From: Candidatus Poribacteria bacterium
GTDB taxonomy: Bacteria; Poribacteria; WGA-4E; WGA-3G
DNA: 64,000 bases
Reading direction: 5' to 3'
Assembly (NCBI GenBank): GCA_965214095.1
Contig: OZ243938.1
Coordinates: forward strand, 3,456,001-3,520,000
Below the pieces are notes generated by a model. The model saw only the letters and a program-made list of their open reading frames with translations, searched no databases and had not been told where the DNA came from. A program made the translations under genes and the position numbers. Positions 1 through 64,000 of the stretch are shown here, piece after piece (within the stretch, counting starts at the first letter, position 1; every line of letters starts with the position of its first letter).

Positions 1-579
1 GTAAGTTGGCATGATGCGATGGCTTATGCGGCATGGGCAAATAAACGTTTGCCTACAGAAGCAGAATGGGAAAAAGCGGCGCGCGGTGGATTAAATGACA
101 TAAAATATCCGTGGGGAAACACTGATCCAGATGGGACACAGTGTAATTATGCCGATAAGAATACTGTTGATTTAATATGGAGTTTTGACGGTGGAGAACA
201 ACGAATTACTTGGGCAGACGAGGATGTTGATGATGGGTATAGATTCAACGCACCTGTCGGGAGTTTCCTACCTAACCCTTACGGTCTCTATGACATGTCA
301 GGCAACGTGTGGGAATGGTGTCTTGATGAATATATAGAGGATTTCTATGCTAACTCTCCGAGTGAGAATCCGATTGCAGGCATGGATATAGTTGATATAA
401 TAGATAAATCAACGTCAATTACTTCACCACGAGTAACTCGTGGCGGTTCGTATGCATCGGCTTCAACTGAAATGCGTTCTGCTCAACGAAATGGAACTTA
501 CCCACGGAGAGAGTATAACAATGTCGGCTTCAGATGTGTAAAACCACTCAAAATAGAACTCAAGAAAGCAGGACAGTAA
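1..579 (+). CDS. FGE-sulfatase (SUMF1/EgtB/PvdO) domain protein, 5' end outside window
   Basis: RLPTEAEWEKAARGG, PNPYGLYDMSGNVWEW, RGGS and GFRC motifs; frame is open from base 1 (VSWHDAMAYAAW). Lacks the catalytic Cys pair of true FGE. Confidence 0.9.
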   Translation, partial: VSWHDAMAYAAWANKRLPTEAEWEKAARGGLNDIKYPWGNTDPDGTQCNYADKNTVDLIWSFDGGEQRITWADEDVDDGYRFNAPVGSFLPNPYGLYDMSGNVWEWCLDEYIEDFYANSPSENPIAGMDIVDIIDKSTSITSPRVTRGGSYASASTEMRSAQRNGTYPRREYNNVGFRCVKPLKIELKKAGQ

Positions 580-602
580 AGGGATGGTCGTAGGGTGGTG
601 GT

Positions 603-1144
603 ATGAGTTTGACAGTAAAATTGAAAACATCGGTATTATAAAACAGGCAGAATTTTCACTGGGTCATTTGACAATCATCTGCGGTGAGAATAACACTGGT
701 AAGACGTATATTTCATACACACTTTACGGTTTTTTACACTCGTGGAACAACTTTTTTCAATTTCCTATTAGTGATGACCAAGTCAATAGTTTGATAGCAA
801 CAGGTTCCCTTGAGATTGAGACGCAACGAACAGCTGAACAGATACTAAAAGAAACATGTTCCAAATATTCTAAACATCTGAGTAATATTTTTGCTGCGAA
901 TGAAGAATCATTTCTTAATAGTGAATTCCATCTCTTCTCAGACTATTTTGGTAGTCAATCCAGACTATCCGGATTTAGGAAAGGTTTTCAAGGACATTTC
1001 ATTTCTGCAAGTTTAAGACGGAAAGGAGATGGTAAACTCAGTTTTAATACCTATATAGATAAGAAACCAGGAAGACAGATTGATCAAAAGCTTGTAAGAG
1101 ACGCTATAAAGTTTCGTATCGCCGAGCGTCTTCTAACCAACTGA
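603..1144 (+). pseudogene. AAA/ABC-type ATPase (AAA_15/AAA_21-like), truncated by IS5 remnant
   Basis: KIENIGIIKQAEF...LTIICGENNTGKT Walker A N-terminus with no Walker B half. ATG at 603 (MSLTVK) joins the main frame only with +1 nt in the A-run near 617-620. The 3' end runs into the antisense transposase at about 1120. Confidence 0.75.
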
Positions 1145-1796
1145 AAAATCGTTCTACTTTGAAACGACGCTTATATCGTCGTCCACGACGACCATCCTGC
1201 GTAGCCGGTTTCGGACGATTCTTTTCATGCGGCAATACCATTTCAGTACCGCGACACTTCAAAGCCACATCTAATGGATCAGAGTATATGCTTTGTCTCC
1301 TATCAACACCGCAAGGGATTCAGATATCCAATAAGCATCCAAAGCTGGTTCAACCAGACGCACTTCATGACAGGAAGCCCTTGTGATAAAAACACTCACG
1401 GGACTGCCGCGTTTTTCTATAATCACTACCAGTTCTGACCCTTTACCACACTTTGTCCTATCTACACAGATACCACTTTTCTTCGCTGGAATAAACTTCA
1501 CATCAATACAACACTCACTCATATTTATTTGTATTCGTTTTTCAAGCTTTTCTATGGGTGGCTAGTTGCACTTTTTCAAGTGATCCATCCATAGACCATT
1601 GCTTGAAACGCCGATGACACGTTTGATAGGGTGGATACTTTTCTGGTAAATCCCGCCAAAGTACTATTGTTCGCAACACCCAGAGTATTGCATCTAACAC
1701 TTCTCTATGACTACCCCAAGGTCTACCGGGTTGACCTGATGGAAGTTCAGGTAACAAAGGCATAATAACATTCCATTGTTTATCATTTAATTCTAT
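1120..1796 (-). mobile_element. IS5-family transposase pseudogene
   Basis: Fragments IELNDKQWNVIMPLLPE..GRP..REVLDAILWVLRT..WRDLPEKYPPYQTCHRRFKQW, IDVKFIPAKKSG..TKCGKGS, LIGDKAY, then after a frameshift [18 protein letters not shown]. In-frame stop at 1542, frameshift near 1285, 3' end missing. Confidence 0.9.
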
Positions 1797-1865
1797 TCAG
1801 ATCATCTCCTAACTCATAGTAGAAATATATAGTAGATTTTGAAATTACTTGAACACTCTGCATTG

Positions 1866-1889
1866 GCGAGGTTAGGAAACCTCGTCTAC
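1866..1889. repeat. REP-like palindrome ending in CTAC
   Basis: GCGAGGTT-AGGA-AACCTCGT-CTAC. Confidence 0.7.
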
Positions 1890-1989
1890 CGTGGGACGAA
1901 AGTGTCAACTTATATTCATAATTCACTATAAATAGTTTAAAAGAAAAAACACACCAACCAATATTTATGAGATACGCTGTAGGTTTTGT

Positions 1990-2022
1990 GAATGTCCGAG
2001 GCGCAATGAATTGCACGACTAC
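1990..2022. repeat. REP-like palindrome, second family; repeated at 2655-2685
   Basis: GAATGTCCGAGGCGCAATGAATTGCACGACTAC versus GAATGTCCGAGGCGCAATAAATTGCGACTAC. Confidence 0.75.
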
Positions 2023-2072
2023 AAACGAGATATTTCTTCATAGTGAAATCAAAAAATATGTGCACATTCCCA

Positions 2073-2141
2073 GTAGATGCAGTTTCCTAACCCATCTATG
2101 TGACTGAACCAACACCGGTTCGGTTAGGAAACCGAACCTAC
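2073..2141. repeat. Inverted REP pair (REPIN-like)
   Basis: GTAGATGCAGTTTCCTAACCCATC ... GGTTCGGTT-AGGA-AACCGAACC-TAC; same AGGA/TCCT loop as the 1866 copy. Confidence 0.7.
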
Positions 2142-2392
2142 CGTAGTGTGTAAATAATTATGGTTTTTACTATAAGTGAAGTTTAGGTGGAATTAGGTTT
2201 ATTTTGTGGTGTTTTGCGTGTTTAAAACACAGATTATTGGGTTAAGTCTTCTGCAATCGGTTGAGAAACCCTCCTACAATGAAATTGGTGACAATTCATA
2301 GTCTATAGGTGGCAATTTTTGTTATATGTTAGACAAGAAATGATGAATATTGCCATAATTCTTACAAATTATGCATTTTCTTTCTAAAATAG

Positions 2393-2422
2393 TTGATTTA
2401 ACATACTAAAATGTGGTATAGT
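2393..2422 (+). promoter_or_regulatory. Putative sigma70 promoter for the giant LRR gene
   Basis: TTGATT-18 nt-TATAGT with extended -10 TG, in an AT-rich intergenic region. Confidence 0.5.
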
Positions 2423-2625
2423 AGTTATAAGTCAATTATAATATATTGTATTTTATTATATATGACTTTTTATTACTTTTTTTTGCTTAAAATAGTAAAG
2501 TGTATTACTATTGTGAATTTACAATTCACTTGAGTTTTGAATTCATGAAGTTGATTCAAAGAAAACATAAGAAAAAAGGATTTTAACAACAATAGATTTA
2601 AGAACTAATTTGACACTTTGAACAG

Positions 2626-2685
2626 ACGAACTTCGGAGATCTCGCCTACCCAGCGAATGTCCGAGGCGCAATAAATTGCGACTAC
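2626..2685. repeat. Two adjacent REP-like elements
   Basis: CGGAGATCTCGCCTAC (resembles the right arm at 53263-53278) followed by the GCGCAAT-AA-ATTGCG-ACTAC copy. Confidence 0.65.
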
Positions 2686-2755
2686 GAATACCTTAAACTC
2701 ACTACCAAAAATGCATATTAATGGAATAACTACGATTTAAGGGATATTTGAAATA

Positions 2756-5700
2756 TTGAATTCAAATAAAAAACATATCGCATCCATTTTCGTGACAATG
2801 TTAATAATTTTGGGAACAGTTCTTACAGGTTATGCAGACATTACCCCTGTGAGTGACCGCACACCGCAGATCCGTGATGCAATTGTGGCTGAGGTTCCGG
2901 GTGTGGATTCTGCTGACGATGTGACGGAAGCACACCTCGCTGGTATTGTTCGGTTGTCTATGTCTAGTGAGAATATCACAGCACTGAAAGAAGGCGACTT
3001 TGATGGACTGACTTCAATGACTTGGCTTGAGATGGGTAACAACCAGATTAGTAGTCTACCTGCGGACGTGTTCGCAGGTTTGACATCCCTCACACACTTG
3101 ATTATGCCAAGGAACCAGATTAGTAGTCTACCTGCAGGTATATTTTCAGATTTGACTTCGATTAATCTTATTATTTTACGGGATAATCAAGTGGCGACTC
3201 TTCCTGCAGGTCTATTTAAAGGTCTGTCTTCGCTGACAGAGATATACCTTAAATATAACCAGATTAGTAGTCTACCTACGGACGTATTCTCAGGTTTGTC
3301 TTCGTTGACAAAGTTAGACCTTTCTAGTAACGAGATTAGTAGTCTGCCTGCGGACGTATTCTCAGGCTTGTCCTCACTTACAACGATCGAACTTGAATGG
3401 AATCAACTGAATAATCTATCTGCAGGACTATTTGCAGGTTTGTCCTCACTTACAACGATTAAACTCGGTGGTAACCAACTGACTACTCTTCCTACAGGTC
3501 TATTCTCAGGTTTATCTTCGCTGGATTCGATTTCCCTTTATCGGAATCAATTGAGTAGTCTTCCGATGGGTATATTCTCAGGTTTGTCTTCACTCACTGA
3601 GTTGATCCTGTTCAATAACGCAGCTGAGTTATCTTTAATAATTGAACTGCAGCAGGTTGGCGTGAATCAGTTTAAGGCAGTTATGGCTACCGGTGCGCCA
3701 TTTACTATTGTGGTGCCGATCAATGTTACGAATGGGAGTATTATGGGTGGTGCAACGACTGCTACTATTCCCATCGGTAGTGTAGAAAGCACACCTTTCA
3801 CGGTGATCCCGACCCCTGGCACATCTGATGCTGTGTCCTTGCTATTAGGGACTTTACCGGATCTACCCTCAGATCATAGAGGTTATAGACTCGCGCCCTT
3901 TAATTTTCCCCCAGAATTCGTTGAGGGTCCGAGCACGATACGCACAGTCGCTGAGGATATACATACTGGTGGAGATGTCGGCACCACAGTCAGTGCTACT
4001 GATCCGTATAACGACCCATTGACCTACACACTGAGCGGGACAGATGCTAGTTCATTTACAATTGATGCTACGACTGGGCAGTTAAGAACCAGTATACGAC
4101 TTGACTACGAAACCCAATCCACCTACATGGTAACTGTTAATGTTACGGATGGCACTTTAAATGATTCAATAGCGGTAACTATCAATGTTACCAATGTAGA
4201 ACCGGAGGTTTTGAATGCTGGTGAACCGCGCACCGTGAGGCTTTTCTATTTCTTACCGAATGATCGTCCATATCGCCAAGAAGTTGTTGACGCGATGAAA
4301 ACTGGGATATTGGAGGTTCAGAGTTTCTATGCCGAGCAGATGGCGGCACATGGACACGGGAACACGACATTTAATATTGAAGCCGATGCACAAGGAGAAC
4401 CAATTGTTCATCGTATTAACGGAGACAACAGCGACAGCCGATACGCGAGTAGTGGGTATACTGACGGTGAAATCATCCGAGCATTTGATACTTCCACCAT
4501 GATTTCAGCCATCGTCATGGATGTTAGCCATCATAGTGTAAGAGGACGAGGTACGGGGAATAAAAGTAATGGATGGTTAATAATATATGAAGATTGGGAT
4601 TGGTTTACTGCAGCTCATGAACTGGCACACGCCTTCGGGTTGCATCACGATTATCGTGATAATTCGTATGTTTTGTCATACGGAACAACGGATCGTTCAA
4701 CTGCAACATTATCGGCTGCTGCCGCCGAGTTTTTATCGGTGCATCCTTACTTTAATACCAGTATCCCCCTTGAAATTGGAACAGGACCTACCGTAGAACT
4801 GGTGTCACCGACAACTTATCCTGCTGGATCAGAAAGCGTCAATATCCGAGTAAGGGTTCGCGACGATACTGGACTTCATCAGGCAATGCTTTTTGTTCGC
4901 CCCAACAATCCCTTTCGTGGTACCACTCCGGAACTCAAAATGTGGCAGAAGTTGGATGGTGAAACAGATACTACTGTTGTATTCAATTTCGACGGTAGAG
5001 TTCCATCCGATGGTGATGATCCAGATATGACACTCGCCAATACGGATCAATACGAAATCAGTGTGATGGCGGTGGATACGGAGGGAAACTGGTATAGATC
5101 TAATTTTATTACACTTGAGGCAGGGGAAGCTCAGGAGATTGTTCCGGTCAGCGACCGCACACCGCAGGTGCGCGATGCGATTGTGGCTATAGTACCAGGT
5201 GTCAATTTTGCCAGGGGTGTAACCGCAGCACATCTTGCTAATATAGTTTACTTAGATCTGCGTAATAAGAACATCAAGTCACTGAAACAAGGTGACTTTT
5301 CTGGCTTGTCAGCGTTAGATAATCTCGATTTGTCTAACAATAAGTTGTCATCTCTTCCTGCTGGGGTTTTTGATGGCTTGTCAGCACTAAAGATTTTGAA
5401 CCTGTATTACAATGAGTTGTCGTCCCTTCCTATTGGAGTTTTCCATGGCTTGTCAGCACTCACACGTCTTACGCTGTTTGTCAATGAGCTGACAACACTA
5501 CCTGCTGGGGTTTTTGATGGCTTGTCAGCACTAAGCCATTTGAATTTGTCTAACAATGAGTTGTCATCTCTTCCTGCAGGTATCTTTTCTGGGTTATCGT
5601 CGCTGACAACACTTAACTTGAAGGGTAACGCTGTCTACCCGATGCCCCTTACAGTGTCGCTGGTAAAAGTTGGAGCAGATCAGTTCAAGGTGGATGTGCC

Positions 5701-8700
5701 TACCGGTGCGCCATCTGACATGGACATACCACTTATTGTTGTGAATGGAACTATTAATGGCGGCGTAGAACGTGTCACGATCCCTACAGGCAGTGTGAGA
5801 AGCGATGTCCTTACCGTTACCCGTACGCCCGGTACAACAGCTGCAGTCATTGTAGACCTTGAGAGGACAGTGCCGAGTCCTACCGGGGCCGACTACGTTT
5901 TCTACAAATCATTCCCTCATTTGGAAATCTTCAGTCCTTTGGCAGGAGCACCCACCCCTGTGAGCGAACGCACACCGCAAGTGCTTGATGCTATCGTAGC
6001 TGCAGTACCAGAGATAGATCATATCCACCATGATAGAGACATACGCTACCTGATAGGTGGACAGTTTGTAGACAAGAAATATAACATGGGACACTATGTG
6101 TCTGAGGCATACCTCGCGGCAATTACGAATCTGGATGTGTTCGGTGTGTCTGGCGGTGCTGACTTAAGCCTCAGCGGTAATTGGTTTAGTCTGCATGGCA
6201 ACGCTACAGAACTGAAACTCGGTGATTTTGATGGCATGACGAATTTAGCAAAACTCCGCCTTGATGGCAACGAGTTGAGTTCATTGCCAGGGGATCTCTT
6301 TGACAATCTCACCAACCTGACTACGCTCAACCTTAGCAGCAACGAGTTGAGTTCATTGCCAGAGGATCTCTTTGACAATCTCACCAATCTGACTACGCTC
6401 AACCTAGACAGCAACGAGTTGAGTTCATTACCAGCGGGTCTCTTTGACAATCTCTCCAACCTGACATATCTCAATCTATTGGACAATCCGTTGGGTCCAC
6501 TGTCAGAAGGTTATTTTGACAACCTGACCAAACTAACAACGTTACACCTACCAGCCTCTGTCACGCCACCGACAACGCCGGAAGATAGCAAGGTTACCCC
6601 GGTCGCTGACCGGACACCACAGGTGCGCGACGCTATTGTAGCTGCAGCCGGTGTCAATTCTGCCGCCGATGTGACCGCAGCACATCTCGCTGCAATTACG
6701 GAATTGGATCTGCAGGAAGAGAATATTGCAGCACTAAAACAAGGAGATTTTGACAATCTTCACGGTTTGGATTTACTTGTACTAAACGGCACGTTCAGTT
6801 CATTGCCAAGTGGCATCTTTGACCAATTGGTCAACTTGAGAATACTCGGCATAGCAGGCAGCCAGTTGAATTCTTTGTCAAGCGACATCTTCGACAATCT
6901 TACCAATCTGAAATCACTCGGCATAGTCAACACCCAGTTGCGTTTATTACCTGATGGCATCTTTGACAATCTTACCAACGTGCCATTCATCACCCTAAGC
7001 AATAACCAGTTGAGTTCATTACCTGATGGCATCTTTGACAAAACTACAATGTCACTCGACTTAAGCAACAACCAGTTGAGTTCATTACCTGATGGCATCT
7101 TTGAGGGCATTTTTAGCGAACCACCCGATCTTACAGGGTTTGAGGTGCTTGGTGTTCCGCTGGGTCAAGTACTGGAGGAAACTCTTGCTGGCACAGACTA
7201 CACAACTGTTAACCTGACCGGTAACCTTGTCAACCCGATGCCCCTTACTGTATCATTGGAGAAGGTTGCGGATGGTCAGTTCAAGGCAGTGACACCCGCG
7301 GGAGCACCGTTTAAACTTGTGCTGCCTATCAGAGTTGTAAACGGCAGCATCAACGGGGGTGTAGAGAGTATCACGATCCCCGTAGGCAGCGTGGAAAGCG
7401 ATATCTTCACCGTGACCCGCACATCAGGGACAACCTATGCTACCACAGTAAATATCGGCACATTACCTCAACTACCCAAACAGCATAGTGGTTATACCCT
7501 TGTCAAATCCGATGCCCTTCCGCTGGTGTTCTCAGAACTGGGTGGAAGCATATTAACCCCGGTTAACCAACGATCACCACAGGTGCGCGATGCGATTGTG
7601 GCGGCAGTGCCGGGTGTGAATTCCGCTGACGACGTGACCGCAGCACATCTCGCCGCAATTACAAGCCTGTCTTTTGGACTTAGTAATCCTACGAAGGTAG
7701 GCGATTTTGATGGACTCACCGGTCTGACAAGAATTGGAATGGGTACAGATCTAACCTCCATTCCGGAAGGTTTTTTCAATGAATTCAGCAACTTAACGTT
7801 TTTGGATTGGGAAGATTTACAATTAAGTTCACTGCCAGCCGGAATATTTGACAATCTCACTAATCTTACAAGCATGAGTCTTGGTTTTGGGCAGTTGAGT
7901 TCTTTGCCCGATGGTATCTTTGACAATCTCACTAATCTTACAGCAATGAGTCTTGGTTTTGGGCAATTGAGTTCTTTGCCCGTTGGTATCTTTGACAATC
8001 TTACTAATCTTACAGCAATGAGTCTTGGTTTTGGGCAATTGAGTTCTTTCCCCGATGGTATATTTGACAATCTCACCAACCTGACAAGGCTCAGAATAAC
8101 CAACACACAAATGTTAGCATTGCCTGATGGACTGTTATCTGGGGTATCGTCATTAACAAGCCTCAGTTTTTTTAGTAATGCAGCTGACCCGATGCCTTTT
8201 ACCGTGTCATTAGAGAAGATTGGAGCGGGACAATTCAAGGCAGTGGCACCCACAGGCGCACCTTTTGATATTGTATTGCCTATTCGTCTCACAAATGGAC
8301 GTATTGATGGTGGGGCGAGCAGCATTACTATTCCCGCTGGCAGTGTGGAAAGCACCACTCTTACTGTGACACGCACCCCCGGTGCCACCTATGCTACCAC
8401 AATAAATATCGGTACATTACCAAGTCTACCCCAAAATCATACCGGCTATTCACTTGTTAAATCCGTTGGTCTTCCGCTCGCGTTCCCAGAACTGGGTGGA
8501 CAGGTATTCACCTCAGTCGGCAGTCGTACACCACAGGTAGCAGAGGCGATCCTCGGCGTTGTCCGTCTAAATGATCCGAACGTCTCCAGCTTCGCAGAGA
8601 TCACGAATAGTCACCTTACTGGAATTACTGCCTTATATTTGAACGGTAGAAATATCACATCTCTAAAGTCAGGTGATTTTGAGGGACTCAGCAGTTTGGA

Positions 8701-11700
8701 AGAGCTGCGTCTCCATAGTAATCAACTTACGAGTCTGCCAGAAGACATCTTTAGCGGACTCACTGCACTAACAACACTCACCCTATATGGTAATCAGTTA
8801 ACCACGCTACCGCCAGGGATATTTAATGGATTATCGTCACTCTCAACGCTCCGTTTCGGTCTCAATCAGTTGACGACGTTACCAGCGGGTCTATTTGACG
8901 GACTTAATTCGTTGACAGATTTGCGTATGATTGGTAATCAGTTGTCCGAATTACCGGAAGGTATATTTGTAGGATTGACAGGACTGACAACGCTCAGTTT
9001 AGGCAGTAATGCGGTTGATCCTTTACTTCTTACTGTCTCATTGGAAAAGGTTGGCAATGGGCAGTTCAAGGCAGTTGCACCGACGGGCGCGCCTTTTGAT
9101 ATGGTGCTGCCGATAACCGTTACCGATGGCAGCATTAGCGGTGGTGCAACAACTCTTACAATACCCGCAGGCAGCGTGGAAAGCGAAGTGCTTACCGTTA
9201 CCCGCACACCCGGTGCGACCTATGCTACCACAGTCAATATCGGCACATTACGAAGTCAACCTGGAAATCATACCGGTTATTCCCTTGTCAAATCCGTTGA
9301 CCTGCCGCTTGCATTCCCAGAACTGGGTGGTAGGGTATTTGTTCTTGTGAGTGACCGCACGCCACAGGTGCGCGATGTTATCGTCGCAGCAGTACCAGGG
9401 GTGAATTCTCCCAACGATGTAACCGAGGCGCATCTAGCTGCCATTACACGCCTTAACTTTTGGTTTGGTGTATCTCAACTGAAAATAGGTGATTTTGATG
9501 GTCTCTCATCGCTGACGAGTATCTCTATCGATGTATCTGAAGGTTCGGTTATTTCTGAGGATGCGATTACTAATCTACCCACTTTGAATAATATCTTTAT
9601 TGATAGATCTCCAGGTTTGATTATCTCTGAGGGTGCCATTACTAATCTACCCGCTTTGAATAATATCTCTATTAATAGATCTCCAGGTTTGACTATCTCT
9701 GAGGGTGCGTTTACTAATCTACCTGCTTTCACATTAATCTGGATTGAGAGAAGTAGCGACTTGGCTATCTCTAAAGGAACATTTTCTAATCTACCGGCTC
9801 TCACAACTATCAGGATTGAAACATGCAGAGACTTAACTATCCCCGAAGGAGTATTTTCTAATCTGCCCGCACTAACAGACATAAGGTTATCCCAAAACAA
9901 TTTGACTACATTGCCTGAAAATATCTTTGACAATCTCACTACACTGGAATATCTCGACCTATCAAGCAACAATTTGACAGCACTGCCCGATGGGCTTTTT
10001 GAAGGGCTTACATCGCTGACAACGCTCCGTTTAAATGGTAACGCAGTTAATCCAATGCCCCTTAGTGTGACACTGGAAACAGTGGCAGAAGGTCAATTCA
10101 AAGCAGTCGCACCAACGGGGGCACCTTTTGATATTGTGCTGCCGATCAGTGTTTCCAATGGAAGCATAAGCGGCGGAGCAACGAGTCTCACGATCCCCAC
10201 AGGCAGTGTGGAAAGCGATGTGCTTACCGTCACCCGCACACCCAGTGTGACATTTGCCGTGAGTGCGGATATTGGAACGCTGCCGGGGGTACCTACCAAT
10301 CATACCGGTTATACCCTTGTCAAATCGGCAAATCTGCCTATAGAGGTTATCAGTGAGGTAATCCCCATTGTTCTCGTTGACAAGGGTGTTTGTAAGGTAG
10401 GTGATATTCTCACTCCCGGTGAAAGCTGCACTTACCCAGACACTGATGCGGTTTTCTCTGTGATCGCTGATGGTAAGTCTCAATGGAACATCCCAGGATT
10501 ACCGGATTGGCTTGCATCGTTTGTAAATAGAATATCTATTAATGATTCAATGAGTATTATTTCAACTGTCAACGGAAAGACCTATCGATTCGAGGCAAGA
10601 GCCGTTGAGAACAATTCTTGGCAGATAGAACAGATCGGAGACAGAACGCAAGAATCAATAGCCTCAGGTATCAATATTCCTGATGCTAATCTCCGCACCA
10701 AAATAGAAGATGCCCTCAATAAATCATCGAGTGACACAATTACCATTACAGAAATGGAAACGCTAACATCGCTCAACGGCCAGGATTCCTCTATTAGTGA
10801 TCTAACAGGTCTTGAGACGGCTACCAACCTAACAACGTTGAAACTTGGCAACAATGCAATAGTTGACATCTCGGCACTTGCGAACTTGACAAAACTCACC
10901 GAGTTACAACTCTGGGACAACCAGATTACGACACTGTCCGACTTATCCGGATTAACCAACCTAACAACGTTATACCTGTGGGGAAACACTGTCTCAGATA
11001 TCTCTGACTTATCTGGATTGACAAGTCTGATGCAGCTGCGACTCGGTGAAAACAGTATCACAAATATAGGTACAGTTTCAAACTTAACAAACCTGACGCA
11101 GTTATATCTGAATGAAAACACTATAACCGATATTTCAGCGGTAGCGGGATTAACAAACCTCACAGAACTACGCATCGGCGACAACACTATATCAGATATA
11201 ACACCTGTTCAGAATCTAACAAACCTTGAATGGTTAGATATACCGAATAACAGCATTTCGGATATATCCGCAGTCCAAAATCTAACGTCACTGGTAGAGT
11301 TATACTTTCAAAATAACAGTGTCTCCGATCTATCGCCTTTGGTAGCAAATACTGGTTTTGGAGAGTTCACCGAACTTGATGCCCAAGGTAATCCGTTGAG
11401 TTATCCATCTATCTACACGTATATACCTGCTCTGCAAGCGAAGGATGTGTATATTGACTTTGACAACCGAGTGGCGACCGTACCTGTGAAAATATCGGGA
11501 GATACACAACAAGATAAAACCGGCGCACTACTTACACTGCCATTTATCGTTGAAGTGAAAGATGCAGATAGTGTCATTTTTGCGGGAGTGCCTGTCACTT
11601 TTGCTATTACAGCAGGTGGTGGTACACTTAGTTCAACAAGCACCACAACCGATGTGAACGGCAGGGCACAAAGCACATTGACACTTGGCGATGCCGCTGG

Positions 11701-14700
11701 CACAAATACCGTTAGCGTCAGTGTGGCGGCTGTCACGCAGACGATTACATTTACTGCGACAGCAACCGCACCGGTAGTTGTTTACATTACCCCTGTTGGT
11801 GACCGAACATCACAAGTAGCACAGGCAATCCTCGGTGTCGTCCGTTTAGACTATCCGACCGTCTCCAACTACGCGGAGATTACTGCTACACACATTGCTT
11901 CACCGACAACATTATATCTGAATAACAGGAACATTACGACTCTGAAATCAGGTGATTTTGATGGACTTACCGGTTTGGAAGACCTCCGTCTCAATAATAA
12001 CCAGCTAACTTCTCTACCATCAAACATTTTTTCCGGACTAACCGCACTCTCAAATCTCAATCTGTTTAACAACCAGTTAAGTAGTTTGCCAAATGGCATA
12101 TTTGAAGGATTGACATCGCTGACAAAAATCCGGTTGGCAGGCAATGCAGTTGATCCACTTCCTGTTACCGTATCATTGGAAAAGGTCGCAGAAGGTCAGT
12201 TCAAAGCGGTTGCCCCCACGGGTGCCCCGTTCACTATTGTGTTGCCGATTAACGTTGCTAACGGAAGTATCACGGGGAGTGCAACAACGCTCACAATTCC
12301 GCAAGGTAGTTTGGAAAGCGATACCCTCAACGTAACACGCACCGCTGGCACAACCGCGGATGTCACCATTGATATTGGGACCTTACCGAGTCTACCGCGC
12401 AACCACTTCGGTTACGCACTGGTGAAACCTGATGACCTACCGTTAGCAGTTATCACAAGTATCAACACTGCTCCCGTATTTACGGATGGCACCGCAATCA
12501 CGCGCACTGTAACAGAAAACACTGTTGCTACCACCAACATCGGCACACCGATTGCTGCCACAGACACCGAAAACGATACCTTGACCTACACACTCAGTGG
12601 CACGGATGCAAGTGCGTTTGATATTGATAACAGCACCGGACAACTAAAAACGAAGACAACTCTTGACTATGAAACAAAGAACACTTATACCGTTACAATT
12701 ACAGTTTCGGATGGCAGTCTCACGGATACAATCACGGTTACCATTAACATTACCGATATAGACGAAGCCGTAGTAGTTGATCCACCAACGACAAACGTCG
12801 CACCAACATTTACAGATGGTGAAAGCACGACCCGTGTTGTCTCCGAAAATACAGCTGCTGGCACTAACATCGGAAATCCCGTGAACGCAACGGACGCAAA
12901 TAACGATACGTTGACATATTCGCTCGGTGGTATAGATGCCACCTCGTTTGATATTGATAGCACAACAGGTCAACTCAAAACAGAAGCATCGCTTGACTAT
13001 GAAAACAAACGCGTCTATTCAGTCACTATCACCGCCACCGATGATGAACTATCGGATACGATCACAGTGATTATCAGTGTAATTGATGTGAACGATACTG
13101 TCCTGAGTATAGGATTTGTGCCTGTTGCGGATCGCACGTCACAGGTGCGAGATGCAATCGTTGCTGCCGTGCCGAACGTGGCAGATGCTGCTTCTGTTAC
13201 CGAATCACAGGTCGCTGCTATTACAAGTCTCAATCTACGCAGCAAAGGTATTTCATCTCTCAAAACAGGTGATTTCTCTGGGATGACTGCACTGACAACC
13301 CTCAATTTGTTTAGAAACCAACTCTCCGAACTACCACCAGGGATATTTGATGGATTAACAGCATTGTCAACCCTGCGATTAGGGGACAACGTTGTTGACC
13401 CACTACCGCTTTTCGTATCCCTCCAAAGTGTCGGCACAGGTCAGTTCAAGGCAGTGATTACGACAGGGGCACCGTTTAGTATGGTGTTGCCGATCACTGT
13501 CACGGACGGAAGTATTAGTAGCGGCATAACGAGCGTTACGATTCCACAAGGGAGGGCAGAAAGCACCTCATTTACAGTGATAGGCACTGCCGCTAAAGTG
13601 TCTTTCGGGACATTTCCCAGTATACCACAAGGTCATTTCGGCTATACGCTTACACAATTCACAGTTTGTAACCGCACTACCGAAGTGGCAGATGCGATTG
13701 CGGCGGCGGTTGGCGTGAGCGACTGCAGCGATGTTACAGAGGTTGACCTCGCTACCATTACACGACTTGACCTGTCAGGTTCCGCAATTACATCCTTGCA
13801 AACTGGTGATTTTGATGGCATGGTCTCCCTCAGAACGCTTTACCTGGAGAACAACGATCTCACCAGTCTACCCAACGGCATTTTTGACGACTTGGTATCA
13901 CTGACTTTCTTATCACTCAATGAAAACAAGTTGACGACTTTGTCAAGTGGTATCTTTAGCAAATTAACCTCACTGACACACCTGGATATATTTGACAACG
14001 ATATGAGTTCGTTACCGAGCAGTGTTTTTACCGGGTTGTCCGCGCTTACTTCATTATCTCTGAAAAACAACGAACTGACATACCTACCGGGAGATATATT
14101 CAGTGGATTGTCATCGCTAACTTCGCTTTCGTTATCAAACAACAAACTAACATCATTAACAGCTGGGATTTTTGAAGGTCTGACGCAGCTAAGTCAGCTC
14201 CATCTGAGTTTGAACCCAAACGCAAATACACTGTTGACGTTAAGAATATCGCTTCAGAAGGTAGGAACAAACAGTGTTAAAGCTGTTGTCCCCAGTGGGG
14301 CACCATTTACGATGACAATCCCAGTCCAGATTGAGAATGGCGTTTTAGCAGGTGGGGCAACGACTATGACGATTCCGATAGGCGCGGTTGAAAGCCAACC
14401 ATTGACAATAACGCGCACGGCAGGAGCCGTCGCTGCTGTTACAGCGGATGTCGGTACTGCATTGCCGCGGCTACCTTCAAATCACAACGGATATAATATT
14501 CTCAAATCTCGTACCTTGCCGTTAGAAGTGCTGCCGCCATTAAACTCACCACCGGTATTCACAGAAGGTGCAAGCACAACCCGCACAATCTTAGAGAATA
14601 CAGCAACAGGCATAAATATCGGTGATGCAATTACCGCAACCGATGTCAATACAGCTGACACCTTGACATATACGTTGCGTGGGACGGATGCAGCAGCGTT

Positions 14701-16852
14701 TGATATTGATAGCACAACCGGACAATTAAAAACAAAGGCAGTTCTTGACTTTGAAACCAAAAACACTTATTCGGTTACGTTGACTGTCTCTGATAGTATT
14801 GCGATGGATACGATTGCTGTTACAATCAATATCTTAAATGTCAACGAAGCACCGGAATTTGCTGCAGGCAGTCCAACAACGCATACTGTGGCAGAGAATA
14901 CAGCGGCGGGTGAAAATATCGGCACAGCATACAGTGCTACCGATGTGGATGGCGACACGTTAACCTATAGTCTCAGTGGACAAGATGCTGCAGCATTCGG
15001 TATTGATACCGCAACCGGACAGTTGAAAACAAGTGCTGCACTTGACTATGAAACTAAAACCATCTATTCGGTAACAATCACTGTTTCTGATGGGAAACTC
15101 AATACATCCATCACTGTTACGATCAATGTTACCGATGTAGATGAATTGCCTACAGATCCACAGGAAGTTGAAGATGTTTCTGCAAACAACGCGCCTGTGT
15201 TCACAGACGGAGAAACTGCAACACGCACAGTCGTTGAAAATACATCCTCCGGTGTAGTCATCGGTTTGGCAGTGTCCGCCACAGATGCGGATAACGATAC
15301 GTTGACTTATACCCTCGATGGCACGGATGCAAGTGCATTTGATATTGATGGTTTAACCGGACAACTAAAAACAAAAGCAGCACTTGACTACGAAACCAAA
15401 ACCACTTATACGGTTACAATTACTGCCTCAGACGGTAGTCTTACTGCTACGATAGAAGTTACCATCAACGTCACAGATGTTGCCGAAGTTGTTACAGGTG
15501 AAGATGGAACGTCAACAGATACTGATACCGATGAAAATGGTGAAAGCGTCACCGACACTGTAACAGATACTGATACCGATGAAAATGGTGAAAGCGTCAC
15601 CGACACTGACACGAACAATGAACCCGCCTCTACTGTTAGATTTACACCAGTGAGTGAACGTACATCGGTAATTCGCGATATTATAGTGAGAGCAGCAGGA
15701 GTAGAATCTGCCGGAGATGTGACCGAAACACATCTTGCAAGCATTAAGTCTTTGTCTTATAGCGGTCATTCGCAGCCGTCCCTCAGCACCCTGAAAATTG
15801 GTGATTTTGATGGACTCACAGGACTCACGAAGCTCTCTATGGCTGACCACAGTTTGAGTTCATTGCCAGATGGTATATTCGACGATCTTACTTCGCTGAC
15901 AACACTTACACTGAGGGGATTTCGGTCCAATACCCCTTTGAGTTCATTGCCTGCGGGTATCTTTGACAATCTCACCAAACTAACATATCTCAATATATCC
16001 GAGAACAGTTTGAGTTCATTGCCTACGGGTGTCTTTGACAATCTCACCAAACTAACATATCTCAATATAGGCTACAACAGTTTAAGTTCATTGCCAGATG
16101 GTATCTTTGACAATCTCACTGAGTTGATAGAATTTTGGATGTTTAATAATCAGGTGAGTTCATTACCAGATGGTATCTTTGACAATTGTACCTCGTTGAC
16201 AGCACTCAGGTTGGGCGGCAACGGTTTGAGTTCATTGCAGGCTGATGTCTTTGACAATCTCAGCGCGCTTTCATTTCTTACTCTGGGCAGCAACAACTTG
16301 AGTTCGTTGCCAGAGGGTATCTTTGACAATCTCAGCGCGCTGACTTCACTCTTTCTGCACGCCAACGGTATAGTGTCATTTCCTGATGGTATCTTTGATA
16401 ACCTCAGCGCACTCACATATCTTAACGTATACAACAATCCAATAGAGGATTTTGAGCAACTCCGTAGACTCAAAGCAAATAATCCGGGCATAGAGATTTT
16501 TGGTATTAGAATCCCTGAAGAGGATGATAACGGAGCACCTGCACTCCCCGCTGTTCCATCAGAAACAACTCTTTTAGCGAACTTCCCAAACCCATTCAAC
16601 CCAGAAACGTGGATACCGTATCAACTTGCTAAACCGGCTAAAGTCACCTTGACGATCTATAGCATGCGTGGTGTTGTAGTTCAACAGTTGAAGTTAGGGC
16701 AGAAGCCTGCGGGTGTCTATCTGAGTCGTTCCCGTGCTATCCATTGGGATGGCAGAAACAGTATCGGTGAGAAGGTTGCTGCAGGTGTGTATTTCTACAC
16801 ACTCACCGCAGGTGAATTTAGTACTACACGGAAGATGTTGATAAGGAAGTAG
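2756..16852 (+). CDS. 4698-aa secreted multidomain protein: 11 capped LRR modules, metzincin protease domain, internalin-type LRR, Big_1 Ig, 6 cadherin domains, C-terminal FlgD-Ig/T9SS-like sorting domain
   Basis: Signal peptide; LxLxxNQLSSLPxGIFDxLTxL repeats; PVSDRTPQVRDAIVA caps; HELAHAFGLHH; LDYETK and ATDADNDTLTYTL cadherin motifs; NFPNPFNPETWIPY...RKMLIRK. TTG start with AAGGGA upstream. Confidence 0.92.
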   Translation: MNSNKKHIASIFVTMLIILGTVLTGYADITPVSDRTPQIRDAIVAEVPGVDSADDVTEAHLAGIVRLSMSSENITALKEGDFDGLTSMTWLEMGNNQISSLPADVFAGLTSLTHLIMPRNQISSLPAGIFSDLTSINLIILRDNQVATLPAGLFKGLSSLTEIYLKYNQISSLPTDVFSGLSSLTKLDLSSNEISSLPADVFSGLSSLTTIELEWNQLNNLSAGLFAGLSSLTTIKLGGNQLTTLPTGLFSGLSSLDSISLYRNQLSSLPMGIFSGLSSLTELILFNNAAELSLIIELQQVGVNQFKAVMATGAPFTIVVPINVTNGSIMGGATTATIPIGSVESTPFTVIPTPGTSDAVSLLLGTLPDLPSDHRGYRLAPFNFPPEFVEGPSTIRTVAEDIHTGGDVGTTVSATDPYNDPLTYTLSGTDASSFTIDATTGQLRTSIRLDYETQSTYMVTVNVTDGTLNDSIAVTINVTNVEPEVLNAGEPRTVRLFYFLPNDRPYRQEVVDAMKTGILEVQSFYAEQMAAHGHGNTTFNIEADAQGEPIVHRINGDNSDSRYASSGYTDGEIIRAFDTSTMISAIVMDVSHHSVRGRGTGNKSNGWLIIYEDWDWFTAAHELAHAFGLHHDYRDNSYVLSYGTTDRSTATLSAAAAEFLSVHPYFNTSIPLEIGTGPTVELVSPTTYPAGSESVNIRVRVRDDTGLHQAMLFVRPNNPFRGTTPELKMWQKLDGETDTTVVFNFDGRVPSDGDDPDMTLANTDQYEISVMAVDTEGNWYRSNFITLEAGEAQEIVPVSDRTPQVRDAIVAIVPGVNFARGVTAAHLANIVYLDLRNKNIKSLKQGDFSGLSALDNLDLSNNKLSSLPAGVFDGLSALKILNLYYNELSSLPIGVFHGLSALTRLTLFVNELTTLPAGVFDGLSALSHLNLSNNELSSLPAGIFSGLSSLTTLNLKGNAVYPMPLTVSLVKVGADQFKVDVPTGAPSDMDIPLIVVNGTINGGVERVTIPTGSVRSDVLTVTRTPGTTAAVIVDLERTVPSPTGADYVFYKSFPHLEIFSPLAGAPTPVSERTPQVLDAIVAAVPEIDHIHHDRDIRYLIGGQFVDKKYNMGHYVSEAYLAAITNLDVFGVSGGADLSLSGNWFSLHGNATELKLGDFDGMTNLAKLRLDGNELSSLPGDLFDNLTNLTTLNLSSNELSSLPEDLFDNLTNLTTLNLDSNELSSLPAGLFDNLSNLTYLNLLDNPLGPLSEGYFDNLTKLTTLHLPASVTPPTTPEDSKVTPVADRTPQVRDAIVAAAGVNSAADVTAAHLAAITELDLQEENIAALKQGDFDNLHGLDLLVLNGTFSSLPSGIFDQLVNLRILGIAGSQLNSLSSDIFDNLTNLKSLGIVNTQLRLLPDGIFDNLTNVPFITLSNNQLSSLPDGIFDKTTMSLDLSNNQLSSLPDGIFEGIFSEPPDLTGFEVLGVPLGQVLEETLAGTDYTTVNLTGNLVNPMPLTVSLEKVADGQFKAVTPAGAPFKLVLPIRVVNGSINGGVESITIPVGSVESDIFTVTRTSGTTYATTVNIGTLPQLPKQHSGYTLVKSDALPLVFSELGGSILTPVNQRSPQVRDAIVAAVPGVNSADDVTAAHLAAITSLSFGLSNPTKVGDFDGLTGLTRIGMGTDLTSIPEGFFNEFSNLTFLDWEDLQLSSLPAGIFDNLTNLTSMSLGFGQLSSLPDGIFDNLTNLTAMSLGFGQLSSLPVGIFDNLTNLTAMSLGFGQLSSFPDGIFDNLTNLTRLRITNTQMLALPDGLLSGVSSLTSLSFFSNAADPMPFTVSLEKIGAGQFKAVAPTGAPFDIVLPIRLTNGRIDGGASSITIPAGSVESTTLTVTRTPGATYATTINIGTLPSLPQNHTGYSLVKSVGLPLAFPELGGQVFTSVGSRTPQVAEAILGVVRLNDPNVSSFAEITNSHLTGITALYLNGRNITSLKSGDFEGLSSLEELRLHSNQLTSLPEDIFSGLTALTTLTLYGNQLTTLPPGIFNGLSSLSTLRFGLNQLTTLPAGLFDGLNSLTDLRMIGNQLSELPEGIFVGLTGLTTLSLGSNAVDPLLLTVSLEKVGNGQFKAVAPTGAPFDMVLPITVTDGSISGGATTLTIPAGSVESEVLTVTRTPGATYATTVNIGTLRSQPGNHTGYSLVKSVDLPLAFPELGGRVFVLVSDRTPQVRDVIVAAVPGVNSPNDVTEAHLAAITRLNFWFGVSQLKIGDFDGLSSLTSISIDVSEGSVISEDAITNLPTLNNIFIDRSPGLIISEGAITNLPALNNISINRSPGLTISEGAFTNLPAFTLIWIERSSDLAISKGTFSNLPALTTIRIETCRDLTIPEGVFSNLPALTDIRLSQNNLTTLPENIFDNLTTLEYLDLSSNNLTALPDGLFEGLTSLTTLRLNGNAVNPMPLSVTLETVAEGQFKAVAPTGAPFDIVLPISVSNGSISGGATSLTIPTGSVESDVLTVTRTPSVTFAVSADIGTLPGVPTNHTGYTLVKSANLPIEVISEVIPIVLVDKGVCKVGDILTPGESCTYPDTDAVFSVIADGKSQWNIPGLPDWLASFVNRISINDSMSIISTVNGKTYRFEARAVENNSWQIEQIGDRTQESIASGINIPDANLRTKIEDALNKSSSDTITITEMETLTSLNGQDSSISDLTGLETATNLTTLKLGNNAIVDISALANLTKLTELQLWDNQITTLSDLSGLTNLTTLYLWGNTVSDISDLSGLTSLMQLRLGENSITNIGTVSNLTNLTQLYLNENTITDISAVAGLTNLTELRIGDNTISDITPVQNLTNLEWLDIPNNSISDISAVQNLTSLVELYFQNNSVSDLSPLVANTGFGEFTELDAQGNPLSYPSIYTYIPALQAKDVYIDFDNRVATVPVKISGDTQQDKTGALLTLPFIVEVKDADSVIFAGVPVTFAITAGGGTLSSTSTTTDVNGRAQSTLTLGDAAGTNTVSVSVAAVTQTITFTATATAPVVVYITPVGDRTSQVAQAILGVVRLDYPTVSNYAEITATHIASPTTLYLNNRNITTLKSGDFDGLTGLEDLRLNNNQLTSLPSNIFSGLTALSNLNLFNNQLSSLPNGIFEGLTSLTKIRLAGNAVDPLPVTVSLEKVAEGQFKAVAPTGAPFTIVLPINVANGSITGSATTLTIPQGSLESDTLNVTRTAGTTADVTIDIGTLPSLPRNHFGYALVKPDDLPLAVITSINTAPVFTDGTAITRTVTENTVATTNIGTPIAATDTENDTLTYTLSGTDASAFDIDNSTGQLKTKTTLDYETKNTYTVTITVSDGSLTDTITVTINITDIDEAVVVDPPTTNVAPTFTDGESTTRVVSENTAAGTNIGNPVNATDANNDTLTYSLGGIDATSFDIDSTTGQLKTEASLDYENKRVYSVTITATDDELSDTITVIISVIDVNDTVLSIGFVPVADRTSQVRDAIVAAVPNVADAASVTESQVAAITSLNLRSKGISSLKTGDFSGMTALTTLNLFRNQLSELPPGIFDGLTALSTLRLGDNVVDPLPLFVSLQSVGTGQFKAVITTGAPFSMVLPITVTDGSISSGITSVTIPQGRAESTSFTVIGTAAKVSFGTFPSIPQGHFGYTLTQFTVCNRTTEVADAIAAAVGVSDCSDVTEVDLATITRLDLSGSAITSLQTGDFDGMVSLRTLYLENNDLTSLPNGIFDDLVSLTFLSLNENKLTTLSSGIFSKLTSLTHLDIFDNDMSSLPSSVFTGLSALTSLSLKNNELTYLPGDIFSGLSSLTSLSLSNNKLTSLTAGIFEGLTQLSQLHLSLNPNANTLLTLRISLQKVGTNSVKAVVPSGAPFTMTIPVQIENGVLAGGATTMTIPIGAVESQPLTITRTAGAVAAVTADVGTALPRLPSNHNGYNILKSRTLPLEVLPPLNSPPVFTEGASTTRTILENTATGINIGDAITATDVNTADTLTYTLRGTDAAAFDIDSTTGQLKTKAVLDFETKNTYSVTLTVSDSIAMDTIAVTINILNVNEAPEFAAGSPTTHTVAENTAAGENIGTAYSATDVDGDTLTYSLSGQDAAAFGIDTATGQLKTSAALDYETKTIYSVTITVSDGKLNTSITVTINVTDVDELPTDPQEVEDVSANNAPVFTDGETATRTVVENTSSGVVIGLAVSATDADNDTLTYTLDGTDASAFDIDGLTGQLKTKAALDYETKTTYTVTITASDGSLTATIEVTINVTDVAEVVTGEDGTSTDTDTDENGESVTDTVTDTDTDENGESVTDTDTNNEPASTVRFTPVSERTSVIRDIIVRAAGVESAGDVTETHLASIKSLSYSGHSQPSLSTLKIGDFDGLTGLTKLSMADHSLSSLPDGIFDDLTSLTTLTLRGFRSNTPLSSLPAGIFDNLTKLTYLNISENSLSSLPTGVFDNLTKLTYLNIGYNSLSSLPDGIFDNLTELIEFWMFNNQVSSLPDGIFDNCTSLTALRLGGNGLSSLQADVFDNLSALSFLTLGSNNLSSLPEGIFDNLSALTSLFLHANGIVSFPDGIFDNLSALTYLNVYNNPIEDFEQLRRLKANNPGIEIFGIRIPEEDDNGAPALPAVPSETTLLANFPNPFNPETWIPYQLAKPAKVTLTIYSMRGVVVQQLKLGQKPAGVYLSRSRAIHWDGRNSIGEKVAAGVYFYTLTAGEFSTTRKMLIRK
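15514..15608 (+). repeat. 48-bp tandem duplication in acidic Thr-rich linker
   Basis: AACAGATACTGATACCGATGAAAATGGTGAAAGCGTCACCGACACTG at 15514 and 15562. Confidence 0.9.
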
Positions 16853-16862
16853 CATTTTGAAC

Positions 16863-16900
16863 CCACCCTAAACCGTGCTTACAAGCTCACTATAGGGTGG
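16863..16900. other. Intergenic inverted repeat (possible RNA hairpin)
   Basis: CCACCCTA...TAGGGTGG just after the stop codon; no U-tract. Confidence 0.4.
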
Positions 16901-16954
16901 ATGCATGATTATCACATACGATTGCACTTTGCAGTCAAAAAATACAAGGAATAT

Positions 16955-19900
16955 ATGATGAATATGTTAAAAGAAAAACGAAATATAATTGTGTTACTTA
17001 TCGTAGTCATGTTCTTAATAAATGGTGTACAAGGTATGAGTTATGGACAGGATGATGCTCTGACTGTTACCCCCGGTGAAACCAACACATCCATTAGTGT
17101 CAGATTTACAGATTTTCTCTTCGTTTATGATGAAAACGCATACCAAGTTCAGTTGCGTCGAAAAACACCGCAAGGAGAGTGGATAACAAAATGCGTGATT
17201 ATTTCGCTCAGCTATGGTCTCCATAATCTCGAATCCAGACCTCCCGGAAATTACGTAGGCAGTGTCATCTTCACAGACCTTGAGCCTGGTACTACATACC
17301 AAGCACGTTACCGAGATACAAACTTGTCAGAATGTCATGACAATCCCCCCGCTCCAAATCCGTGGTCTGCAATCGTAGAAGCGACAACACACTTAGTTAC
17401 ACCCCCACGTGTTGAATTTGTTGATGCTAATTTAGCGACATTAGTACGCAGGGCACTGGATCTTGATACTGGAGATGGAGTTGACCTCCTCAAAATCCCC
17501 AAAGAGAAACTGACAAAATTAAGAGGTGTATATGATAGGGTAGGAAAGATAAGGGACCTGACTGGTTTGGAACATGCGACTGAGCTTACGAAGTTAGATC
17601 TCTTTCTCCATCAAGTCATTGACATTACGCCACTTGCAGGACTCACGGAACTCACGGAGATAGATCTCGGAGGCAATGAAATCATTGATATTACGCCACT
17701 TGCAGGACTCACGGAACTCACGGAGTTATATCTTGGAGGTAATGAAATCAGAGATATAACTCCGCTTACCCAACTCACACAACTCACGGAGTTAGATCTC
17801 TCAGACAATTATATCATTGACATTAGTCCGCTTGCAGGGTTGACGCAGCTAACGATATTATATCTCAGTTATAATCAAATACAGGACATCACACCGCTTT
17901 CAACACTAACACAACTGACATCGTTACGTCTTCTTACTAATCAAATCAGTGACCTTACTCCTCTCGCACAACTCACACGATTGGTTAGGTTACACCTAAA
18001 GAAAAATGAAATCACCGATGTCACACCGCTCACACAACTCACTAACTTAGAATATATAAATTTAGAAGACAACAATATCACTGATATCACACCCTTGGCA
18101 CAACTCTCGGATCAGACACAGATAGATACTGATTCTTTTGGGAAAGGATTGCTGCCAAGTCAAATTGAACTTTTGACAGTCTCGTCCTCAGAACCGTTGT
18201 TAGAAGCAACACTGAACGGAAGTCCGGTGACACTCACACTGCTACCGAGTGGTGCGGCTTATGATACATCAATTGAAAATATCAGAAACGCCTTGACATT
18301 AACCGGTATTGAGGGCATGACTGTATCTGATGTGATACGCGTAAGTGATACAGAACTAAAAGTGTCGTTTGAATTTACGGGTAATTTGGAAAACACTACC
18401 CTGTTGACCATTTCACTTGGCGCGGAGGCAGTTACTGGTTACGAAGGTCGCACACTCACGGGTGAAATTCCTGTTTACCCTGACATAGAATTAACTGTAT
18501 CATCCAGCGATCCGTTGACAGCTGCCACCCTGCATGGAAGTGTTGTAACGCTAAGTAAGGGGCGGTTTAGTTCCAATTATTATGTTAAGCGTGGTACCTG
18601 GCTATCTGGCGTTACCGGCGTCACTATTGATAGCCAGACAGATATAGAAAGGGTCAGTGCTACCGAGGTGAAAATTACACTTACTTATGATGGCAGCGGC
18701 AGCATTGACGAGGATACGATCCTGACCTTCACCCTTAGACCGTATGCAATATCAAATTACAGTGGTCCCTCACTTACCGCTGAGATACCTGTTTCCCCAT
18801 CAACCGAAATAGAAGTAAATAGAGATTTAGTAGCATCAACAGCATTTCCGTTGACGAAGGAAACCTTGAATCGAAGTTTAGTGCTACTGACGCTGCAAAA
18901 TGATTCCTATTCCTTTTTACAAGGCTCTGTACTTACTGTGACGCTATCGGGAATTGATGGGGTCTCTAACAGAGGATTTGGTCTTGATGTAAATCACATA
19001 AATAGCAAGGAAATCGTTGTTAGGATTAACTTTCGAGGAGACTTTGATACCGATGCTACTCTAATCTTATCAGTTCCCTCAAAGGGAATAGAAAACTACA
19101 AAGGCCCACCGCTCTCAGGGGCGTTACCTGTCACTGTGAAATCGGGAAGGCAGGTGCTTGTACCAGAATCCCAGCGACCTTCAATGTTTTGGATCAACAC
19201 GGATACTGACAAGATTGAGTCACTTGACCGTTTTGATGCGATTACGAATCATGTCGCAAGTCTAACTGTAGATGCAGCAGGTGGCAAGATTTACTGGGCT
19301 GAGCACGGTAGCAGTCGCGGGATAATCAAAAGTGCCAATCTTGACGGGACAAACGTTGAGGTGTTGACAACCGAACCAATCACTGCTAACAGCCTTACCG
19401 TTGACACTGCGGATAGCAAACTCTATTGGATAGATTCAACGCAAGATAAAATCCTAAGTGTTAATCTCAATGGCGAAAATATCCGCACCATCATCGAAAC
19501 TGGTAATAATATTTTGAATTTCGCTGTAGATGCAGCAGGCGGCAAACTCTATTGGACGGATAAATTTAGCATTTGGCGTGTGAACCTTGATGGGACAAAT
19601 AACGAAAAAATATTGACTAATTCAGGATTATACCCATTAATAGGGGGCATTGTTGTAACAGATGGTAAAATCTATTGGTCAGAACGACGGTCATCTGTAA
19701 GTGGCAACATCCGTCGTGCTAACCTCAACGGTACAGACATTGAAACGCTCGCTACACCACTGGGTAACCCTACCGACATTGCCGTTGACACTGTAGATGG
19801 CAAGATATATTGGCTAAACTCGTTTGGTGGAATCCAGCGGATGGACATCAACGGTGGAGAGATTGAGAATGTTGTTTACGGTATAGATGCAACGGGAGGT

Positions 19901-20977
19901 TTTGCGGTAGGTCTAGTCTCAACGCAACCGACAACACCAACCACGCCTGAAACACCAACCACCGATGCCATCGTGAGCATTGCACCTATCTCTATAGCAT
20001 CCCCTGCTGTCGGGGAGCAGTTAGCAGTGAGTCTAAACATTACAGGGGGCGAAGCGGTTGCAGGCTATCAGGCAACTGTCCAGTTTGATGACACTGCCCT
20101 TCGGTTTGTCTCAGGTGCGAATGGTGATTTTCTACCCACGGGTGCATTCTTTGTGCAACCTATAGTGGAAGGAAATCTTGTAAAACTGACTGCTGCATCT
20201 CTTGCCGGAGAAAGCGATGGGGACGGAACACTCGCGACACTCACCTTTCAGGTCATCGCTGTGAAGGCATCCACTCTGACGTTATCTGATGTGCTGCTTA
20301 CCGATACTGAAGGTATCGCTTATGTTCCCAGTGTTGAAAACGCAGAGATAACTGAACCAAGCGGGCTCAAAGGGGATGTGAATGGAGATGGCATCGTGAA
20401 CATCCAAGACCTTGTGCTAGTCGCATCCAATCTCGGTAAGACAGGGCAAAACGCGGCAGATGTCAATGGTGATGGTGTTGTCAATATTCAAGACCTTGTC
20501 CTTGTTGCAGGTGCGTTGGGCACGAGTGCTGCAGCACCCTCTCTGCATCTCCAATCTCATGATACGCTCACGGCATCTGAAGTCAAAAAATGGCTATCCG
20601 AAGCACAGCAGTTAAACCTCACGGATGCAACGTCATTACAGGGCATTCTGTTCTTACAACAGCTTCTTGAGGCGTTGACACCGAAAGAGACTGCACTTTT
20701 GCACAACTACCCGAATCCGTTTAACCCAGAGACGTGGATTCCATATCACTTGTCAAAGGATACAGATGTCACACTGCATATCTATGCTGTGAATGGGACA
20801 TTGGTGCGGACGTTGTCGCTTGGACAGCAAGCGGCGGGTATCTATCAAAGTCGTTCACGTGCTGCGTATTGGGATGGTAAGAATGAGTTCGGTGAAAAAG
20901 TCGCAAGTGGCTTGTATTTCTATACGCTCACCGCTGGCGATTACTCTGCTACGCGTAAGATGCTGATACGGAAGTAG
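16955..20977 (+). CDS. Secreted protein: FN3-like, internalin LRR, repeated Ig-like domain, YWTD/LDL-receptor class B propeller, cohesin, dockerin, C-terminal sorting domain
   Basis: AAGGA RBS before ATG 16955/16958; DLEPGTTYQARYR; DITPLAGLTELTEL; GKIYW/KLYWTD repeats with RANLNGT; AGYQATVQFD..GDGTLATLTF; twin DVNGDGxVNIQDLVLVA; NYPNPFNPETWIPY. Confidence 0.9.
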   Translation: MMNMLKEKRNIIVLLIVVMFLINGVQGMSYGQDDALTVTPGETNTSISVRFTDFLFVYDENAYQVQLRRKTPQGEWITKCVIISLSYGLHNLESRPPGNYVGSVIFTDLEPGTTYQARYRDTNLSECHDNPPAPNPWSAIVEATTHLVTPPRVEFVDANLATLVRRALDLDTGDGVDLLKIPKEKLTKLRGVYDRVGKIRDLTGLEHATELTKLDLFLHQVIDITPLAGLTELTEIDLGGNEIIDITPLAGLTELTELYLGGNEIRDITPLTQLTQLTELDLSDNYIIDISPLAGLTQLTILYLSYNQIQDITPLSTLTQLTSLRLLTNQISDLTPLAQLTRLVRLHLKKNEITDVTPLTQLTNLEYINLEDNNITDITPLAQLSDQTQIDTDSFGKGLLPSQIELLTVSSSEPLLEATLNGSPVTLTLLPSGAAYDTSIENIRNALTLTGIEGMTVSDVIRVSDTELKVSFEFTGNLENTTLLTISLGAEAVTGYEGRTLTGEIPVYPDIELTVSSSDPLTAATLHGSVVTLSKGRFSSNYYVKRGTWLSGVTGVTIDSQTDIERVSATEVKITLTYDGSGSIDEDTILTFTLRPYAISNYSGPSLTAEIPVSPSTEIEVNRDLVASTAFPLTKETLNRSLVLLTLQNDSYSFLQGSVLTVTLSGIDGVSNRGFGLDVNHINSKEIVVRINFRGDFDTDATLILSVPSKGIENYKGPPLSGALPVTVKSGRQVLVPESQRPSMFWINTDTDKIESLDRFDAITNHVASLTVDAAGGKIYWAEHGSSRGIIKSANLDGTNVEVLTTEPITANSLTVDTADSKLYWIDSTQDKILSVNLNGENIRTIIETGNNILNFAVDAAGGKLYWTDKFSIWRVNLDGTNNEKILTNSGLYPLIGGIVVTDGKIYWSERRSSVSGNIRRANLNGTDIETLATPLGNPTDIAVDTVDGKIYWLNSFGGIQRMDINGGEIENVVYGIDATGGFAVGLVSTQPTTPTTPETPTTDAIVSIAPISIASPAVGEQLAVSLNITGGEAVAGYQATVQFDDTALRFVSGANGDFLPTGAFFVQPIVEGNLVKLTAASLAGESDGDGTLATLTFQVIAVKASTLTLSDVLLTDTEGIAYVPSVENAEITEPSGLKGDVNGDGIVNIQDLVLVASNLGKTGQNAADVNGDGVVNIQDLVLVAGALGTSAAAPSLHLQSHDTLTASEVKKWLSEAQQLNLTDATSLQGILFLQQLLEALTPKETALLHNYPNPFNPETWIPYHLSKDTDVTLHIYAVNGTLVRTLSLGQQAAGIYQSRSRAAYWDGKNEFGEKVASGLYFYTLTAGDYSATRKMLIRK

Positions 20978-20987
20978 AATTGAAAAT

Positions 20988-21738
20988 ATGGAAGATTGGA
21001 AAAATCGATGGCACTTCATACTTATCCCAAATGACCGAGAACCTCAGCCTGACATAGACACAAAATTGGATAGGTTAGTAAAAGAACTCCAACAATTTTA
21101 CGCTGATCAGATGGAATTTCATGCGTTTGAAAGAAAAACATTTAGATTTGAGGCAGATGATGCCGGAAATGTCATTGTGCATCACGTCAACGGAAATTTT
21201 GACGAAGCATATTATCAGAATCCAGAAACTACATCTTGGATTGTATGGAGGGAAATTGAAGCACAGTTTGACATGTCAAAGAATATCTATCTTCTTGTGT
21301 TAGATACCGATAGTAATATGATTAAAACGAAAGAATCCGGATGTAAAAATATATATTTCCGATAAAAATGGTCGCACCAAGGTACTACCTGTCACTCTAT
21401 CCCATTTCCAAGCAGAACACACCAACACAGGTGTTCTCCTCAAATGGACAACAGAATCCGAAGTAGATAACGCAGGATTTTACGTATACCGTAGCGAAAC
21501 AAAAGATGGTGATTACAAGGTTGTCAACCCGACAATGATTCAAGGTGCTGGTACAACAGGTGAACGCAACGGGTACACATGGACAGATGCCACTGCTAAA
21601 CCGAATACTGTCTACTATTATCGGATAGAGGATGTGTCGCATGCTGGGGAACGGGAACAGTTAGCAACGGTGCGGTTGAGAGGGTTAATCTCCGCAAGTG
21701 GAAAACTGACGATCCGTTGGGCAGATTTGAAAATTTAG
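20988..21738 (+). pseudogene. Internally deleted remnant of another secreted LRR/metzincin-family gene
   Basis: 20988-21320 resembles the pre-HEXXH region of the giant protein (PNDR..QQFYADQM..TFRFEAD..IVHHVNG). From 21322 another frame reads LKRKNPDVKIY..LPVTLSHFQAE..WTTESEVDNAGF..YYYRIEDV..GKLTIRWADLKI*. Confidence 0.75.
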
Positions 21739-21832
21739 GTTAAGTTGGGTTCGCTAAGATTCTACACAACCTAATGTTGATACGGAAATAGCAGTTTGCA
21801 ATTGGGTGTTTTGCGAAACTAAACCTGACCTA
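21736..21832. repeat. Degenerate inverted REP-like pair
   Basis: TAGGTTAAGTTGGGTTCGC ... GCGAAACTAAACCTGACCTAC. Confidence 0.45.
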
Positions 21833-21862
21833 CAAACACAAAGAAATTATGGAGTTATGACA

Positions 21863-24800
21863 ATGAAGAATATGTTAGTCAATAAAAAAATTATATCGTT
21901 GATACTACTCACAATTTTCTTAATTTGTATTATTCAAAGTCCAAGCCACGGTGGTTTCCTTGATAATATACTAGGTATCTTTACTGCAATCATAGATCTT
22001 ATTATTGATATTGCTGAGGGTGTCGTCAAAATTGCTGAGGGTGTCGCTAATCTCTCTATTCGGATTGTTGGCACCGTGTTTTGGGACACGGGGAGTCTCA
22101 CAAATATCACTCCTGCCTATCACGATGGTGGGATATTTGGTGTAATTGTTTCAAACAATATTCATCTATGGGACGCATTAACACATCAAACTCTGAACAC
22201 GTTCACATACACATCTAACCTCACAGATATCGTCTTCAGTTTAGATGGATTGCTGATTGCCAGCGGAAGCGATGATAATACAGTTCAATTGTGGGACCCA
22301 AATACATTACAACTGAAAACGAAACTCATCGGACATACGGACAGTGTGCTCAGTGTGTCCTTCAGTCCGGATGGATCCATGCTCGCCTCGGCAGGTGCAG
22401 ATGGGTTTGTGAAATTGTGGAATCCAGAGACTTTTCAAAACTTAGGTAGTTTCGGTGGACACACCGACACCGTGCGAAGCATCAAATTCAGTCCGAATGG
22501 TTCTATTCTCGCCTCCGCTGACAACGACCATAGTATCCGGTTTTGGAATCCACAAACGCAAACACTCCAAACGACATTGGTCGGACATACTGCGGCTATT
22601 TTGAGTCTTGCTTTCAGTGCAGATGGGGCAATGCTTGCCAGTGCAAGTGAAGATGGCACCGTCCGTGTATGGGACACGCAAAATAATCAAGAACTTGCAC
22701 GAGTCTTCTGTTTACAGTGTAGACTTTAGTCCGGGAGGGAAAGTGATCGTAACAGGCACAGAGGACGGTGTAGCACGGTTGTGGGATCCAGAGAATAAAA
22801 CAGTGTTAGCTACCCTTGGGCATGAGTCACCTGTGAAAAACGTCGCATTTGCCAAATCAGGTTCCATGCTCATTACGGGTAGTGCTGATAACAAAATGCG
22901 TCTATGGGATATCTCGGAGGAAACAGAAGAAAGCGAAGACTTAATCAGCAACCGCACGCTGCAGATGCGTACGACTATACTTTCCTTACTCCGTTCAGAA
23001 GATCCAACCATTTCCGGTCATTCTGACATCACTGCCGCACACCTTGCTAACATTACTACCTTAAATCTAAACAACAAAAACATCACATCCCTGAAAGTCG
23101 ACGATTTTGATGGACTCACCAATTTGCAGACACTACGTCTTAATTTTAATCGACTGACATCGTTGCCAGTAGGTATTTTTGACGACAATACATCGCTCAG
23201 TAATCTCAATCTTTATAGAAACCAATTGAGTAGTTTACCAGATGGCATCTTTGAAGGCAAAACATCGTTAACGACGCTCCGCCTTGGTCGCAATGCAGTT
23301 GACCCACTTCCAATCTTTGTTTCATTAGAAAAGGTCGCAGAAGGTCAGTTCAAAGCTGTGGCACCGACTGGTGCAACGTTTAATTATGTTTTGCCTATCA
23401 CCGTTACCAACGGTAGCGTCAACGGTGGGATAACGACACTCATGATCCCGCATGGTAGTGTGGAAAGTATTATCCTCAGGGTAACGCGCACAGCAGGTAC
23501 TATTGCTAATGTTACCGTCAATATTGGGACACTACCGAACCTGCCGCGCAACCATTACGGCTATGCACTGGTGAAATCTGATGCACAACCTTTAGCGGTT
23601 ATCAGTGCAACCAATACACAGCAGGTAGGTGTCAACATCCCCGATGCCAATCTACGTGCGAAAATTGAATCTGCACTCCGCAAAACATCTGGTGCAACAA
23701 TTTCCGCTATGGAGATGACGACATTAACTACACTTAATGCACAAGACGCAAGTATTACCAACTTGACTGGACTTGAAACAGCGACAAACATTACAACACT
23801 CAAACTTGGAAATAACACAATATCGAATATATCCGCACTATCTGGATTGACAAGTTTGACAGAGTTGCAGCTATGGGACAACCAAATCACGAATTTATCA
23901 TCACTTAGGGGATTAAATAGCCTGACGAAGTTATACCTGTGGGGGAACAACATTTCAGATATATCGCACATATCAGGATTAACAAATCTCACGCATCTAC
24001 GTCTCGGTGAAAACAGTATCTCAAATATAGGTGCAGTGTCAAGATTGACGAACCTGACGGAGCTGTATCTGAATGAGAATACTATAACAGATATTTCCGC
24101 GGTATCTGGATTAACAAACCTCACAGCACTTCGTATCGGAAACAATACAATATCGGATATAACACCTGTTCAGAACCTAACGAACCTTGAATGGTTGGAC
24201 ATGCCGAACAACAGCATTTTGGATATATCCGCAGTCCAAAATCTAACGTCACTGGTAGAGTTATATTTTGCAAATAATGCTGTCTCCGATCTATCACCTT
24301 TAGTGGCAAATACCGGATTTGGAGAGTTCTCCGAAATTGATGCCCAGGGTAATCCGTTGAGTTATCCTTCAATCTATACGCACATTCCTGCACTACAGGC
24401 GAAAGATGTGTATATTGACTTTGACAGCCGAGTAGCAACTGCACTGGTGAAAATATCGGGGGATACACAGCAAGGGAACACCGGTACCGCACTTACACAG
24501 CCGTTTATCGTGGCGGTACGAGATGGAAGCAGTGTCGTTTTTGCGGGAGTGCCGGTAACCTTTGCAGTTACAGCAGGCGGTGGCACACTTAGTGCAACAA
24601 ACACCACAACCGATCTCAACGGTAGGGCACAAACCACGTTGACACTCGGTAATACCGTTGGCACAAACACCGTGCGCGTCAGTGTTACGGGTATCACGCA
24701 GACGATTATATTTACTGCTACAGCGATAACAGCACCAATCGTTACAGTATCTCCTATAGCCAACCGTACTCCACAAGTACGAGATGCAATCGTCGTTGCA

Positions 24801-27800
24801 CTCCCCGGTATTAACAGTGCCAACGATGTAACCGAAGCACATCTCCGAACAATTACACACTTAAATCTGAAAAACAAAAACATTTCAACTTTAAAGGAAG
24901 GTGATTTTGACGGGTTGTCGGCACTTACCGAACTCCAACTACAACAGAACCGATTAACAACACTTCCTGCTAATATCTTTTCCGGATTGTCGGCTCTGAG
25001 GACGCTCTATCTGAGTAGCAATCAACTTGCAAGCTTACCGATGTCTGTGTTTTCAGGTTTATCGTCGTTGTCTAACCTATACCTGAATAATAACAAGCTT
25101 ACCAATTTACCCGAAACAGTTTTCTCCGGACTGACCTCACTGAGACAGATAAACATGCACACAAACCAGCTGACAACACTCCACGTCAATGTGTTCTCGG
25201 GGTTATCGTCACTGAACCAAATAAGTGTCAACGACAACAGATTGACAAGTTTACCAGAAAATGTGTTCTCTGGACGGACAGGTCTGGTATACCTCTATTT
25301 GGATGGTAACCGACTAACGAACCTACCAGCAAACTTGTTTTCTGGCTTGTCGGCATTACAGCAGCTCAAGTTTAATAACAATCGACTGAGTGCTTTACCT
25401 GCAGGTTTATTTAGTGGGTTGTCATCATTATCATGGCTCCTGATCCATAATAACACAGTAAACCCGTTCCCCTTTACCGTCTCATTAGAAAAGGTTGGTA
25501 CAAATCAGTTCAAAGCGACCGCGCCTGTGGGTGCCCCATTCACTTTGACAATACCGGTCAGTATCGTTAACGGTAGCATCAGCGGCGGTGCTTCTACCCT
25601 AACAATACCAGCAGGTAACGTCGAATCACAAGTGCTCACCATTACACGCACACTCGGCACAACGGGTGCTGTTACCGTGGATATCGACACATTGCCGGGG
25701 TTACCGACGCAACATCAAGGTTACGTACTTGTCAAGTCATCGACTTTGCCGTTAACAATCATCAATGCGCTCAATAATAACGCACCAATATTCACGGAAG
25801 GCACAAGCACGACGCGTGCAATTGCAGAAAACACGTCATCAGGTGTCAACATCGGCAGTGCTGTATCCGCAACGGATATTGAAAACGACACATTAACTTA
25901 TAGTCTCAGTGGCACAGATGCATCAGCATTCAATATAGATACAACGAACGGGCAGCTGCAAACGTTGGCAGCACTCGACTACGAAACAAAATCGTCCTAC
26001 ACGGTGACAGTCACAGTCTCCGATGGCAACCTCACAGATACAATCACTGTCACTGTAAATATTACCGACATTGATGAATTACCGACAGATTCAAACGTTT
26101 GTATGGTTGGAGACATCCTCGCCCCCGGTGAGAGTTGCACGTATCCAGACTCAGATGCTGTTTTCTCTGTGCTTGCCAATGGACATTCACAATGGAATAT
26201 TCCAAATTTACCGTCGTGGCTTCAGTGGATTAACCAAGTCGCAATTGGCGGATCAATGCGAATCACTGCAACAGTTAATAATACGACTTACCACTTCGTG
26301 GCAGAGTCTGTCAGCAATAAGTCTTGGGAAATAAAGGAGATCGGAGATGATACAAGCCAGCAGCCTGTTACACCTGATTCTACTGAAAACCCAGAAACAG
26401 CACCAACACTAACTACATCAACTGCAGCACCACTCACAGAGTCAGCACTGCATGGGGGTATCATCACACTTAACCTCAGCGGTGGCACTTTTGAGCACTC
26501 CAAGTTCACAATCAGAGATGCGATAACGTTGACCGGAATTTCTGGTGTTACCGTTGACACATTCGGTGTTGATCGGGTGAGTGATACGCAGGTCACTGTT
26601 GAACTGGAATTTGATGGGAATATGACAAGTGACAGCAACCTGACCATCTCTTTGGGGGCAGATGCAATTAAGGATTATGATAGTTCGGCACTGACTGCGC
26701 AAATATCAGTCTCTGCAGTCAATGAATCGGTCACCGCTTCGCCATCCACATTGACCGAGGCGACACTTGATGGCACAGAAGTTACCCTCACGCTCAGTGG
26801 ACGGAAATTTGAACGATCTATTCTTGACATCAGAGATGCTGTGTCAGTCTCAGGCATATCGGGTGTAACATTCCCGTGGCACGACCCGGATAAGGAGAGT
26901 GATACCGAACTCACTGTGAAACTGGAATTTGATGGAGATATGACAAGTAATGGCACACTTACGTTTACCGTAAGTGCGGATGCTATCGCAGGATATAATG
27001 GTCCTGTCCTTACCGCGCAAATCTCTGTCTCTGCCACAGGTACAACAACCCCATCAAACCGTGCGCCAATATTTACTGAAGGTAGCAGTGCCACACGCTC
27101 GGTAGCAGAAAACACGGCATCAGGTGTAAATATAGGCAATCCTGTATCTGCTACAGATGCGGATGGAAATACGCTCACTTATAGTCTTGGTGGCACAAAT
27201 GCATCAGCCTTTAGCATTGTCAGCAGTTCAGGGCAGCTGCAAACGAAAGCATCGCTTGACTACGAAACGAAGACATCCTACTCGGTCACCGTCTCTGTCT
27301 CTGATGGAAATGGCGGGCGTGATAGCATCACCGTGACAATCAACATAACTGACATAAACGAAAATATTCCAAACCGCGCGCCAGTATTTACTGAAGGTAG
27401 CAGCACCACGCGCTCGGTAGCAGAAAACACGGCATCAGGTGTAAATATAGGCAATCCTGTATCTGCTACAGATGCGGATGGAAATACGCTCACCTATAGT
27501 CTTGGTGGCACAAATGCATCAGCCTTTAGCATTGTCAGCAGTTCAGGGCAGCTGCAAACGAAAGCATCGCTTGACTACGAAACGAAGACATCCTACTCCG
27601 TCACCGTCTCTGTCTCTGATGGAAATGGTGGAAGTGATAGCATTTCCACCACTATTAATATTACTGATGTGACTGAGACAGAAACAACTACAAATGGCAC
27701 ACCATCCATCAGTGTCTCTGCTGATACCACATTGACAGAAGCAACACTTGATGGCACAGAGGTTACCCTCACGCTCACAGGTGGCACTTACGAAAGCTTA

Positions 27801-28631
27801 TTCTGGAATTATCAAAAGGTATCTGCCTCTGGGATCACAGGTGTGACTTTTGATGATTTTTTTGATGTTGACCGCGAAAGTAGCACAGAACTCACCGTTG
27901 AACTGACATTTGATGGGAATATGACCACCGATGGCACACTCACCTTTACCGTTGATTCGGATGCTATCGTGGATTATGATGGTTCGGCACTGACTGCGCA
28001 AATATCAGTCTCTGCAGTCAGTGAATCGGTCACCGCTTCACCATCCACATTGACCGAGGTAACACTTGATGGCACAGAGGTTACCCTCACACTCAGTGGA
28101 CGGAAATTTGAGCGATCAATTTTTGACATTAGAGATGCTGTGTCAGTCTCAGGTATATCGGGTGTAACATTCCCGTGGCACGACCCGGATAAGGAGAGTG
28201 ATACCGAACTCACTGTGAAACTGGACTTTGATGGAGATATCACAACTAATGGCACGCTTACCTTTACCGTCGGTGCGGATGCTATCGCAGGCTATAATGG
28301 TTCCGCACTTACTGCACAAGTGTCTGTCACTGCAAACCAAGAGAACGTTCTCGGGGCAAACTTCCCAAATCCATTTAACCCAGAAACATGGATACCGTAT
28401 AAGCTGGCGAAATCCACAGATGTAACTATCACTATCTATGCTGTGAACGGCATATTGGTCAGGACGTTGATCCTCGGACATCAAGCTGCAGGTATGTATC
28501 AAAGTCGTTCCCGTGCCGCGTATTGGGATGGTAAAAACGAGTTCGGTGAAAAAGTAGCGAGTGGCTTGTATTTCTATACACTCATAGCAAGCGATTTTAA
28601 TGCTACGCGCAAGATGTTGATACGGAAGTAA
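21863..28631 (+). pseudogene. Frameshifted secreted WD40 + LRR + Big_1 + cadherin protein with C-terminal sorting domain (ORFs 21863-22729 and about 22698-28631)
   Basis: GGAG RBS and signal peptide; WD40 repeats GHTDSVLSVSFSPDG..LW continue across the frame change at about 22698 (ELA / HESSVYSVDFSP); then LRR, 3 cadherins, repeated TLTEATLDGTEVTLTL domains and NFPNPFNPETWIPY. Confidence 0.85.
27057..27650 (+). repeat. Recent tandem duplication of a cadherin domain (315-bp period)
   Basis: Long identical DNA runs such as CGCTCGGTAGCAGAAAACACGGCATCAGGTGTAAATATAGGCAATCCTGTATCTGCTACAGATGCGGATGG occur twice. Confidence 0.9.
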
Positions 28632-28723
28632 AATTGAAAATATGGAAGATTGGAAAGTCGGAGATAAACGTTTCTATTTTCTAATTTCCCAGCTAAAATC
28701 AATAAAGTGGCTTTACCATGCAA

Positions 28724-28811
28724 CCACTACCTGCAGCACGGATCGTTGGAGAATCGCTAATATATCCAAGTTTATACACGAACCTACAAAGCAAGGGACC
28801 GGAACCGCCAA
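28724..28811 (+). pseudogene. Frameshifted remnant homologous to the 125-aa protein at 32898
   Basis: PAARIVGES / YIQVYTRTYKAR (2-nt loss) versus PPGRLVGKSPEYVNVYTLTYKAK. Confidence 0.65.
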
Positions 28812-28837
28812 ACAGGTTATGTTTCTGAATTTAATTT

Positions 28838-29392
28838 ATGAAAACAATAGAACTTCTTCTACCGCATCGCCACCCTTTTCTGATGGTTGAATCAATTGTT
28901 GAGTACATTGGCAGTGATGTACCTATTCTCAATGCAGAGCGGACCATTCGTCGTTCTGAACCCATGTTTTACGGTGCTGAACCACCGTTTTACTGGCCAT
29001 CAGTGTACATCATTGAAGGTTTGGGACAATGCTGTATTCTCTTGACTCTCATTTGGGCATGTGAACGTAGACGTGAGGCGGATGGATTAGGCGCGGAAAA
29101 TGTGAGTGTTCTTTTCACAAGTACAGAAGGTGTTGATAACGACTATACTTTGACGCAATTTTTGGAGATTTTGTCAGACAAAACAGTGAATGACGTATCC
29201 AGAAATGGCATGTTAGCTTCGGTAGATGTTGAGATTGTTAGTAATGTTCAAGCGGGTAAGTTACTTCAATATAGGGTAGAACTGACACGTGTATTTGGAA
29301 GATTTGTCAGTTTTGGGGTGAAAGCGTTTGTTGAAGGACAGACAGTTGCCCACGGCACGATGGTGGGGGCACAATTGGAGAATATTATATGA
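28838..29392 (+). CDS. FabZ-like hotdog-fold dehydratase, probably lacking the catalytic His
   Basis: LLPHRHPFLMVE and WPSVYIIEGLGQ; FYGAEP where FabZ has FxGHFP. Confidence 0.8.
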   Translation: MKTIELLLPHRHPFLMVESIVEYIGSDVPILNAERTIRRSEPMFYGAEPPFYWPSVYIIEGLGQCCILLTLIWACERRREADGLGAENVSVLFTSTEGVDNDYTLTQFLEILSDKTVNDVSRNGMLASVDVEIVSNVQAGKLLQYRVELTRVFGRFVSFGVKAFVEGQTVAHGTMVGAQLENII

Positions 29393-30933
29393 CGTGCTAT
29401 TCCGATGTAGTGATCGTTGGCGGAGGTCTGGCAGGATTGACTTTAGCACTTCAACTGCGACAAACACTTCCAATACTCAGTGTGACTGTACTTGAGAAAC
29501 ACCGATACCCTGTGCCTGAAACAACTTTTAAGGTAGGCGAATCAATGGTAGAGGTATCCTCTTGGTATCTCAGGGAAATACTGGGATTAGGTGATCACTT
29601 GATGGAATCCCATTTACCAAAGTTTGGACTGCGCTTTTTTATGAGTGAACACGACAACAGTGATTTGGGATGCCGACCAGAGTTCGGACCATTGAGTAGT
29701 TCAGAAAACATACCGAATAAACCCATGAAGCATCTCCCCGGAATCCACCTTCCGACATACAACGTTGATCGTGGACGTTTAGAGAACCATCTCTTGGAAT
29801 GCTGTCGTGAGACCGATATAGAGGTCTTAGAAGCCTGCAAAGTTAAGAGTTTAAACCTCGGTAATCCCCACGAACTTGTCGCAGACGTAAGCACGGCCGA
29901 TTTGAAAATCAACTCGCGATGGGTTATTGATGCAACCGGTCGTGCGGGGTTCCTCGCACGACGTTTGAAACTCAGACAGACGCAAGGACATGAGGTCAAT
30001 GCCGCATGGTTTCGGCTTGCTGGGCGAATCGATCCAGACGATTGGACAGACAGTGCAGCGTATCACTCTAGAACACGGCCAGGGCTGCGTTGGCTTAGCA
30101 CGAACCATCTAATGGGAGAAGGCTACTGGATATGGCTGATTCCGCTCCCAAGTGGCGCGACAAGTGTCGGGATTATGACAGACCCTAACCTACACGCCTT
30201 GGAACAATTCAACCGATTTGAAAAGGTGTTGACGTGGCTCACACCACGGGAACCGCAACTAACTGAAGTTGTTTCGTCTTTTGAACATCTTGACTTCCAC
30301 GTTATGAAAGCAAAATCTTATCTCAGTCGACGCACTTTCTCAGCGGATCGTTGGGCACTCTGTGGAGAATCCGCATTTTTTTTAGATGCACTCTATTCAC
30401 CAGGAGGGGATTTTATCGCTGTGGGAAACACCTTAATAACACAAATGATTGAAGCAGATTTCGCATCAGACCGGCTCCAACTGTCAATTTGTGCCAAATT
30501 TGGTGAAGAGTTGTTAAATGGTATGTTCCGACATTATTTGGGGTTGTATCACGGGAACTACGCGTTGATGGGAAAACCAGGTGCCATGCTACAGAAAGTC
30601 GTCTGGGATACCGCTGTTTACTTCGCCTATAATGTCCTACTTTTCTGTAACGATCGCTTTTGTGATGTTAAGTTTCATCGTATGATTAAAAAGGAAAACG
30701 CGTTATTGGAGAGCCTACAACAGCGTATGATACACCGTTTCAAAAGGTATGAAGCACGGAGATGTTCTTACGCAGGGCACTTTATTGACCAAGCGCGCGT
30801 TGAGCAGGTTCAATCGCTCTATTTGTCCAGTAAAGACCGTTTAAAAGATGCTGGTATTCTCAAAGACCGATTGTCCGAAAACCTTAAAATCTTGGAGTCC
30901 TTTAGCAACAGGATAGAGGACCTTGTGAAATGA
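29389..30933 (+). CDS. Flavin-dependent halogenase (carrier-protein/aryl-polyene-associated type)
   Basis: GGGLAG FAD motif, KVGES, PKFGLRFF, DRGRLEN, WIWLIP (WxWxIP), FLDALYSPG. Confidence 0.85.
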   Translation: MTCYSDVVIVGGGLAGLTLALQLRQTLPILSVTVLEKHRYPVPETTFKVGESMVEVSSWYLREILGLGDHLMESHLPKFGLRFFMSEHDNSDLGCRPEFGPLSSSENIPNKPMKHLPGIHLPTYNVDRGRLENHLLECCRETDIEVLEACKVKSLNLGNPHELVADVSTADLKINSRWVIDATGRAGFLARRLKLRQTQGHEVNAAWFRLAGRIDPDDWTDSAAYHSRTRPGLRWLSTNHLMGEGYWIWLIPLPSGATSVGIMTDPNLHALEQFNRFEKVLTWLTPREPQLTEVVSSFEHLDFHVMKAKSYLSRRTFSADRWALCGESAFFLDALYSPGGDFIAVGNTLITQMIEADFASDRLQLSICAKFGEELLNGMFRHYLGLYHGNYALMGKPGAMLQKVVWDTAVYFAYNVLLFCNDRFCDVKFHRMIKKENALLESLQQRMIHRFKRYEARRCSYAGHFIDQARVEQVQSLYLSSKDRLKDAGILKDRLSENLKILESFSNRIEDLVK

Positions 30934-31709
30934 ACACGCACACTGACCGAATTAGGAACCGATTGTCGCGATTACTATCCGACATGCAACCGCCTTCAGT
31001 TGCAGATGCACATCCAAAAATCTGTGAGCGGGTGTCGAACGCGCGGGCAGCTTTTTTGCAGGGGGTGCATCATGCACTAAAGGCTTCACCAGAGATGCTT
31101 CCTAAACTTTTACAAGATGAACCGTTCGAAAAACGTGGTTTTGCTCTTGAAGGTGCAGCGATGGCACTTACCTTAATGGATGAATTCAGCCCTGCACCTC
31201 AAAACCAGTTGAATGTATTCCTTAATGGACGATCTATTGAAGAACATATTCTAAGTGCAATTGGGGTTGGATGGGCAAGCGCACGTCTAGGAAAACCTTT
31301 TGACTGGTCACCGACAGCGTTAGACTCAAACTTTATAGCCGCAGTTGTAGATGGATACGGCTTTCACCAAGGATTCTTCCATCCTCAGCGGTTCACATGC
31401 AGGGGATTTCCTATGAGAGAGAGCGAATTAAGCACTTTCTATGATATTGGTCTCGGACGCGCATTGTGGTTTGTTCATGTCGGTCACATTGAAACTATTG
31501 TCCGCACTATTGACAGATTTTTACCGAAACGACGTAAGCAACTTTGGCATGGTGTCGGCACCGCTTGTGCCTTTACAGGTAGCACAGAATATGCCGCGAC
31601 ACAAATGAGGACTGCTGCGTCAAAATTTGAAAATAACTTCCAAGCAGGGGTAGATACCGGCACACAATTGCTGTGTTATCTTTCCCAACAAAAGGAGAAA
31701 ATACTATGA
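30930..31709 (+). CDS. DUF1702 (UnbL-like, enediyne-cassette family) protein
   Basis: GFALEGAAMAL, IGVGWASARL, DGYGFHQGFF, DIGLGRALWF, LWHGVGTACAFTG match my recollection of DUF1702 motifs. Confidence 0.8.
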   Translation: MNTHTDRIRNRLSRLLSDMQPPSVADAHPKICERVSNARAAFLQGVHHALKASPEMLPKLLQDEPFEKRGFALEGAAMALTLMDEFSPAPQNQLNVFLNGRSIEEHILSAIGVGWASARLGKPFDWSPTALDSNFIAAVVDGYGFHQGFFHPQRFTCRGFPMRESELSTFYDIGLGRALWFVHVGHIETIVRTIDRFLPKRRKQLWHGVGTACAFTGSTEYAATQMRTAASKFENNFQAGVDTGTQLLCYLSQQKEKIL

Positions 31710-32782
31710 AACGAAGAGATTTTTTAATTGGCAGTATGGGGGCATTAGCTACAGGTGTTACTGGCTGCGCGGGTATCGGTCAGGTTATTGCTCCAGATTG
31801 GCAAAATATCACACCTTTGCAGATGGATCGTTTTTTGACAAGTCTCGATGGTGCGATGAATCAAATCACAGAGAACCCAGAAGGAGGACGTTTTATTAGT
31901 GAGCTACATCAAAAACCGATCAATGAAAAAGGTGCACGTTTGTTCTGTCAAGGGATGCGCACTCTCTTACTCGCTGGCAATTTCGGTGATCTATCGGTAA
32001 CCGGTCAAGTGCATCCGGGTGTTCAGAAACGACTTCACTATTCTGCACCGGAAATGGATGCAGCTGCCTCTGATGCAACAGATCAGATGAAATCTTTGTC
32101 ACCGACTGCGCGTGCCGATATGCAGACAGCACTGCGTGATGACCCTGCACTTGGAGATCACGTGCTGAAGACGATTGAGCTTGAAGCCGCTGCAGTTGGT
32201 GCCTCTAACCGGCGTCTGATGCAATTGCACGTCATGGGCAAACACATCATTGGACGTTTGAAACATTCATCTGAAATGTTAATTAATGAATACGTAACAA
32301 AATATGAAAAACTTACCGCTATACCGGGTTCCGCTGCTGAAACACAGCGATTTATGGCAACACGTATGGGTGAAGCAGCTTTTAAAGCACGAGTCCGAGA
32401 AGCAGAAAATGCTGCACGGTATTGGCAAAAACAGGACCTTGAAGACGTTCCTATTGGTTATCAACTGGTGGCACAAGAAAGCACAAACAGTGAAAATGAA
32501 TCAGCCAATCGTGATCAGAGACAAACTCAACCACAGCAGGCACTGACTAAAGAAGAGATCATAGCGAAAGCTCAAAGTGATCTAAGTGGAGACTGGTTCA
32601 GAACAGGCTTATTCACACTTGGATTCGGGGTCATAACCACTGCAGTCGGTTCGATTATGATATCATCAGGTAATAACGTAAACGACAGCGGGGTTGTATT
32701 TGGATTGGTCCTGGGAGCGACCGTCGGACCCGCAGCTATCTTTGCTGGTCTCATTACCCTCATTATAGGTATTGGAAAATAG
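31706..32782 (+). CDS. Tat-exported lipoprotein, copy A, with C-terminal two-TM hairpin
   Basis: AGGAG RBS; ATGA overlap with DUF1702; KRRDFL twin-Arg motif; lipobox VTGC; Gly-rich hydrophobic C-terminus. Confidence 0.8.
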   Translation: MKRRDFLIGSMGALATGVTGCAGIGQVIAPDWQNITPLQMDRFLTSLDGAMNQITENPEGGRFISELHQKPINEKGARLFCQGMRTLLLAGNFGDLSVTGQVHPGVQKRLHYSAPEMDAAASDATDQMKSLSPTARADMQTALRDDPALGDHVLKTIELEAAAVGASNRRLMQLHVMGKHIIGRLKHSSEMLINEYVTKYEKLTAIPGSAAETQRFMATRMGEAAFKARVREAENAARYWQKQDLEDVPIGYQLVAQESTNSENESANRDQRQTQPQQALTKEEIIAKAQSDLSGDWFRTGLFTLGFGVITTAVGSIMISSGNNVNDSGVVFGLVLGATVGPAAIFAGLITLIIGIGK

Positions 32783-32897
32783 ATACCATGTATGGGATGA
32801 TTCTAAGACAGCACGTAGTCCACATACATGGGTCTACGCTAAACTTTGATATGAGTTTTATAAGACACGTATCACTCACCGTGAAAAGGAGAATAAA

Positions 32898-33275
32898 ATG
32901 AATATAGGTCGTATCTTTCACATTTTAGTATTTGTTATGGCGGTGTTAGTCTTTAGTATGTCTATTGCTGCCTTTGCACAACAAAATTCAGAACTATTCG
33001 AAGCCGTAAGTGCCGCCGAACAAGATGCCAAAGCGGAGGTCAATCAAATTAACTGGTGGTTATCGGGTTGTTGTCTGTACGGTATCAGTCAGGCTGGTAG
33101 GGAATCTCACCCGCCTCCAGGAAGACTTGTTGGGAAGTCTCCAGAATATGTTAATGTCTATACACTAACTTACAAAGCAAAAGTCGAGAATCTTAGACTA
33201 AGTGCTGCTGTTCCGGGTTTTCTTACTATTGTTCTATCCCCCATTTGCTTTGTTCTGACCATCTCGCTACTATAA
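32898..33275 (+). CDS. Small membrane/secreted hypothetical protein
   Basis: AGGAG RBS, signal peptide (AAFA-Q), WWLSGCC, PPGRLVGKSPEY, C-terminal hydrophobic segment. Confidence 0.75.
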   Translation: MNIGRIFHILVFVMAVLVFSMSIAAFAQQNSELFEAVSAAEQDAKAEVNQINWWLSGCCLYGISQAGRESHPPPGRLVGKSPEYVNVYTLTYKAKVENLRLSAAVPGFLTIVLSPICFVLTISLL

Positions 33276-33311
33276 CATTCTGGGATGCTATAGAACAAGG
33301 TAACTAATAGA

Positions 33312-33431
33312 GAATATGCAGCGGCACAGATGGGTAAAGCCTCCGCAAAGTTGGTGCCTGATTTCTGGACAGGATTAGAAACTGGTAAGCAATTGCTACA
33401 TAATTTCGCTAAACAAAGGGAGAAAATATAA
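33312..33431 (+). pseudogene. 3' remnant of a second DUF1702 gene
   Basis: EYAAAQMGKASAKLVPDFWTGLETGKQLLHNFAKQREKI* versus EYAATQMRTAASKFENNFQAGVDTGTQLLCYLSQQKEKIL*; stop overlaps the ATG of copy B. Confidence 0.8.
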
Positions 33432-34534
33432 TGAAGAGAAGAGATTTTTTAATTGGCAGTATGGGGGCATTAGCTACAGGTGTTACTGGCTGTGCGGGTA
33501 TCGGTCAGGTTATTGCTCCAGATTGGCAAAATATCACACCTTTGCAGATGGATCGTTTTTTGACAAGTCTCGATGGTGCGATGAATCAAATCACAGAGAA
33601 CCCAGAAGGAGGACGTTTTATTAGTGAACTACATCAAAAACCGTTCAATGAAAAAGGCGCACGTTTGCTCCGTCAAGGGATGCGCACTCTCTTGCTCGCT
33701 GGCAATTTCGGTGATCTATCGGTAACCGGGCAAGTGCATCCGGGTGTTCAGAAACGACTTCACTATTCTGCACCGGAAATGGATGCAGCAGCCTCGGACG
33801 CAACAGATCAGATGAAATCTTTGTCACCGACTGCGCGTACCGATATGCAGACAGCACTGCGTGATGACCCTGCACTTGGAGATCGCGTGCTGAAGACGAT
33901 TGAGCTTGAAGCCGCTGCAGTTGGTGCCTCTAACCGGCGTCTGATGCAATTGCACGTCATGGGAAAACATATCATTGGGCGATTGAAACATTCATCTGAA
34001 ATGTTTATTAATGAATACGTAACGAAATATGAAAAACTTACTGCTGTATCGGGTTCCGCTGCTGAAACACAGCGATTTATGGCAACACGTATGGGTGAAG
34101 CAGCTTTTAAAGCACGAGTCCGAGAAGCAGAAAATGCTGCACGGTATTGGCACAGCCAGGAACTTGAAGACATTCCTATTGGCTATCGACTCGTCGCACA
34201 AGAAGGCACAAACAGCGAAAGTCCGTCAGATAACTCTGAACAGGAACAACGACATCAACCGCTGCAACTACCGCAAGATATAGGCAAAACAGGCAAAGAG
34301 GTAAAAAGTGGTGAGAAGAGAAGTGAAAGACTGCGCCGAAGAGGTGCTTATTTACTTGGAATCGGTGCTGTAACCACCGCGGCTGGCTGGCTATATATCG
34401 GTGTTAGTGGAGATTCAGTAGAGGCTGTCACAATCGGATTGATCCTGGGAGTGACTGCCGGACCCATTCTCCTCTTAACAGGTCTCTTTACCCTCCTTGT
34501 TGGAGGAATCATAAGAGCAAATGAAGGCCCATGA
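33431..34534 (+). CDS. Tat-exported lipoprotein, copy B
   Basis: Near-identical to copy A over the first roughly 240 aa; different linker and two-TM C-terminus. Confidence 0.85.
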   Translation: MKRRDFLIGSMGALATGVTGCAGIGQVIAPDWQNITPLQMDRFLTSLDGAMNQITENPEGGRFISELHQKPFNEKGARLLRQGMRTLLLAGNFGDLSVTGQVHPGVQKRLHYSAPEMDAAASDATDQMKSLSPTARTDMQTALRDDPALGDRVLKTIELEAAAVGASNRRLMQLHVMGKHIIGRLKHSSEMFINEYVTKYEKLTAVSGSAAETQRFMATRMGEAAFKARVREAENAARYWHSQELEDIPIGYRLVAQEGTNSESPSDNSEQEQRHQPLQLPQDIGKTGKEVKSGEKRSERLRRRGAYLLGIGAVTTAAGWLYIGVSGDSVEAVTIGLILGVTAGPILLLTGLFTLLVGGIIRANEGP

Positions 34535-36459
34535 AAGTCTTAGCCACTGGTCTCGGGGCATGTTGTGCCTTGGGCGAAAACACTAAAACACTTTGGCATG
34601 CTATAGAACAAGGGAAAAGCGGTATTGCACCCATCAATCGCTTTAATACTGATTCATTTCATACGCAACTTGGAGGGATGGTGCCTTCTGGCAATTGCTA
34701 CGATACCGAAGACCAACGTCTGTTGGCTTACGGGCGCGCTGCAGCTGCTGAGGCTCTCCAACATGCCAAAATTGTCAATCGTGATCGAGTTGCCCTGGTA
34801 CTTGGGACCTGTAACGGGTTACAAGAGAGTGAAATAGAGACTGTGAGCGTTGATCTCAAAAATGCCTTGGGTCTCGGTGGACCGGTGCTCACCTTTTCAA
34901 CGGCGTGTGCATCCTCAACACACGCAATAGGATTCGCTGCGGATCTCGTGCGACGTGGCGTTGCTGAATTCGTTCTCGCGGGTGGTGTTGATACACTCAG
35001 CATAGAGGTCTTTGCTGGTTTTCACTGTCTCGGATTGCTATCTAAAAACCCTTGTGCACCCTTCAGCACAAATACAGGAACTACCCTCGGTGAAGGGGCT
35101 GCGTTTATGATACTTGAATCTGAACGTTCCGCGAAGGCACGGAAGATCGCGCCTTTGGCAACGTTCATGGGCTACGGATTGTCTGCTGATGCCTACCATG
35201 ATACAACCCCTATCCCTTCTGGTGCCGGCATGGCACAGGCACTTTCTGCTGCCGTAACGGATGCTGGACTTACCCCTAATTCTATTGACTATCTTAACGC
35301 TCATGGCACAGGCACGGTCGCGAACGATACAGCTGAATGGCGCGCAATTCAACTTGCATTCGGTGATGTCGCAGACCAACTACCTGTCAGTTCAAGCAAA
35401 AGTTTCCTCGGTCATGCTCAAGGGGCTGCTGGCGCACTTGAGGCAGTGGTGACTTTGATGGCGATGCAACACAAAGTTGTACCACCCACTATCAATTTCA
35501 CAAAACCTCGCCCTAATGTCCCCACGGATCCAGTTACCGAACAAAAACCCAGGCCTCATCCAATACAGCATGCAGTCTGTACAAACGCAGCGTTTGGCGG
35601 ATTTAACGCTGCATTGATCTTCGGCCAAACAGAGAATCCACAGCAGATCCGGAGAGAAGAACCCCGGCTCATTCGTCTTATTGGCACAGGCAAGGTGGAA
35701 GATTGCCATAAAATAAAACAATTCGCACCGAGTTCTGAGCTACGAACCATAGATAAGTCTGCACGTCTTCTCGCCAGTGCGGTTGCTGTCGCTCTGACAA
35801 ACGCTGGGATCCAACTACGCACACCTGACTGCAAAAGCATTGGTCTTTTCGTCGGCCAAACCAGAATCTCTCAAGAGAGCGTTGAAGCATTTTCAGAAAG
35901 TGTAGCGGCACGCGGCTTGGCATCCTTCTCAGCAACCGCATTCACACGAATGGCTTGCAGCTACGCCACAGGTGTTAGTTGCAGACTTTTCGGACTAAAA
36001 GGACCAACTGCAACACTGTCAACAGGACCAAGCAGTGGACTTACGGCTCTCGTGACCGGTGCAGACCACCTTGCTTGGCGTGATGATGTTAATTCTCTAC
36101 TGACCGCAGCAGTAGATGAACCAAATAAGTTAGATGATTATGATTACGGAGCCGCCAGCGTTCTTCTCACAGTTGGAGAGGAACCGGCTTCTATTAACCT
36201 TATTGGATGGGCACTCGCAACGGATTGCGAAGAAGCTATCGTACAAGCACTGGCTAAGGCATCCCTTAATCGCAAGGACGTTGTGCCGATGGTCGTTCCG
36301 GGACCACCTACCGTCGCAGACCTTTGGGCAGTCATCGATGCTATTGATGCCTTAAAATCGGGCGAACCAGGCCCCTTCCTTATCAGCAGCAAAGATGACG
36401 GAACCGCAGGAGCAGCTGTTATCCTGCAAAATGGGAGTAAAGAATGCAATCAAATTTGA
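34531..36459 (+). CDS. Beta-ketoacyl-ACP synthase (FabF-type) fused to a CLF-like inactive KS domain
   Basis: TACASS, NAHGTGT and KSFLGH give an intact Cys-His-His triad; second domain LKGPTATLSTGPSSGLTAL lacks the Cys. Confidence 0.9.
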   Translation: MKVLATGLGACCALGENTKTLWHAIEQGKSGIAPINRFNTDSFHTQLGGMVPSGNCYDTEDQRLLAYGRAAAAEALQHAKIVNRDRVALVLGTCNGLQESEIETVSVDLKNALGLGGPVLTFSTACASSTHAIGFAADLVRRGVAEFVLAGGVDTLSIEVFAGFHCLGLLSKNPCAPFSTNTGTTLGEGAAFMILESERSAKARKIAPLATFMGYGLSADAYHDTTPIPSGAGMAQALSAAVTDAGLTPNSIDYLNAHGTGTVANDTAEWRAIQLAFGDVADQLPVSSSKSFLGHAQGAAGALEAVVTLMAMQHKVVPPTINFTKPRPNVPTDPVTEQKPRPHPIQHAVCTNAAFGGFNAALIFGQTENPQQIRREEPRLIRLIGTGKVEDCHKIKQFAPSSELRTIDKSARLLASAVAVALTNAGIQLRTPDCKSIGLFVGQTRISQESVEAFSESVAARGLASFSATAFTRMACSYATGVSCRLFGLKGPTATLSTGPSSGLTALVTGADHLAWRDDVNSLLTAAVDEPNKLDDYDYGAASVLLTVGEEPASINLIGWALATDCEEAIVQALAKASLNRKDVVPMVVPGPPTVADLWAVIDAIDALKSGEPGPFLISSKDDGTAGAAVILQNGSKECNQI

Positions 36460-36734
36460 AAGAAAAAATTCAACAACGTGAAAACACCTTCAATCGGGTG
36501 ATTGAAATGTTAATCTCCTCTCTGCAACTTGAGTATACTCCTGACGAACTGGATGCGGATACACCCCTTTTCGGAACAGGGCTCGGACTTGACTCTGTAG
36601 ATGCAGTCGAGGTCATTATAACATTGGAGGCAGAATTCGGAATTTCACTGGATGAAGGTGATAGCATATTCGTTTTACGAACAATTAATTCACTCGTGGA
36701 TGTGGTAATGAGTCGAAAGGAGAATATACAATGA
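36444..36734 (+). CDS. Acyl carrier protein
   Basis: DTPLFGTGLGLDSVDAVE phosphopantetheine motif, EAEFGI; acidic, 96 aa. Confidence 0.92.
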   Translation: MQSNLKEKIQQRENTFNRVIEMLISSLQLEYTPDELDADTPLFGTGLGLDSVDAVEVIITLEAEFGISLDEGDSIFVLRTINSLVDVVMSRKENIQ

Positions 36735-37759
36735 CAGAAACTGAAGTCGGCTATCATGCCATTCGTAACTCGGTGGCATTTGCTGAAGAACCTGAACTGC
36801 GTTGCCTGCAGTTGACTGGCAGCCAAGCCTTTGAGGCACTTGATTACGTGTGCCCATGTGATATCTTTCTTCAAGATGGGCAGATGCGACATACACTGTT
36901 GCTAAATGAAAATGGAACCCCTTTTGCCGATGTCTATGTTTGCCGTGAAGCTGAAAATGCTTATCTGGTTGGATATGGATCCAATGTTGATGAGATTATA
37001 GACTGGATTACCGATCACGCAACCGGTATTACTGATTTTTTTATCACCGATCTCGGCGAGTCACATGCTAACTTAGCATTTGATGGTCCTTATGCATGGG
37101 AACTATGTGCCGAAGTATTTGGCACCAATGTCCTCGGCTTACCCTATTTGGGGATGTTGCTCTTGGATGATATATTTATCTTTAGGGCAGGAAGAACAGG
37201 TGAATATGGGTATCACCTATTAGTGCCGATTGATCAGAAAAACACTTGGATCGAAAAAGTGTTAACTACTGGTGCAGCATTTGAGATGGCACGCGCAGAT
37301 GAAGCAGCCCGAGCCCAATGTGTATTGGAAAATTTCTTCTTTGATATCAATAGAGAAGGTCAGTATAATCTTACACCTTTGGAATTGCAGCTGCAATGGC
37401 GATTGTCCAAGCAGAAAGACACATACCCCGGTGCTCAAGCGATACAGGCACTTCGACAGACTGGATTGACGCATAGACTCACCTGTTTCACAACACCGGA
37501 CGCTGTTAACACTAACTCAGAGATTACCTATGATGGTGAAATTGTAGGACAGGTATTAGCATCAGGATATTCTCCGATGCACAAGATTTATGTCGGGAAG
37601 GCATTACTTCGCAAACCATATTGGCATGCTGGATTAGATGGTTTTCGCGCTGAAGACTCTCACATAAAGACTATCTCGGCTCCAGCAGTCAACAATCTTA
37701 GTTTAAATGTCAGTCCTTACCATCACAGTTTTCACACACGAAAAGAGGAGTTGACCTGA
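36731..37759 (+). CDS. GcvT/aminomethyltransferase folate-binding family protein
   Basis: GYHAIRNSVA, LTGSQAFEALD, HTLLLNENGTPFAD, DGPYAW, RAGRTGEYGY, TPLELQLQW, VGQV..GYSP. Confidence 0.85.
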   Translation: MTETEVGYHAIRNSVAFAEEPELRCLQLTGSQAFEALDYVCPCDIFLQDGQMRHTLLLNENGTPFADVYVCREAENAYLVGYGSNVDEIIDWITDHATGITDFFITDLGESHANLAFDGPYAWELCAEVFGTNVLGLPYLGMLLLDDIFIFRAGRTGEYGYHLLVPIDQKNTWIEKVLTTGAAFEMARADEAARAQCVLENFFFDINREGQYNLTPLELQLQWRLSKQKDTYPGAQAIQALRQTGLTHRLTCFTTPDAVNTNSEITYDGEIVGQVLASGYSPMHKIYVGKALLRKPYWHAGLDGFRAEDSHIKTISAPAVNNLSLNVSPYHHSFHTRKEELT

Positions 37760-37857
37760 TGCGTTGGGAGACATGGCACAACGAATGGAGAGATGGCTTG
37801 CTAAAACTGCCATACAAAAAGAATGGCGTAAGGTTCACCTCCTATGAAAGATGGTAA
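37759..37857 (+). other. Small ORF (32 aa, Trp-rich) or scar of an internally deleted gene
   Basis: GAGGAG RBS and TGATG overlap give MRWETWHNEWRDGLLKLPYKKNGVRFTSYERW*; another frame ends QRMERWLAKTAIQKEWRKVHLL* with ATGA overlap on the next gene. Confidence 0.5.
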
Positions 37858-38398
37858 AAAGTTCCTTATCGGTGCTGATGTCATAGAACATCTAATACCT
37901 GAGCGACATCCAATGATTATGGTCGATCGGGTAATTGATTATCAAAGTTCGCCGCGACCACAACTATCTGCTGAACGGTATGTGTCGGCTAATGAACCAG
38001 TATTTGTCGGACATTTTCCTAATTTGAAATTGTGGCCCGGTGTTCACACTATTGAAGGACTCCGGCAATGCTGTGTCCTCCTTGATGTTATTCGCCAGTT
38101 GGAAAAAGTAGAGATGCTTGAAGGACTCCTTGAGCTTCAAAGGTACCACATGCTACAACCTCAAGTGGACAAAACCCTGTGTCAACGGGTGCTTGATGCC
38201 TTACAAAAGATATGTCAACTTGAGCAATCTCCGCTTAGATTACGCGTAAAACTACTCGCTCCTGTTTTCGCGGGATGTATTATTACGTATCAAGTCTATC
38301 AGAATAACTCGGATACCTACTGTTGGTCGGTGCAAGCTGAAGTCAATGGACAAAGTGTCGCGAAAGGAGAGATTATATGTCCATCTTCCGTTGGATAA
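37844..38398 (+). CDS. FabZ-like 3-hydroxyacyl-ACP dehydratase with catalytic His/Glu
   Basis: LIPERHPMIMVDRV, EPVFVGHFP, WPGVHTIEGLRQ, LAPVFAG. Confidence 0.85.
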   Translation: MKDGKKFLIGADVIEHLIPERHPMIMVDRVIDYQSSPRPQLSAERYVSANEPVFVGHFPNLKLWPGVHTIEGLRQCCVLLDVIRQLEKVEMLEGLLELQRYHMLQPQVDKTLCQRVLDALQKICQLEQSPLRLRVKLLAPVFAGCIITYQVYQNNSDTYCWSVQAEVNGQSVAKGEIICPSSVG

Positions 38399-39720
38399 CT
38401 TTGATACTGGTACTGGTTATTTGCGGCTGTAGTAAGGAATATCTCGTTTGGTACGGTCACAGTCCAGACCGTACCAAACGAGTAGAAGTTATTGAGAAAG
38501 ATAAACGTCAACAGATCAAAATGGGCGAAACTCTTTCGCAACCTTATCTCGGTGTAGCACTCAAAACCATCGTCTTTAGTGAAGATTCCCGACACTTTGC
38601 TTATGCTGCTATGATCGATGAAGGTTGGATTGTCATAACTGATGGTGAGCGTAGTCGTCTCTGGACAGGCATCGGGGAAGTTCTATTCGGACCGAAGCAG
38701 CAACTTGTATATGTCGCTTCCGATTTAGGTGGTTGGCACGTTGTAGTAGACGGTGTCCCAAGCGTTTCTTTTGAAGCGGTGATGCAGGGTTCGCTTACTT
38801 TCTCACCGGACGGATACCATCTCGCTTATGTAGTTGCCGTGGGAAACCAGTTCCGAGTCGTTATAGATGGAAAATTAGGGTTCCTTTATGAAAACGTAGC
38901 AGCACTTCGGTTCAGTCCGGATAGTGAACAAATCGCATACATTGTAAGAAACGGTCTTCACCAATACATAGCACTGGATGACAAATTACTGGGACCATTT
39001 AACCAAATTGCAGATTTTACTATCGGGCGAAACGGTAGATTGGGAATATTGGTTCGTGATCATGATGGATGGCGAACTGTGATAGACGGACAAGAGGGAG
39101 AAGTGTTTGACAATTTAAGTAGTATCCAATTTTCAAGAAATGGACAGTACGCTTACGCTGCAGAACGTGATAACAGTTGGGTTGTTATCCAAAATAGCAC
39201 GCACAGCCCCGTATATGACAGTGTCAAACAACTTACTTTCGCAAAGGAAACGTTATTCTACGAAGCAAGTTTAGGAGACGACACTTGTATTGTAACAAAC
39301 AATATTCGCGGTCCATTGTTGAAATGGGTAGGTCGTTTGATTGTCAGCCCTGACGGTCTTCACACCGCTTACCTCGGACAACCCTGTGGAGGAAATATAT
39401 CTGTCTTTCACAATGCGAACGTGCATGCTGTTCCAAACGCTCTAAATGGCACACTCGTTTTGAGCGACGACTACCAACATTGGGCATGCTTAGTGCAAGA
39501 CGAAATTGATGGAACCATTGATATTATTATTGATGGACAATTGCGATATCCTTTTGACTTAGAAGAGATGATGGCACTAATAATGTTAATCCCAGATGCT
39601 TCAAGTGCCCAACACGAAAAAATACTACGCCGTTGGGTTAAAGCAGAACTCAAAGCTTATTATGTCAAAAAAGGATCTGCACAATCTCCTGAAACATCTA
39701 AAAAGTTTACACGAATGTAA
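38377..39720 (+). CDS. Beta-propeller (TolB/WD40-like) lipoprotein
   Basis: Lipobox ICGC; repeats of FSPDGxHLAYV...WxVVxDG about every 37 aa. Confidence 0.8.
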   Translation: MSIFRWITLILVLVICGCSKEYLVWYGHSPDRTKRVEVIEKDKRQQIKMGETLSQPYLGVALKTIVFSEDSRHFAYAAMIDEGWIVITDGERSRLWTGIGEVLFGPKQQLVYVASDLGGWHVVVDGVPSVSFEAVMQGSLTFSPDGYHLAYVVAVGNQFRVVIDGKLGFLYENVAALRFSPDSEQIAYIVRNGLHQYIALDDKLLGPFNQIADFTIGRNGRLGILVRDHDGWRTVIDGQEGEVFDNLSSIQFSRNGQYAYAAERDNSWVVIQNSTHSPVYDSVKQLTFAKETLFYEASLGDDTCIVTNNIRGPLLKWVGRLIVSPDGLHTAYLGQPCGGNISVFHNANVHAVPNALNGTLVLSDDYQHWACLVQDEIDGTIDIIIDGQLRYPFDLEEMMALIMLIPDASSAQHEKILRRWVKAELKAYYVKKGSAQSPETSKKFTRM

Positions 39721-39800
39721 TGGATTATTCCTAACATAGATAGGGTTTACGCAACTTTCAGAATTTTAGTGTAGACACTCCACTAGTAGCATTCTCTTGC

Positions 39801-40607
39801 TCATGTCAACCTGATAACATCCTTCTTAACTATCTCTTTTGTGTGATTGATGTCTGCATGAGCGATTAATTCTAACGTTTCTGGTGCTAACCGATCTCTC
39901 ACCTCTGTAGGTAGACGACTCTCACCACGGTCTTGCGGTCTAAACCGTAAAACAAGGAAGCAACGATATCGGTCTATCGGTTTCCAAGGGAGTGCGCCGT
40001 GGGTTAAGAGTTCCGAGATTATCACAATATCCCCTGCTTTTGGTGTGATATTTTCTACACCTGCGGGAAGGTCTTCAACATCATCAATAGTTCCATTGTT
40101 GAATATGTGTTCGGGACGATCATATTCAGCTTTGTGTGAACCGGGAACAACTAACAATCCACCATCACCGGGATGCACATCTGTTAGATATGGGAAAACG
40201 ACGAAATCATCACAATAGATTTTACCATTTCGGTTTTCAAAGCAGTTCTTGTCCCTTCCATAATCTTCACGCGCACAATGTAGCCGTAATGCTTCTCCAC
40301 CTTCCGGAACACCAACTCTGTCTGCTATCATTGTGCCACGAAACAGCTGCGGTTTATCGTCAGTCAGTTCCTTAATGATAGACCAACTTGCAGGGTGTAA
40401 TGCAAGTGCTTCCAATGCTCTTGAGAAAGCAACTCCGTTTGGCAAGTGTTTTCCACTGGAGTCAAATCCTGCAGGAAGTTCATCAGATGGAGTGTTGATG
40501 TAACTATCAGCTGCTTTCTGTGCTGCTTCTAATTCATCTCCTGTAATTGCATTCTTAAGATGTAGAAATCCAGTAACGTCAAAAAGATATCGTTGTTCAG
40601 GTGTCAT
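39801..40607 (-). CDS. PhyH-family Fe(II)/2-oxoglutarate enzyme with H-x-A motif
   Basis: MTPEQRYLFDVTGFL, DGGLLVVPGSHK, KAGDIVI, LTHGALPW; proximal motif LHCAR. Confidence 0.85.
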   Translation of the reverse strand: MTPEQRYLFDVTGFLHLKNAITGDELEAAQKAADSYINTPSDELPAGFDSSGKHLPNGVAFSRALEALALHPASWSIIKELTDDKPQLFRGTMIADRVGVPEGGEALRLHCAREDYGRDKNCFENRNGKIYCDDFVVFPYLTDVHPGDGGLLVVPGSHKAEYDRPEHIFNNGTIDDVEDLPAGVENITPKAGDIVIISELLTHGALPWKPIDRYRCFLVLRFRPQDRGESRLPTEVRDRLAPETLELIAHADINHTKEIVKKDVIRLT

Positions 40608-40631
40608 CATTACATTATACTCGCTATAACG

Positions 40632-41321
40632 TCAAATCTCTAATATAATTGGAATATCAGTCAACGAACGTATTTCATAATCGGGTTCAATATTTGTATT
40701 GTTTTGCGTGCCTTCGCGGTTGAGCCAGACAGCAGGCACACGAACATTTTGCGCGCCTGCGACATCGTTCTCAAGCGAATCTCCTACATGCATCAACTGT
40801 GAGAATTCACAACCTGCGTGCTGAGCAGTAATCTCAAAAATTTTCGGATCCGGTTTCTCAACTTGCACATCTTGAGCAAAGATTACAAAATCAAAATAAT
40901 CCTCAAGTCCACACCGTTCAGGATATGTGTTTCCATTTGAGAGCAGTCCTAACTTAAAGTGTTGTGCCAGAACCTCAAATGTCGGTATAACATCAGGATA
41001 TAACTCTATGTCTTCAAACCTATGCTTGCGATAAATTGCATTCAGGTGTGCGGCTAACTTTTCGTTAGGATATCCTACATATTCCAGTGTCTGTTCAAAA
41101 GCACCTCGTCTTATTTCTAAGAGATTCCAGATTTTACCTTTTACTTCTTCTGCATATTGATCTCGGATCCATATCATCTCATCAATTGTCAGTTCTGATG
41201 CCCGTTGTGTCGGCACTTGTTCTTGTAGTTCATTTAAAGTCTGTTTGAGCGAATGACGCATGACCTTGTGAAAATCCCACAAGGTCATATCACCATCAAA
41301 TGAGATAACCGAAATATTCAA
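40632..41321 (-). CDS. HAD-superfamily hydrolase
   Basis: FDGDMTLWD, LLSNGN, EKPDPKIF, HVGDSLENDV. Confidence 0.9.
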   Translation of the reverse strand: MNISVISFDGDMTLWDFHKVMRHSLKQTLNELQEQVPTQRASELTIDEMIWIRDQYAEEVKGKIWNLLEIRRGAFEQTLEYVGYPNEKLAAHLNAIYRKHRFEDIELYPDVIPTFEVLAQHFKLGLLSNGNTYPERCGLEDYFDFVIFAQDVQVEKPDPKIFEITAQHAGCEFSQLMHVGDSLENDVAGAQNVRVPAVWLNREGTQNNTNIEPDYEIRSLTDIPIILEI

Positions 41322-41338
41322 GGACTTTTCCTCTAAAA

Positions 41339-41725
41339 CTATGATTCAGGCACCCCTATAGAAGCGTGTATTTGTGCGAATTTCCACAAGTTGTCAACAT
41401 TTTCTAAAACTCCTGTCATTCGCATCACGAATTCTTCAGAAACACCTTGCCACTTGAGTTTCCATATCTGACGTGTATAAAACCAAGCGACAGGATCGCG
41501 TTCTTGTACATCAAGATTGATGACTTTGATGCTGAAATCCTCAGTACTTACAACATGATTTTGATAATAGGCTGCAATTCCATCTACACCTTCAACGACT
41601 TCACCTGCATCCGTGCCTATCTTCACATAGTGTGTGGCAGGAAACATCATTGTAATAAGGGTTTCAGCATCTCTTGTCACAAGTGCCTCAAAATATGCCT
41701 TTACCGTATCATGCGCATTCGGCAT
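41339..41725 (-). CDS. SnoaL/NTF2-like protein
   Basis: IGTDAGEVVEG, VAWF, RMTGVL..WKFAQIHAS. Confidence 0.85.
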   Translation of the reverse strand: MPNAHDTVKAYFEALVTRDAETLITMMFPATHYVKIGTDAGEVVEGVDGIAAYYQNHVVSTEDFSIKVINLDVQERDPVAWFYTRQIWKLKWQGVSEEFVMRMTGVLENVDNLWKFAQIHASIGVPES

Positions 41726-42299
41726 CGTGAATTCCTGTGAGTGCGTCCCACAAGGCAGTGCTCATCTGCTCACATGCCCGTACTGCAGTTTCCTGTGCAT
41801 CTGATGATAATGCACCGATTCTCTCAAGTATTTTCTCTGCTTCATGTTCATTGTGGGAATGTGTTACAAAATAAGGTTCCACTTTTTCCGGAAGTTGATA
41901 GAATGCTTTTAGTCCTGCCAACTTGGATTTCGCAGTTTCCGGTTGTTGTGCTTCAAAAGCATACAGCGCGCCTAACGCTGTTTCTCTATTAGAAAAGAGG
42001 GTTTCAGCGGTATTCAAGAGAGTTTTCACTTGTGGTATTTGTGCATCTGCAATTTCGGTGTCAAGTCCGTCGGCAAAATCTTCCCACATCTCAATATGTT
42101 CCGTTTCCTCTTCCGCTGTTTCAGCATCGTTTAATGTTTCCCACCCATTCGGTAGTGTTGAGATGAACGCACCATATTCACGTGCATAACATTTCAATGC
42201 TTCAACAGGTAATTCACCAGCACTCCATGCTTGGTAAAACGGATGATTGAGTAAATTATATTTGGAGATTTTACTGTCTAATGCTTGCTTGTAATCCAT
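41709..42299 (-). CDS. CADD/TenA/PqqC-family heme-oxygenase-like dimetal enzyme
   Basis: LLNHPFYQAWSAGEL, EETEHIEMW, ALYAFEAQQPE, YFVTHSHNEHE. Confidence 0.85.
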   Translation of the reverse strand: MDYKQALDSKISKYNLLNHPFYQAWSAGELPVEALKCYAREYGAFISTLPNGWETLNDAETAEEETEHIEMWEDFADGLDTEIADAQIPQVKTLLNTAETLFSNRETALGALYAFEAQQPETAKSKLAGLKAFYQLPEKVEPYFVTHSHNEHEAEKILERIGALSSDAQETAVRACEQMSTALWDALTGIHDAECA

Positions 42300-42390
42300 T
42301 AATTTAGTACTCCATATCATGTATTATGAACTTGGGTTGTTGATCAATCTACAATTAAGATTTCTATGTTCCATTGAAAATCTGTTTTGT

Positions 42391-42419
42391 AGTATAGCAC
42401 ATCTATGTAGTGATGTCAA
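42391..42419 (-). promoter_or_regulatory. Sigma70 promoter for the CADD operon
   Basis: Reverse strand TTGACA-17 nt-TATACT with extended TG. Confidence 0.7.
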
Positions 42420-42467
42420 CAATAGTAGTCAATATTGCGTTAACTACGGAGAACATACCAAATTAAT

Positions 42468-42496
42468 TTGACAATTAAGTTAAAAAAACATATAAT
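42468..42496 (+). promoter_or_regulatory. Consensus sigma70 promoter for the STAS operon
   Basis: TTGACA-17 nt-TATAAT, exact consensus. Confidence 0.8.
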
Positions 42497-42557
42497 AGAA
42501 ACAGAATCAGTTAAATTTGCGTATTACTTTAAAAAACAGACATAAGGGAGACAAACA

Positions 42558-42905
42558 ATGGCAACCACGGTTCGCTACAAAGATGGAGTTACCATTTTGG
42601 AACCATCAGGAAAAATTATGGGCACTGGAGTGACCGAACTGCGCGAGGTAATGACTGCCGAGATTGATGCCTCCGACAAACCGAGAATTCTGATTGATTT
42701 TGAAAAAGTCAATATGATGGATAGTTCTGGTCTTGGAACGCTGATGGGTGCTCATGTTACAATTACTAGACAAGGTGGCAGGGTCGGTGTGCTCAATGTT
42801 GGGAAGAATATCAAGAATCTTATTGTGCGAAGTCGACTTGCGAGTATTTTTGAACATTTCACGACTGAAGAGGAAGCTGTCTCAACTTTGGGAAGCGAAG
42901 ACTAA
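42558..42905 (+). CDS. STAS anti-sigma-factor antagonist
   Basis: IDFEKVNMMDSSGLGTL. Confidence 0.92.
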   Translation: MATTVRYKDGVTILEPSGKIMGTGVTELREVMTAEIDASDKPRILIDFEKVNMMDSSGLGTLMGAHVTITRQGGRVGVLNVGKNIKNLIVRSRLASIFEHFTTEEEAVSTLGSED

Positions 42906-42944
42906 CAAATTTTTCGTTAGCGCAGCAAGATGGAGGCTGCATTA

Positions 42945-43310
42945 ATGGCGATCATTCAATCAGAACAAGACGGTGTGCATATTTTTAAGCTTGAAGGTAG
43001 AATAATGGGACCTGATATCCAGGAGTTAAAAGACACCGTAGAAAAAACACTATCACAGATAGATAAAACTCCTAAGCTTGTATTTGACTTCAAAGATGTC
43101 ATCGGTATGGACAGTTCAGGTCTTGGTGTTCTTATGAATATTTATGCAGATATACATCCGCTTGGTGGAACAATCGCTGTGATCAATGTCAACAAACATG
43201 TCAAGAACTTAATTGTAATGGCGAGACTAATTACTGTGTTTCGCAACTTTGAAACTGAAGAAGAAGCAGTTTGGTCTCTGCAGAATCCTCCATCCGAAAC
43301 TACACCGTAA
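42945..43310 (+). CDS. STAS anti-sigma-factor antagonist
   Basis: FDFKDVIGMDSSGLGVL; GGAGG RBS supports start at 42945. Confidence 0.9.
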   Translation: MAIIQSEQDGVHIFKLEGRIMGPDIQELKDTVEKTLSQIDKTPKLVFDFKDVIGMDSSGLGVLMNIYADIHPLGGTIAVINVNKHVKNLIVMARLITVFRNFETEEEAVWSLQNPPSETTP

Positions 43311-43332
43311 TTTATCTTATAGGTATGTTCGA

Positions 43333-44094
43333 ATGATAAAAAATATCCTCGTTTCTATAGGCGACACTGATTATGAAAGAAATGCCTTTGATTACGCGGG
43401 ACAACTTGCTGTTCTATTAGGTACTCATCTGTCTTGTGTTTTTTTTCAAGACAGTTCACATGGTGGTAGTGCCGACGTTGCTGAAACGGTTATCCGTAGA
43501 ACTGAAAAAGAATGCGCGCTTTACGATTTTTTGGACTATCATATTGAAGCAGTCGCTGGTAATCCACGGCAAATGATATGTCAACAAGCACATTCTGCGG
43601 ATTTAGTTGTGGTAGGACTGCCCGAAGAGATAAAAACGCGCGGATTAAAGCTCATTCAAAACCAAATTGACGATGTTCTTGCTCATATTACTAAGCCAAT
43701 AATCGTCGTTCATGAACAATGTACGTTATTACGAAAGATAATGGCTGTAAATCACGGTGATATTTACTCAGACCATGTTCTCTCTCTGGCTGCTGAAATT
43801 GGAGAATTGACGAAGGCAAGTATTTTCGGACTCGCACTTTCAAACACGGCTCAGGAAGCGGCAGACATCAAACAGCAGATGGCATCATACTTACAATACT
43901 ATGATGTGCAAACGGAATTTCTGACAGCACTCGGTTTTACGGTGACCAATATTTTGGAAAATGCAGAAGAGAACGATTGTGATTTAATTGCTCTTAGTGC
44001 CAGTCATCACGGCCGTTTGTATGAACTGGTTTTCCAAAGTACTACACAAACCGTTGTTAAACTTGCAAATCGTGCCGTTTTAGTAACCAAATAA
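43333..44094 (+). CDS. Tandem-domain universal stress protein
   Basis: MIKNILVS, ADLVVVG, KPIIVV, DLIALSA..STTQTVVKLANRAVLV. Confidence 0.85.
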   Translation: MIKNILVSIGDTDYERNAFDYAGQLAVLLGTHLSCVFFQDSSHGGSADVAETVIRRTEKECALYDFLDYHIEAVAGNPRQMICQQAHSADLVVVGLPEEIKTRGLKLIQNQIDDVLAHITKPIIVVHEQCTLLRKIMAVNHGDIYSDHVLSLAAEIGELTKASIFGLALSNTAQEAADIKQQMASYLQYYDVQTEFLTALGFTVTNILENAEENDCDLIALSASHHGRLYELVFQSTTQTVVKLANRAVLVTK

Positions 44095-44107
44095 TGAGGG
44101 AATCCAC

Positions 44108-46393
44108 ATGGCATCTGCCTCCGATTCACTTAACAACTCCCCTTTTTTGCAGATGTCATCAGATATGTTCGGATACATACATCTGGATGGCACGTTCCTT
44201 CCACTCAATCCTGCCTGGGAAAAAATTCTTGGATTCACTCGTGCCGAACTTCAAACCCATTCTTGGATAGAACTTATTCATCCAGACGACCAAGCATCTT
44301 CAGTTGATGAACTTACGAAAATAGAATCGGAAGATCAACAGACAATCACTTTTGAAAACCGCTTTCAATGTAGTAATGGGGAATTCAGAAGGTTACTCTG
44401 GTGGGTACAGCCAGATGCCGAACAACACTCCCGTTATTGTGTTACTGTTCGTGATATTACGAGACAAAAGCGGATTGAGAAGAAACTTCGCGAAAGCGAG
44501 ACACGGTTTCAGCAGCTTGCCCAAACCCATACACAAGAAAGTGATTTACTGCATACTCTGATGGATAATACTCCCGACCATATTTACTTCAAGGATATTG
44601 AGAGTAGATTTGTCCGGATCAATCGTTCACTTGCTAATCGCTTCGGTCTAAAAAACCCTGCTGAGGCTATCGGTAAAAGCGACTTTGATTTTTTTACCCG
44701 TGAACATGCACAGCAAGCCTATCAAGATGAACGCACAGTCATAGATTCTGGGAAACCGATTGAGGGGAAACAGGAAAAAGAGACATGGCTTGGTGGACAG
44801 GATACCTGGGTTTCTACGACAAAAGTACCAATTAGAGATAGAAGTGGTCGTATAAATGGCACATGTGGCATCTCCCGTGACATCACGGAGTATTTTCGTG
44901 CCGATCAAGCACTGCGGGATTCGGAGGCAAATTGGCGTTCATTAGTCGAAAGTGCCCCAGACATTATTTCAACACTTGATATGGATTATCGGTTTCAGTT
45001 TATCAACCGTATTCCTTCAGGTGTAGATATGGAACCAGAAGATCTCGTTGGAAAGAGTATCTTTGATTTTTTGACTCAAGAACACCATGATGGGTTTAGA
45101 GAGGCATGTCAAAAGGTCTTGGAAACGTGTGAGGTTGCCGGTTATGAAGTTCAAGGAAGAATTAGTCTAAATTGGTATTCTTCATGGGTTGGTCCTATTT
45201 TACGAGATGGTGATATTGTAGGTTTTGTCGTAACTTCAACGAACATAACTGATCGAAAGCAAGCAGAAATGGAATTACAGGAGAGTGAATTGCGTTTCCG
45301 CCGTGCTGTACTTAATGCCCCGCTGCCTATTATGATACATGCGGAAGATGGTGAGGTAATTCTCATCAATCGTACTTGGACTGATCTTACCGGCTACACG
45401 CTTGAAGATATGACAACAGTTTCTAAATGGTTGATACAAGCAAACAGAGAAATGAGTCAAGAAATTCAAGAGTACTTAGGACAGGCAAATCAAATTAAAG
45501 AGAGGGTTGCCCCGGAGCAATACGAAATAATAACAAAGTCAGGTAAAAAGCAGATATGGGAATTTAGTTCATCGCTACTTGGTGTTGAACCAGATGGCAA
45601 ACGTATTATTATTAGTATGGCACTTGATATTACAGAACGTCTGAAAGCACAAGAAGCAATGCAAAGTGCCAAGGAGACCGCAGAATATGCCAGCAGAGCA
45701 AAGAGCGATTTTCTTGCAAATATGAGCCACGAATTGCGAACTCCTTTGAATGCCATTATCGGTTTCGCTGAAATACTTAGGGACGAACTCGTTGGACCGA
45801 TAAACGATGATCAGAAAGAATGCGTCAACGATATTCGTATTAGTGGACAACATCTACTGGAGATGATCAATGACATATTAGACCTTTCAAAGATTGAAGC
45901 CGGAAAAATGTTTTTACAACTTGAGGAGTTTGTTATCGTTGACGCAGTTGAGGAAGTTAGCACAATTATCAGTTCGCTTGCACTGCAAAAAGATATTGAG
46001 CTCACTTTATCATGTCCAGAAAACGCTATGATTGAAGCTGATCGCGTCAAATTTAAGCAAATATTCTATAATTTGTTATCGAATGCAGTAAAATTCACAC
46101 CGGATAGCGGTAAAGTCACAACTAATTTGAATATTGCATCCACCACACTTCATGTTGAGGTAATAGATACTGGCATAGGAATAGCCGAGGAAGATCAAAT
46201 GAAGTTATTCGCACCTTTTACACAGATTGACACTTCAAAGTCAAGGCGTTTCGGTGGAACAGGTCTCGGTCTTGCACTTACGCAACGTTTGATTGAGTTG
46301 CATGGTGGTGAAATACGTGTAACAAGTGAAGAGGGAAAGGGGAGTACTTTCTCATTTAGTATACCAATAGTCCAAACAATCAACAGCGGTTAG
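44108..46393 (+). CDS. Cytoplasmic multi-PAS sensor histidine kinase
   Basis: Four PAS/PAC repeats; FLANMSHELRTPLNAI, NLLSNAVKFT, DTGIGI, GTGLGL. Confidence 0.95.
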   Translation: MASASDSLNNSPFLQMSSDMFGYIHLDGTFLPLNPAWEKILGFTRAELQTHSWIELIHPDDQASSVDELTKIESEDQQTITFENRFQCSNGEFRRLLWWVQPDAEQHSRYCVTVRDITRQKRIEKKLRESETRFQQLAQTHTQESDLLHTLMDNTPDHIYFKDIESRFVRINRSLANRFGLKNPAEAIGKSDFDFFTREHAQQAYQDERTVIDSGKPIEGKQEKETWLGGQDTWVSTTKVPIRDRSGRINGTCGISRDITEYFRADQALRDSEANWRSLVESAPDIISTLDMDYRFQFINRIPSGVDMEPEDLVGKSIFDFLTQEHHDGFREACQKVLETCEVAGYEVQGRISLNWYSSWVGPILRDGDIVGFVVTSTNITDRKQAEMELQESELRFRRAVLNAPLPIMIHAEDGEVILINRTWTDLTGYTLEDMTTVSKWLIQANREMSQEIQEYLGQANQIKERVAPEQYEIITKSGKKQIWEFSSSLLGVEPDGKRIIISMALDITERLKAQEAMQSAKETAEYASRAKSDFLANMSHELRTPLNAIIGFAEILRDELVGPINDDQKECVNDIRISGQHLLEMINDILDLSKIEAGKMFLQLEEFVIVDAVEEVSTIISSLALQKDIELTLSCPENAMIEADRVKFKQIFYNLLSNAVKFTPDSGKVTTNLNIASTTLHVEVIDTGIGIAEEDQMKLFAPFTQIDTSKSRRFGGTGLGLALTQRLIELHGGEIRVTSEEGKGSTFSFSIPIVQTINSG

Positions 46394-46527
46394 ATTTTTT
46401 TCCTAAAGACTAGACATACCGAAAAATACAAAAATCAGAAGCAAAACTTTCCTTTCCGAACAAAGTTGGATTGTTCTCTAACTGCTAATCGTGGAATATT
46501 CAATTCCTTGTGTATAGGAGCCATGAG

Positions 46528-46923
46528 GTGAGTCAGGAGAACCTGCATCAAATCTTAGTCATAGAGGATCAAGAATTGAATAGAAAAGTGGTCCGTATTG
46601 TTTTGCAATCGGAAGGCTATGACGTTCTTGAGGCAACAAATGCAGACGAGGCACTTATGCTTTTAGAGCAAGAGGATCCCGTTCTCATGCTAATGGATAT
46701 TGCCCTGCCTGGCCAAAGTGGTGAAGAATTAACCCGTGAGATTAAAGCCAATCCGAATTGGTGTAATATTCCGATTATTGCCTTAACAGCCGCAGCAATG
46801 ACAGGTGACCGTGAACGTATTCTGAAATCAGGTTGTGATGATTATCTCAGTAAACCTATAGATACACAAGTCCTTGTAAACCGTGTGGCACACCATATCA
46901 AGGAAGCACAACATGAAGAGTGA
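46528..46923 (+). CDS. Single-domain response regulator
   Basis: ILVIED, LMDIALP, IIALTA, YLSKP; AGGAG precedes GTG at 46528. Confidence 0.92.
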   Translation: MSQENLHQILVIEDQELNRKVVRIVLQSEGYDVLEATNADEALMLLEQEDPVLMLMDIALPGQSGEELTREIKANPNWCNIPIIALTAAAMTGDRERILKSGCDDYLSKPIDTQVLVNRVAHHIKEAQHEE

Positions 46924-48073
46924 TGAATCGGCGAAGATACTTGTCGTTGATGATGAACCGCGCAATGTGAAAATCTTACAGATACATCTTCAAGCTCGTG
47001 GCTACACTGTCCTCACTGCTGGAGATGGTGATGAAGCCTTGGTGATCGTATCGGATGAAATGCCCGACATCATCTTATTAGATATAAACATGCCAAAAGT
47101 AGATGGGTTTGAAGTGGTAGAAAGTGTTCGGGCAGATAAGAAAACCGAATTTATTCCGATCATAATGATAACTGCATTGCGCGACACAGAAGAAAATAGG
47201 ATTAAGGCACTTGAAGCGGGGGCAGATGACTTCATTGAGAAGCCATTCAATAGTTTTGAGGTATTGGCTCGTATAAAATCACTGCTACGAATAAAGTTTT
47301 ATCACGACACCCTTGAGGAACATAATAGGCGTTTAGAGGCAGAGCTTCAAATGGCTCGCAGTGTTCAAGAGATTATTATTCCACAAAACGGAACTCAAGA
47401 GATAGCTGGATGTCGTATTGCCTCCTATTGTAGTCCTGCCTTGGCAGTCGGTGGAGATTTTTTTGATATCTGGGAGATAGATAACAATTGTGTAGGGATT
47501 TTACTTTCTGATGTAATGGGTCATGGTGCATCTGCAGCTCTCGTTACTGTTTTTATCAAAACGATTTTATCGGAACACAGAGAACATGTTGAGAATAATC
47601 CTTCCGAGCTTTTGCATATACTAAATACACGTTTTAACGACATCATTAGTTCTCGTTTGTATATGTTTGCGACAGCATTCTGCGGTGTATTTGATCTTAC
47701 AAAACAGCAACTTGTCTGTGCTAATGCAGGACATCCCTCTCCATTTTTGCAGCACGGAACACAGTCCGAATGTGAAAAAATTACTGACAAACACACGGGG
47801 AACGGTTTAGGAATACACAGGGATTCGGAATACCAAAATTGCTATTACCCATTTGATAAATTAAGCAGGACATTTCTTTATACTGATGGTGCCTATGAAG
47901 TCAAAAATCGGGTAGGTGAAGTGTTTACTATAGAAAGGTTGGAAAATGTAATAACGATGTGTAATGAGGAGTCCCCATTGGAACTAATCCAGTCCGTTTC
48001 TAATACAATAACGAATTTTACCGAGGGTTCTCCAAATGAGGATGATTTAACACTAATTGCGATTCAGGGTTAA
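46913..48073 (+). CDS. Response regulator fused to PP2C/SpoIIE (RsbU-like) phosphatase
   Basis: ILVVDD, LLDINMP; VGGDFFD, SDVMGHG, NAGHP, LYTDG, DDLT. Confidence 0.93.
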   Translation: MKSDESAKILVVDDEPRNVKILQIHLQARGYTVLTAGDGDEALVIVSDEMPDIILLDINMPKVDGFEVVESVRADKKTEFIPIIMITALRDTEENRIKALEAGADDFIEKPFNSFEVLARIKSLLRIKFYHDTLEEHNRRLEAELQMARSVQEIIIPQNGTQEIAGCRIASYCSPALAVGGDFFDIWEIDNNCVGILLSDVMGHGASAALVTVFIKTILSEHREHVENNPSELLHILNTRFNDIISSRLYMFATAFCGVFDLTKQQLVCANAGHPSPFLQHGTQSECEKITDKHTGNGLGIHRDSEYQNCYYPFDKLSRTFLYTDGAYEVKNRVGEVFTIERLENVITMCNEESPLELIQSVSNTITNFTEGSPNEDDLTLIAIQG

Positions 48074-48516
48074 CCTATTTTTTGTTGTGTATCTCGGTAG
48101 AAAACAGCGGTTACATCAGTACCGCCCAGTGCATTTGCTTGCAGTTTGTGGTCATCCGTAAGACAATCAATCAGATACAAACCGTGTCCTCTTTCACTGG
48201 TTGGTGAACGAGCCGCCTGTATTTCTGCTAATTTCTCAGGTGTAGACCATTCCCCCATACCTTCTTTGCCTTTATCACTAACGACAATTTCAAGGGAACG
48301 TGTGTCAACAGAAATGTGCAATTGAATTCCACTGGAAACAGACTTTGATCCGTGATAAACGGCGTTACTACACATTTCATCAAGAGCGAGCTGAATATCT
48401 GCTATTCGTTTCTTTGAAAATCTGAGTGTTTCGGATAATTTTCCGATAAATACACGTACTGATTCAAGGTAAAACACATCACTTGGCACATTCAACTCAA
48501 TGTGGTCTTTCTTCAT
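48070..48516 (-). CDS. RsbW-like anti-sigma factor Ser kinase
   Basis: LALDEMCSNAVYHG, VSDKG, RGHGLYLI. Confidence 0.9.
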   Translation of the reverse strand: MKKDHIELNVPSDVFYLESVRVFIGKLSETLRFSKKRIADIQLALDEMCSNAVYHGSKSVSSGIQLHISVDTRSLEIVVSDKGKEGMGEWSTPEKLAEIQAARSPTSERGHGLYLIDCLTDDHKLQANALGGTDVTAVFYRDTQQKIG

Positions 48517-48544
48517 GGGGACTCCAGTTTTTCTTTGAAATTGA

Positions 48545-48889
48545 TTAAAAAGCTGCTATAGCACTCTTCTCAGATTCATATATTTCAACGACACTAGAAG
48601 CTCCAATAAGATTAAAAGTTCGCGTGAGAGTGGAAGCTAAGTTACAAAGTTTTAAATCCCCACCATTTTGTCGTAGTCGTTTTGCAATTCCTACTAAGGT
48701 GCCGACAGCTGTGCTGTTTATGTGACCTACGTCCTCGAAATTAACAACAACTTTATTCACTTTTTCTGTCAGCAGTTCTTCAAGTGCCTTCCGTAAGTCA
48801 GAGGCAGCATAACTACTTAAATCTGTCTTTACATCTATGATTTTGATATCTGCATTTTCTCGAATATTCATAAATTCTGTACCGGTCAT
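48545..48889 (-). CDS. STAS anti-sigma-factor antagonist
   Basis: VNFEDVGHINSTAVGTL..GGDLKL; AGGTGG RBS before ATG at 48889. Confidence 0.88.
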   Translation of the reverse strand: MTGTEFMNIRENADIKIIDVKTDLSSYAASDLRKALEELLTEKVNKVVVNFEDVGHINSTAVGTLVGIAKRLRQNGGDLKLCNLASTLTRTFNLIGASSVVEIYESEKSAIAAF

Positions 48890-49241
48890 ATAAACCACCT
48901 TCCGTAGATAAAATCCATATCCCCATTTTAGTGTAAATACATGAATATTACAAGCATTTTTTGAGTATAGCAGGAAATATGTATTAAGTATATGCATATA
49001 CCGTGTTTTACTCTGGATTTTTGTATCCAACGCAGGTCAGGTTTCCTATCCACATCTGATATCGTTGCATTAGCCTTCCCTGAAATCAACGGTATGAATG
49101 CCTTATAGTGTTTTTTCATGCTTGCGCCAAATGAATGTAATAATGGTCAACACTGAATTTTCTTGCAAATTTCCTATATTTTCAGTAGAATTAGCGAACA
49201 TAAACACAATTTCGATTAAATCCACAATTTTGGTAATGATA

Positions 49242-50903
49242 ATGCCTACACAAAAAATCGCTTTTATTATACTTTTTGTCTGTTTTTCGACCTTTGTTAT
49301 TCAGGCTGTTTGCGCTAAACCCGTCGATTCAGAGACATATTGGTTGATGGTTGATTCCTCTCCTGATGCTGATGCGAACACGCTATTTAAATCTTTGAAC
49401 AAATTATTGACAGAGGTTGGAAAAGTTTCTCAGGAAAATATACAACGTCTCAATGGTGACAGAGCAACAAATGATGAAATAGAGAATGTCCTCATTGAGA
49501 TAAGTAGTAAGTCTAATCAGATTAATACTCTGATTTTTTTGTTTCATGGTGAAGTATCTAAACAACAGGGTGTAAATGCCATGTACATTTCAACACAATC
49601 GGAAGATACTATCCAAGATGCAGTCTTAAATCAATGGTTAAAAGGAACGGGCATAGGTCGTATTCTTGTCATCATTGATGGTTATGCCTATGATGAGAGA
49701 CTAACTGTTTATTATGCGAATAGAGTAACACTTGGGACCTCTGCGTTGAATGTTATCAATCCCGCTGAAACGACAGAACCCGCAGGTAAGAATTCCTTTC
49801 TTCAGGCATTAATTGATACCTTATCTACAGAAACAATTGATACAGATGATAACAGGCATATCAGTATAATTGAAATATACCAGTATTTGCAGAACGAAAA
49901 GACTTTTGAAAATGCGATTTTTGCACCTACGGGGGATGTTGAAGAAACGGTGATGAAACTGAGTCCTGCGATTAAAGTTACATCTTTTCCAGAGGGTGCA
50001 CAGATTACATTAAACGACAAAGAAAATGGAGAAACACCTAAACTTTTCACAAAAGATTTAAAAGAAGGAAGTTACACTGTATCCATAAAGAAAGCGGGAT
50101 ATCTTAGTCCTGAACCTAAAACGGCAGATCTCAAGTTAACACAAGGTGAAGCCATCAATTTTATATCCGTTCTCAAACCGATTTCTGTTTACGGTACTGT
50201 TATAGGTTCCCTTGATGTTCCCGTTTCAGGAACGAAAATATCAATTGATGGTACAAACTATATTGAAACAGTTGGAGAAGATGGTAAATATTCATTCCAA
50301 AACTGGAATGCAACTGCGATGCTAACTCCTGGAACAGATTATACGTTATACGCAAAGCAAGGAGATTTCTACCACGGTTCGGTATCTTTCACATTTGATG
50401 GTTATGAGGCGATTGAGCAACCGATTGAATTGATTAAGAAAACATGGTTTGAGATCGCTGAACTTGAATTTAGGCGGGATGCCCATCAAAAAGCGATAGA
50501 AGCCTTCCAAAACGGTATTGAAACGACGACAGATTTCCCACAGTTGTCGGAAGGACTAACAGTTCTGCTATATACATCTTTTGCTGATGCTATTGATAAG
50601 GGACAGGTACAAGACATCAATTATATTGTCGTAACAGCAAAGTTAGCAGAGGTATATCAACAACCGGAAACGGCTAAGAAATATTGGAAACAAGTTGTTT
50701 TAAAAGCGGAAAAAGGGTCTCCCAGTGCAAAATTAGCCGGACAGCGATTGTGGCAGATGAATCCGTGGCGAAATGTTGTCAATATCGGTATAGCTTGTTT
50801 GTTGGTAATTGTGATCGCGTCTGGTGTATGGACATTTTTCCGTTATAGAAAATTGGTGCATACGGAAATTCAGACAGAAACTGAGATAGAAACTGATGCA
50901 TGA
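49242..50903 (+). CDS. Exported PEGA-domain protein with degenerate caspase-like N-terminus and C-terminal TM helix
   Basis: Signal peptide; LIFLFHG and ILVIIDG; VTSFPEGAQITLN..GETP..YTVSIKKAGY (PEGA); start codon uncertain. Confidence 0.7.
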   Translation: MPTQKIAFIILFVCFSTFVIQAVCAKPVDSETYWLMVDSSPDADANTLFKSLNKLLTEVGKVSQENIQRLNGDRATNDEIENVLIEISSKSNQINTLIFLFHGEVSKQQGVNAMYISTQSEDTIQDAVLNQWLKGTGIGRILVIIDGYAYDERLTVYYANRVTLGTSALNVINPAETTEPAGKNSFLQALIDTLSTETIDTDDNRHISIIEIYQYLQNEKTFENAIFAPTGDVEETVMKLSPAIKVTSFPEGAQITLNDKENGETPKLFTKDLKEGSYTVSIKKAGYLSPEPKTADLKLTQGEAINFISVLKPISVYGTVIGSLDVPVSGTKISIDGTNYIETVGEDGKYSFQNWNATAMLTPGTDYTLYAKQGDFYHGSVSFTFDGYEAIEQPIELIKKTWFEIAELEFRRDAHQKAIEAFQNGIETTTDFPQLSEGLTVLLYTSFADAIDKGQVQDINYIVVTAKLAEVYQQPETAKKYWKQVVLKAEKGSPSAKLAGQRLWQMNPWRNVVNIGIACLLVIVIASGVWTFFRYRKLVHTEIQTETEIETDA

Positions 50904-52344
50904 AAACCCTCCGAATATCTTATGGATATGTAGCGATCAACAACGTTTTGATACGTTTGGTTGCTATGGAAATCCTTTTGTCCAAACACCGAATTTAGAC
51001 AATTTAGCGCGTGAAGGCGTGCTTTTTGAATATGCGTATTCACAGAGTCCGGTTTGCACACCCAGTAGAGCCAGTTTCCTCACTGGACGGTACCCGCGTA
51101 CCACGAGATGTCGCCAAAATGGACAAGCGATCCCACCGGATGAAGTACTTGTGACAAAACTACTCCAAGATGCTGGTTATGTGTGTGGATTGGCAGGGAA
51201 ACTCCATCTTTCGCCTTGCAACCCGCGCGTCTGCAAAGGGACGGAACAACGGATTGATGATGGCTATGACCAGTTTTTCTGGTCACACGATCCAGCTGAT
51301 GCTTGGCCAACTCACGATTATATCCAGTGGTTATCAAATAAAGGGTTACGTCGGGATAGTAGACCTTTCGCCGATTCAAAATATGTCCGTGTGATTCCAT
51401 CTGAAGAACATAGTCAAACGACGTGGAGTGTTGAACGGGCAATGTCGTTTATCAATAGTTCATCGCGATTTAAGCAACCGTGGCTATTCTCTGTGAATAT
51501 GTTTGATCCGCATCACGCCTTTGACCCTCCCGTTGCAGCGTTAGAGAGATATAGAGACATATTGGATGAAATCCCGTTACCGAACTATGTTGAAGGAGAA
51601 CTGAAAAATAAACCGATATGGCAACAGATTGATCACAGTGGTGCTTATGGTGGTAAATCGGGATATCCTTACAACGAAATGAGCGAAACGGATCACCGTT
51701 GGGTAACAGCTGCGTATTGGGCAATGATTGATGTTATTGACGCACAAGTTGGACGACTTCTTGATTTTTTGGAAGAAACAGGACAGCGAGAAAACACAGT
51801 GGTTATCTTTACATCAGATCACGGAGAAATGCTTGGTGACCACGGTATCTATTTGAAAGGACCTTACTTTTATGAACCTGCCATCCGAGTGCCATTAATT
51901 ATTTCTGGACCTGGGATGTTGAACAGTGGAGCGCGTTCAGATGCTCTTGTGGAATTGGTAGATATTGCTCCGACTTTTCTGGAAGCAAGTGGATTGGAAC
52001 GTTATTCCGGCATGCAGGGGCAAAGTCTTCTACCTATGCTGATAGGTGAAAAAAGTTTGGATTCGCATCGGGATGATGTTTACTGTGAGTATTACAACGC
52101 TATGCCGTGGCACAGTGAACCTGCTGCAAATGCGACGATGGTGCGGAGTGAACGGTATAAGTTGGTGGTTGCACACGGTACAGATGGTGGTGAACTCTAC
52201 GACTTGGAAGACGATCCGCAAGAAACATATAATCTTTGGAATAATTCAGATTATAAAGATGTAAAACTGCAGATGCAAGAACGACTTATCCACCGTATGG
52301 CCTGGACAGTGGATCCACTACCTGAACGACAAGCAGCTTGGTAG
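50896..52344 (+). CDS. Cys-type sulfatase
   Basis: PNILWICSDQQR, CTPSRASFLTG, GKLHL, TSDHGEMLGDHG, ELYDLEDDP. Confidence 0.95.
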   Translation: MHENPPNILWICSDQQRFDTFGCYGNPFVQTPNLDNLAREGVLFEYAYSQSPVCTPSRASFLTGRYPRTTRCRQNGQAIPPDEVLVTKLLQDAGYVCGLAGKLHLSPCNPRVCKGTEQRIDDGYDQFFWSHDPADAWPTHDYIQWLSNKGLRRDSRPFADSKYVRVIPSEEHSQTTWSVERAMSFINSSSRFKQPWLFSVNMFDPHHAFDPPVAALERYRDILDEIPLPNYVEGELKNKPIWQQIDHSGAYGGKSGYPYNEMSETDHRWVTAAYWAMIDVIDAQVGRLLDFLEETGQRENTVVIFTSDHGEMLGDHGIYLKGPYFYEPAIRVPLIISGPGMLNSGARSDALVELVDIAPTFLEASGLERYSGMQGQSLLPMLIGEKSLDSHRDDVYCEYYNAMPWHSEPAANATMVRSERYKLVVAHGTDGGELYDLEDDPQETYNLWNNSDYKDVKLQMQERLIHRMAWTVDPLPERQAAW

Positions 52345-52369
52345 TCAACAGTGTAAATGGTGAATTAAA

Positions 52370-53008
52370 TTGAGGTATATTCAACCGAAACTAAGTATTG
52401 TCACAACACAATTCAATATTACGCGAACAAGACAGACACTGCTAATCTATGCTTTGTTTGTTTTATGTTTTGCTGGTGGCTTAGAAGCATACGCTGATAA
52501 TATTTTAGCACGATGGGATCAGCAGATGTTTGAACGGATCTACGATGCACCACCACATAGCGAACCGATGTGGACAGGGATGGAGTTCACTACAGAATTT
52601 GGACATTACCGATCCGTTATGGGATTGTCTATCTTACTGATGGCTTATGGGAATGAAGATCGTCAAAACACGGGTAGGTTGTTGTCCTCAGCATATATAA
52701 GCACTGGGGTTATTACTTATGGGATAAAGCAGTTGGTTCGCAGGAAGCGACCCCTTGATGATATGCTTGGTAATCCATCTATGCCATCGGGACATGCGTC
52801 TATTGCGTTTAGTGCTGCAACAATCCTTGGGTATCGCTATCCAAAGTGGCGAATACCGTTATACATCGGTGCAGGGTTGGTCGGTTTTTCGCGTGTCTAT
52901 CTGGGACGGCACTATACTTCGGATGTGTTAGTAGGTGCAGTTATCGGAACGACTATGGGGGTGCTTGTTTGGCATAATCGTGTAACCTTGTTGGAGTGGA
53001 AGTTTTAG
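52370..53008 (+). CDS. PAP2-family phosphatase
   Basis: KQLVRRKRP, PSGH, SRVYLGRHYTSD. Confidence 0.92.
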   Translation: MRYIQPKLSIVTTQFNITRTRQTLLIYALFVLCFAGGLEAYADNILARWDQQMFERIYDAPPHSEPMWTGMEFTTEFGHYRSVMGLSILLMAYGNEDRQNTGRLLSSAYISTGVITYGIKQLVRRKRPLDDMLGNPSMPSGHASIAFSAATILGYRYPKWRIPLYIGAGLVGFSRVYLGRHYTSDVLVGAVIGTTMGVLVWHNRVTLLEWKF

Positions 53009-53061
53009 ATGGTTACTTCTGCATGTTTTTCTTTGATCTATAGAGCGCAGGTATTTGTAGA

Positions 53062-53096
53062 TTGGTGATCTATAAATTTGGTGATCTATAAATTTG
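53062..53096. repeat. 16-bp tandem repeat
   Basis: TTGGTGATCTATAAAT twice, plus TTG. Confidence 0.85.
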
Positions 53097-53226
53097 TATG
53101 TTTATTTCACAGAAAAGGAATGACCTTCTGAATAGGATGTGTCTTTCATTGCTTCACTCAATATGCATATATTGGTTTTCTATTACCAAAGATATAGTGG
53201 ATTATGAAATATGTTAACATCTTTCT

Positions 53227-53278
53227 GTAGGAGCGATCTCCGAATCGCGAACTATCGGGAATCGGAGATCTCTCCCAC
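53227..53278. repeat. Inverted REP pair between convergent genes
   Basis: GTAGGAGCGATCTCCGA...TCGGAGATCTCTCCCAC. Confidence 0.75.
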
Positions 53279-53318
53279 AATGAATTATGCGGTTAATGTC
53301 AAAACTTTACACACCCAG

Positions 53319-54278
53319 TTAACGTTTAAACGTCTGACTATCTTTGAGGTATTTATAGAGTTCGCTATCGGTTGTCAAGATAAGTTTTGTGCTTGGGTTC
53401 ATTGACGTGCGATAGGTTTCTAAAGTTTGGAGGAAAGCGAAGAACTCAGGATCTTTGCCGTGTGCTTCGGCGTAAATCTGGATGGCTTGTGCATCAGCAT
53501 CACCTTTAATTTGTTCCGTTTCCTTGTATGCTTCTGACTCGATACGTTCCAGTTCTTTTTTCTTCTCACCCTCAATCTTAGCGGCTTCACCTTCACCTTC
53601 CGATTTGTATTTTCCAGAGATCCGTTGTCGTTCAGAAATCATCCGAGTAAAGACTTTTTCGCGGACTTCGTCAACATAGTTGATACGTTTGATCTGAACA
53701 TCAACGAGTTCAATACCAAATTGCGGTACAGTTTCCTGCACTTTTTCACGTATCATTTGTGTGATTTTTTCTCTACCATCGTGAATCTCTTCTAAAGGTT
53801 CACCTAACTGTCCTTCATCCTCTTCAAGTGTCTCTATATCAGGATTAAGAACACGGTTGGAATCTCGGACAACTTCAATCAATAGTTGTGCTGTTACTAA
53901 ATCGCGAGCTGCAGAATCAATGATGTCATCTAATCGGGATTGTGCGAGTATTTCTGTTCCGAGTGCCTGATAGAATTTAAGTGCATCTTTAATCCGCCAT
54001 CGTGCAGTCGTATCAAGCCAAATAAACTTTTTGTCTTTGGTTGGAATTTGGTTCGGCGAACCGTCCCATTCCAGGACGCGTTTCTCAAAGCGATGTATCT
54101 GTTGAATAAACGGTGTTTTGATTTTTAATCCAGCATTGACGATTGGTTCCCCAACAGGACGACCGAATTCTGTTATGACAACCTGTTCTGCTTCGTTTAC
54201 GATGTAGAACATACTAAAGACAATGGGAAGAATTAAAATTATGAGGACAATTATTGGTATGAGTATTTTTAACTTCAT
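53319..54278 (-). CDS. hflC: FtsH protease modulator HflC
   Basis: EQVVITEFGRPV, TKDKK, FGIELVDVQIKRI, RMISER, DPEFFAF. Confidence 0.93.
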   Translation of the reverse strand: MKLKILIPIIVLIILILPIVFSMFYIVNEAEQVVITEFGRPVGEPIVNAGLKIKTPFIQQIHRFEKRVLEWDGSPNQIPTKDKKFIWLDTTARWRIKDALKFYQALGTEILAQSRLDDIIDSAARDLVTAQLLIEVVRDSNRVLNPDIETLEEDEGQLGEPLEEIHDGREKITQMIREKVQETVPQFGIELVDVQIKRINYVDEVREKVFTRMISERQRISGKYKSEGEGEAAKIEGEKKKELERIESEAYKETEQIKGDADAQAIQIYAEAHGKDPEFFAFLQTLETYRTSMNPSTKLILTTDSELYKYLKDSQTFKR

Positions 54279-54304
54279 CAGAAAACTCCTATTTCTGTTT
54301 CAAC

Positions 54305-55252
54305 CTATTCTGTAAGCTGAAGGATTGGAATCGGTGCGTTGGTTTTATCGTCAATGACATATATCTCTTTAACTTGTGGCAGGACCTCCTGCATCGTTTC
54401 GAGATATAGTCTTTGTCTTGTCACCTCTTTTGCTTTTTGATACTCCGAACGGATTGCGTTGAATTTGTCTGCATCCCCTTGTGCTTCATTAACACGTTTC
54501 AATGCGTATCCTTGTGCTTCAGAAATTTGTTGTGCAGCTAAACCTTTGGATTTTGGGATTAATTGGTTATAATCCCTCCACGCTTCGTTGATTAGGCGGT
54601 CTTTTTCTTGTTTAGCCTCGTTGACAGCATTAAAAGCAGATTTCACCTTTTCTGGTGGATTTACATTTTGCAGTGTTACATTGGCAACATCCAATCCAGT
54701 TTGGTATAGATCAAGAAGTGTTTGAAGGTGTTGTTCAACTTCGGCAGCGATTTCAATACGGCCAATGGTTAGTACCTCTGTGACAGTCCTGTCACCAATC
54801 ACACGGCTCATTACAGATTCTGAAAGGTCACGCAAAGCACGTTGTGGATTTCTGACGGAAAAAAGAAATGCTGTTGGGTCTTTTATTTTATATTGGATGA
54901 CCCATTCAACATCTGCGATATTGAGATCTCCTGTTAGTAGCAAGGATTCTTCAGAGTATTCTCGTGTATCGTACTGTGTCCGCACTCCCGCTTTGAGAGT
55001 ACGAAAACCAAATTCCTCCTTGAATACCTTTCTCACAGGCACGTTAATAGCTCTTTCAATGCCAAGTGGTAACTTGAAATGTAGTCCGGGTTGGGCTTGT
55101 CTGACAGATTTCCCGAACATGAGAACAACAGCAATTTCGTCTGCTTCAACGGTATAAAAACTGGTGGCTAAGCATACCAAGATTATCAAACCGAGTATGA
55201 CAAACAGAATACGTTTAGGGTTAATAAGTTCCAAAAAATCGGTTAGATCCAT
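54305..55252 (-). CDS. hflK: FtsH protease modulator HflK
   Basis: PGLHFKLP, LLTGDLNIADV, AQGYA..NEAQGDA..EYQKAKEVTRQRLYLETM. Confidence 0.93.
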   Translation of the reverse strand: MDLTDFLELINPKRILFVILGLIILVCLATSFYTVEADEIAVVLMFGKSVRQAQPGLHFKLPLGIERAINVPVRKVFKEEFGFRTLKAGVRTQYDTREYSEESLLLTGDLNIADVEWVIQYKIKDPTAFLFSVRNPQRALRDLSESVMSRVIGDRTVTEVLTIGRIEIAAEVEQHLQTLLDLYQTGLDVANVTLQNVNPPEKVKSAFNAVNEAKQEKDRLINEAWRDYNQLIPKSKGLAAQQISEAQGYALKRVNEAQGDADKFNAIRSEYQKAKEVTRQRLYLETMQEVLPQVKEIYVIDDKTNAPIPILQLTE

Positions 55253-55283
55253 TTTATTCTCCTTTATGTAATCAAACTGTATT

Positions 55284-56267
55284 TTAAATTTCGTATCTGA
55301 CTAACTTCTGTGCAGCATCAACAATCTGTTCTGTATCGGGTATAACAAATTTTTCCATCACAGGGGCAAACGGTACAGGGACCGGTGCAGCGGTAACACG
55401 TTCGATCGGTGCATCCAGGTAGTCAAACACTTCACGGACAACCAGTGCAGCGATCTCGGCACCAAATCCTGCCCTGCCGACGGCTTCATGTGCGATTAAC
55501 AAGCGATTTGTTTTCTTAACTGATTCAAAAATAGTTTCTTTGTCAAGAGGCATCAAAGTTCTTGGGTCAACGATTTCTGCGGATATACCTTCTTCGGCAA
55601 GTTCATCAGCAGCATCAAGTGCTTTCAACACCATACGTGATGTTGCTAAAATTGTTATATCTTCACCTTCACGTTTTATATCTGCTTCACCCAAGGGAAT
55701 TGTATATTCCTCATCTGGAATTTCACCCTCTTCCGTATAAAGTAGTTTGTGCTCAATGAACATAATCGGATTGTCGTTTCGGATTGCGGTTTTCAGTAAC
55801 CCCTTTGCATCATAAGGTGTAGCGGGCATCACCACAAGGAGTCCAGGAATATGTACAAACCATGATTCAAGACTTTGTGCGTGTTGTGCAGCAGAGGAAC
55901 GTCCCGCACCACCTTGAGTCCGAATGACAAGTGGTACATCTAACTGTCCACCCACCATATATCGTATTTTGGCAACTTGGTTGACAATTTGGTCCATACC
56001 GACAGCGGTGAAGTCAATGTACATAAGTTCCGCGACGGGACGCATACCTGTGACAGCAGCACCCAAGGCAGTGCCGATGATGGCTGCTTCAGAAATCGGT
56101 GTGTTACGGATACGTTCTTTTCCAAACTGCTTGTATAATCCGTCCGTAACCTTATATGCCCCACCATATTCAGCAATATCTTCCCCCATGAGAAAGACAG
56201 CATCGTCGCGTTCCATCTCCTCTATCAGTGCTTCTTTTAAAGCATCACGATAGGTAATTGTTTTCAT
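55284..56267 (-). CDS. 2-oxoacid/acetoin dehydrogenase E1 beta subunit
   Basis: FLMGEDI..YGG, NTPISE, DQIVNQ, AQHAQS, FIEHK, YLDAPIERV. Confidence 0.93.
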   Translation of the reverse strand: MKTITYRDALKEALIEEMERDDAVFLMGEDIAEYGGAYKVTDGLYKQFGKERIRNTPISEAAIIGTALGAAVTGMRPVAELMYIDFTAVGMDQIVNQVAKIRYMVGGQLDVPLVIRTQGGAGRSSAAQHAQSLESWFVHIPGLLVVMPATPYDAKGLLKTAIRNDNPIMFIEHKLLYTEEGEIPDEEYTIPLGEADIKREGEDITILATSRMVLKALDAADELAEEGISAEIVDPRTLMPLDKETIFESVKKTNRLLIAHEAVGRAGFGAEIAALVVREVFDYLDAPIERVTAAPVPVPFAPVMEKFVIPDTEQIVDAAQKLVRYEI

Positions 56268-56335
56268 GTTTTGTCTGTTCCTTTCAGTATCTATATTCTT
56301 TTCGTTTTTGTCTGTGTCCTTACCATCTTATCAAT

Positions 56336-57931
56336 TCACTGTACAGACGAAGGACGTTCTTGCATGATAGGTATGACATAGCTTCGTATATGCACACCGT
56401 TCACAGTTTCTGTTTCTAATCGCGGTTCTGGATTCTGCCTGTGATCAAACACAACGTAGTAACCTTCTGTTGTTCCTTCCAAATCTGCATACACAGAGAG
56501 TTGTTCTTTGCCAGATGCGAACCGCGTATCTCCCTCCCAAATTTTGGTTTCAACAATAAATTTCTGTTGATTATGTATTATTAAAAGGTCCATTCTTCCG
56601 CGTCCTGTTTGCACTTCAATATACATATTTCCACCTACACTGCGGACGAACTGATCAAGGTAGGCATAGAGTAGGTGCTGTCCAATAAATTCCTGTGGTG
56701 TATCAGGAACTTGTAAGATGCGAAATCCTACACGTCTGATGAAATCACGGAAATTATCAAGTAAAGAAACCATATCAATCGATCCGATAGGTGTAAGATA
56801 GTGATTAAAGTCTTCACCTGTATCTTCTGGGAGATATTGCGATTCCAATCCATTTAACACTGGTTTGAATGCACGTAGAATATGATGCTGATATATAGGA
56901 TTTACTATTTCGCACATGCCATCAGAACTTCTGGCGATGACACCATACGTTGCTAACTCGTTGATAATATCATCATTGAGATTGTATGTTAATCCTTTTT
57001 CATAAGATGCAATATGCATTAGTATGGTTTCAAATCGACGATTTCTACGGATATTAGTAAGTAGATGTTCAATATTGGTATTTCGTTCATCAAGGAGTAG
57101 TGTGTGTGATTCTGCAAAATGCGTCATTTTGACTGTCTCAGTCTTAGGGATGTTCAGTTCTTCCGTAAGAATTTGACCGATTCGGTTGACTAAGAAAGGT
57201 TGTCCTCCTGTCTGTGTGTGGAGAGATTTGACGACTTCCGGTGCAAAGGGTTGTCCTACTTCGTTCGTATATTGTCCAAGTAGTTCTTGAACTTGTTCTA
57301 ATGTAAAGTTAGGCAACCGAAACTCGTCTTGGACATTAAAAGGTGAAACAGAGCGGTCATAGTTGAGTTGGTTGATACTCTTTACACCTACTATTCCAAC
57401 ACTGTGTGGACATTGAAGTTCATCAGAGAGATAGATATGGCGGAGTGTATACAGAAATTCACTGACAACATCTTGAGGGATACCATCAAATTCGTCAATG
57501 AGTAACACAACTTTTTTATCACTAAGTAAACTCTCTAATTCCTCAAAGTATGCTAATAAAGAAAAATGATCGCTTATTTGAACATCTTCTAAAAATCGAA
57601 TTATTTCATCAGGTTTCTTGACATCTCTTTTTTTAAGGACATACTGAATATGTCTCCGTATCAACTGAGAAAACCTATCATAGAAAATAGTAGATGAGGT
57701 ATTACCCATCACTTGGAAATCCAGTTGAATAGGAAAATAGCCTGGGTCATTTGTAGAAAGTGTGTCAAGTGCCATTCGGAAGAATGTAGTTTTACCGGTT
57801 TGACGTGGTGCAAACAGAACGATATAACGCCCCTCCTTGACACGTATGTTGAAGTCATTTATCTCTTTGGTGCGAGGGACTACATAGTGTCTATCAGGGT
57901 AAACGCGGCCTTGTGTTCCAAAACGTCTCAT
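56336..57931 (-). CDS. AAA-like P-loop ATPase (AAA_35-type) with C-terminal PD-(D/E)xK-like domain
   Basis: APRQTGKTT, LLIDEFD, SPFNV, TGGQPFLV; GRMDL..IVETK. Confidence 0.8.
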   Translation of the reverse strand: MRRFGTQGRVYPDRHYVVPRTKEINDFNIRVKEGRYIVLFAPRQTGKTTFFRMALDTLSTNDPGYFPIQLDFQVMGNTSSTIFYDRFSQLIRRHIQYVLKKRDVKKPDEIIRFLEDVQISDHFSLLAYFEELESLLSDKKVVLLIDEFDGIPQDVVSEFLYTLRHIYLSDELQCPHSVGIVGVKSINQLNYDRSVSPFNVQDEFRLPNFTLEQVQELLGQYTNEVGQPFAPEVVKSLHTQTGGQPFLVNRIGQILTEELNIPKTETVKMTHFAESHTLLLDERNTNIEHLLTNIRRNRRFETILMHIASYEKGLTYNLNDDIINELATYGVIARSSDGMCEIVNPIYQHHILRAFKPVLNGLESQYLPEDTGEDFNHYLTPIGSIDMVSLLDNFRDFIRRVGFRILQVPDTPQEFIGQHLLYAYLDQFVRSVGGNMYIEVQTGRGRMDLLIIHNQQKFIVETKIWEGDTRFASGKEQLSVYADLEGTTEGYYVVFDHRQNPEPRLETETVNGVHIRSYVIPIMQERPSSVQ

Positions 57932-57982
57932 TCTTTATCCTCGTCGTGGCAGTGAATGAATTATATCAAGGAGATTGCCATA

Positions 57983-59239
57983 TTATTCAGTGGAGCAAGA
58001 GTTGCTTTCAAAAATCACTTCAGGATTATCTTCTCCACGAATATGAACTACCTTACCATCTGTTTTAAAACAGTTATCATAGAAACGGATGTTGTAAATA
58101 CCATCAGTCATGCAGTCAACAACAGCGGGATTTCCAGTAGTTGATTTAGCGGATGTGATTGTATTCTGATAAATAGTTGTATTTCTAATACCGCCATTTG
58201 ACCCTGTTGACCATAGGTGAACGCCGCCGTAAGTGTTTTTTCGACCATCGTTTTCACTGAGATTATAGCGAATTATGTTATTGTGGAATGCCTTTGCCCC
58301 ATCAAATTGTGCTAATAGAAATCCCGCTCCGTCATTGTCGTGTGAATAGTTATATTGCACAATTGAATTCTGCACGCCTCCATCCAGATCAAACCCACCT
58401 CCGTCTTTGCTGCTGCCTGTACGGTTATGATGCGATTCGTTCATCTGAATGAGAACACGATTTGAATCCCATGTCCAAATTCCGATGGGACCACCGTCCT
58501 CACAATCATTCAAAGTCCCATTTTCATATACCTCACAATGTTCAATCGTAGCACCATCCACTTGTCCAAGGACTATTCCGTTTCCTGAATGACTCCCCTT
58601 ACCTGGAATTCCTAAGTTGCTAAAGACACGACAGTTTCCAATATAGATGTCAGCATGAGAGTATTCTGTTTCTTCAGGGTTCCAATTGCCTATTAAGTTT
58701 ATTCCTGCGTCTCCGTTATCATGAACATCAGCATGTGTGATATTTACTTGACTAAACCCACACCATCCACCATCAATTGGTTGTGCTGCTATGCTTATTC
58801 CAGCATACTTGAATCCACTAACGTTAACATTTTCAATGTGTATATACTTTAGTTTTCTGTGTTCTGGTAGTGTATTTACGAACGAGATTCCAGAGTTGGT
58901 ATTCTGTTCTGTTCCTGCACCAACGAAGTTGAGATCAAGTATCCGTACACCACCGATGTTTTTCGCGAAAAAACCAGCTTCATCATTAGCATCAATAGTG
59001 GCATTTCCATCACCATAAGAACCGAAAGTAACGGGTTTATCTAAGGTATCTATATTTGCAACAGAAAGCGTAAGGTTTCCCTTGAAAGTCTGATTGCCTT
59101 GAAACGACACCGAATCACCCGGTAGTAATTGCGTTGCATTTACCCGTTTGATGTTCTGCCAAGGCTGCTTCTTGGATATACCTGAGTTTGTATCTTCACC
59201 AAATGGACTGATATAGTAATCCATATACTTTAACTTCAT
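57983..59239 (-). CDS. Right-handed parallel beta-helix protein (pectin-lyase-like)
   Basis: YYISPFGEDTNSG..PW, DGGGFDLDGG, QYNYSHDNDGAG. Confidence 0.85.
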   Translation of the reverse strand: MKLKYMDYYISPFGEDTNSGISKKQPWQNIKRVNATQLLPGDSVSFQGNQTFKGNLTLSVANIDTLDKPVTFGSYGDGNATIDANDEAGFFAKNIGGVRILDLNFVGAGTEQNTNSGISFVNTLPEHRKLKYIHIENVNVSGFKYAGISIAAQPIDGGWCGFSQVNITHADVHDNGDAGINLIGNWNPEETEYSHADIYIGNCRVFSNLGIPGKGSHSGNGIVLGQVDGATIEHCEVYENGTLNDCEDGGPIGIWTWDSNRVLIQMNESHHNRTGSSKDGGGFDLDGGVQNSIVQYNYSHDNDGAGFLLAQFDGAKAFHNNIIRYNLSENDGRKNTYGGVHLWSTGSNGGIRNTTIYQNTITSAKSTTGNPAVVDCMTDGIYNIRFYDNCFKTDGKVVHIRGEDNPEVIFESNSCSTE

Positions 59240-60598
59240 CTAATTTGGACTGAGGATTAACCCGTCCATCCTCATCCACTCAATTGTTTGTTCAAAGGCA
59301 TCCACCGTTTTTGTAATGTCTTCTTCTGTATGTGCAGCGGTTGTCATACCTCCATTCGTCGCGAGGTCTACACCATTGAGTAACAAACCGCATCGGAGAT
59401 GCATAAGAAGTTTATCATCATTGCCACCCTTCAGTTTTTGATAATCCCAAGTGTATGGATCGAAATCGGCAGCACGTATATCCTTCTCACCGTGTCCAAT
59501 GAGGAGTCTGATACCAGAAAACTCACCGTATATTACCCAATCTAATCGGTATGAATCAATAACACTATTGAGTGCATCGCGAAGTTTTTGTGCGATGTGG
59601 TTTGCCTTTTCATTCGGTTTTCCTGTCTTTACAATGTTAAGCATTGCGATACCCGCAGATGCCGAAAGCGGATTAGCATTAAATGTGCCAGGATGTGGCA
59701 TTTTTTGTCCTTCTTCCTCTGCCTTCAAAGAAATTAAATCAACAATCTCTTTTTTTCCAACGAGTGCTCCACCGGGTAATCCACCTGCAACAATCTTTGC
59801 TAATGTTGTCATATCGGGGATGACATTGTAGTGTGCCTGTGCGCCACCAGGTGCAACCCGAAAACCTGTAATTACTTCGTCGAAAATGAGTAGAACACCG
59901 TGCTCTTGCGTTATCTCACGAAGTTGTTGTAAAAATACACCATCAGTTGGAACAATTCCAAAAGATGCCCCTGTCGGTTCAAGAATAACACAGGCGATGT
60001 CTTTATCTGTTTTCAACAACGTTTCAACTTTCTCAATGTCGTTTGGTGGGCAGAGAATGGTTGTATCGCGCACCTCTTGTGGAATGCCTGGGACAGACAT
60101 ATCAAAGGGTGGATATGCCCCGAAGATAAGGCTGTCGTGCCAACCGTGAAAATGTCCAGCAAACTTCAACACTTTGTTTTTTTGTGTATAGGTGCGTGCA
60201 AGCCGTATCGCCATGAGTGTTGCTTCAGTGCCAGAACTGACAAACCTGATGCGTTCTGCTGACGGAATGAGTTGCGTAACCAGGTTTCCCCATTCCAACT
60301 CAAGTGGATGACATGCCCCGTAATGTGTGCCGCGTTGCATCTGTGCTGTCACTGCTTCCACAATATCAGGTGGATTATGTCCGAGCAGTAATGCCCCGTG
60401 TCCTGCCCAATAGTCAATAAAGGTCTTATCTTCAAGTCCCCATTTTTTCGCGCCATCAGCACGGGTAATATAAATTGGGAATGGAGACATGTGGCGACTA
60501 TCATGCGTCACACCATCGGGAAAGAGTTGGTTTGCTGCTTGTGACAGTTCTTTATCTTTTGCAAAGGTCTTTTGATATCGCTCTAAAATTGATGGCAT
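59240..60598 (-). CDS. Class III PLP aminotransferase (HemL-like)
   Basis: SSGTEAT, LIFDEVITGFR, LAKIVAGGLP, GTFNANP. Confidence 0.9.
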   Translation of the reverse strand: MPSILERYQKTFAKDKELSQAANQLFPDGVTHDSRHMSPFPIYITRADGAKKWGLEDKTFIDYWAGHGALLLGHNPPDIVEAVTAQMQRGTHYGACHPLELEWGNLVTQLIPSAERIRFVSSGTEATLMAIRLARTYTQKNKVLKFAGHFHGWHDSLIFGAYPPFDMSVPGIPQEVRDTTILCPPNDIEKVETLLKTDKDIACVILEPTGASFGIVPTDGVFLQQLREITQEHGVLLIFDEVITGFRVAPGGAQAHYNVIPDMTTLAKIVAGGLPGGALVGKKEIVDLISLKAEEEGQKMPHPGTFNANPLSASAGIAMLNIVKTGKPNEKANHIAQKLRDALNSVIDSYRLDWVIYGEFSGIRLLIGHGEKDIRAADFDPYTWDYQKLKGGNDDKLLMHLRCGLLLNGVDLATNGGMTTAAHTEEDITKTVDAFEQTIEWMRMDGLILSPN

Positions 60599-60646
60599 TC
60601 CTGTCCTCTATGTGAATTGATTCAAAATCGGTGAGAATATATTTCT

Positions 60647-60675
60647 ATAATACATCAATAGAGTGGAAATGTCAA
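60647..60675 (-). promoter_or_regulatory. Sigma70 promoter for the aminotransferase operon
   Basis: Reverse strand TTGACA-17 nt-TATTAT. Confidence 0.6.
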
Positions 60676-60811
60676 TGAAAATGAAGGAATGTATCAGGAT
60701 GGGAATGCAAGCAGGATATTTAGAAAATGTTGTGATAACAATCCGCATGAGTGTTATACTAATGATTATACACCTAATTGCTACACATTCGCAACAATTA
60801 CCTTGAAAAAC

Positions 60812-60840
60812 TTGATATAGCGAACGAAATGTGTTATAAT
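60812..60840 (+). promoter_or_regulatory. Sigma70 promoter for the rpsF operon
   Basis: TTGATA-17 nt-TATAAT with extended TG. Confidence 0.75.
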
Positions 60841-60901
60841 TAAGTGACATTTAGTTATTGAGACAGAATCTATCCAAAAGATAGAAATACAAATAAACTT
60901 A

Positions 60902-60947
60902 CCTCTGCTCCCCGATATTGCGGTGGAGCCGTGAGTCCATAGAGAGG
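60902..60947 (+). ncRNA. S6:S18 ribosomal protein leader
   Basis: Outer stem CCTCT/AGAGG sequesters the SD; inner stem GCTCC-CCG/CGG-T-GGAGC; 3' loop with CCG and CCA; directly upstream of rpsF. Confidence 0.7.
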
Positions 60948-60954
60948 ATATACT

Positions 60955-61419
60955 TTGAGACTATACGAACTTATGCTTATCATCACCCCTGACCATGAGG
61001 AGAATGAGGCAAATGCACTCATTGATACTGTCAAGGGTATTATTGAAGGTGGTGGAAATCTAATTCATCTTGATGTTTGGGGAAAGAGGCGACTTGCATA
61101 CCCAATTCAGAAGCGCAGCGAGGGTTACTACGCAGTTTATGTGTTTGAATGCGACCCGAGTTTCGTTGCACAAGTGAATCAAGCACTCCGTGTTATTGAA
61201 GCAATTTTACGACACATGATTGTACTCTATGAAGACGACATAGAAAAGTTGAAGGCAGCACAGGAAGAGGAAACAGCACCTGAAGCCACGGATGATAACA
61301 TCCCAGAAGATATAACGGATGAAGACGCGCAAGAAGAAACAACCGAATCTGTAGAAGAAACTACAGAGTCCGATGAAGTCCCAACATCCGTTGAAGACAA
61401 TACCACAGAATCTGAGTAA
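60955..61419 (+). CDS. rpsF: 30S ribosomal protein S6 with long acidic tail
   Basis: YELMLII, WGKRRLAYPI, ILRHMIV. Confidence 0.96.
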   Translation: MRLYELMLIITPDHEENEANALIDTVKGIIEGGGNLIHLDVWGKRRLAYPIQKRSEGYYAVYVFECDPSFVAQVNQALRVIEAILRHMIVLYEDDIEKLKAAQEEETAPEATDDNIPEDITDEDAQEETTESVEETTESDEVPTSVEDNTTESE

Positions 61420-61491
61420 TTACATATCAAACAATACTTGCGAAATAAAAAATATATCATCTTATGACGCAGGACAATAAAGGAGCATAAC

Positions 61492-61968
61492 ATGGCAAGT
61501 TATAACAAAGTCATTTTGATGGGAAATCTCACAAGAGACCCGGAAATGAAATATCTGCCAAGTGGAACTGCCGTTGCGAATTTTGGAATCGCTATGAGCG
61601 AAAAGTATACTGATAGACAAAGTGGCGAACAGAGAGAGAATGTCTGTTTTGTTGATGTAGAAGCGTGGGACAGGCAAGCCGAAATTGTTAATGAATACCT
61701 CAGTAAGGGTAGTCCCATCTTCCTTGAAGGGGCCCTAAAGTTTGACTCTTGGGAAACACCTGAAGGGGAAAAACGTAATAAACTCAAAGTTAGAATGTTC
61801 CGTATGCAATTAATTGGCGGCAGACAGGATAGTGATGAAGGAAGCAGTGGTTACACACAAGCTACACCATCAGACACAACACCGATGCAAGGGCAGCCTG
61901 ACCAGAGTTCTACACCATCGGCAGGAGAGAGTGATACATCCTCAACGGATGATGACATACCATTCTAA
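61492..61968 (+). CDS. ssb: Single-stranded DNA-binding protein
   Basis: NKVILMGNLTRDPE, C-terminal DDDIPF. Confidence 0.97.
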   Translation: MASYNKVILMGNLTRDPEMKYLPSGTAVANFGIAMSEKYTDRQSGEQRENVCFVDVEAWDRQAEIVNEYLSKGSPIFLEGALKFDSWETPEGEKRNKLKVRMFRMQLIGGRQDSDEGSSGYTQATPSDTTPMQGQPDQSSTPSAGESDTSSTDDDIPF

Positions 61969-62045
61969 CAAATGCCGCGGAGGAAAAGTATCAGTTATAC
62001 CCATTTAAACTATTATAGTAATGAGAGATAAAGGAGTAGAAAAAC

Positions 62046-62246
62046 ATGGCTTATCGTCGGAGACCCCGTTATAGCAAGTTGGAATCCGTAGATTACAAAG
62101 ATGTAGATACGTTAAGGAAGTTTGTCAACGAACGCGGGAAAATCGTGAGTCGTAGAGCTTCTGGACTTTCTGCAAAACAGCAACGCATGGTAACCCGTGC
62201 TATCAAACGGGCGAGAGATATGGCATTATTGCCATTTACACGATAA
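62046..62246 (+). CDS. rpsR: 30S ribosomal protein S18 (Cys-free form)
   Basis: [23 protein letters not shown]. Confidence 0.96.
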
Positions 62247-62326
62247 TCTTAGATACATATTATCTTTAGGTGCAGGGTTTCTATTGAACAATTATCAAAT
62301 GTTTCATTGACAACTGCACTATTTGG

Positions 62327-62785
62327 ATGGAAATTATGGAAGTCATACTTAAAAAAAGAATTGATGGATTAGGAGATCCAGGGGATGTACTGAAGGTCGC
62401 TGCGGGTTACGCTCGGAATTATCTGTTACCTATGGATTTAGCAGTGCATGCAACGGAGCGAAATCGACGTTTCCTTGAGCATCAGAAACGAGTCATTGAT
62501 CAACAAGAATCGAAAGATAAAGAACAGGCACGTGAAATCGCATCTAAAATCGTTGATGTTACATGTCACTTAACTCGACGTGCAGGTGAAAACGACAGGC
62601 TATTCGGTTCAGTTACCCCCGCGGACATTGTAGAATCTTTGCGAGCAGCAGCCAATGTTGAACTTGATCGGCGCATCATAGAACTTTCTGAACCGATCCG
62701 TGAACTCGGTGCTTTTACTGTCATAGCAAAACTACATGCAGATGTAATAGTAGAATTACGGGTCGTTGTTGAGAGGGAAGAATAG
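62327..62785 (+). CDS. rplI: 50S ribosomal protein L9
   Basis: MEVIL, GYARNYLLP, LFGSVT; true start may be 62336. Confidence 0.96.
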   Translation: MEIMEVILKKRIDGLGDPGDVLKVAAGYARNYLLPMDLAVHATERNRRFLEHQKRVIDQQESKDKEQAREIASKIVDVTCHLTRRAGENDRLFGSVTPADIVESLRAAANVELDRRIIELSEPIRELGAFTVIAKLHADVIVELRVVVEREE

Positions 62786-62839
62786 CGAGACTTTTCAAAT
62801 TACGGACATTGCCATTATCTGATTGATGGGGAAATAGTC

Positions 62840-64000
62840 ATGCAAACACAAGCAGTTGATTCGCTTATGGATAAAGAAGCTGAACAAGCGGTGCTTGGGT
62901 CAATGATGACAGAAAAGTCTATTATTCCTCGTATAGAGACCTTGCTCGGTCCAACGTCCGATGCCTTTTTCACTACGGATCATCAACTTATCTATACTGC
63001 AATTCTTGCCGTTTATAATCGTGTCAATGATGCGGATCCTATACTTGTTGCGAACGAGTTAAATCGGACAGATCAGTTGAATCGCGTGGGTGGGGCAGAT
63101 TATTTATATGAACTACAAGCCCCCATTGTTGAGACAGAAAGTGCGGAGTTTTATGCAGAAATTATCCGTGAAAAGGCTACACGCCGACGCCTTATCAGTG
63201 CCTCAACACAAATACATGATCTTGCACAAGATGAGAGTATAGAAATCAGCGATGTTCTTGACCAATCACAGGAAGCAGTTTTTGAACTTGGTCAAGATGG
63301 GGTAAAACGAGGTTTTGAACATATACAGTCCTTGCTTAAGCAAGGCATCAATATAATTGAAAAACTCTATCATAGTAAACAAAAGTTCTTAGGTGTTCCT
63401 ACTGGTTTCATAGATTTTGATAACTACACCTCAGGGTTGCAGCCGGGAAATTTCATTATCATTGCTGCTCGACCTAGTATGGGAAAAACGACCTTAGTCC
63501 TAAATATGGCACAAAACATTGCCATAGAACAAAGACTCCCAGTAGCCATATTTAGCCTTGAAATGCCAGCACAAGACATCGCCCTACGCATGCTTTCCGC
63601 TGAGTCACAGATCAATTTCGGACAACTACGGGCTGGCAAGTTTAATGAGGATTACTGGGCACCGTTGGGGCATAGCGTAGGCCGACTCGGTGAAGCCCCT
63701 ATATTGATAAATGATAATAGAGGGGTAACGGTACAGGGACTTCGTGCGGAAGCACGACGCTTAAAGGGAGATTATGAAAACCTTGCTTTAATTATCGTTG
63801 ACTACTTACAACTGCTACGCGGTACTGGACGATACAATGCACGTGAACAAGAAATCTCTGAAATTTCACGTGCTTTAAAAATACTTGCATGGGAATTGAA
63901 TGTACCTGTTCTTGCATGCTCACAACTCAATAGAGAGATAGAACGTCGTCCTAACAAACAACCGCAACTCTCAGATCTTCGTGAATCTGGTGCGATAGAA
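62840..64000 (+). CDS. dnaB: Replicative DNA helicase, runs off the window (absent from ORF track)
   Basis: Hand translation: EAEQAVLGSM, AARPSMGKT, FSLEM, IVDYLQL, SQLNR, LSDLRESGAIE. Confidence 0.96.
   Translation, partial: MQTQAVDSLMDKEAEQAVLGSMMTEKSIIPRIETLLGPTSDAFFTTDHQLIYTAILAVYNRVNDADPILVANELNRTDQLNRVGGADYLYELQAPIVETESAEFYAEIIREKATRRRLISASTQIHDLAQDESIEISDVLDQSQEAVFELGQDGVKRGFEHIQSLLKQGINIIEKLYHSKQKFLGVPTGFIDFDNYTSGLQPGNFIIIAARPSMGKTTLVLNMAQNIAIEQRLPVAIFSLEMPAQDIALRMLSAESQINFGQLRAGKFNEDYWAPLGHSVGRLGEAPILINDNRGVTVQGLRAEARRLKGDYENLALIIVDYLQLLRGTGRYNAREQEISEISRALKILAWELNVPVLACSQLNREIERRPNKQPQLSDLRESGAIE

Follow-up and report, generated by a model that had tools for sequence, protein, structure and literature searches.

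The locus lies at positions 28838 to 39720 of the window, a 64,000-nucleotide stretch of the genome of a Candidatus Poribacteria sponge symbiont, and comprises a tightly packed unit of eleven forward-strand genes, all of whose open reading frames were found at the coordinates in Table 1. In order, they encode a FabZ-like hotdog protein (hotdog1), a halogenase-like enzyme (FDH), a DUF1702 protein, a Tat-signal protein (copy A), orf125, a second Tat-signal protein (copy B), a ketosynthase fused to a CLF-like domain (KS-CLF), an ACP, a GcvT-like enzyme, a second hotdog protein (hotdog2) and a propeller lipoprotein. Five true 4-nt ATGA overlaps (29389, 30930, 31706, 34531 and 36731), a 16-nt overlap of the KS and ACP genes and a 22-nt overlap of hotdog2 with the propeller gene bear out the original prediction of one coupled biosynthetic unit, but at three of the signals it listed no intact genes overlap: gaps of 84 nt and 155 nt precede the ATGA at 37844 and the TAATG at 33431, respectively, and TGATG at 37759 is the former junction between the GcvT stop and the start of a ketoreductase (KR) gene since deleted. 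The domains it named (KS triad, CLF-like domain, ACP, WxWxIP motif, DUF1702 and GcvT fold) were confirmed by Pfam and motif checks. A Pfam domain search of the cassette ORFs detected neither a starter-activating enzyme nor a thioesterase, PPTase, flavin reductase or transporter, and how loading, release and export proceed is therefore inferred.

Table 1. Features of the cassette, in window coordinates.
Feature	Position	Strand	Description
hotdog1	28838..29392	+	184-aa FabZ-like hotdog protein without catalytic His
Flavin-dependent halogenase-like enzyme (FDH)	29389..30933	+	514 aa; PF04820 40.8 bits, cut-off 21
Short-form DUF1702 protein	30930..31709	+	259 aa, all-alpha; PF08012 150.9 bits
Tat-signal helical protein, copy A	31706..32782	+	358 aa from ATG 31706; start MKRRDFL...TGC
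orf125	32898..33275	+	small protein, N-terminal signal-like and C-terminal hydrophobic segment
Tat-signal helical protein, copy B	33431..34534	+	367 aa; unnamed family, universal in cassette
KS fused to truncated, Cys-less CLF-like domain	34531..36459	+	642 aa; PF00109, PF02801
ACP	36444..36734	+	96 aa; PF00550 40.1 bits
GcvT-like protein, aminomethyltransferase fold	36731..37759	+	PF01571 94.2 bits
Deletion scar, former site of KR and acyltransferase (AT)	37760..37843		comparison with other loci
hotdog2	37844..38398	+	FabZ-like dehydratase, catalytic residues present
PD40-type beta-propeller lipoprotein	38377..39720	+	447 aa; signal and Cys-containing N-terminus, repeated 'SPDG..AY' units

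The cassette order recurs in 14 further loci, which represent at least six named phylum-level lineages, with seven loci in Poribacteria MAGs and the remaining seven in Latescibacterota, KSB1, Gemmatimonadaceae, Bacteroidales, Prolixibacteraceae, Cyclobacteriaceae and Chitinophagales, and because of this repetition the arrangement is beyond chance; the flanking genes differ between phyla and thereby set the cassette borders. Its occurrence is nonetheless rare, with 8 of 176 Poribacteria genomes carrying it and one strong match among 401 sampled Bacteroidota genomes, and DUF1702 was found in one of 41 relatives; these three counts are the basis for accessory status. GcvT-like homologues occur in Labilibacter sediminis (56% identity) and Polyangium fumosum (45%). 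The invariant core consists of hotdog1, the Tat protein, KS, ACP, the GcvT-like enzyme, KR and hotdog2, and two minimal Bacteroidota loci hold exactly this set, with the KS as KS-CLF; an optional module is made up of FDH, DUF1702 and the propeller, and AT is likewise optional. The conserved synteny across distant taxa that was proposed as a test of novelty was therefore found, and the claim that no described pathway has this gene set agrees with a search of the literature alone, in which no characterised pathway with it was found. The suggested link to brominated lipids of sponges is weak, as the cassette is also present in KSB1, Gemmatimonadaceae and Bacteroidales MAGs and is not sponge-specific.

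The KS (PF00109 116.3 bits, PF02801 125.8 bits) keeps its Cys-His-His triad (TACAS, NAHGTGT, GHAQG) in all 12 loci holding one. Its C-terminal partner domain of about 270 aa lacks the Cys, with G-P/V/L at the active-Cys place, aligns weakly at residues 401-496 to the N-terminal half of a KS and is absent altogether from the Gemmatimonadaceae locus, while the ACP serine motif GLDSVDA is present in all 11 copies. Two FabZ-like proteins had been predicted, and this holds in full for hotdog2 (FabA PF07977 41.2 bits, FabZ 73.7 bits, PDB FabZ E 4.9e-13), of which all 11 true copies retain the His of GHF(P/S/G) and the Glu of TIEGLRQ, a count that leaves out the L022 and L036 rows as hotdog1 cross-hits. 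Hotdog1, in contrast, scores 52.2 bits against NCBIfam FabZ (residues 2-71), below the cut-off of 113, and has no His at the GHFP position in any of 13 loci, most of which read A/V/N-E, although its best PDB matches are FabZ (E 4e-7) and the Glu of IIEGLGQ is kept. Its C-terminal half weakly matches FlK thioesterase (18.4 bits, under cut-off), and from its sequence hotdog1 likely either assists hotdog2 as a non-catalytic partner or serves as a release factor of thioesterase type.

The GcvT-like protein shares its fold family, catalytic Asp and TGE.G motif with glycine cleavage T protein, DmdA, LigM and the C-domain of dimethylglycine oxidase. Its invariant D67 corresponds in the alignment to the second Asp of IIDD in the Thermotoga maritima T protein 1woo, which is residue 96 by our own count. 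A glycine-cleavage T protein was considered and rejected, the TIGR00528 gcvT equivalog score being 77.9 bits against a cut-off of 235.85. Unlike the GcvT-family demethylases, it is encoded in a PKS-like operon, and recorded gene fusions to ACP (P0157, P0232) and to an SDR (P0231) link it to the ACP and KR.

In several respects the cassette resembles highly reducing type II PKSs (ishigamide Iga11/Iga12 and aryl-polyene ApeO/ApeC), namely a discrete KS with Cys-His-His and a Cys-less partner, a discrete ACP, a FabG-type KR in cassette relatives and no enoyl reductase (ER). The hotdog pair, one member of which lacks His, recalls the ApeI/ApeP dehydratases of aryl-polyene systems, and the Iga11/Iga12 structure 6kxd is among the solved KS matches (E 3e-48). 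Unlike in these systems, the KS is fused to its shortened partner, FabF models beat every PKS model for the KS, and an aryl-starter ligase, a LolA/MMPL export set and an acyl/glycosyltransferase are all lacking, so the aryl-polyene analogy originally drawn fails on starter-activating and export genes; to our knowledge, neither a GcvT-like enzyme nor a Tat-exported helical protein is found in any of them. The best explanation is that the cassette is a highly reducing (non-aromatic) type II PKS-like system whose product goes to the cell envelope, with a probability of about 0.55, a figure that covers the explanation as a whole, including the gene loss and horizontal spread discussed below.

A different product is suggested by the cispentacin/coronafacic acid KS-CYF systems (PMC10698177), with which the cassette shares a short KS of about 370 aa and a reduced, motif-less partner. 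The cassette KS aligns with the AmcF model over essentially its full length (3-365 of 370 against 2-368 of 369; 248.4 bits, cut-off 325), its partner domain, shorter than a CLF, weakly matches AmcG (21.6 bits, cut-off 80), and the ACP and hotdog proteins have sub-threshold AmcB and AmcE matches (hotdog2 to AmcE, E 6.8e-14). One or two KS extensions, with the partner domain and hotdogs shaping a small non-polyene scaffold, would then give a short-chain or cyclised product. This is distinctly unlikely: scores fall below all curated cut-offs (248<325, 21.6<80, 52.2<140), FabF and FabZ models outscore the Amc models, the partner exceeds AmcG in size and is fused to the KS, and the cassette has no aminotransferase, AmcD or adenylating AmcH-type loader, AmcH being called indispensable in PMC10698177. 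Moreover, KR is universal in the cassette and none is listed for the amc set in the passages of that paper considered here. Within the favoured type II PKS-like reading, the chain could, by analogy with AmcF-AmcG, still be extended only once instead of growing into a polyene.

Of the 19 PDB matches of FDH, all are halogenases except one generic flavoprotein, the best being PltA (5dbj, E 4.1e-18), ChlB4, CmlS and 5buk, which we take to use carrier-tethered substrates. All 12 copies retain GxGxxG, the Lys of LPKFG (which lines up with KKFG of PltA), WxWxIP and FxDALYSPGG, and the second halogenase motif carries Ala where the consensus has Pro. With these motifs and an ACP in its operon, FDH resembles carrier-protein-dependent flavin halogenases (PltA, Mpy16, CmlS, ChlB4); unlike them, it is only about 20-25% identical by eye, scores 74.4 bits against a CmlS equivalog cut-off of 900, has a long conserved C-terminal extension without a match, and would have an acyl chain as substrate instead of a pyrrole or aromatic ring. 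Against the model of the peptidyl-Trp monooxygenase QhpG it scores as well (72.9 bits) as against CmlS, and against that of LodB it scores 50.8 bits; QhpG likewise retains both Trp according to PMC7876137, and FDH may conceivably catalyse oxygenation instead of halogenation. The halogenation originally predicted was overstated, as FDH and DUF1702 are both absent from two Bacteroidota loci that otherwise keep the cassette, and represents optional tailoring.

DUF1702 always adjoins FDH in the cassette. Its AF2 model (pLDDT 86.2, pTM 0.87) found no solved fold relative, with no Foldseek match at E<=0.001 and a best VIA Z of 3.9, and it belongs to a short form (about 250-280 aa, at least 219 bits) separate from the long forms (at least 304 aa, at most 179 bits). 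The enediyne PKS cassette (PKSE, thioesterase, UnbL/E3 = DUF1702, UnbV/E4 and UnbU/E5) also contains DUF1702, and its trio of unknowns, in which DUF1702 accompanies a secreted propeller-type protein and a membrane protein, resembles the present arrangement. Unlike the enediyne cassette, however, this one has no iterative type I PKSE and no UnbV/UnbU Pfam match in its ORFs, and its DUF1702 of about 259 aa falls in the distinct short subfamily, so the enediyne analogy of the original prediction had DUF1702 as its sole basis. The propeller lipoprotein, present in 8 of 10 loci reaching the cassette end (absent from L033 and L035), has only sub-threshold PD40/WD40 Pfam matches and none in a PDB sequence search; its nearest clusters by Atlas features are PD40 lipoproteins (score 0.94), which is a lead only.

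Copy A of the Tat protein, which matched no Pfam family, carries a lipobox Cys and, at its C-terminus, a two-helix membrane hairpin that is conserved in the family; it shares 79-81% identity with copy B. The second copy arose by a recent partial duplication (95.3% DNA identity across 809 nt), and the paired genes are thus a local, lineage-specific duplication; of the two Tat lipoproteins predicted, RRDFL and the lipobox Cys stand for this genome, but the Cys occurs in only 14 of 21 aligned homologues. The twin arginine is kept in 20 of these 21, and D48, D95, Q101, H103, R109, E160 and W240 are invariant. Homologues of copy B numbered 120 in one search and 629 representative clusters at E<=0.001 in another, one bearing the NCBI name 'twin-arginine translocation signal domain-containing protein'. 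Its AF2 model is all-helical (pLDDT 71.3), and a structure search with the soluble domain gave no fold match. Between the copies, orf125 has no Pfam match; by tblastn it is present in 6 of 7 other Poribacteria loci (48-99% identity over at least half of the query; short fragments in L020) and in none of the seven loci outside Poribacteria.

A Tat protein in every locus, adjoining the KS with often overlapping stop and start, raises the alternative that the product of the PKS-like enzymes is a small prosthetic group or ligand for it. The Tat route exports folded proteins, and loading of a ligand in the cytoplasm would explain why this family takes it; the FDH-like enzyme may then modify the protein itself, for example at the invariant Trp, as QhpG and LodB act on their targets. 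The near-universal twin arginine, the few invariant polar residues, the QhpG and LodB scores and the lack of a transporter or release enzyme all fit. We nevertheless regard it as unlikely, since FDH is missing from two loci with the Tat protein, retains the Lys typical of halogenases and matches, among solved structures, small-molecule halogenases save for the one flavoprotein, and the Tat protein has no recognised ligand-binding fold; we know of no precedent for such a system.

The original prediction had KR and AT acting in trans or the cluster eroding. In all 9 other loci covering the place, a FabG-like KR separates the GcvT-like gene from hotdog2, and 6 of those 9 also have a FabD-like AT there; in L017-L021 and L031 KR (247 aa) and AT (286 aa) fill the place of the scar. 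Here, ATG 37759 opens a 32-codon relic beginning MRWE, where KR begins MRWD/MRWE, a 31-nt piece of the scar matches the distal part of the KR gene at 90% identity, and the junction is identical in the sister genome G106. Both genes have been deleted in the two genomes, probably in a common ancestor, as part of the overall explanation given above. No cassette-type KR or AT was found elsewhere in the genome, the best matches being an adjacent housekeeping pair (42% and 33% identity). Loss of an otherwise universal KR, together with the partial Tat-gene duplication and its KS-start fragment, which points to local rearrangement, would suit a decaying remnant without present function. Erosion to that point is very unlikely, however, as both genomes keep the ten remaining cassette genes intact, with dN/dS of 0.10-0.34 (each gene contributing few changes, between 1 and 36 per class), catalytic motifs are unchanged, and housekeeping fabD and fabG are available.

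In the type II PKS-like pathway proposed, the ACP would be loaded with malonate by the cassette AT where present, and here by housekeeping FabD, after which the KS and its truncated partner would extend a short chain on the ACP. The FabG-type KR and the hotdog pair, with hotdog2 as the catalytic member, would reduce and then dehydrate each beta-keto group. No ER-type enzyme other than the FabG-like SDR was found in the cassette genes of any locus, so the chain would remain unsaturated or hydroxylated, although FabI, reported in PMC10698177 to reduce in trans for cispentacin, could by analogy do so here. The GcvT-like enzyme, with its catalytic Asp and folate-site TGE.G motif, would perform a tetrahydrofolate-type one-carbon transfer on the ACP-tethered intermediate, in one direction or the other. 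In lineages with the optional module, this genome included, FDH would halogenate a carrier-bound intermediate, accompanied by the short DUF1702 protein and the propeller lipoprotein. At the periplasmic face, the helical protein exported by Tat and anchored in the membrane would receive or use the product, in this genome a small, fatty-acid-like and probably halogenated molecule, which would thus end in the cell envelope.

With its own KR and AT deleted, this genome would borrow housekeeping FabG and FabD or yield an altered product, and the loss of an otherwise universal KR may mean that the pathway here is altered or failing. For the lineages that carry it, the cassette is best viewed, within the same overall explanation, as a horizontally spread, accessory biosynthetic unit.

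A scan with alignments of the Tat protein, taking one genome per species, located 14 loci that are syntenic with the window up to the ends of their contigs: seven in Poribacteria MAGs and seven in single MAGs of the Latescibacterota, KSB1, Gemmatimonadaceae, Bacteroidales, Cyclobacteriaceae, Prolixibacteraceae and Chitinophagales. The cassette gene order is identical in 7/7 of the other Poribacteria loci and is conserved across distant phyla as far as the contigs extend, which is what the original prediction had asked for as support of novelty. No description of the gene set was found in a literature search confined to papers without their supplements and run outside MIBiG and antiSMASH, so in the literature at least it still appears to be undescribed, as had been proposed. 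In that search DUF1702 was mentioned in only 2 papers. Within the phylum the Tat protein is present in 8 of 176 genomes, including that of the window, and its carriers all belong to two genera in a single family (g1, 2/39; g13, 5/65), while DUF1702 was found in one of 41 genomes, the window's own, when 24 genomes from its genus and 16 from its order were searched alongside. The flanks of the cassette vary from phylum to phylum and include regulators, a recombinase and AAA proteins; its borders can therefore be placed at hotdog1 and at hotdog2/propeller. Two complete Bacteroidota loci hold seven genes only (hotdog1, Tat protein, KS-CLF, ACP, GcvT-like, KR and hotdog2), and of 401 Bacteroidota genomes sampled, the seed genome alone gave a strong match. 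In the minimal Bacteroidales locus (L033) the cassette is followed, ~2 kb downstream, by a large serine recombinase (17530-19200), which fits cassette mobility.

Judged by its gene content, the cassette fits the highly reducing type II PKS kind, i.e. a ketosynthase (KS) with a partner, an ACP, a ketoreductase (KR), a dehydratase pair and no enoyl reductase (ER), to which a folate-type GcvT-like enzyme and a predicted Tat-exported, membrane-anchored protein are universal additions and a module of a flavin-dependent halogenase-like protein (FDH), DUF1702 and propeller an optional one. The favoured product is an envelope-directed, optionally halogenated acyl compound, with a probability of about 0.55. 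Beyond the gene facts, the starter and length of the chain, the way in which the C1 step runs, halogenation as opposed to oxygenation by the FDH, the mode of release and the role of the Tat protein are matters of proposal.

Overlaps were seen at seven of the ten gene junctions within the cassette, and Shine-Dalgarno-like motifs lie upstream of 10 of the 11 starts. A scan for promoters and terminators gave sites no more numerous than in shuffled sequence. Public sequencing runs with matching DNA (18 holders from 8 studies, with 0 RNA holders) have no bearing on expression.

Features of the cassette and its surroundings (window positions)
Feature	Position	Strand	Remark
Cassette, eleven ORFs	28838-39720	+	
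4-nt ATGA overlaps (n=5)	29389, 30930, 31706, 34531, 36731	+	
Longer overlaps	KS/ACP; hotdog2/propeller	+	16 nt; 22 nt
orf125, small membrane ORF	between the two Tat genes	+	125 aa
Giant eukaryote-like repeat protein	2756-16852	+	4698 aa; upstream of cassette, first of three consecutive
Giant eukaryote-like repeat protein	16901-20977	+	1358 aa; upstream, second
Giant eukaryote-like repeat protein	22608-28631	+	2007 aa; upstream, third
WD40 ORF	21806-22729		307 aa; overlaps start of the 2007-aa ORF
PhyH-like dioxygenase, HAD hydrolase, Haem_oxygenas_2 iron-enzyme gene	39801-42320	-	convergent to operon
FGE-sulfatase (sulfatase-modifying factor) and sulfatase gene	19-579, 50896-52344		

The KS (642 aa, PF00109 and PF02801) has a C-terminal extension, and its Cys-His-His triad, which reads TACAS, NAHGTGT and GHAQG in the window, is kept in all 12 KS-bearing loci. 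Residues 401-496, within the C-terminal domain of ~270 aa, give a weak alignment (13.1 bits) with the N-terminal half of a KS, and the active Cys is missing, its place reading G-P/V/L; this domain is thus probably a truncated and inactive partner that is fused to the KS. This partner domain is absent from the KS of the Gemmatimonadaceae locus. The ACP (96 aa, PF00550 40.1 bits) carries the phosphopantetheine-serine motif GLDSVDA in 11/11 copies, and one AcpS-type PPTase is encoded in the window's genome. No ER-type gene was found by Pfam in the cassette, either in the window or at the other loci. The discrete Cys-His-His KS, the discrete ACP, the FabZ-like dehydratase(s) and the lack of an ER are all shared with highly reducing type II PKS systems, whereas the dedicated KR is missing from the window cassette, where it has been deleted, but present in 9/9 other loci that cover its place.

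The NCBIfam AmcF model aligns with the KS half from end to end, which would suit a short or cyclised product of the AmcF/G kind, but such a product is rather improbable: the AmcF score is 248.4 bits (cut-off 325), the partner domain reaches 21.6 bits with AmcG (cut-off 80) and an AmcH-type adenylate-forming loader is absent from the cassette at every locus. FabF models outscore AmcF on the KS (287-302 bits). With all scores under cut-off and AmcH missing, assignment to the cispentacin-type KS-CYF systems was rejected. In the relevant passages of one report, Cfa3 is a KS and Cfa4 an AmcG homologue, and Cfa3 is not a KS-CLF fusion (PMC10698177). The likeness to aryl-polyene clusters drawn in the original prediction did not hold up, as genes for starter activation, LolA/MMPL export and acyl or glycosyl transfer are missing from both cassette and flanks; AMP-binding, MMPL, LolA and transferase Pfam families match 0/11 ORFs (E≤0.01) and none was found in the window flanks. 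An aryl-polyene cluster was rejected on these grounds.

The two hotdog proteins differ in their active-site residues. Hotdog1 (184 aa) is FabZ-like by NCBIfam only, under cut-off at 52.2 bits, and has His at the GHFP position in 0 of 13 loci (mostly A/V/N-E) with the Glu kept by all; hotdog2 is FabZ-like and retains the GHFP His as well as the Glu. This pattern suggests a non-catalytic/catalytic pair. Between the GcvT-like gene and hotdog2, five Poribacteria loci and the KSB1 locus encode a KR (247 aa, FabG-like, adh_short_C2 ~222-230 bits) and an acyltransferase (AT; 286 aa, FabD-like), and the Gemmatimonadaceae locus and two Bacteroidota loci a KR without AT; AT was seen in Poribacteria and KSB1 only. 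Both genes have been lost by deletion from the window and from G106, a sister Poribacteria genome, leaving 84-86 nt with junctions 97% identical. The ATG at 37759 opens a 32-codon relic that begins MRWE, like the KR start, and a stretch of 31 nt matches the distal KR gene at 90% identity. The TGATG at 37759, taken previously as a sign of coupling, is indeed a conserved junction at which the GcvT-like stop overlaps the KR start, but in the window the KR is now the 32-codon relic and no intact gene is coupled there. No cassette-type KR or AT was found elsewhere in the window's genome, where the best matches are the adjacent housekeeping genes fabD (33%) and fabG (42%).

Comparison of the window's genome with G106, both of which carry the deletion, gave dN/dS values of 0.10-0.34 for ten cassette genes, all intact, from small counts per gene and leaving out the misaligned PhyH gene. 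The deletion must therefore be old enough for purifying selection to have acted afterwards. That the window's copy, with KR and AT gone, is a dead remnant is very improbable in the face of ten intact genes and these ratios; the operon probably remains functional on FabG and FabD supplied in trans. Between the same two genomes, dS is 0.03-0.13 inside the cassette, lower than in the neighbouring HAD gene (0.29), which could reflect recent cassette exchange or codon constraints.

The GcvT-like protein (342 aa, PF01571 94.2 bits against a cut-off of 25.6) was ruled out as a glycine-cleavage T protein by its scores with TIGR00528 (77.9 bits, cut-off 235.85) and PRK00389 (87.8, cut-off 300). Its D67 is invariant in a 20-sequence family alignment and corresponds to the second Asp of the IIDD motif, counted as residue 96, in the T. 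maritima T protein 1woo, which we take to be the catalytic Asp, and the TGE.G motif is kept as RAGxTGEYGY. Members of the subfamily occur in Labilibacter sediminis (56% identity at the protein level) and Polyangium fumosum (45%). Fusions of GcvT-like proteins to ACP (P0157, P0232) and to SDR (P0231) are known from protein records only.

The Tat proteins (358 and 367 aa in the window) match no Pfam family, begin with MKRRDFL...TGC and have two hydrophobic helices at the C-terminal end. Both window copies have RRDF followed by a hydrophobic stretch, and RR is present in 20 of 21 aligned homologues. The lipobox Cys, TGC in the window copies, is found in 14 of the 21; the name "Tat lipoproteins" suits the window copies but perhaps not the family as a whole. 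Over 809 nt the DNA of copies A and B is 95.3% identical, and beyond that the two diverge, with a 32-nt KS-start fragment after orf125. Two copies are present in the window and in the Poribacteria genomes G106, G136, G116 and G162, and a single copy in G171, G105, G119 and every locus outside the phylum. Given the identity of the copies and the single copy elsewhere, the pair, listed among the features of the operon in the original prediction, is a local duplication that lies outside the cassette design. The family comprises 629 representative clusters at E≤0.001 (235 at E≤1e-30). In a structural model (pLDDT 71.3) residues 37-242 form an all-helical bundle, which a disordered linker joins to a two-helix hairpin at residues 294-365. 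No fold match to the bundle was obtained by Foldseek (E≤0.001) or by a VIA-wide search, which matched the C-terminal hairpin only (287-367, best Z 9.4, generic); nothing meaningful was found among PDB sequences (best E 0.065) and the Atlas gave no usable match. As against a part in making an envelope-directed acyl compound, the Tat protein might have a cofactor or cargo role, which is considered unlikely.

The FDH (514 aa) matches PF04820 (Trp_halogenase) at 40.8 bits against a cut-off of 21, and all but one of its solved relatives are halogenases, the best being PltA (5dbj, E 4.1e-18) followed by ChlB4, CmlS and 5buk in the PDB. The FAD motif GGGLAG is kept as G-x-G-x-x-G in 12/12 copies (with one G-A-G and one L-T-G variant), as are WxWxIP, here YWIWLIP, and K78 of LPKFG, which lines up with KKFG in PltA and KKYG in ChlB4 and is presumably equivalent to the catalytic Lys of halogenases. 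The second flavin-dependent halogenase motif, Fx.Px.Sx.G, reads FxDALYSPGG in all 12, with Ala at the Pro place. A halogenase assignment must be qualified by the score of the QhpG monooxygenase model on the FDH, 72.9 bits, beside 74.4 bits for that of CmlS. QhpG, as described in the pertinent section of one paper, retains both Trp of WxWxIP, a motif that is not exclusive to halogenases (PMC7876137).

DUF1702 (259 aa, PF08012 150.9 bits) belongs with a short subfamily (~250-280 aa, at least 219 bits) set apart from the long forms (at least 304 aa, at most 179 bits). The model of the window protein is all-alpha and confident (pLDDT 86.2, pTM 0.87). No solved fold relative was found by Foldseek, the best VIA-wide hit was to HEAT-like repeats (Z 3.9) and nothing meaningful was found among PDB sequences (best E 0.011). 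Prediction of an FDH-DUF1702 complex scored 0.00 with a mark of 0.32, which is evidence neither for nor against a complex. FDH and DUF1702 occur together in 12 loci (including the window and two partial contigs) and are both missing from 2, and neither is ever found alone. The propeller, a 447-aa lipoprotein with PD40-like repeats, has sub-threshold Pfam matches, no match among PDB sequences and PD40 lipoprotein clusters as Atlas neighbours (score 0.94, a lead only). It is present in the 8 loci with FDH and DUF1702 that reach that end and in 0/2 lacking them, albeit among few independent lineages. In L020, the locus of Poribacteria genome G105, two tandem extra fragments after the propeller gene (17510-18130) match its last 79 residues at 71-72% identity, and in the KSB1 locus a DUF3800 ORF (L031, 8027-8683) lies between DUF1702 and the Tat gene.

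DUF1702 (UnbL/E3) is shared with enediyne cassettes, but that of the window is of the short subfamily, the iterative type I PKSE is absent (the sole KS being the 642-aa type II-like protein) and the cassette ORFs have no Pfam match to UnbV/E4 or UnbU/E5 (E≤0.01). With PKSE, UnbV and UnbU missing, an enediyne cassette was rejected, and of the link drawn earlier only a likeness of architecture survives. A bolder and distinctly improbable proposal is that the Tat protein carries an ACP-derived product from the cytoplasm across the inner membrane via the Tat translocon, as protein-escorted export or as a new protein-bound prosthetic group from a dedicated mini-PKS, and that FDH, short DUF1702 and propeller would form a halogen-dependent tailoring set akin in logic to the enediyne E3/E4/E5 trio.

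Several neighbouring genes were considered and set aside. PhyH and HAD were rejected as cassette members, being convergent and lacking conservation outside G106; both are common to the window and G106, and a PhyH-like ORF is found close to the cassette of G171 as well. A B12-binding radical SAM gene was rejected as it adjoins only 3 loci, all of genus g13. This gene is divergent and upstream of the cassette in loci L017, L018 and L019 (78-80% identity among the three), followed in L018 and L019 by DUF169, SDR and Zn-ADH-type ORFs, and may be a lineage-specific addition or mere local synteny. The giant repeat proteins contain LRR, cadherin, WD40, LDL-receptor class B and cohesin/dockerin domains, and all three have at their C-terminal end a FlgD_ig-like domain that may serve as a tail for secretion or sorting. 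At the 2007-aa gene, identity to the G106 counterpart is 88%; its N-terminus is also WD40, and together with the overlapping WD40 ORF it may be a single gene with a frameshift or miscalled start. FGE-sulfatase and sulfatase genes are typical of carbohydrate-sulfate degradation in Poribacteria.

The cassette is a compact unit of 7-11 genes that recurs across phyla and is built round a type II PKS-like core, with three components that have no assigned role in such pathways: the GcvT-like enzyme, the Tat family and the halogenase-tied short DUF1702. Its solution would provide a function for DUF1702, which is unexplained in enediyne biosynthesis too, and would bring C1 transfer into the chemistry of type II PKSs. 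L. sediminis and P. fumosum are cultured, have close homologues and would bring the cassette within experimental reach, while the natural KR/AT deletion in the window's genome offers a ready test of crosstalk with fatty-acid synthesis. Furthermore, solving the cassette might reveal a halogenated envelope lipid of sponge symbionts.
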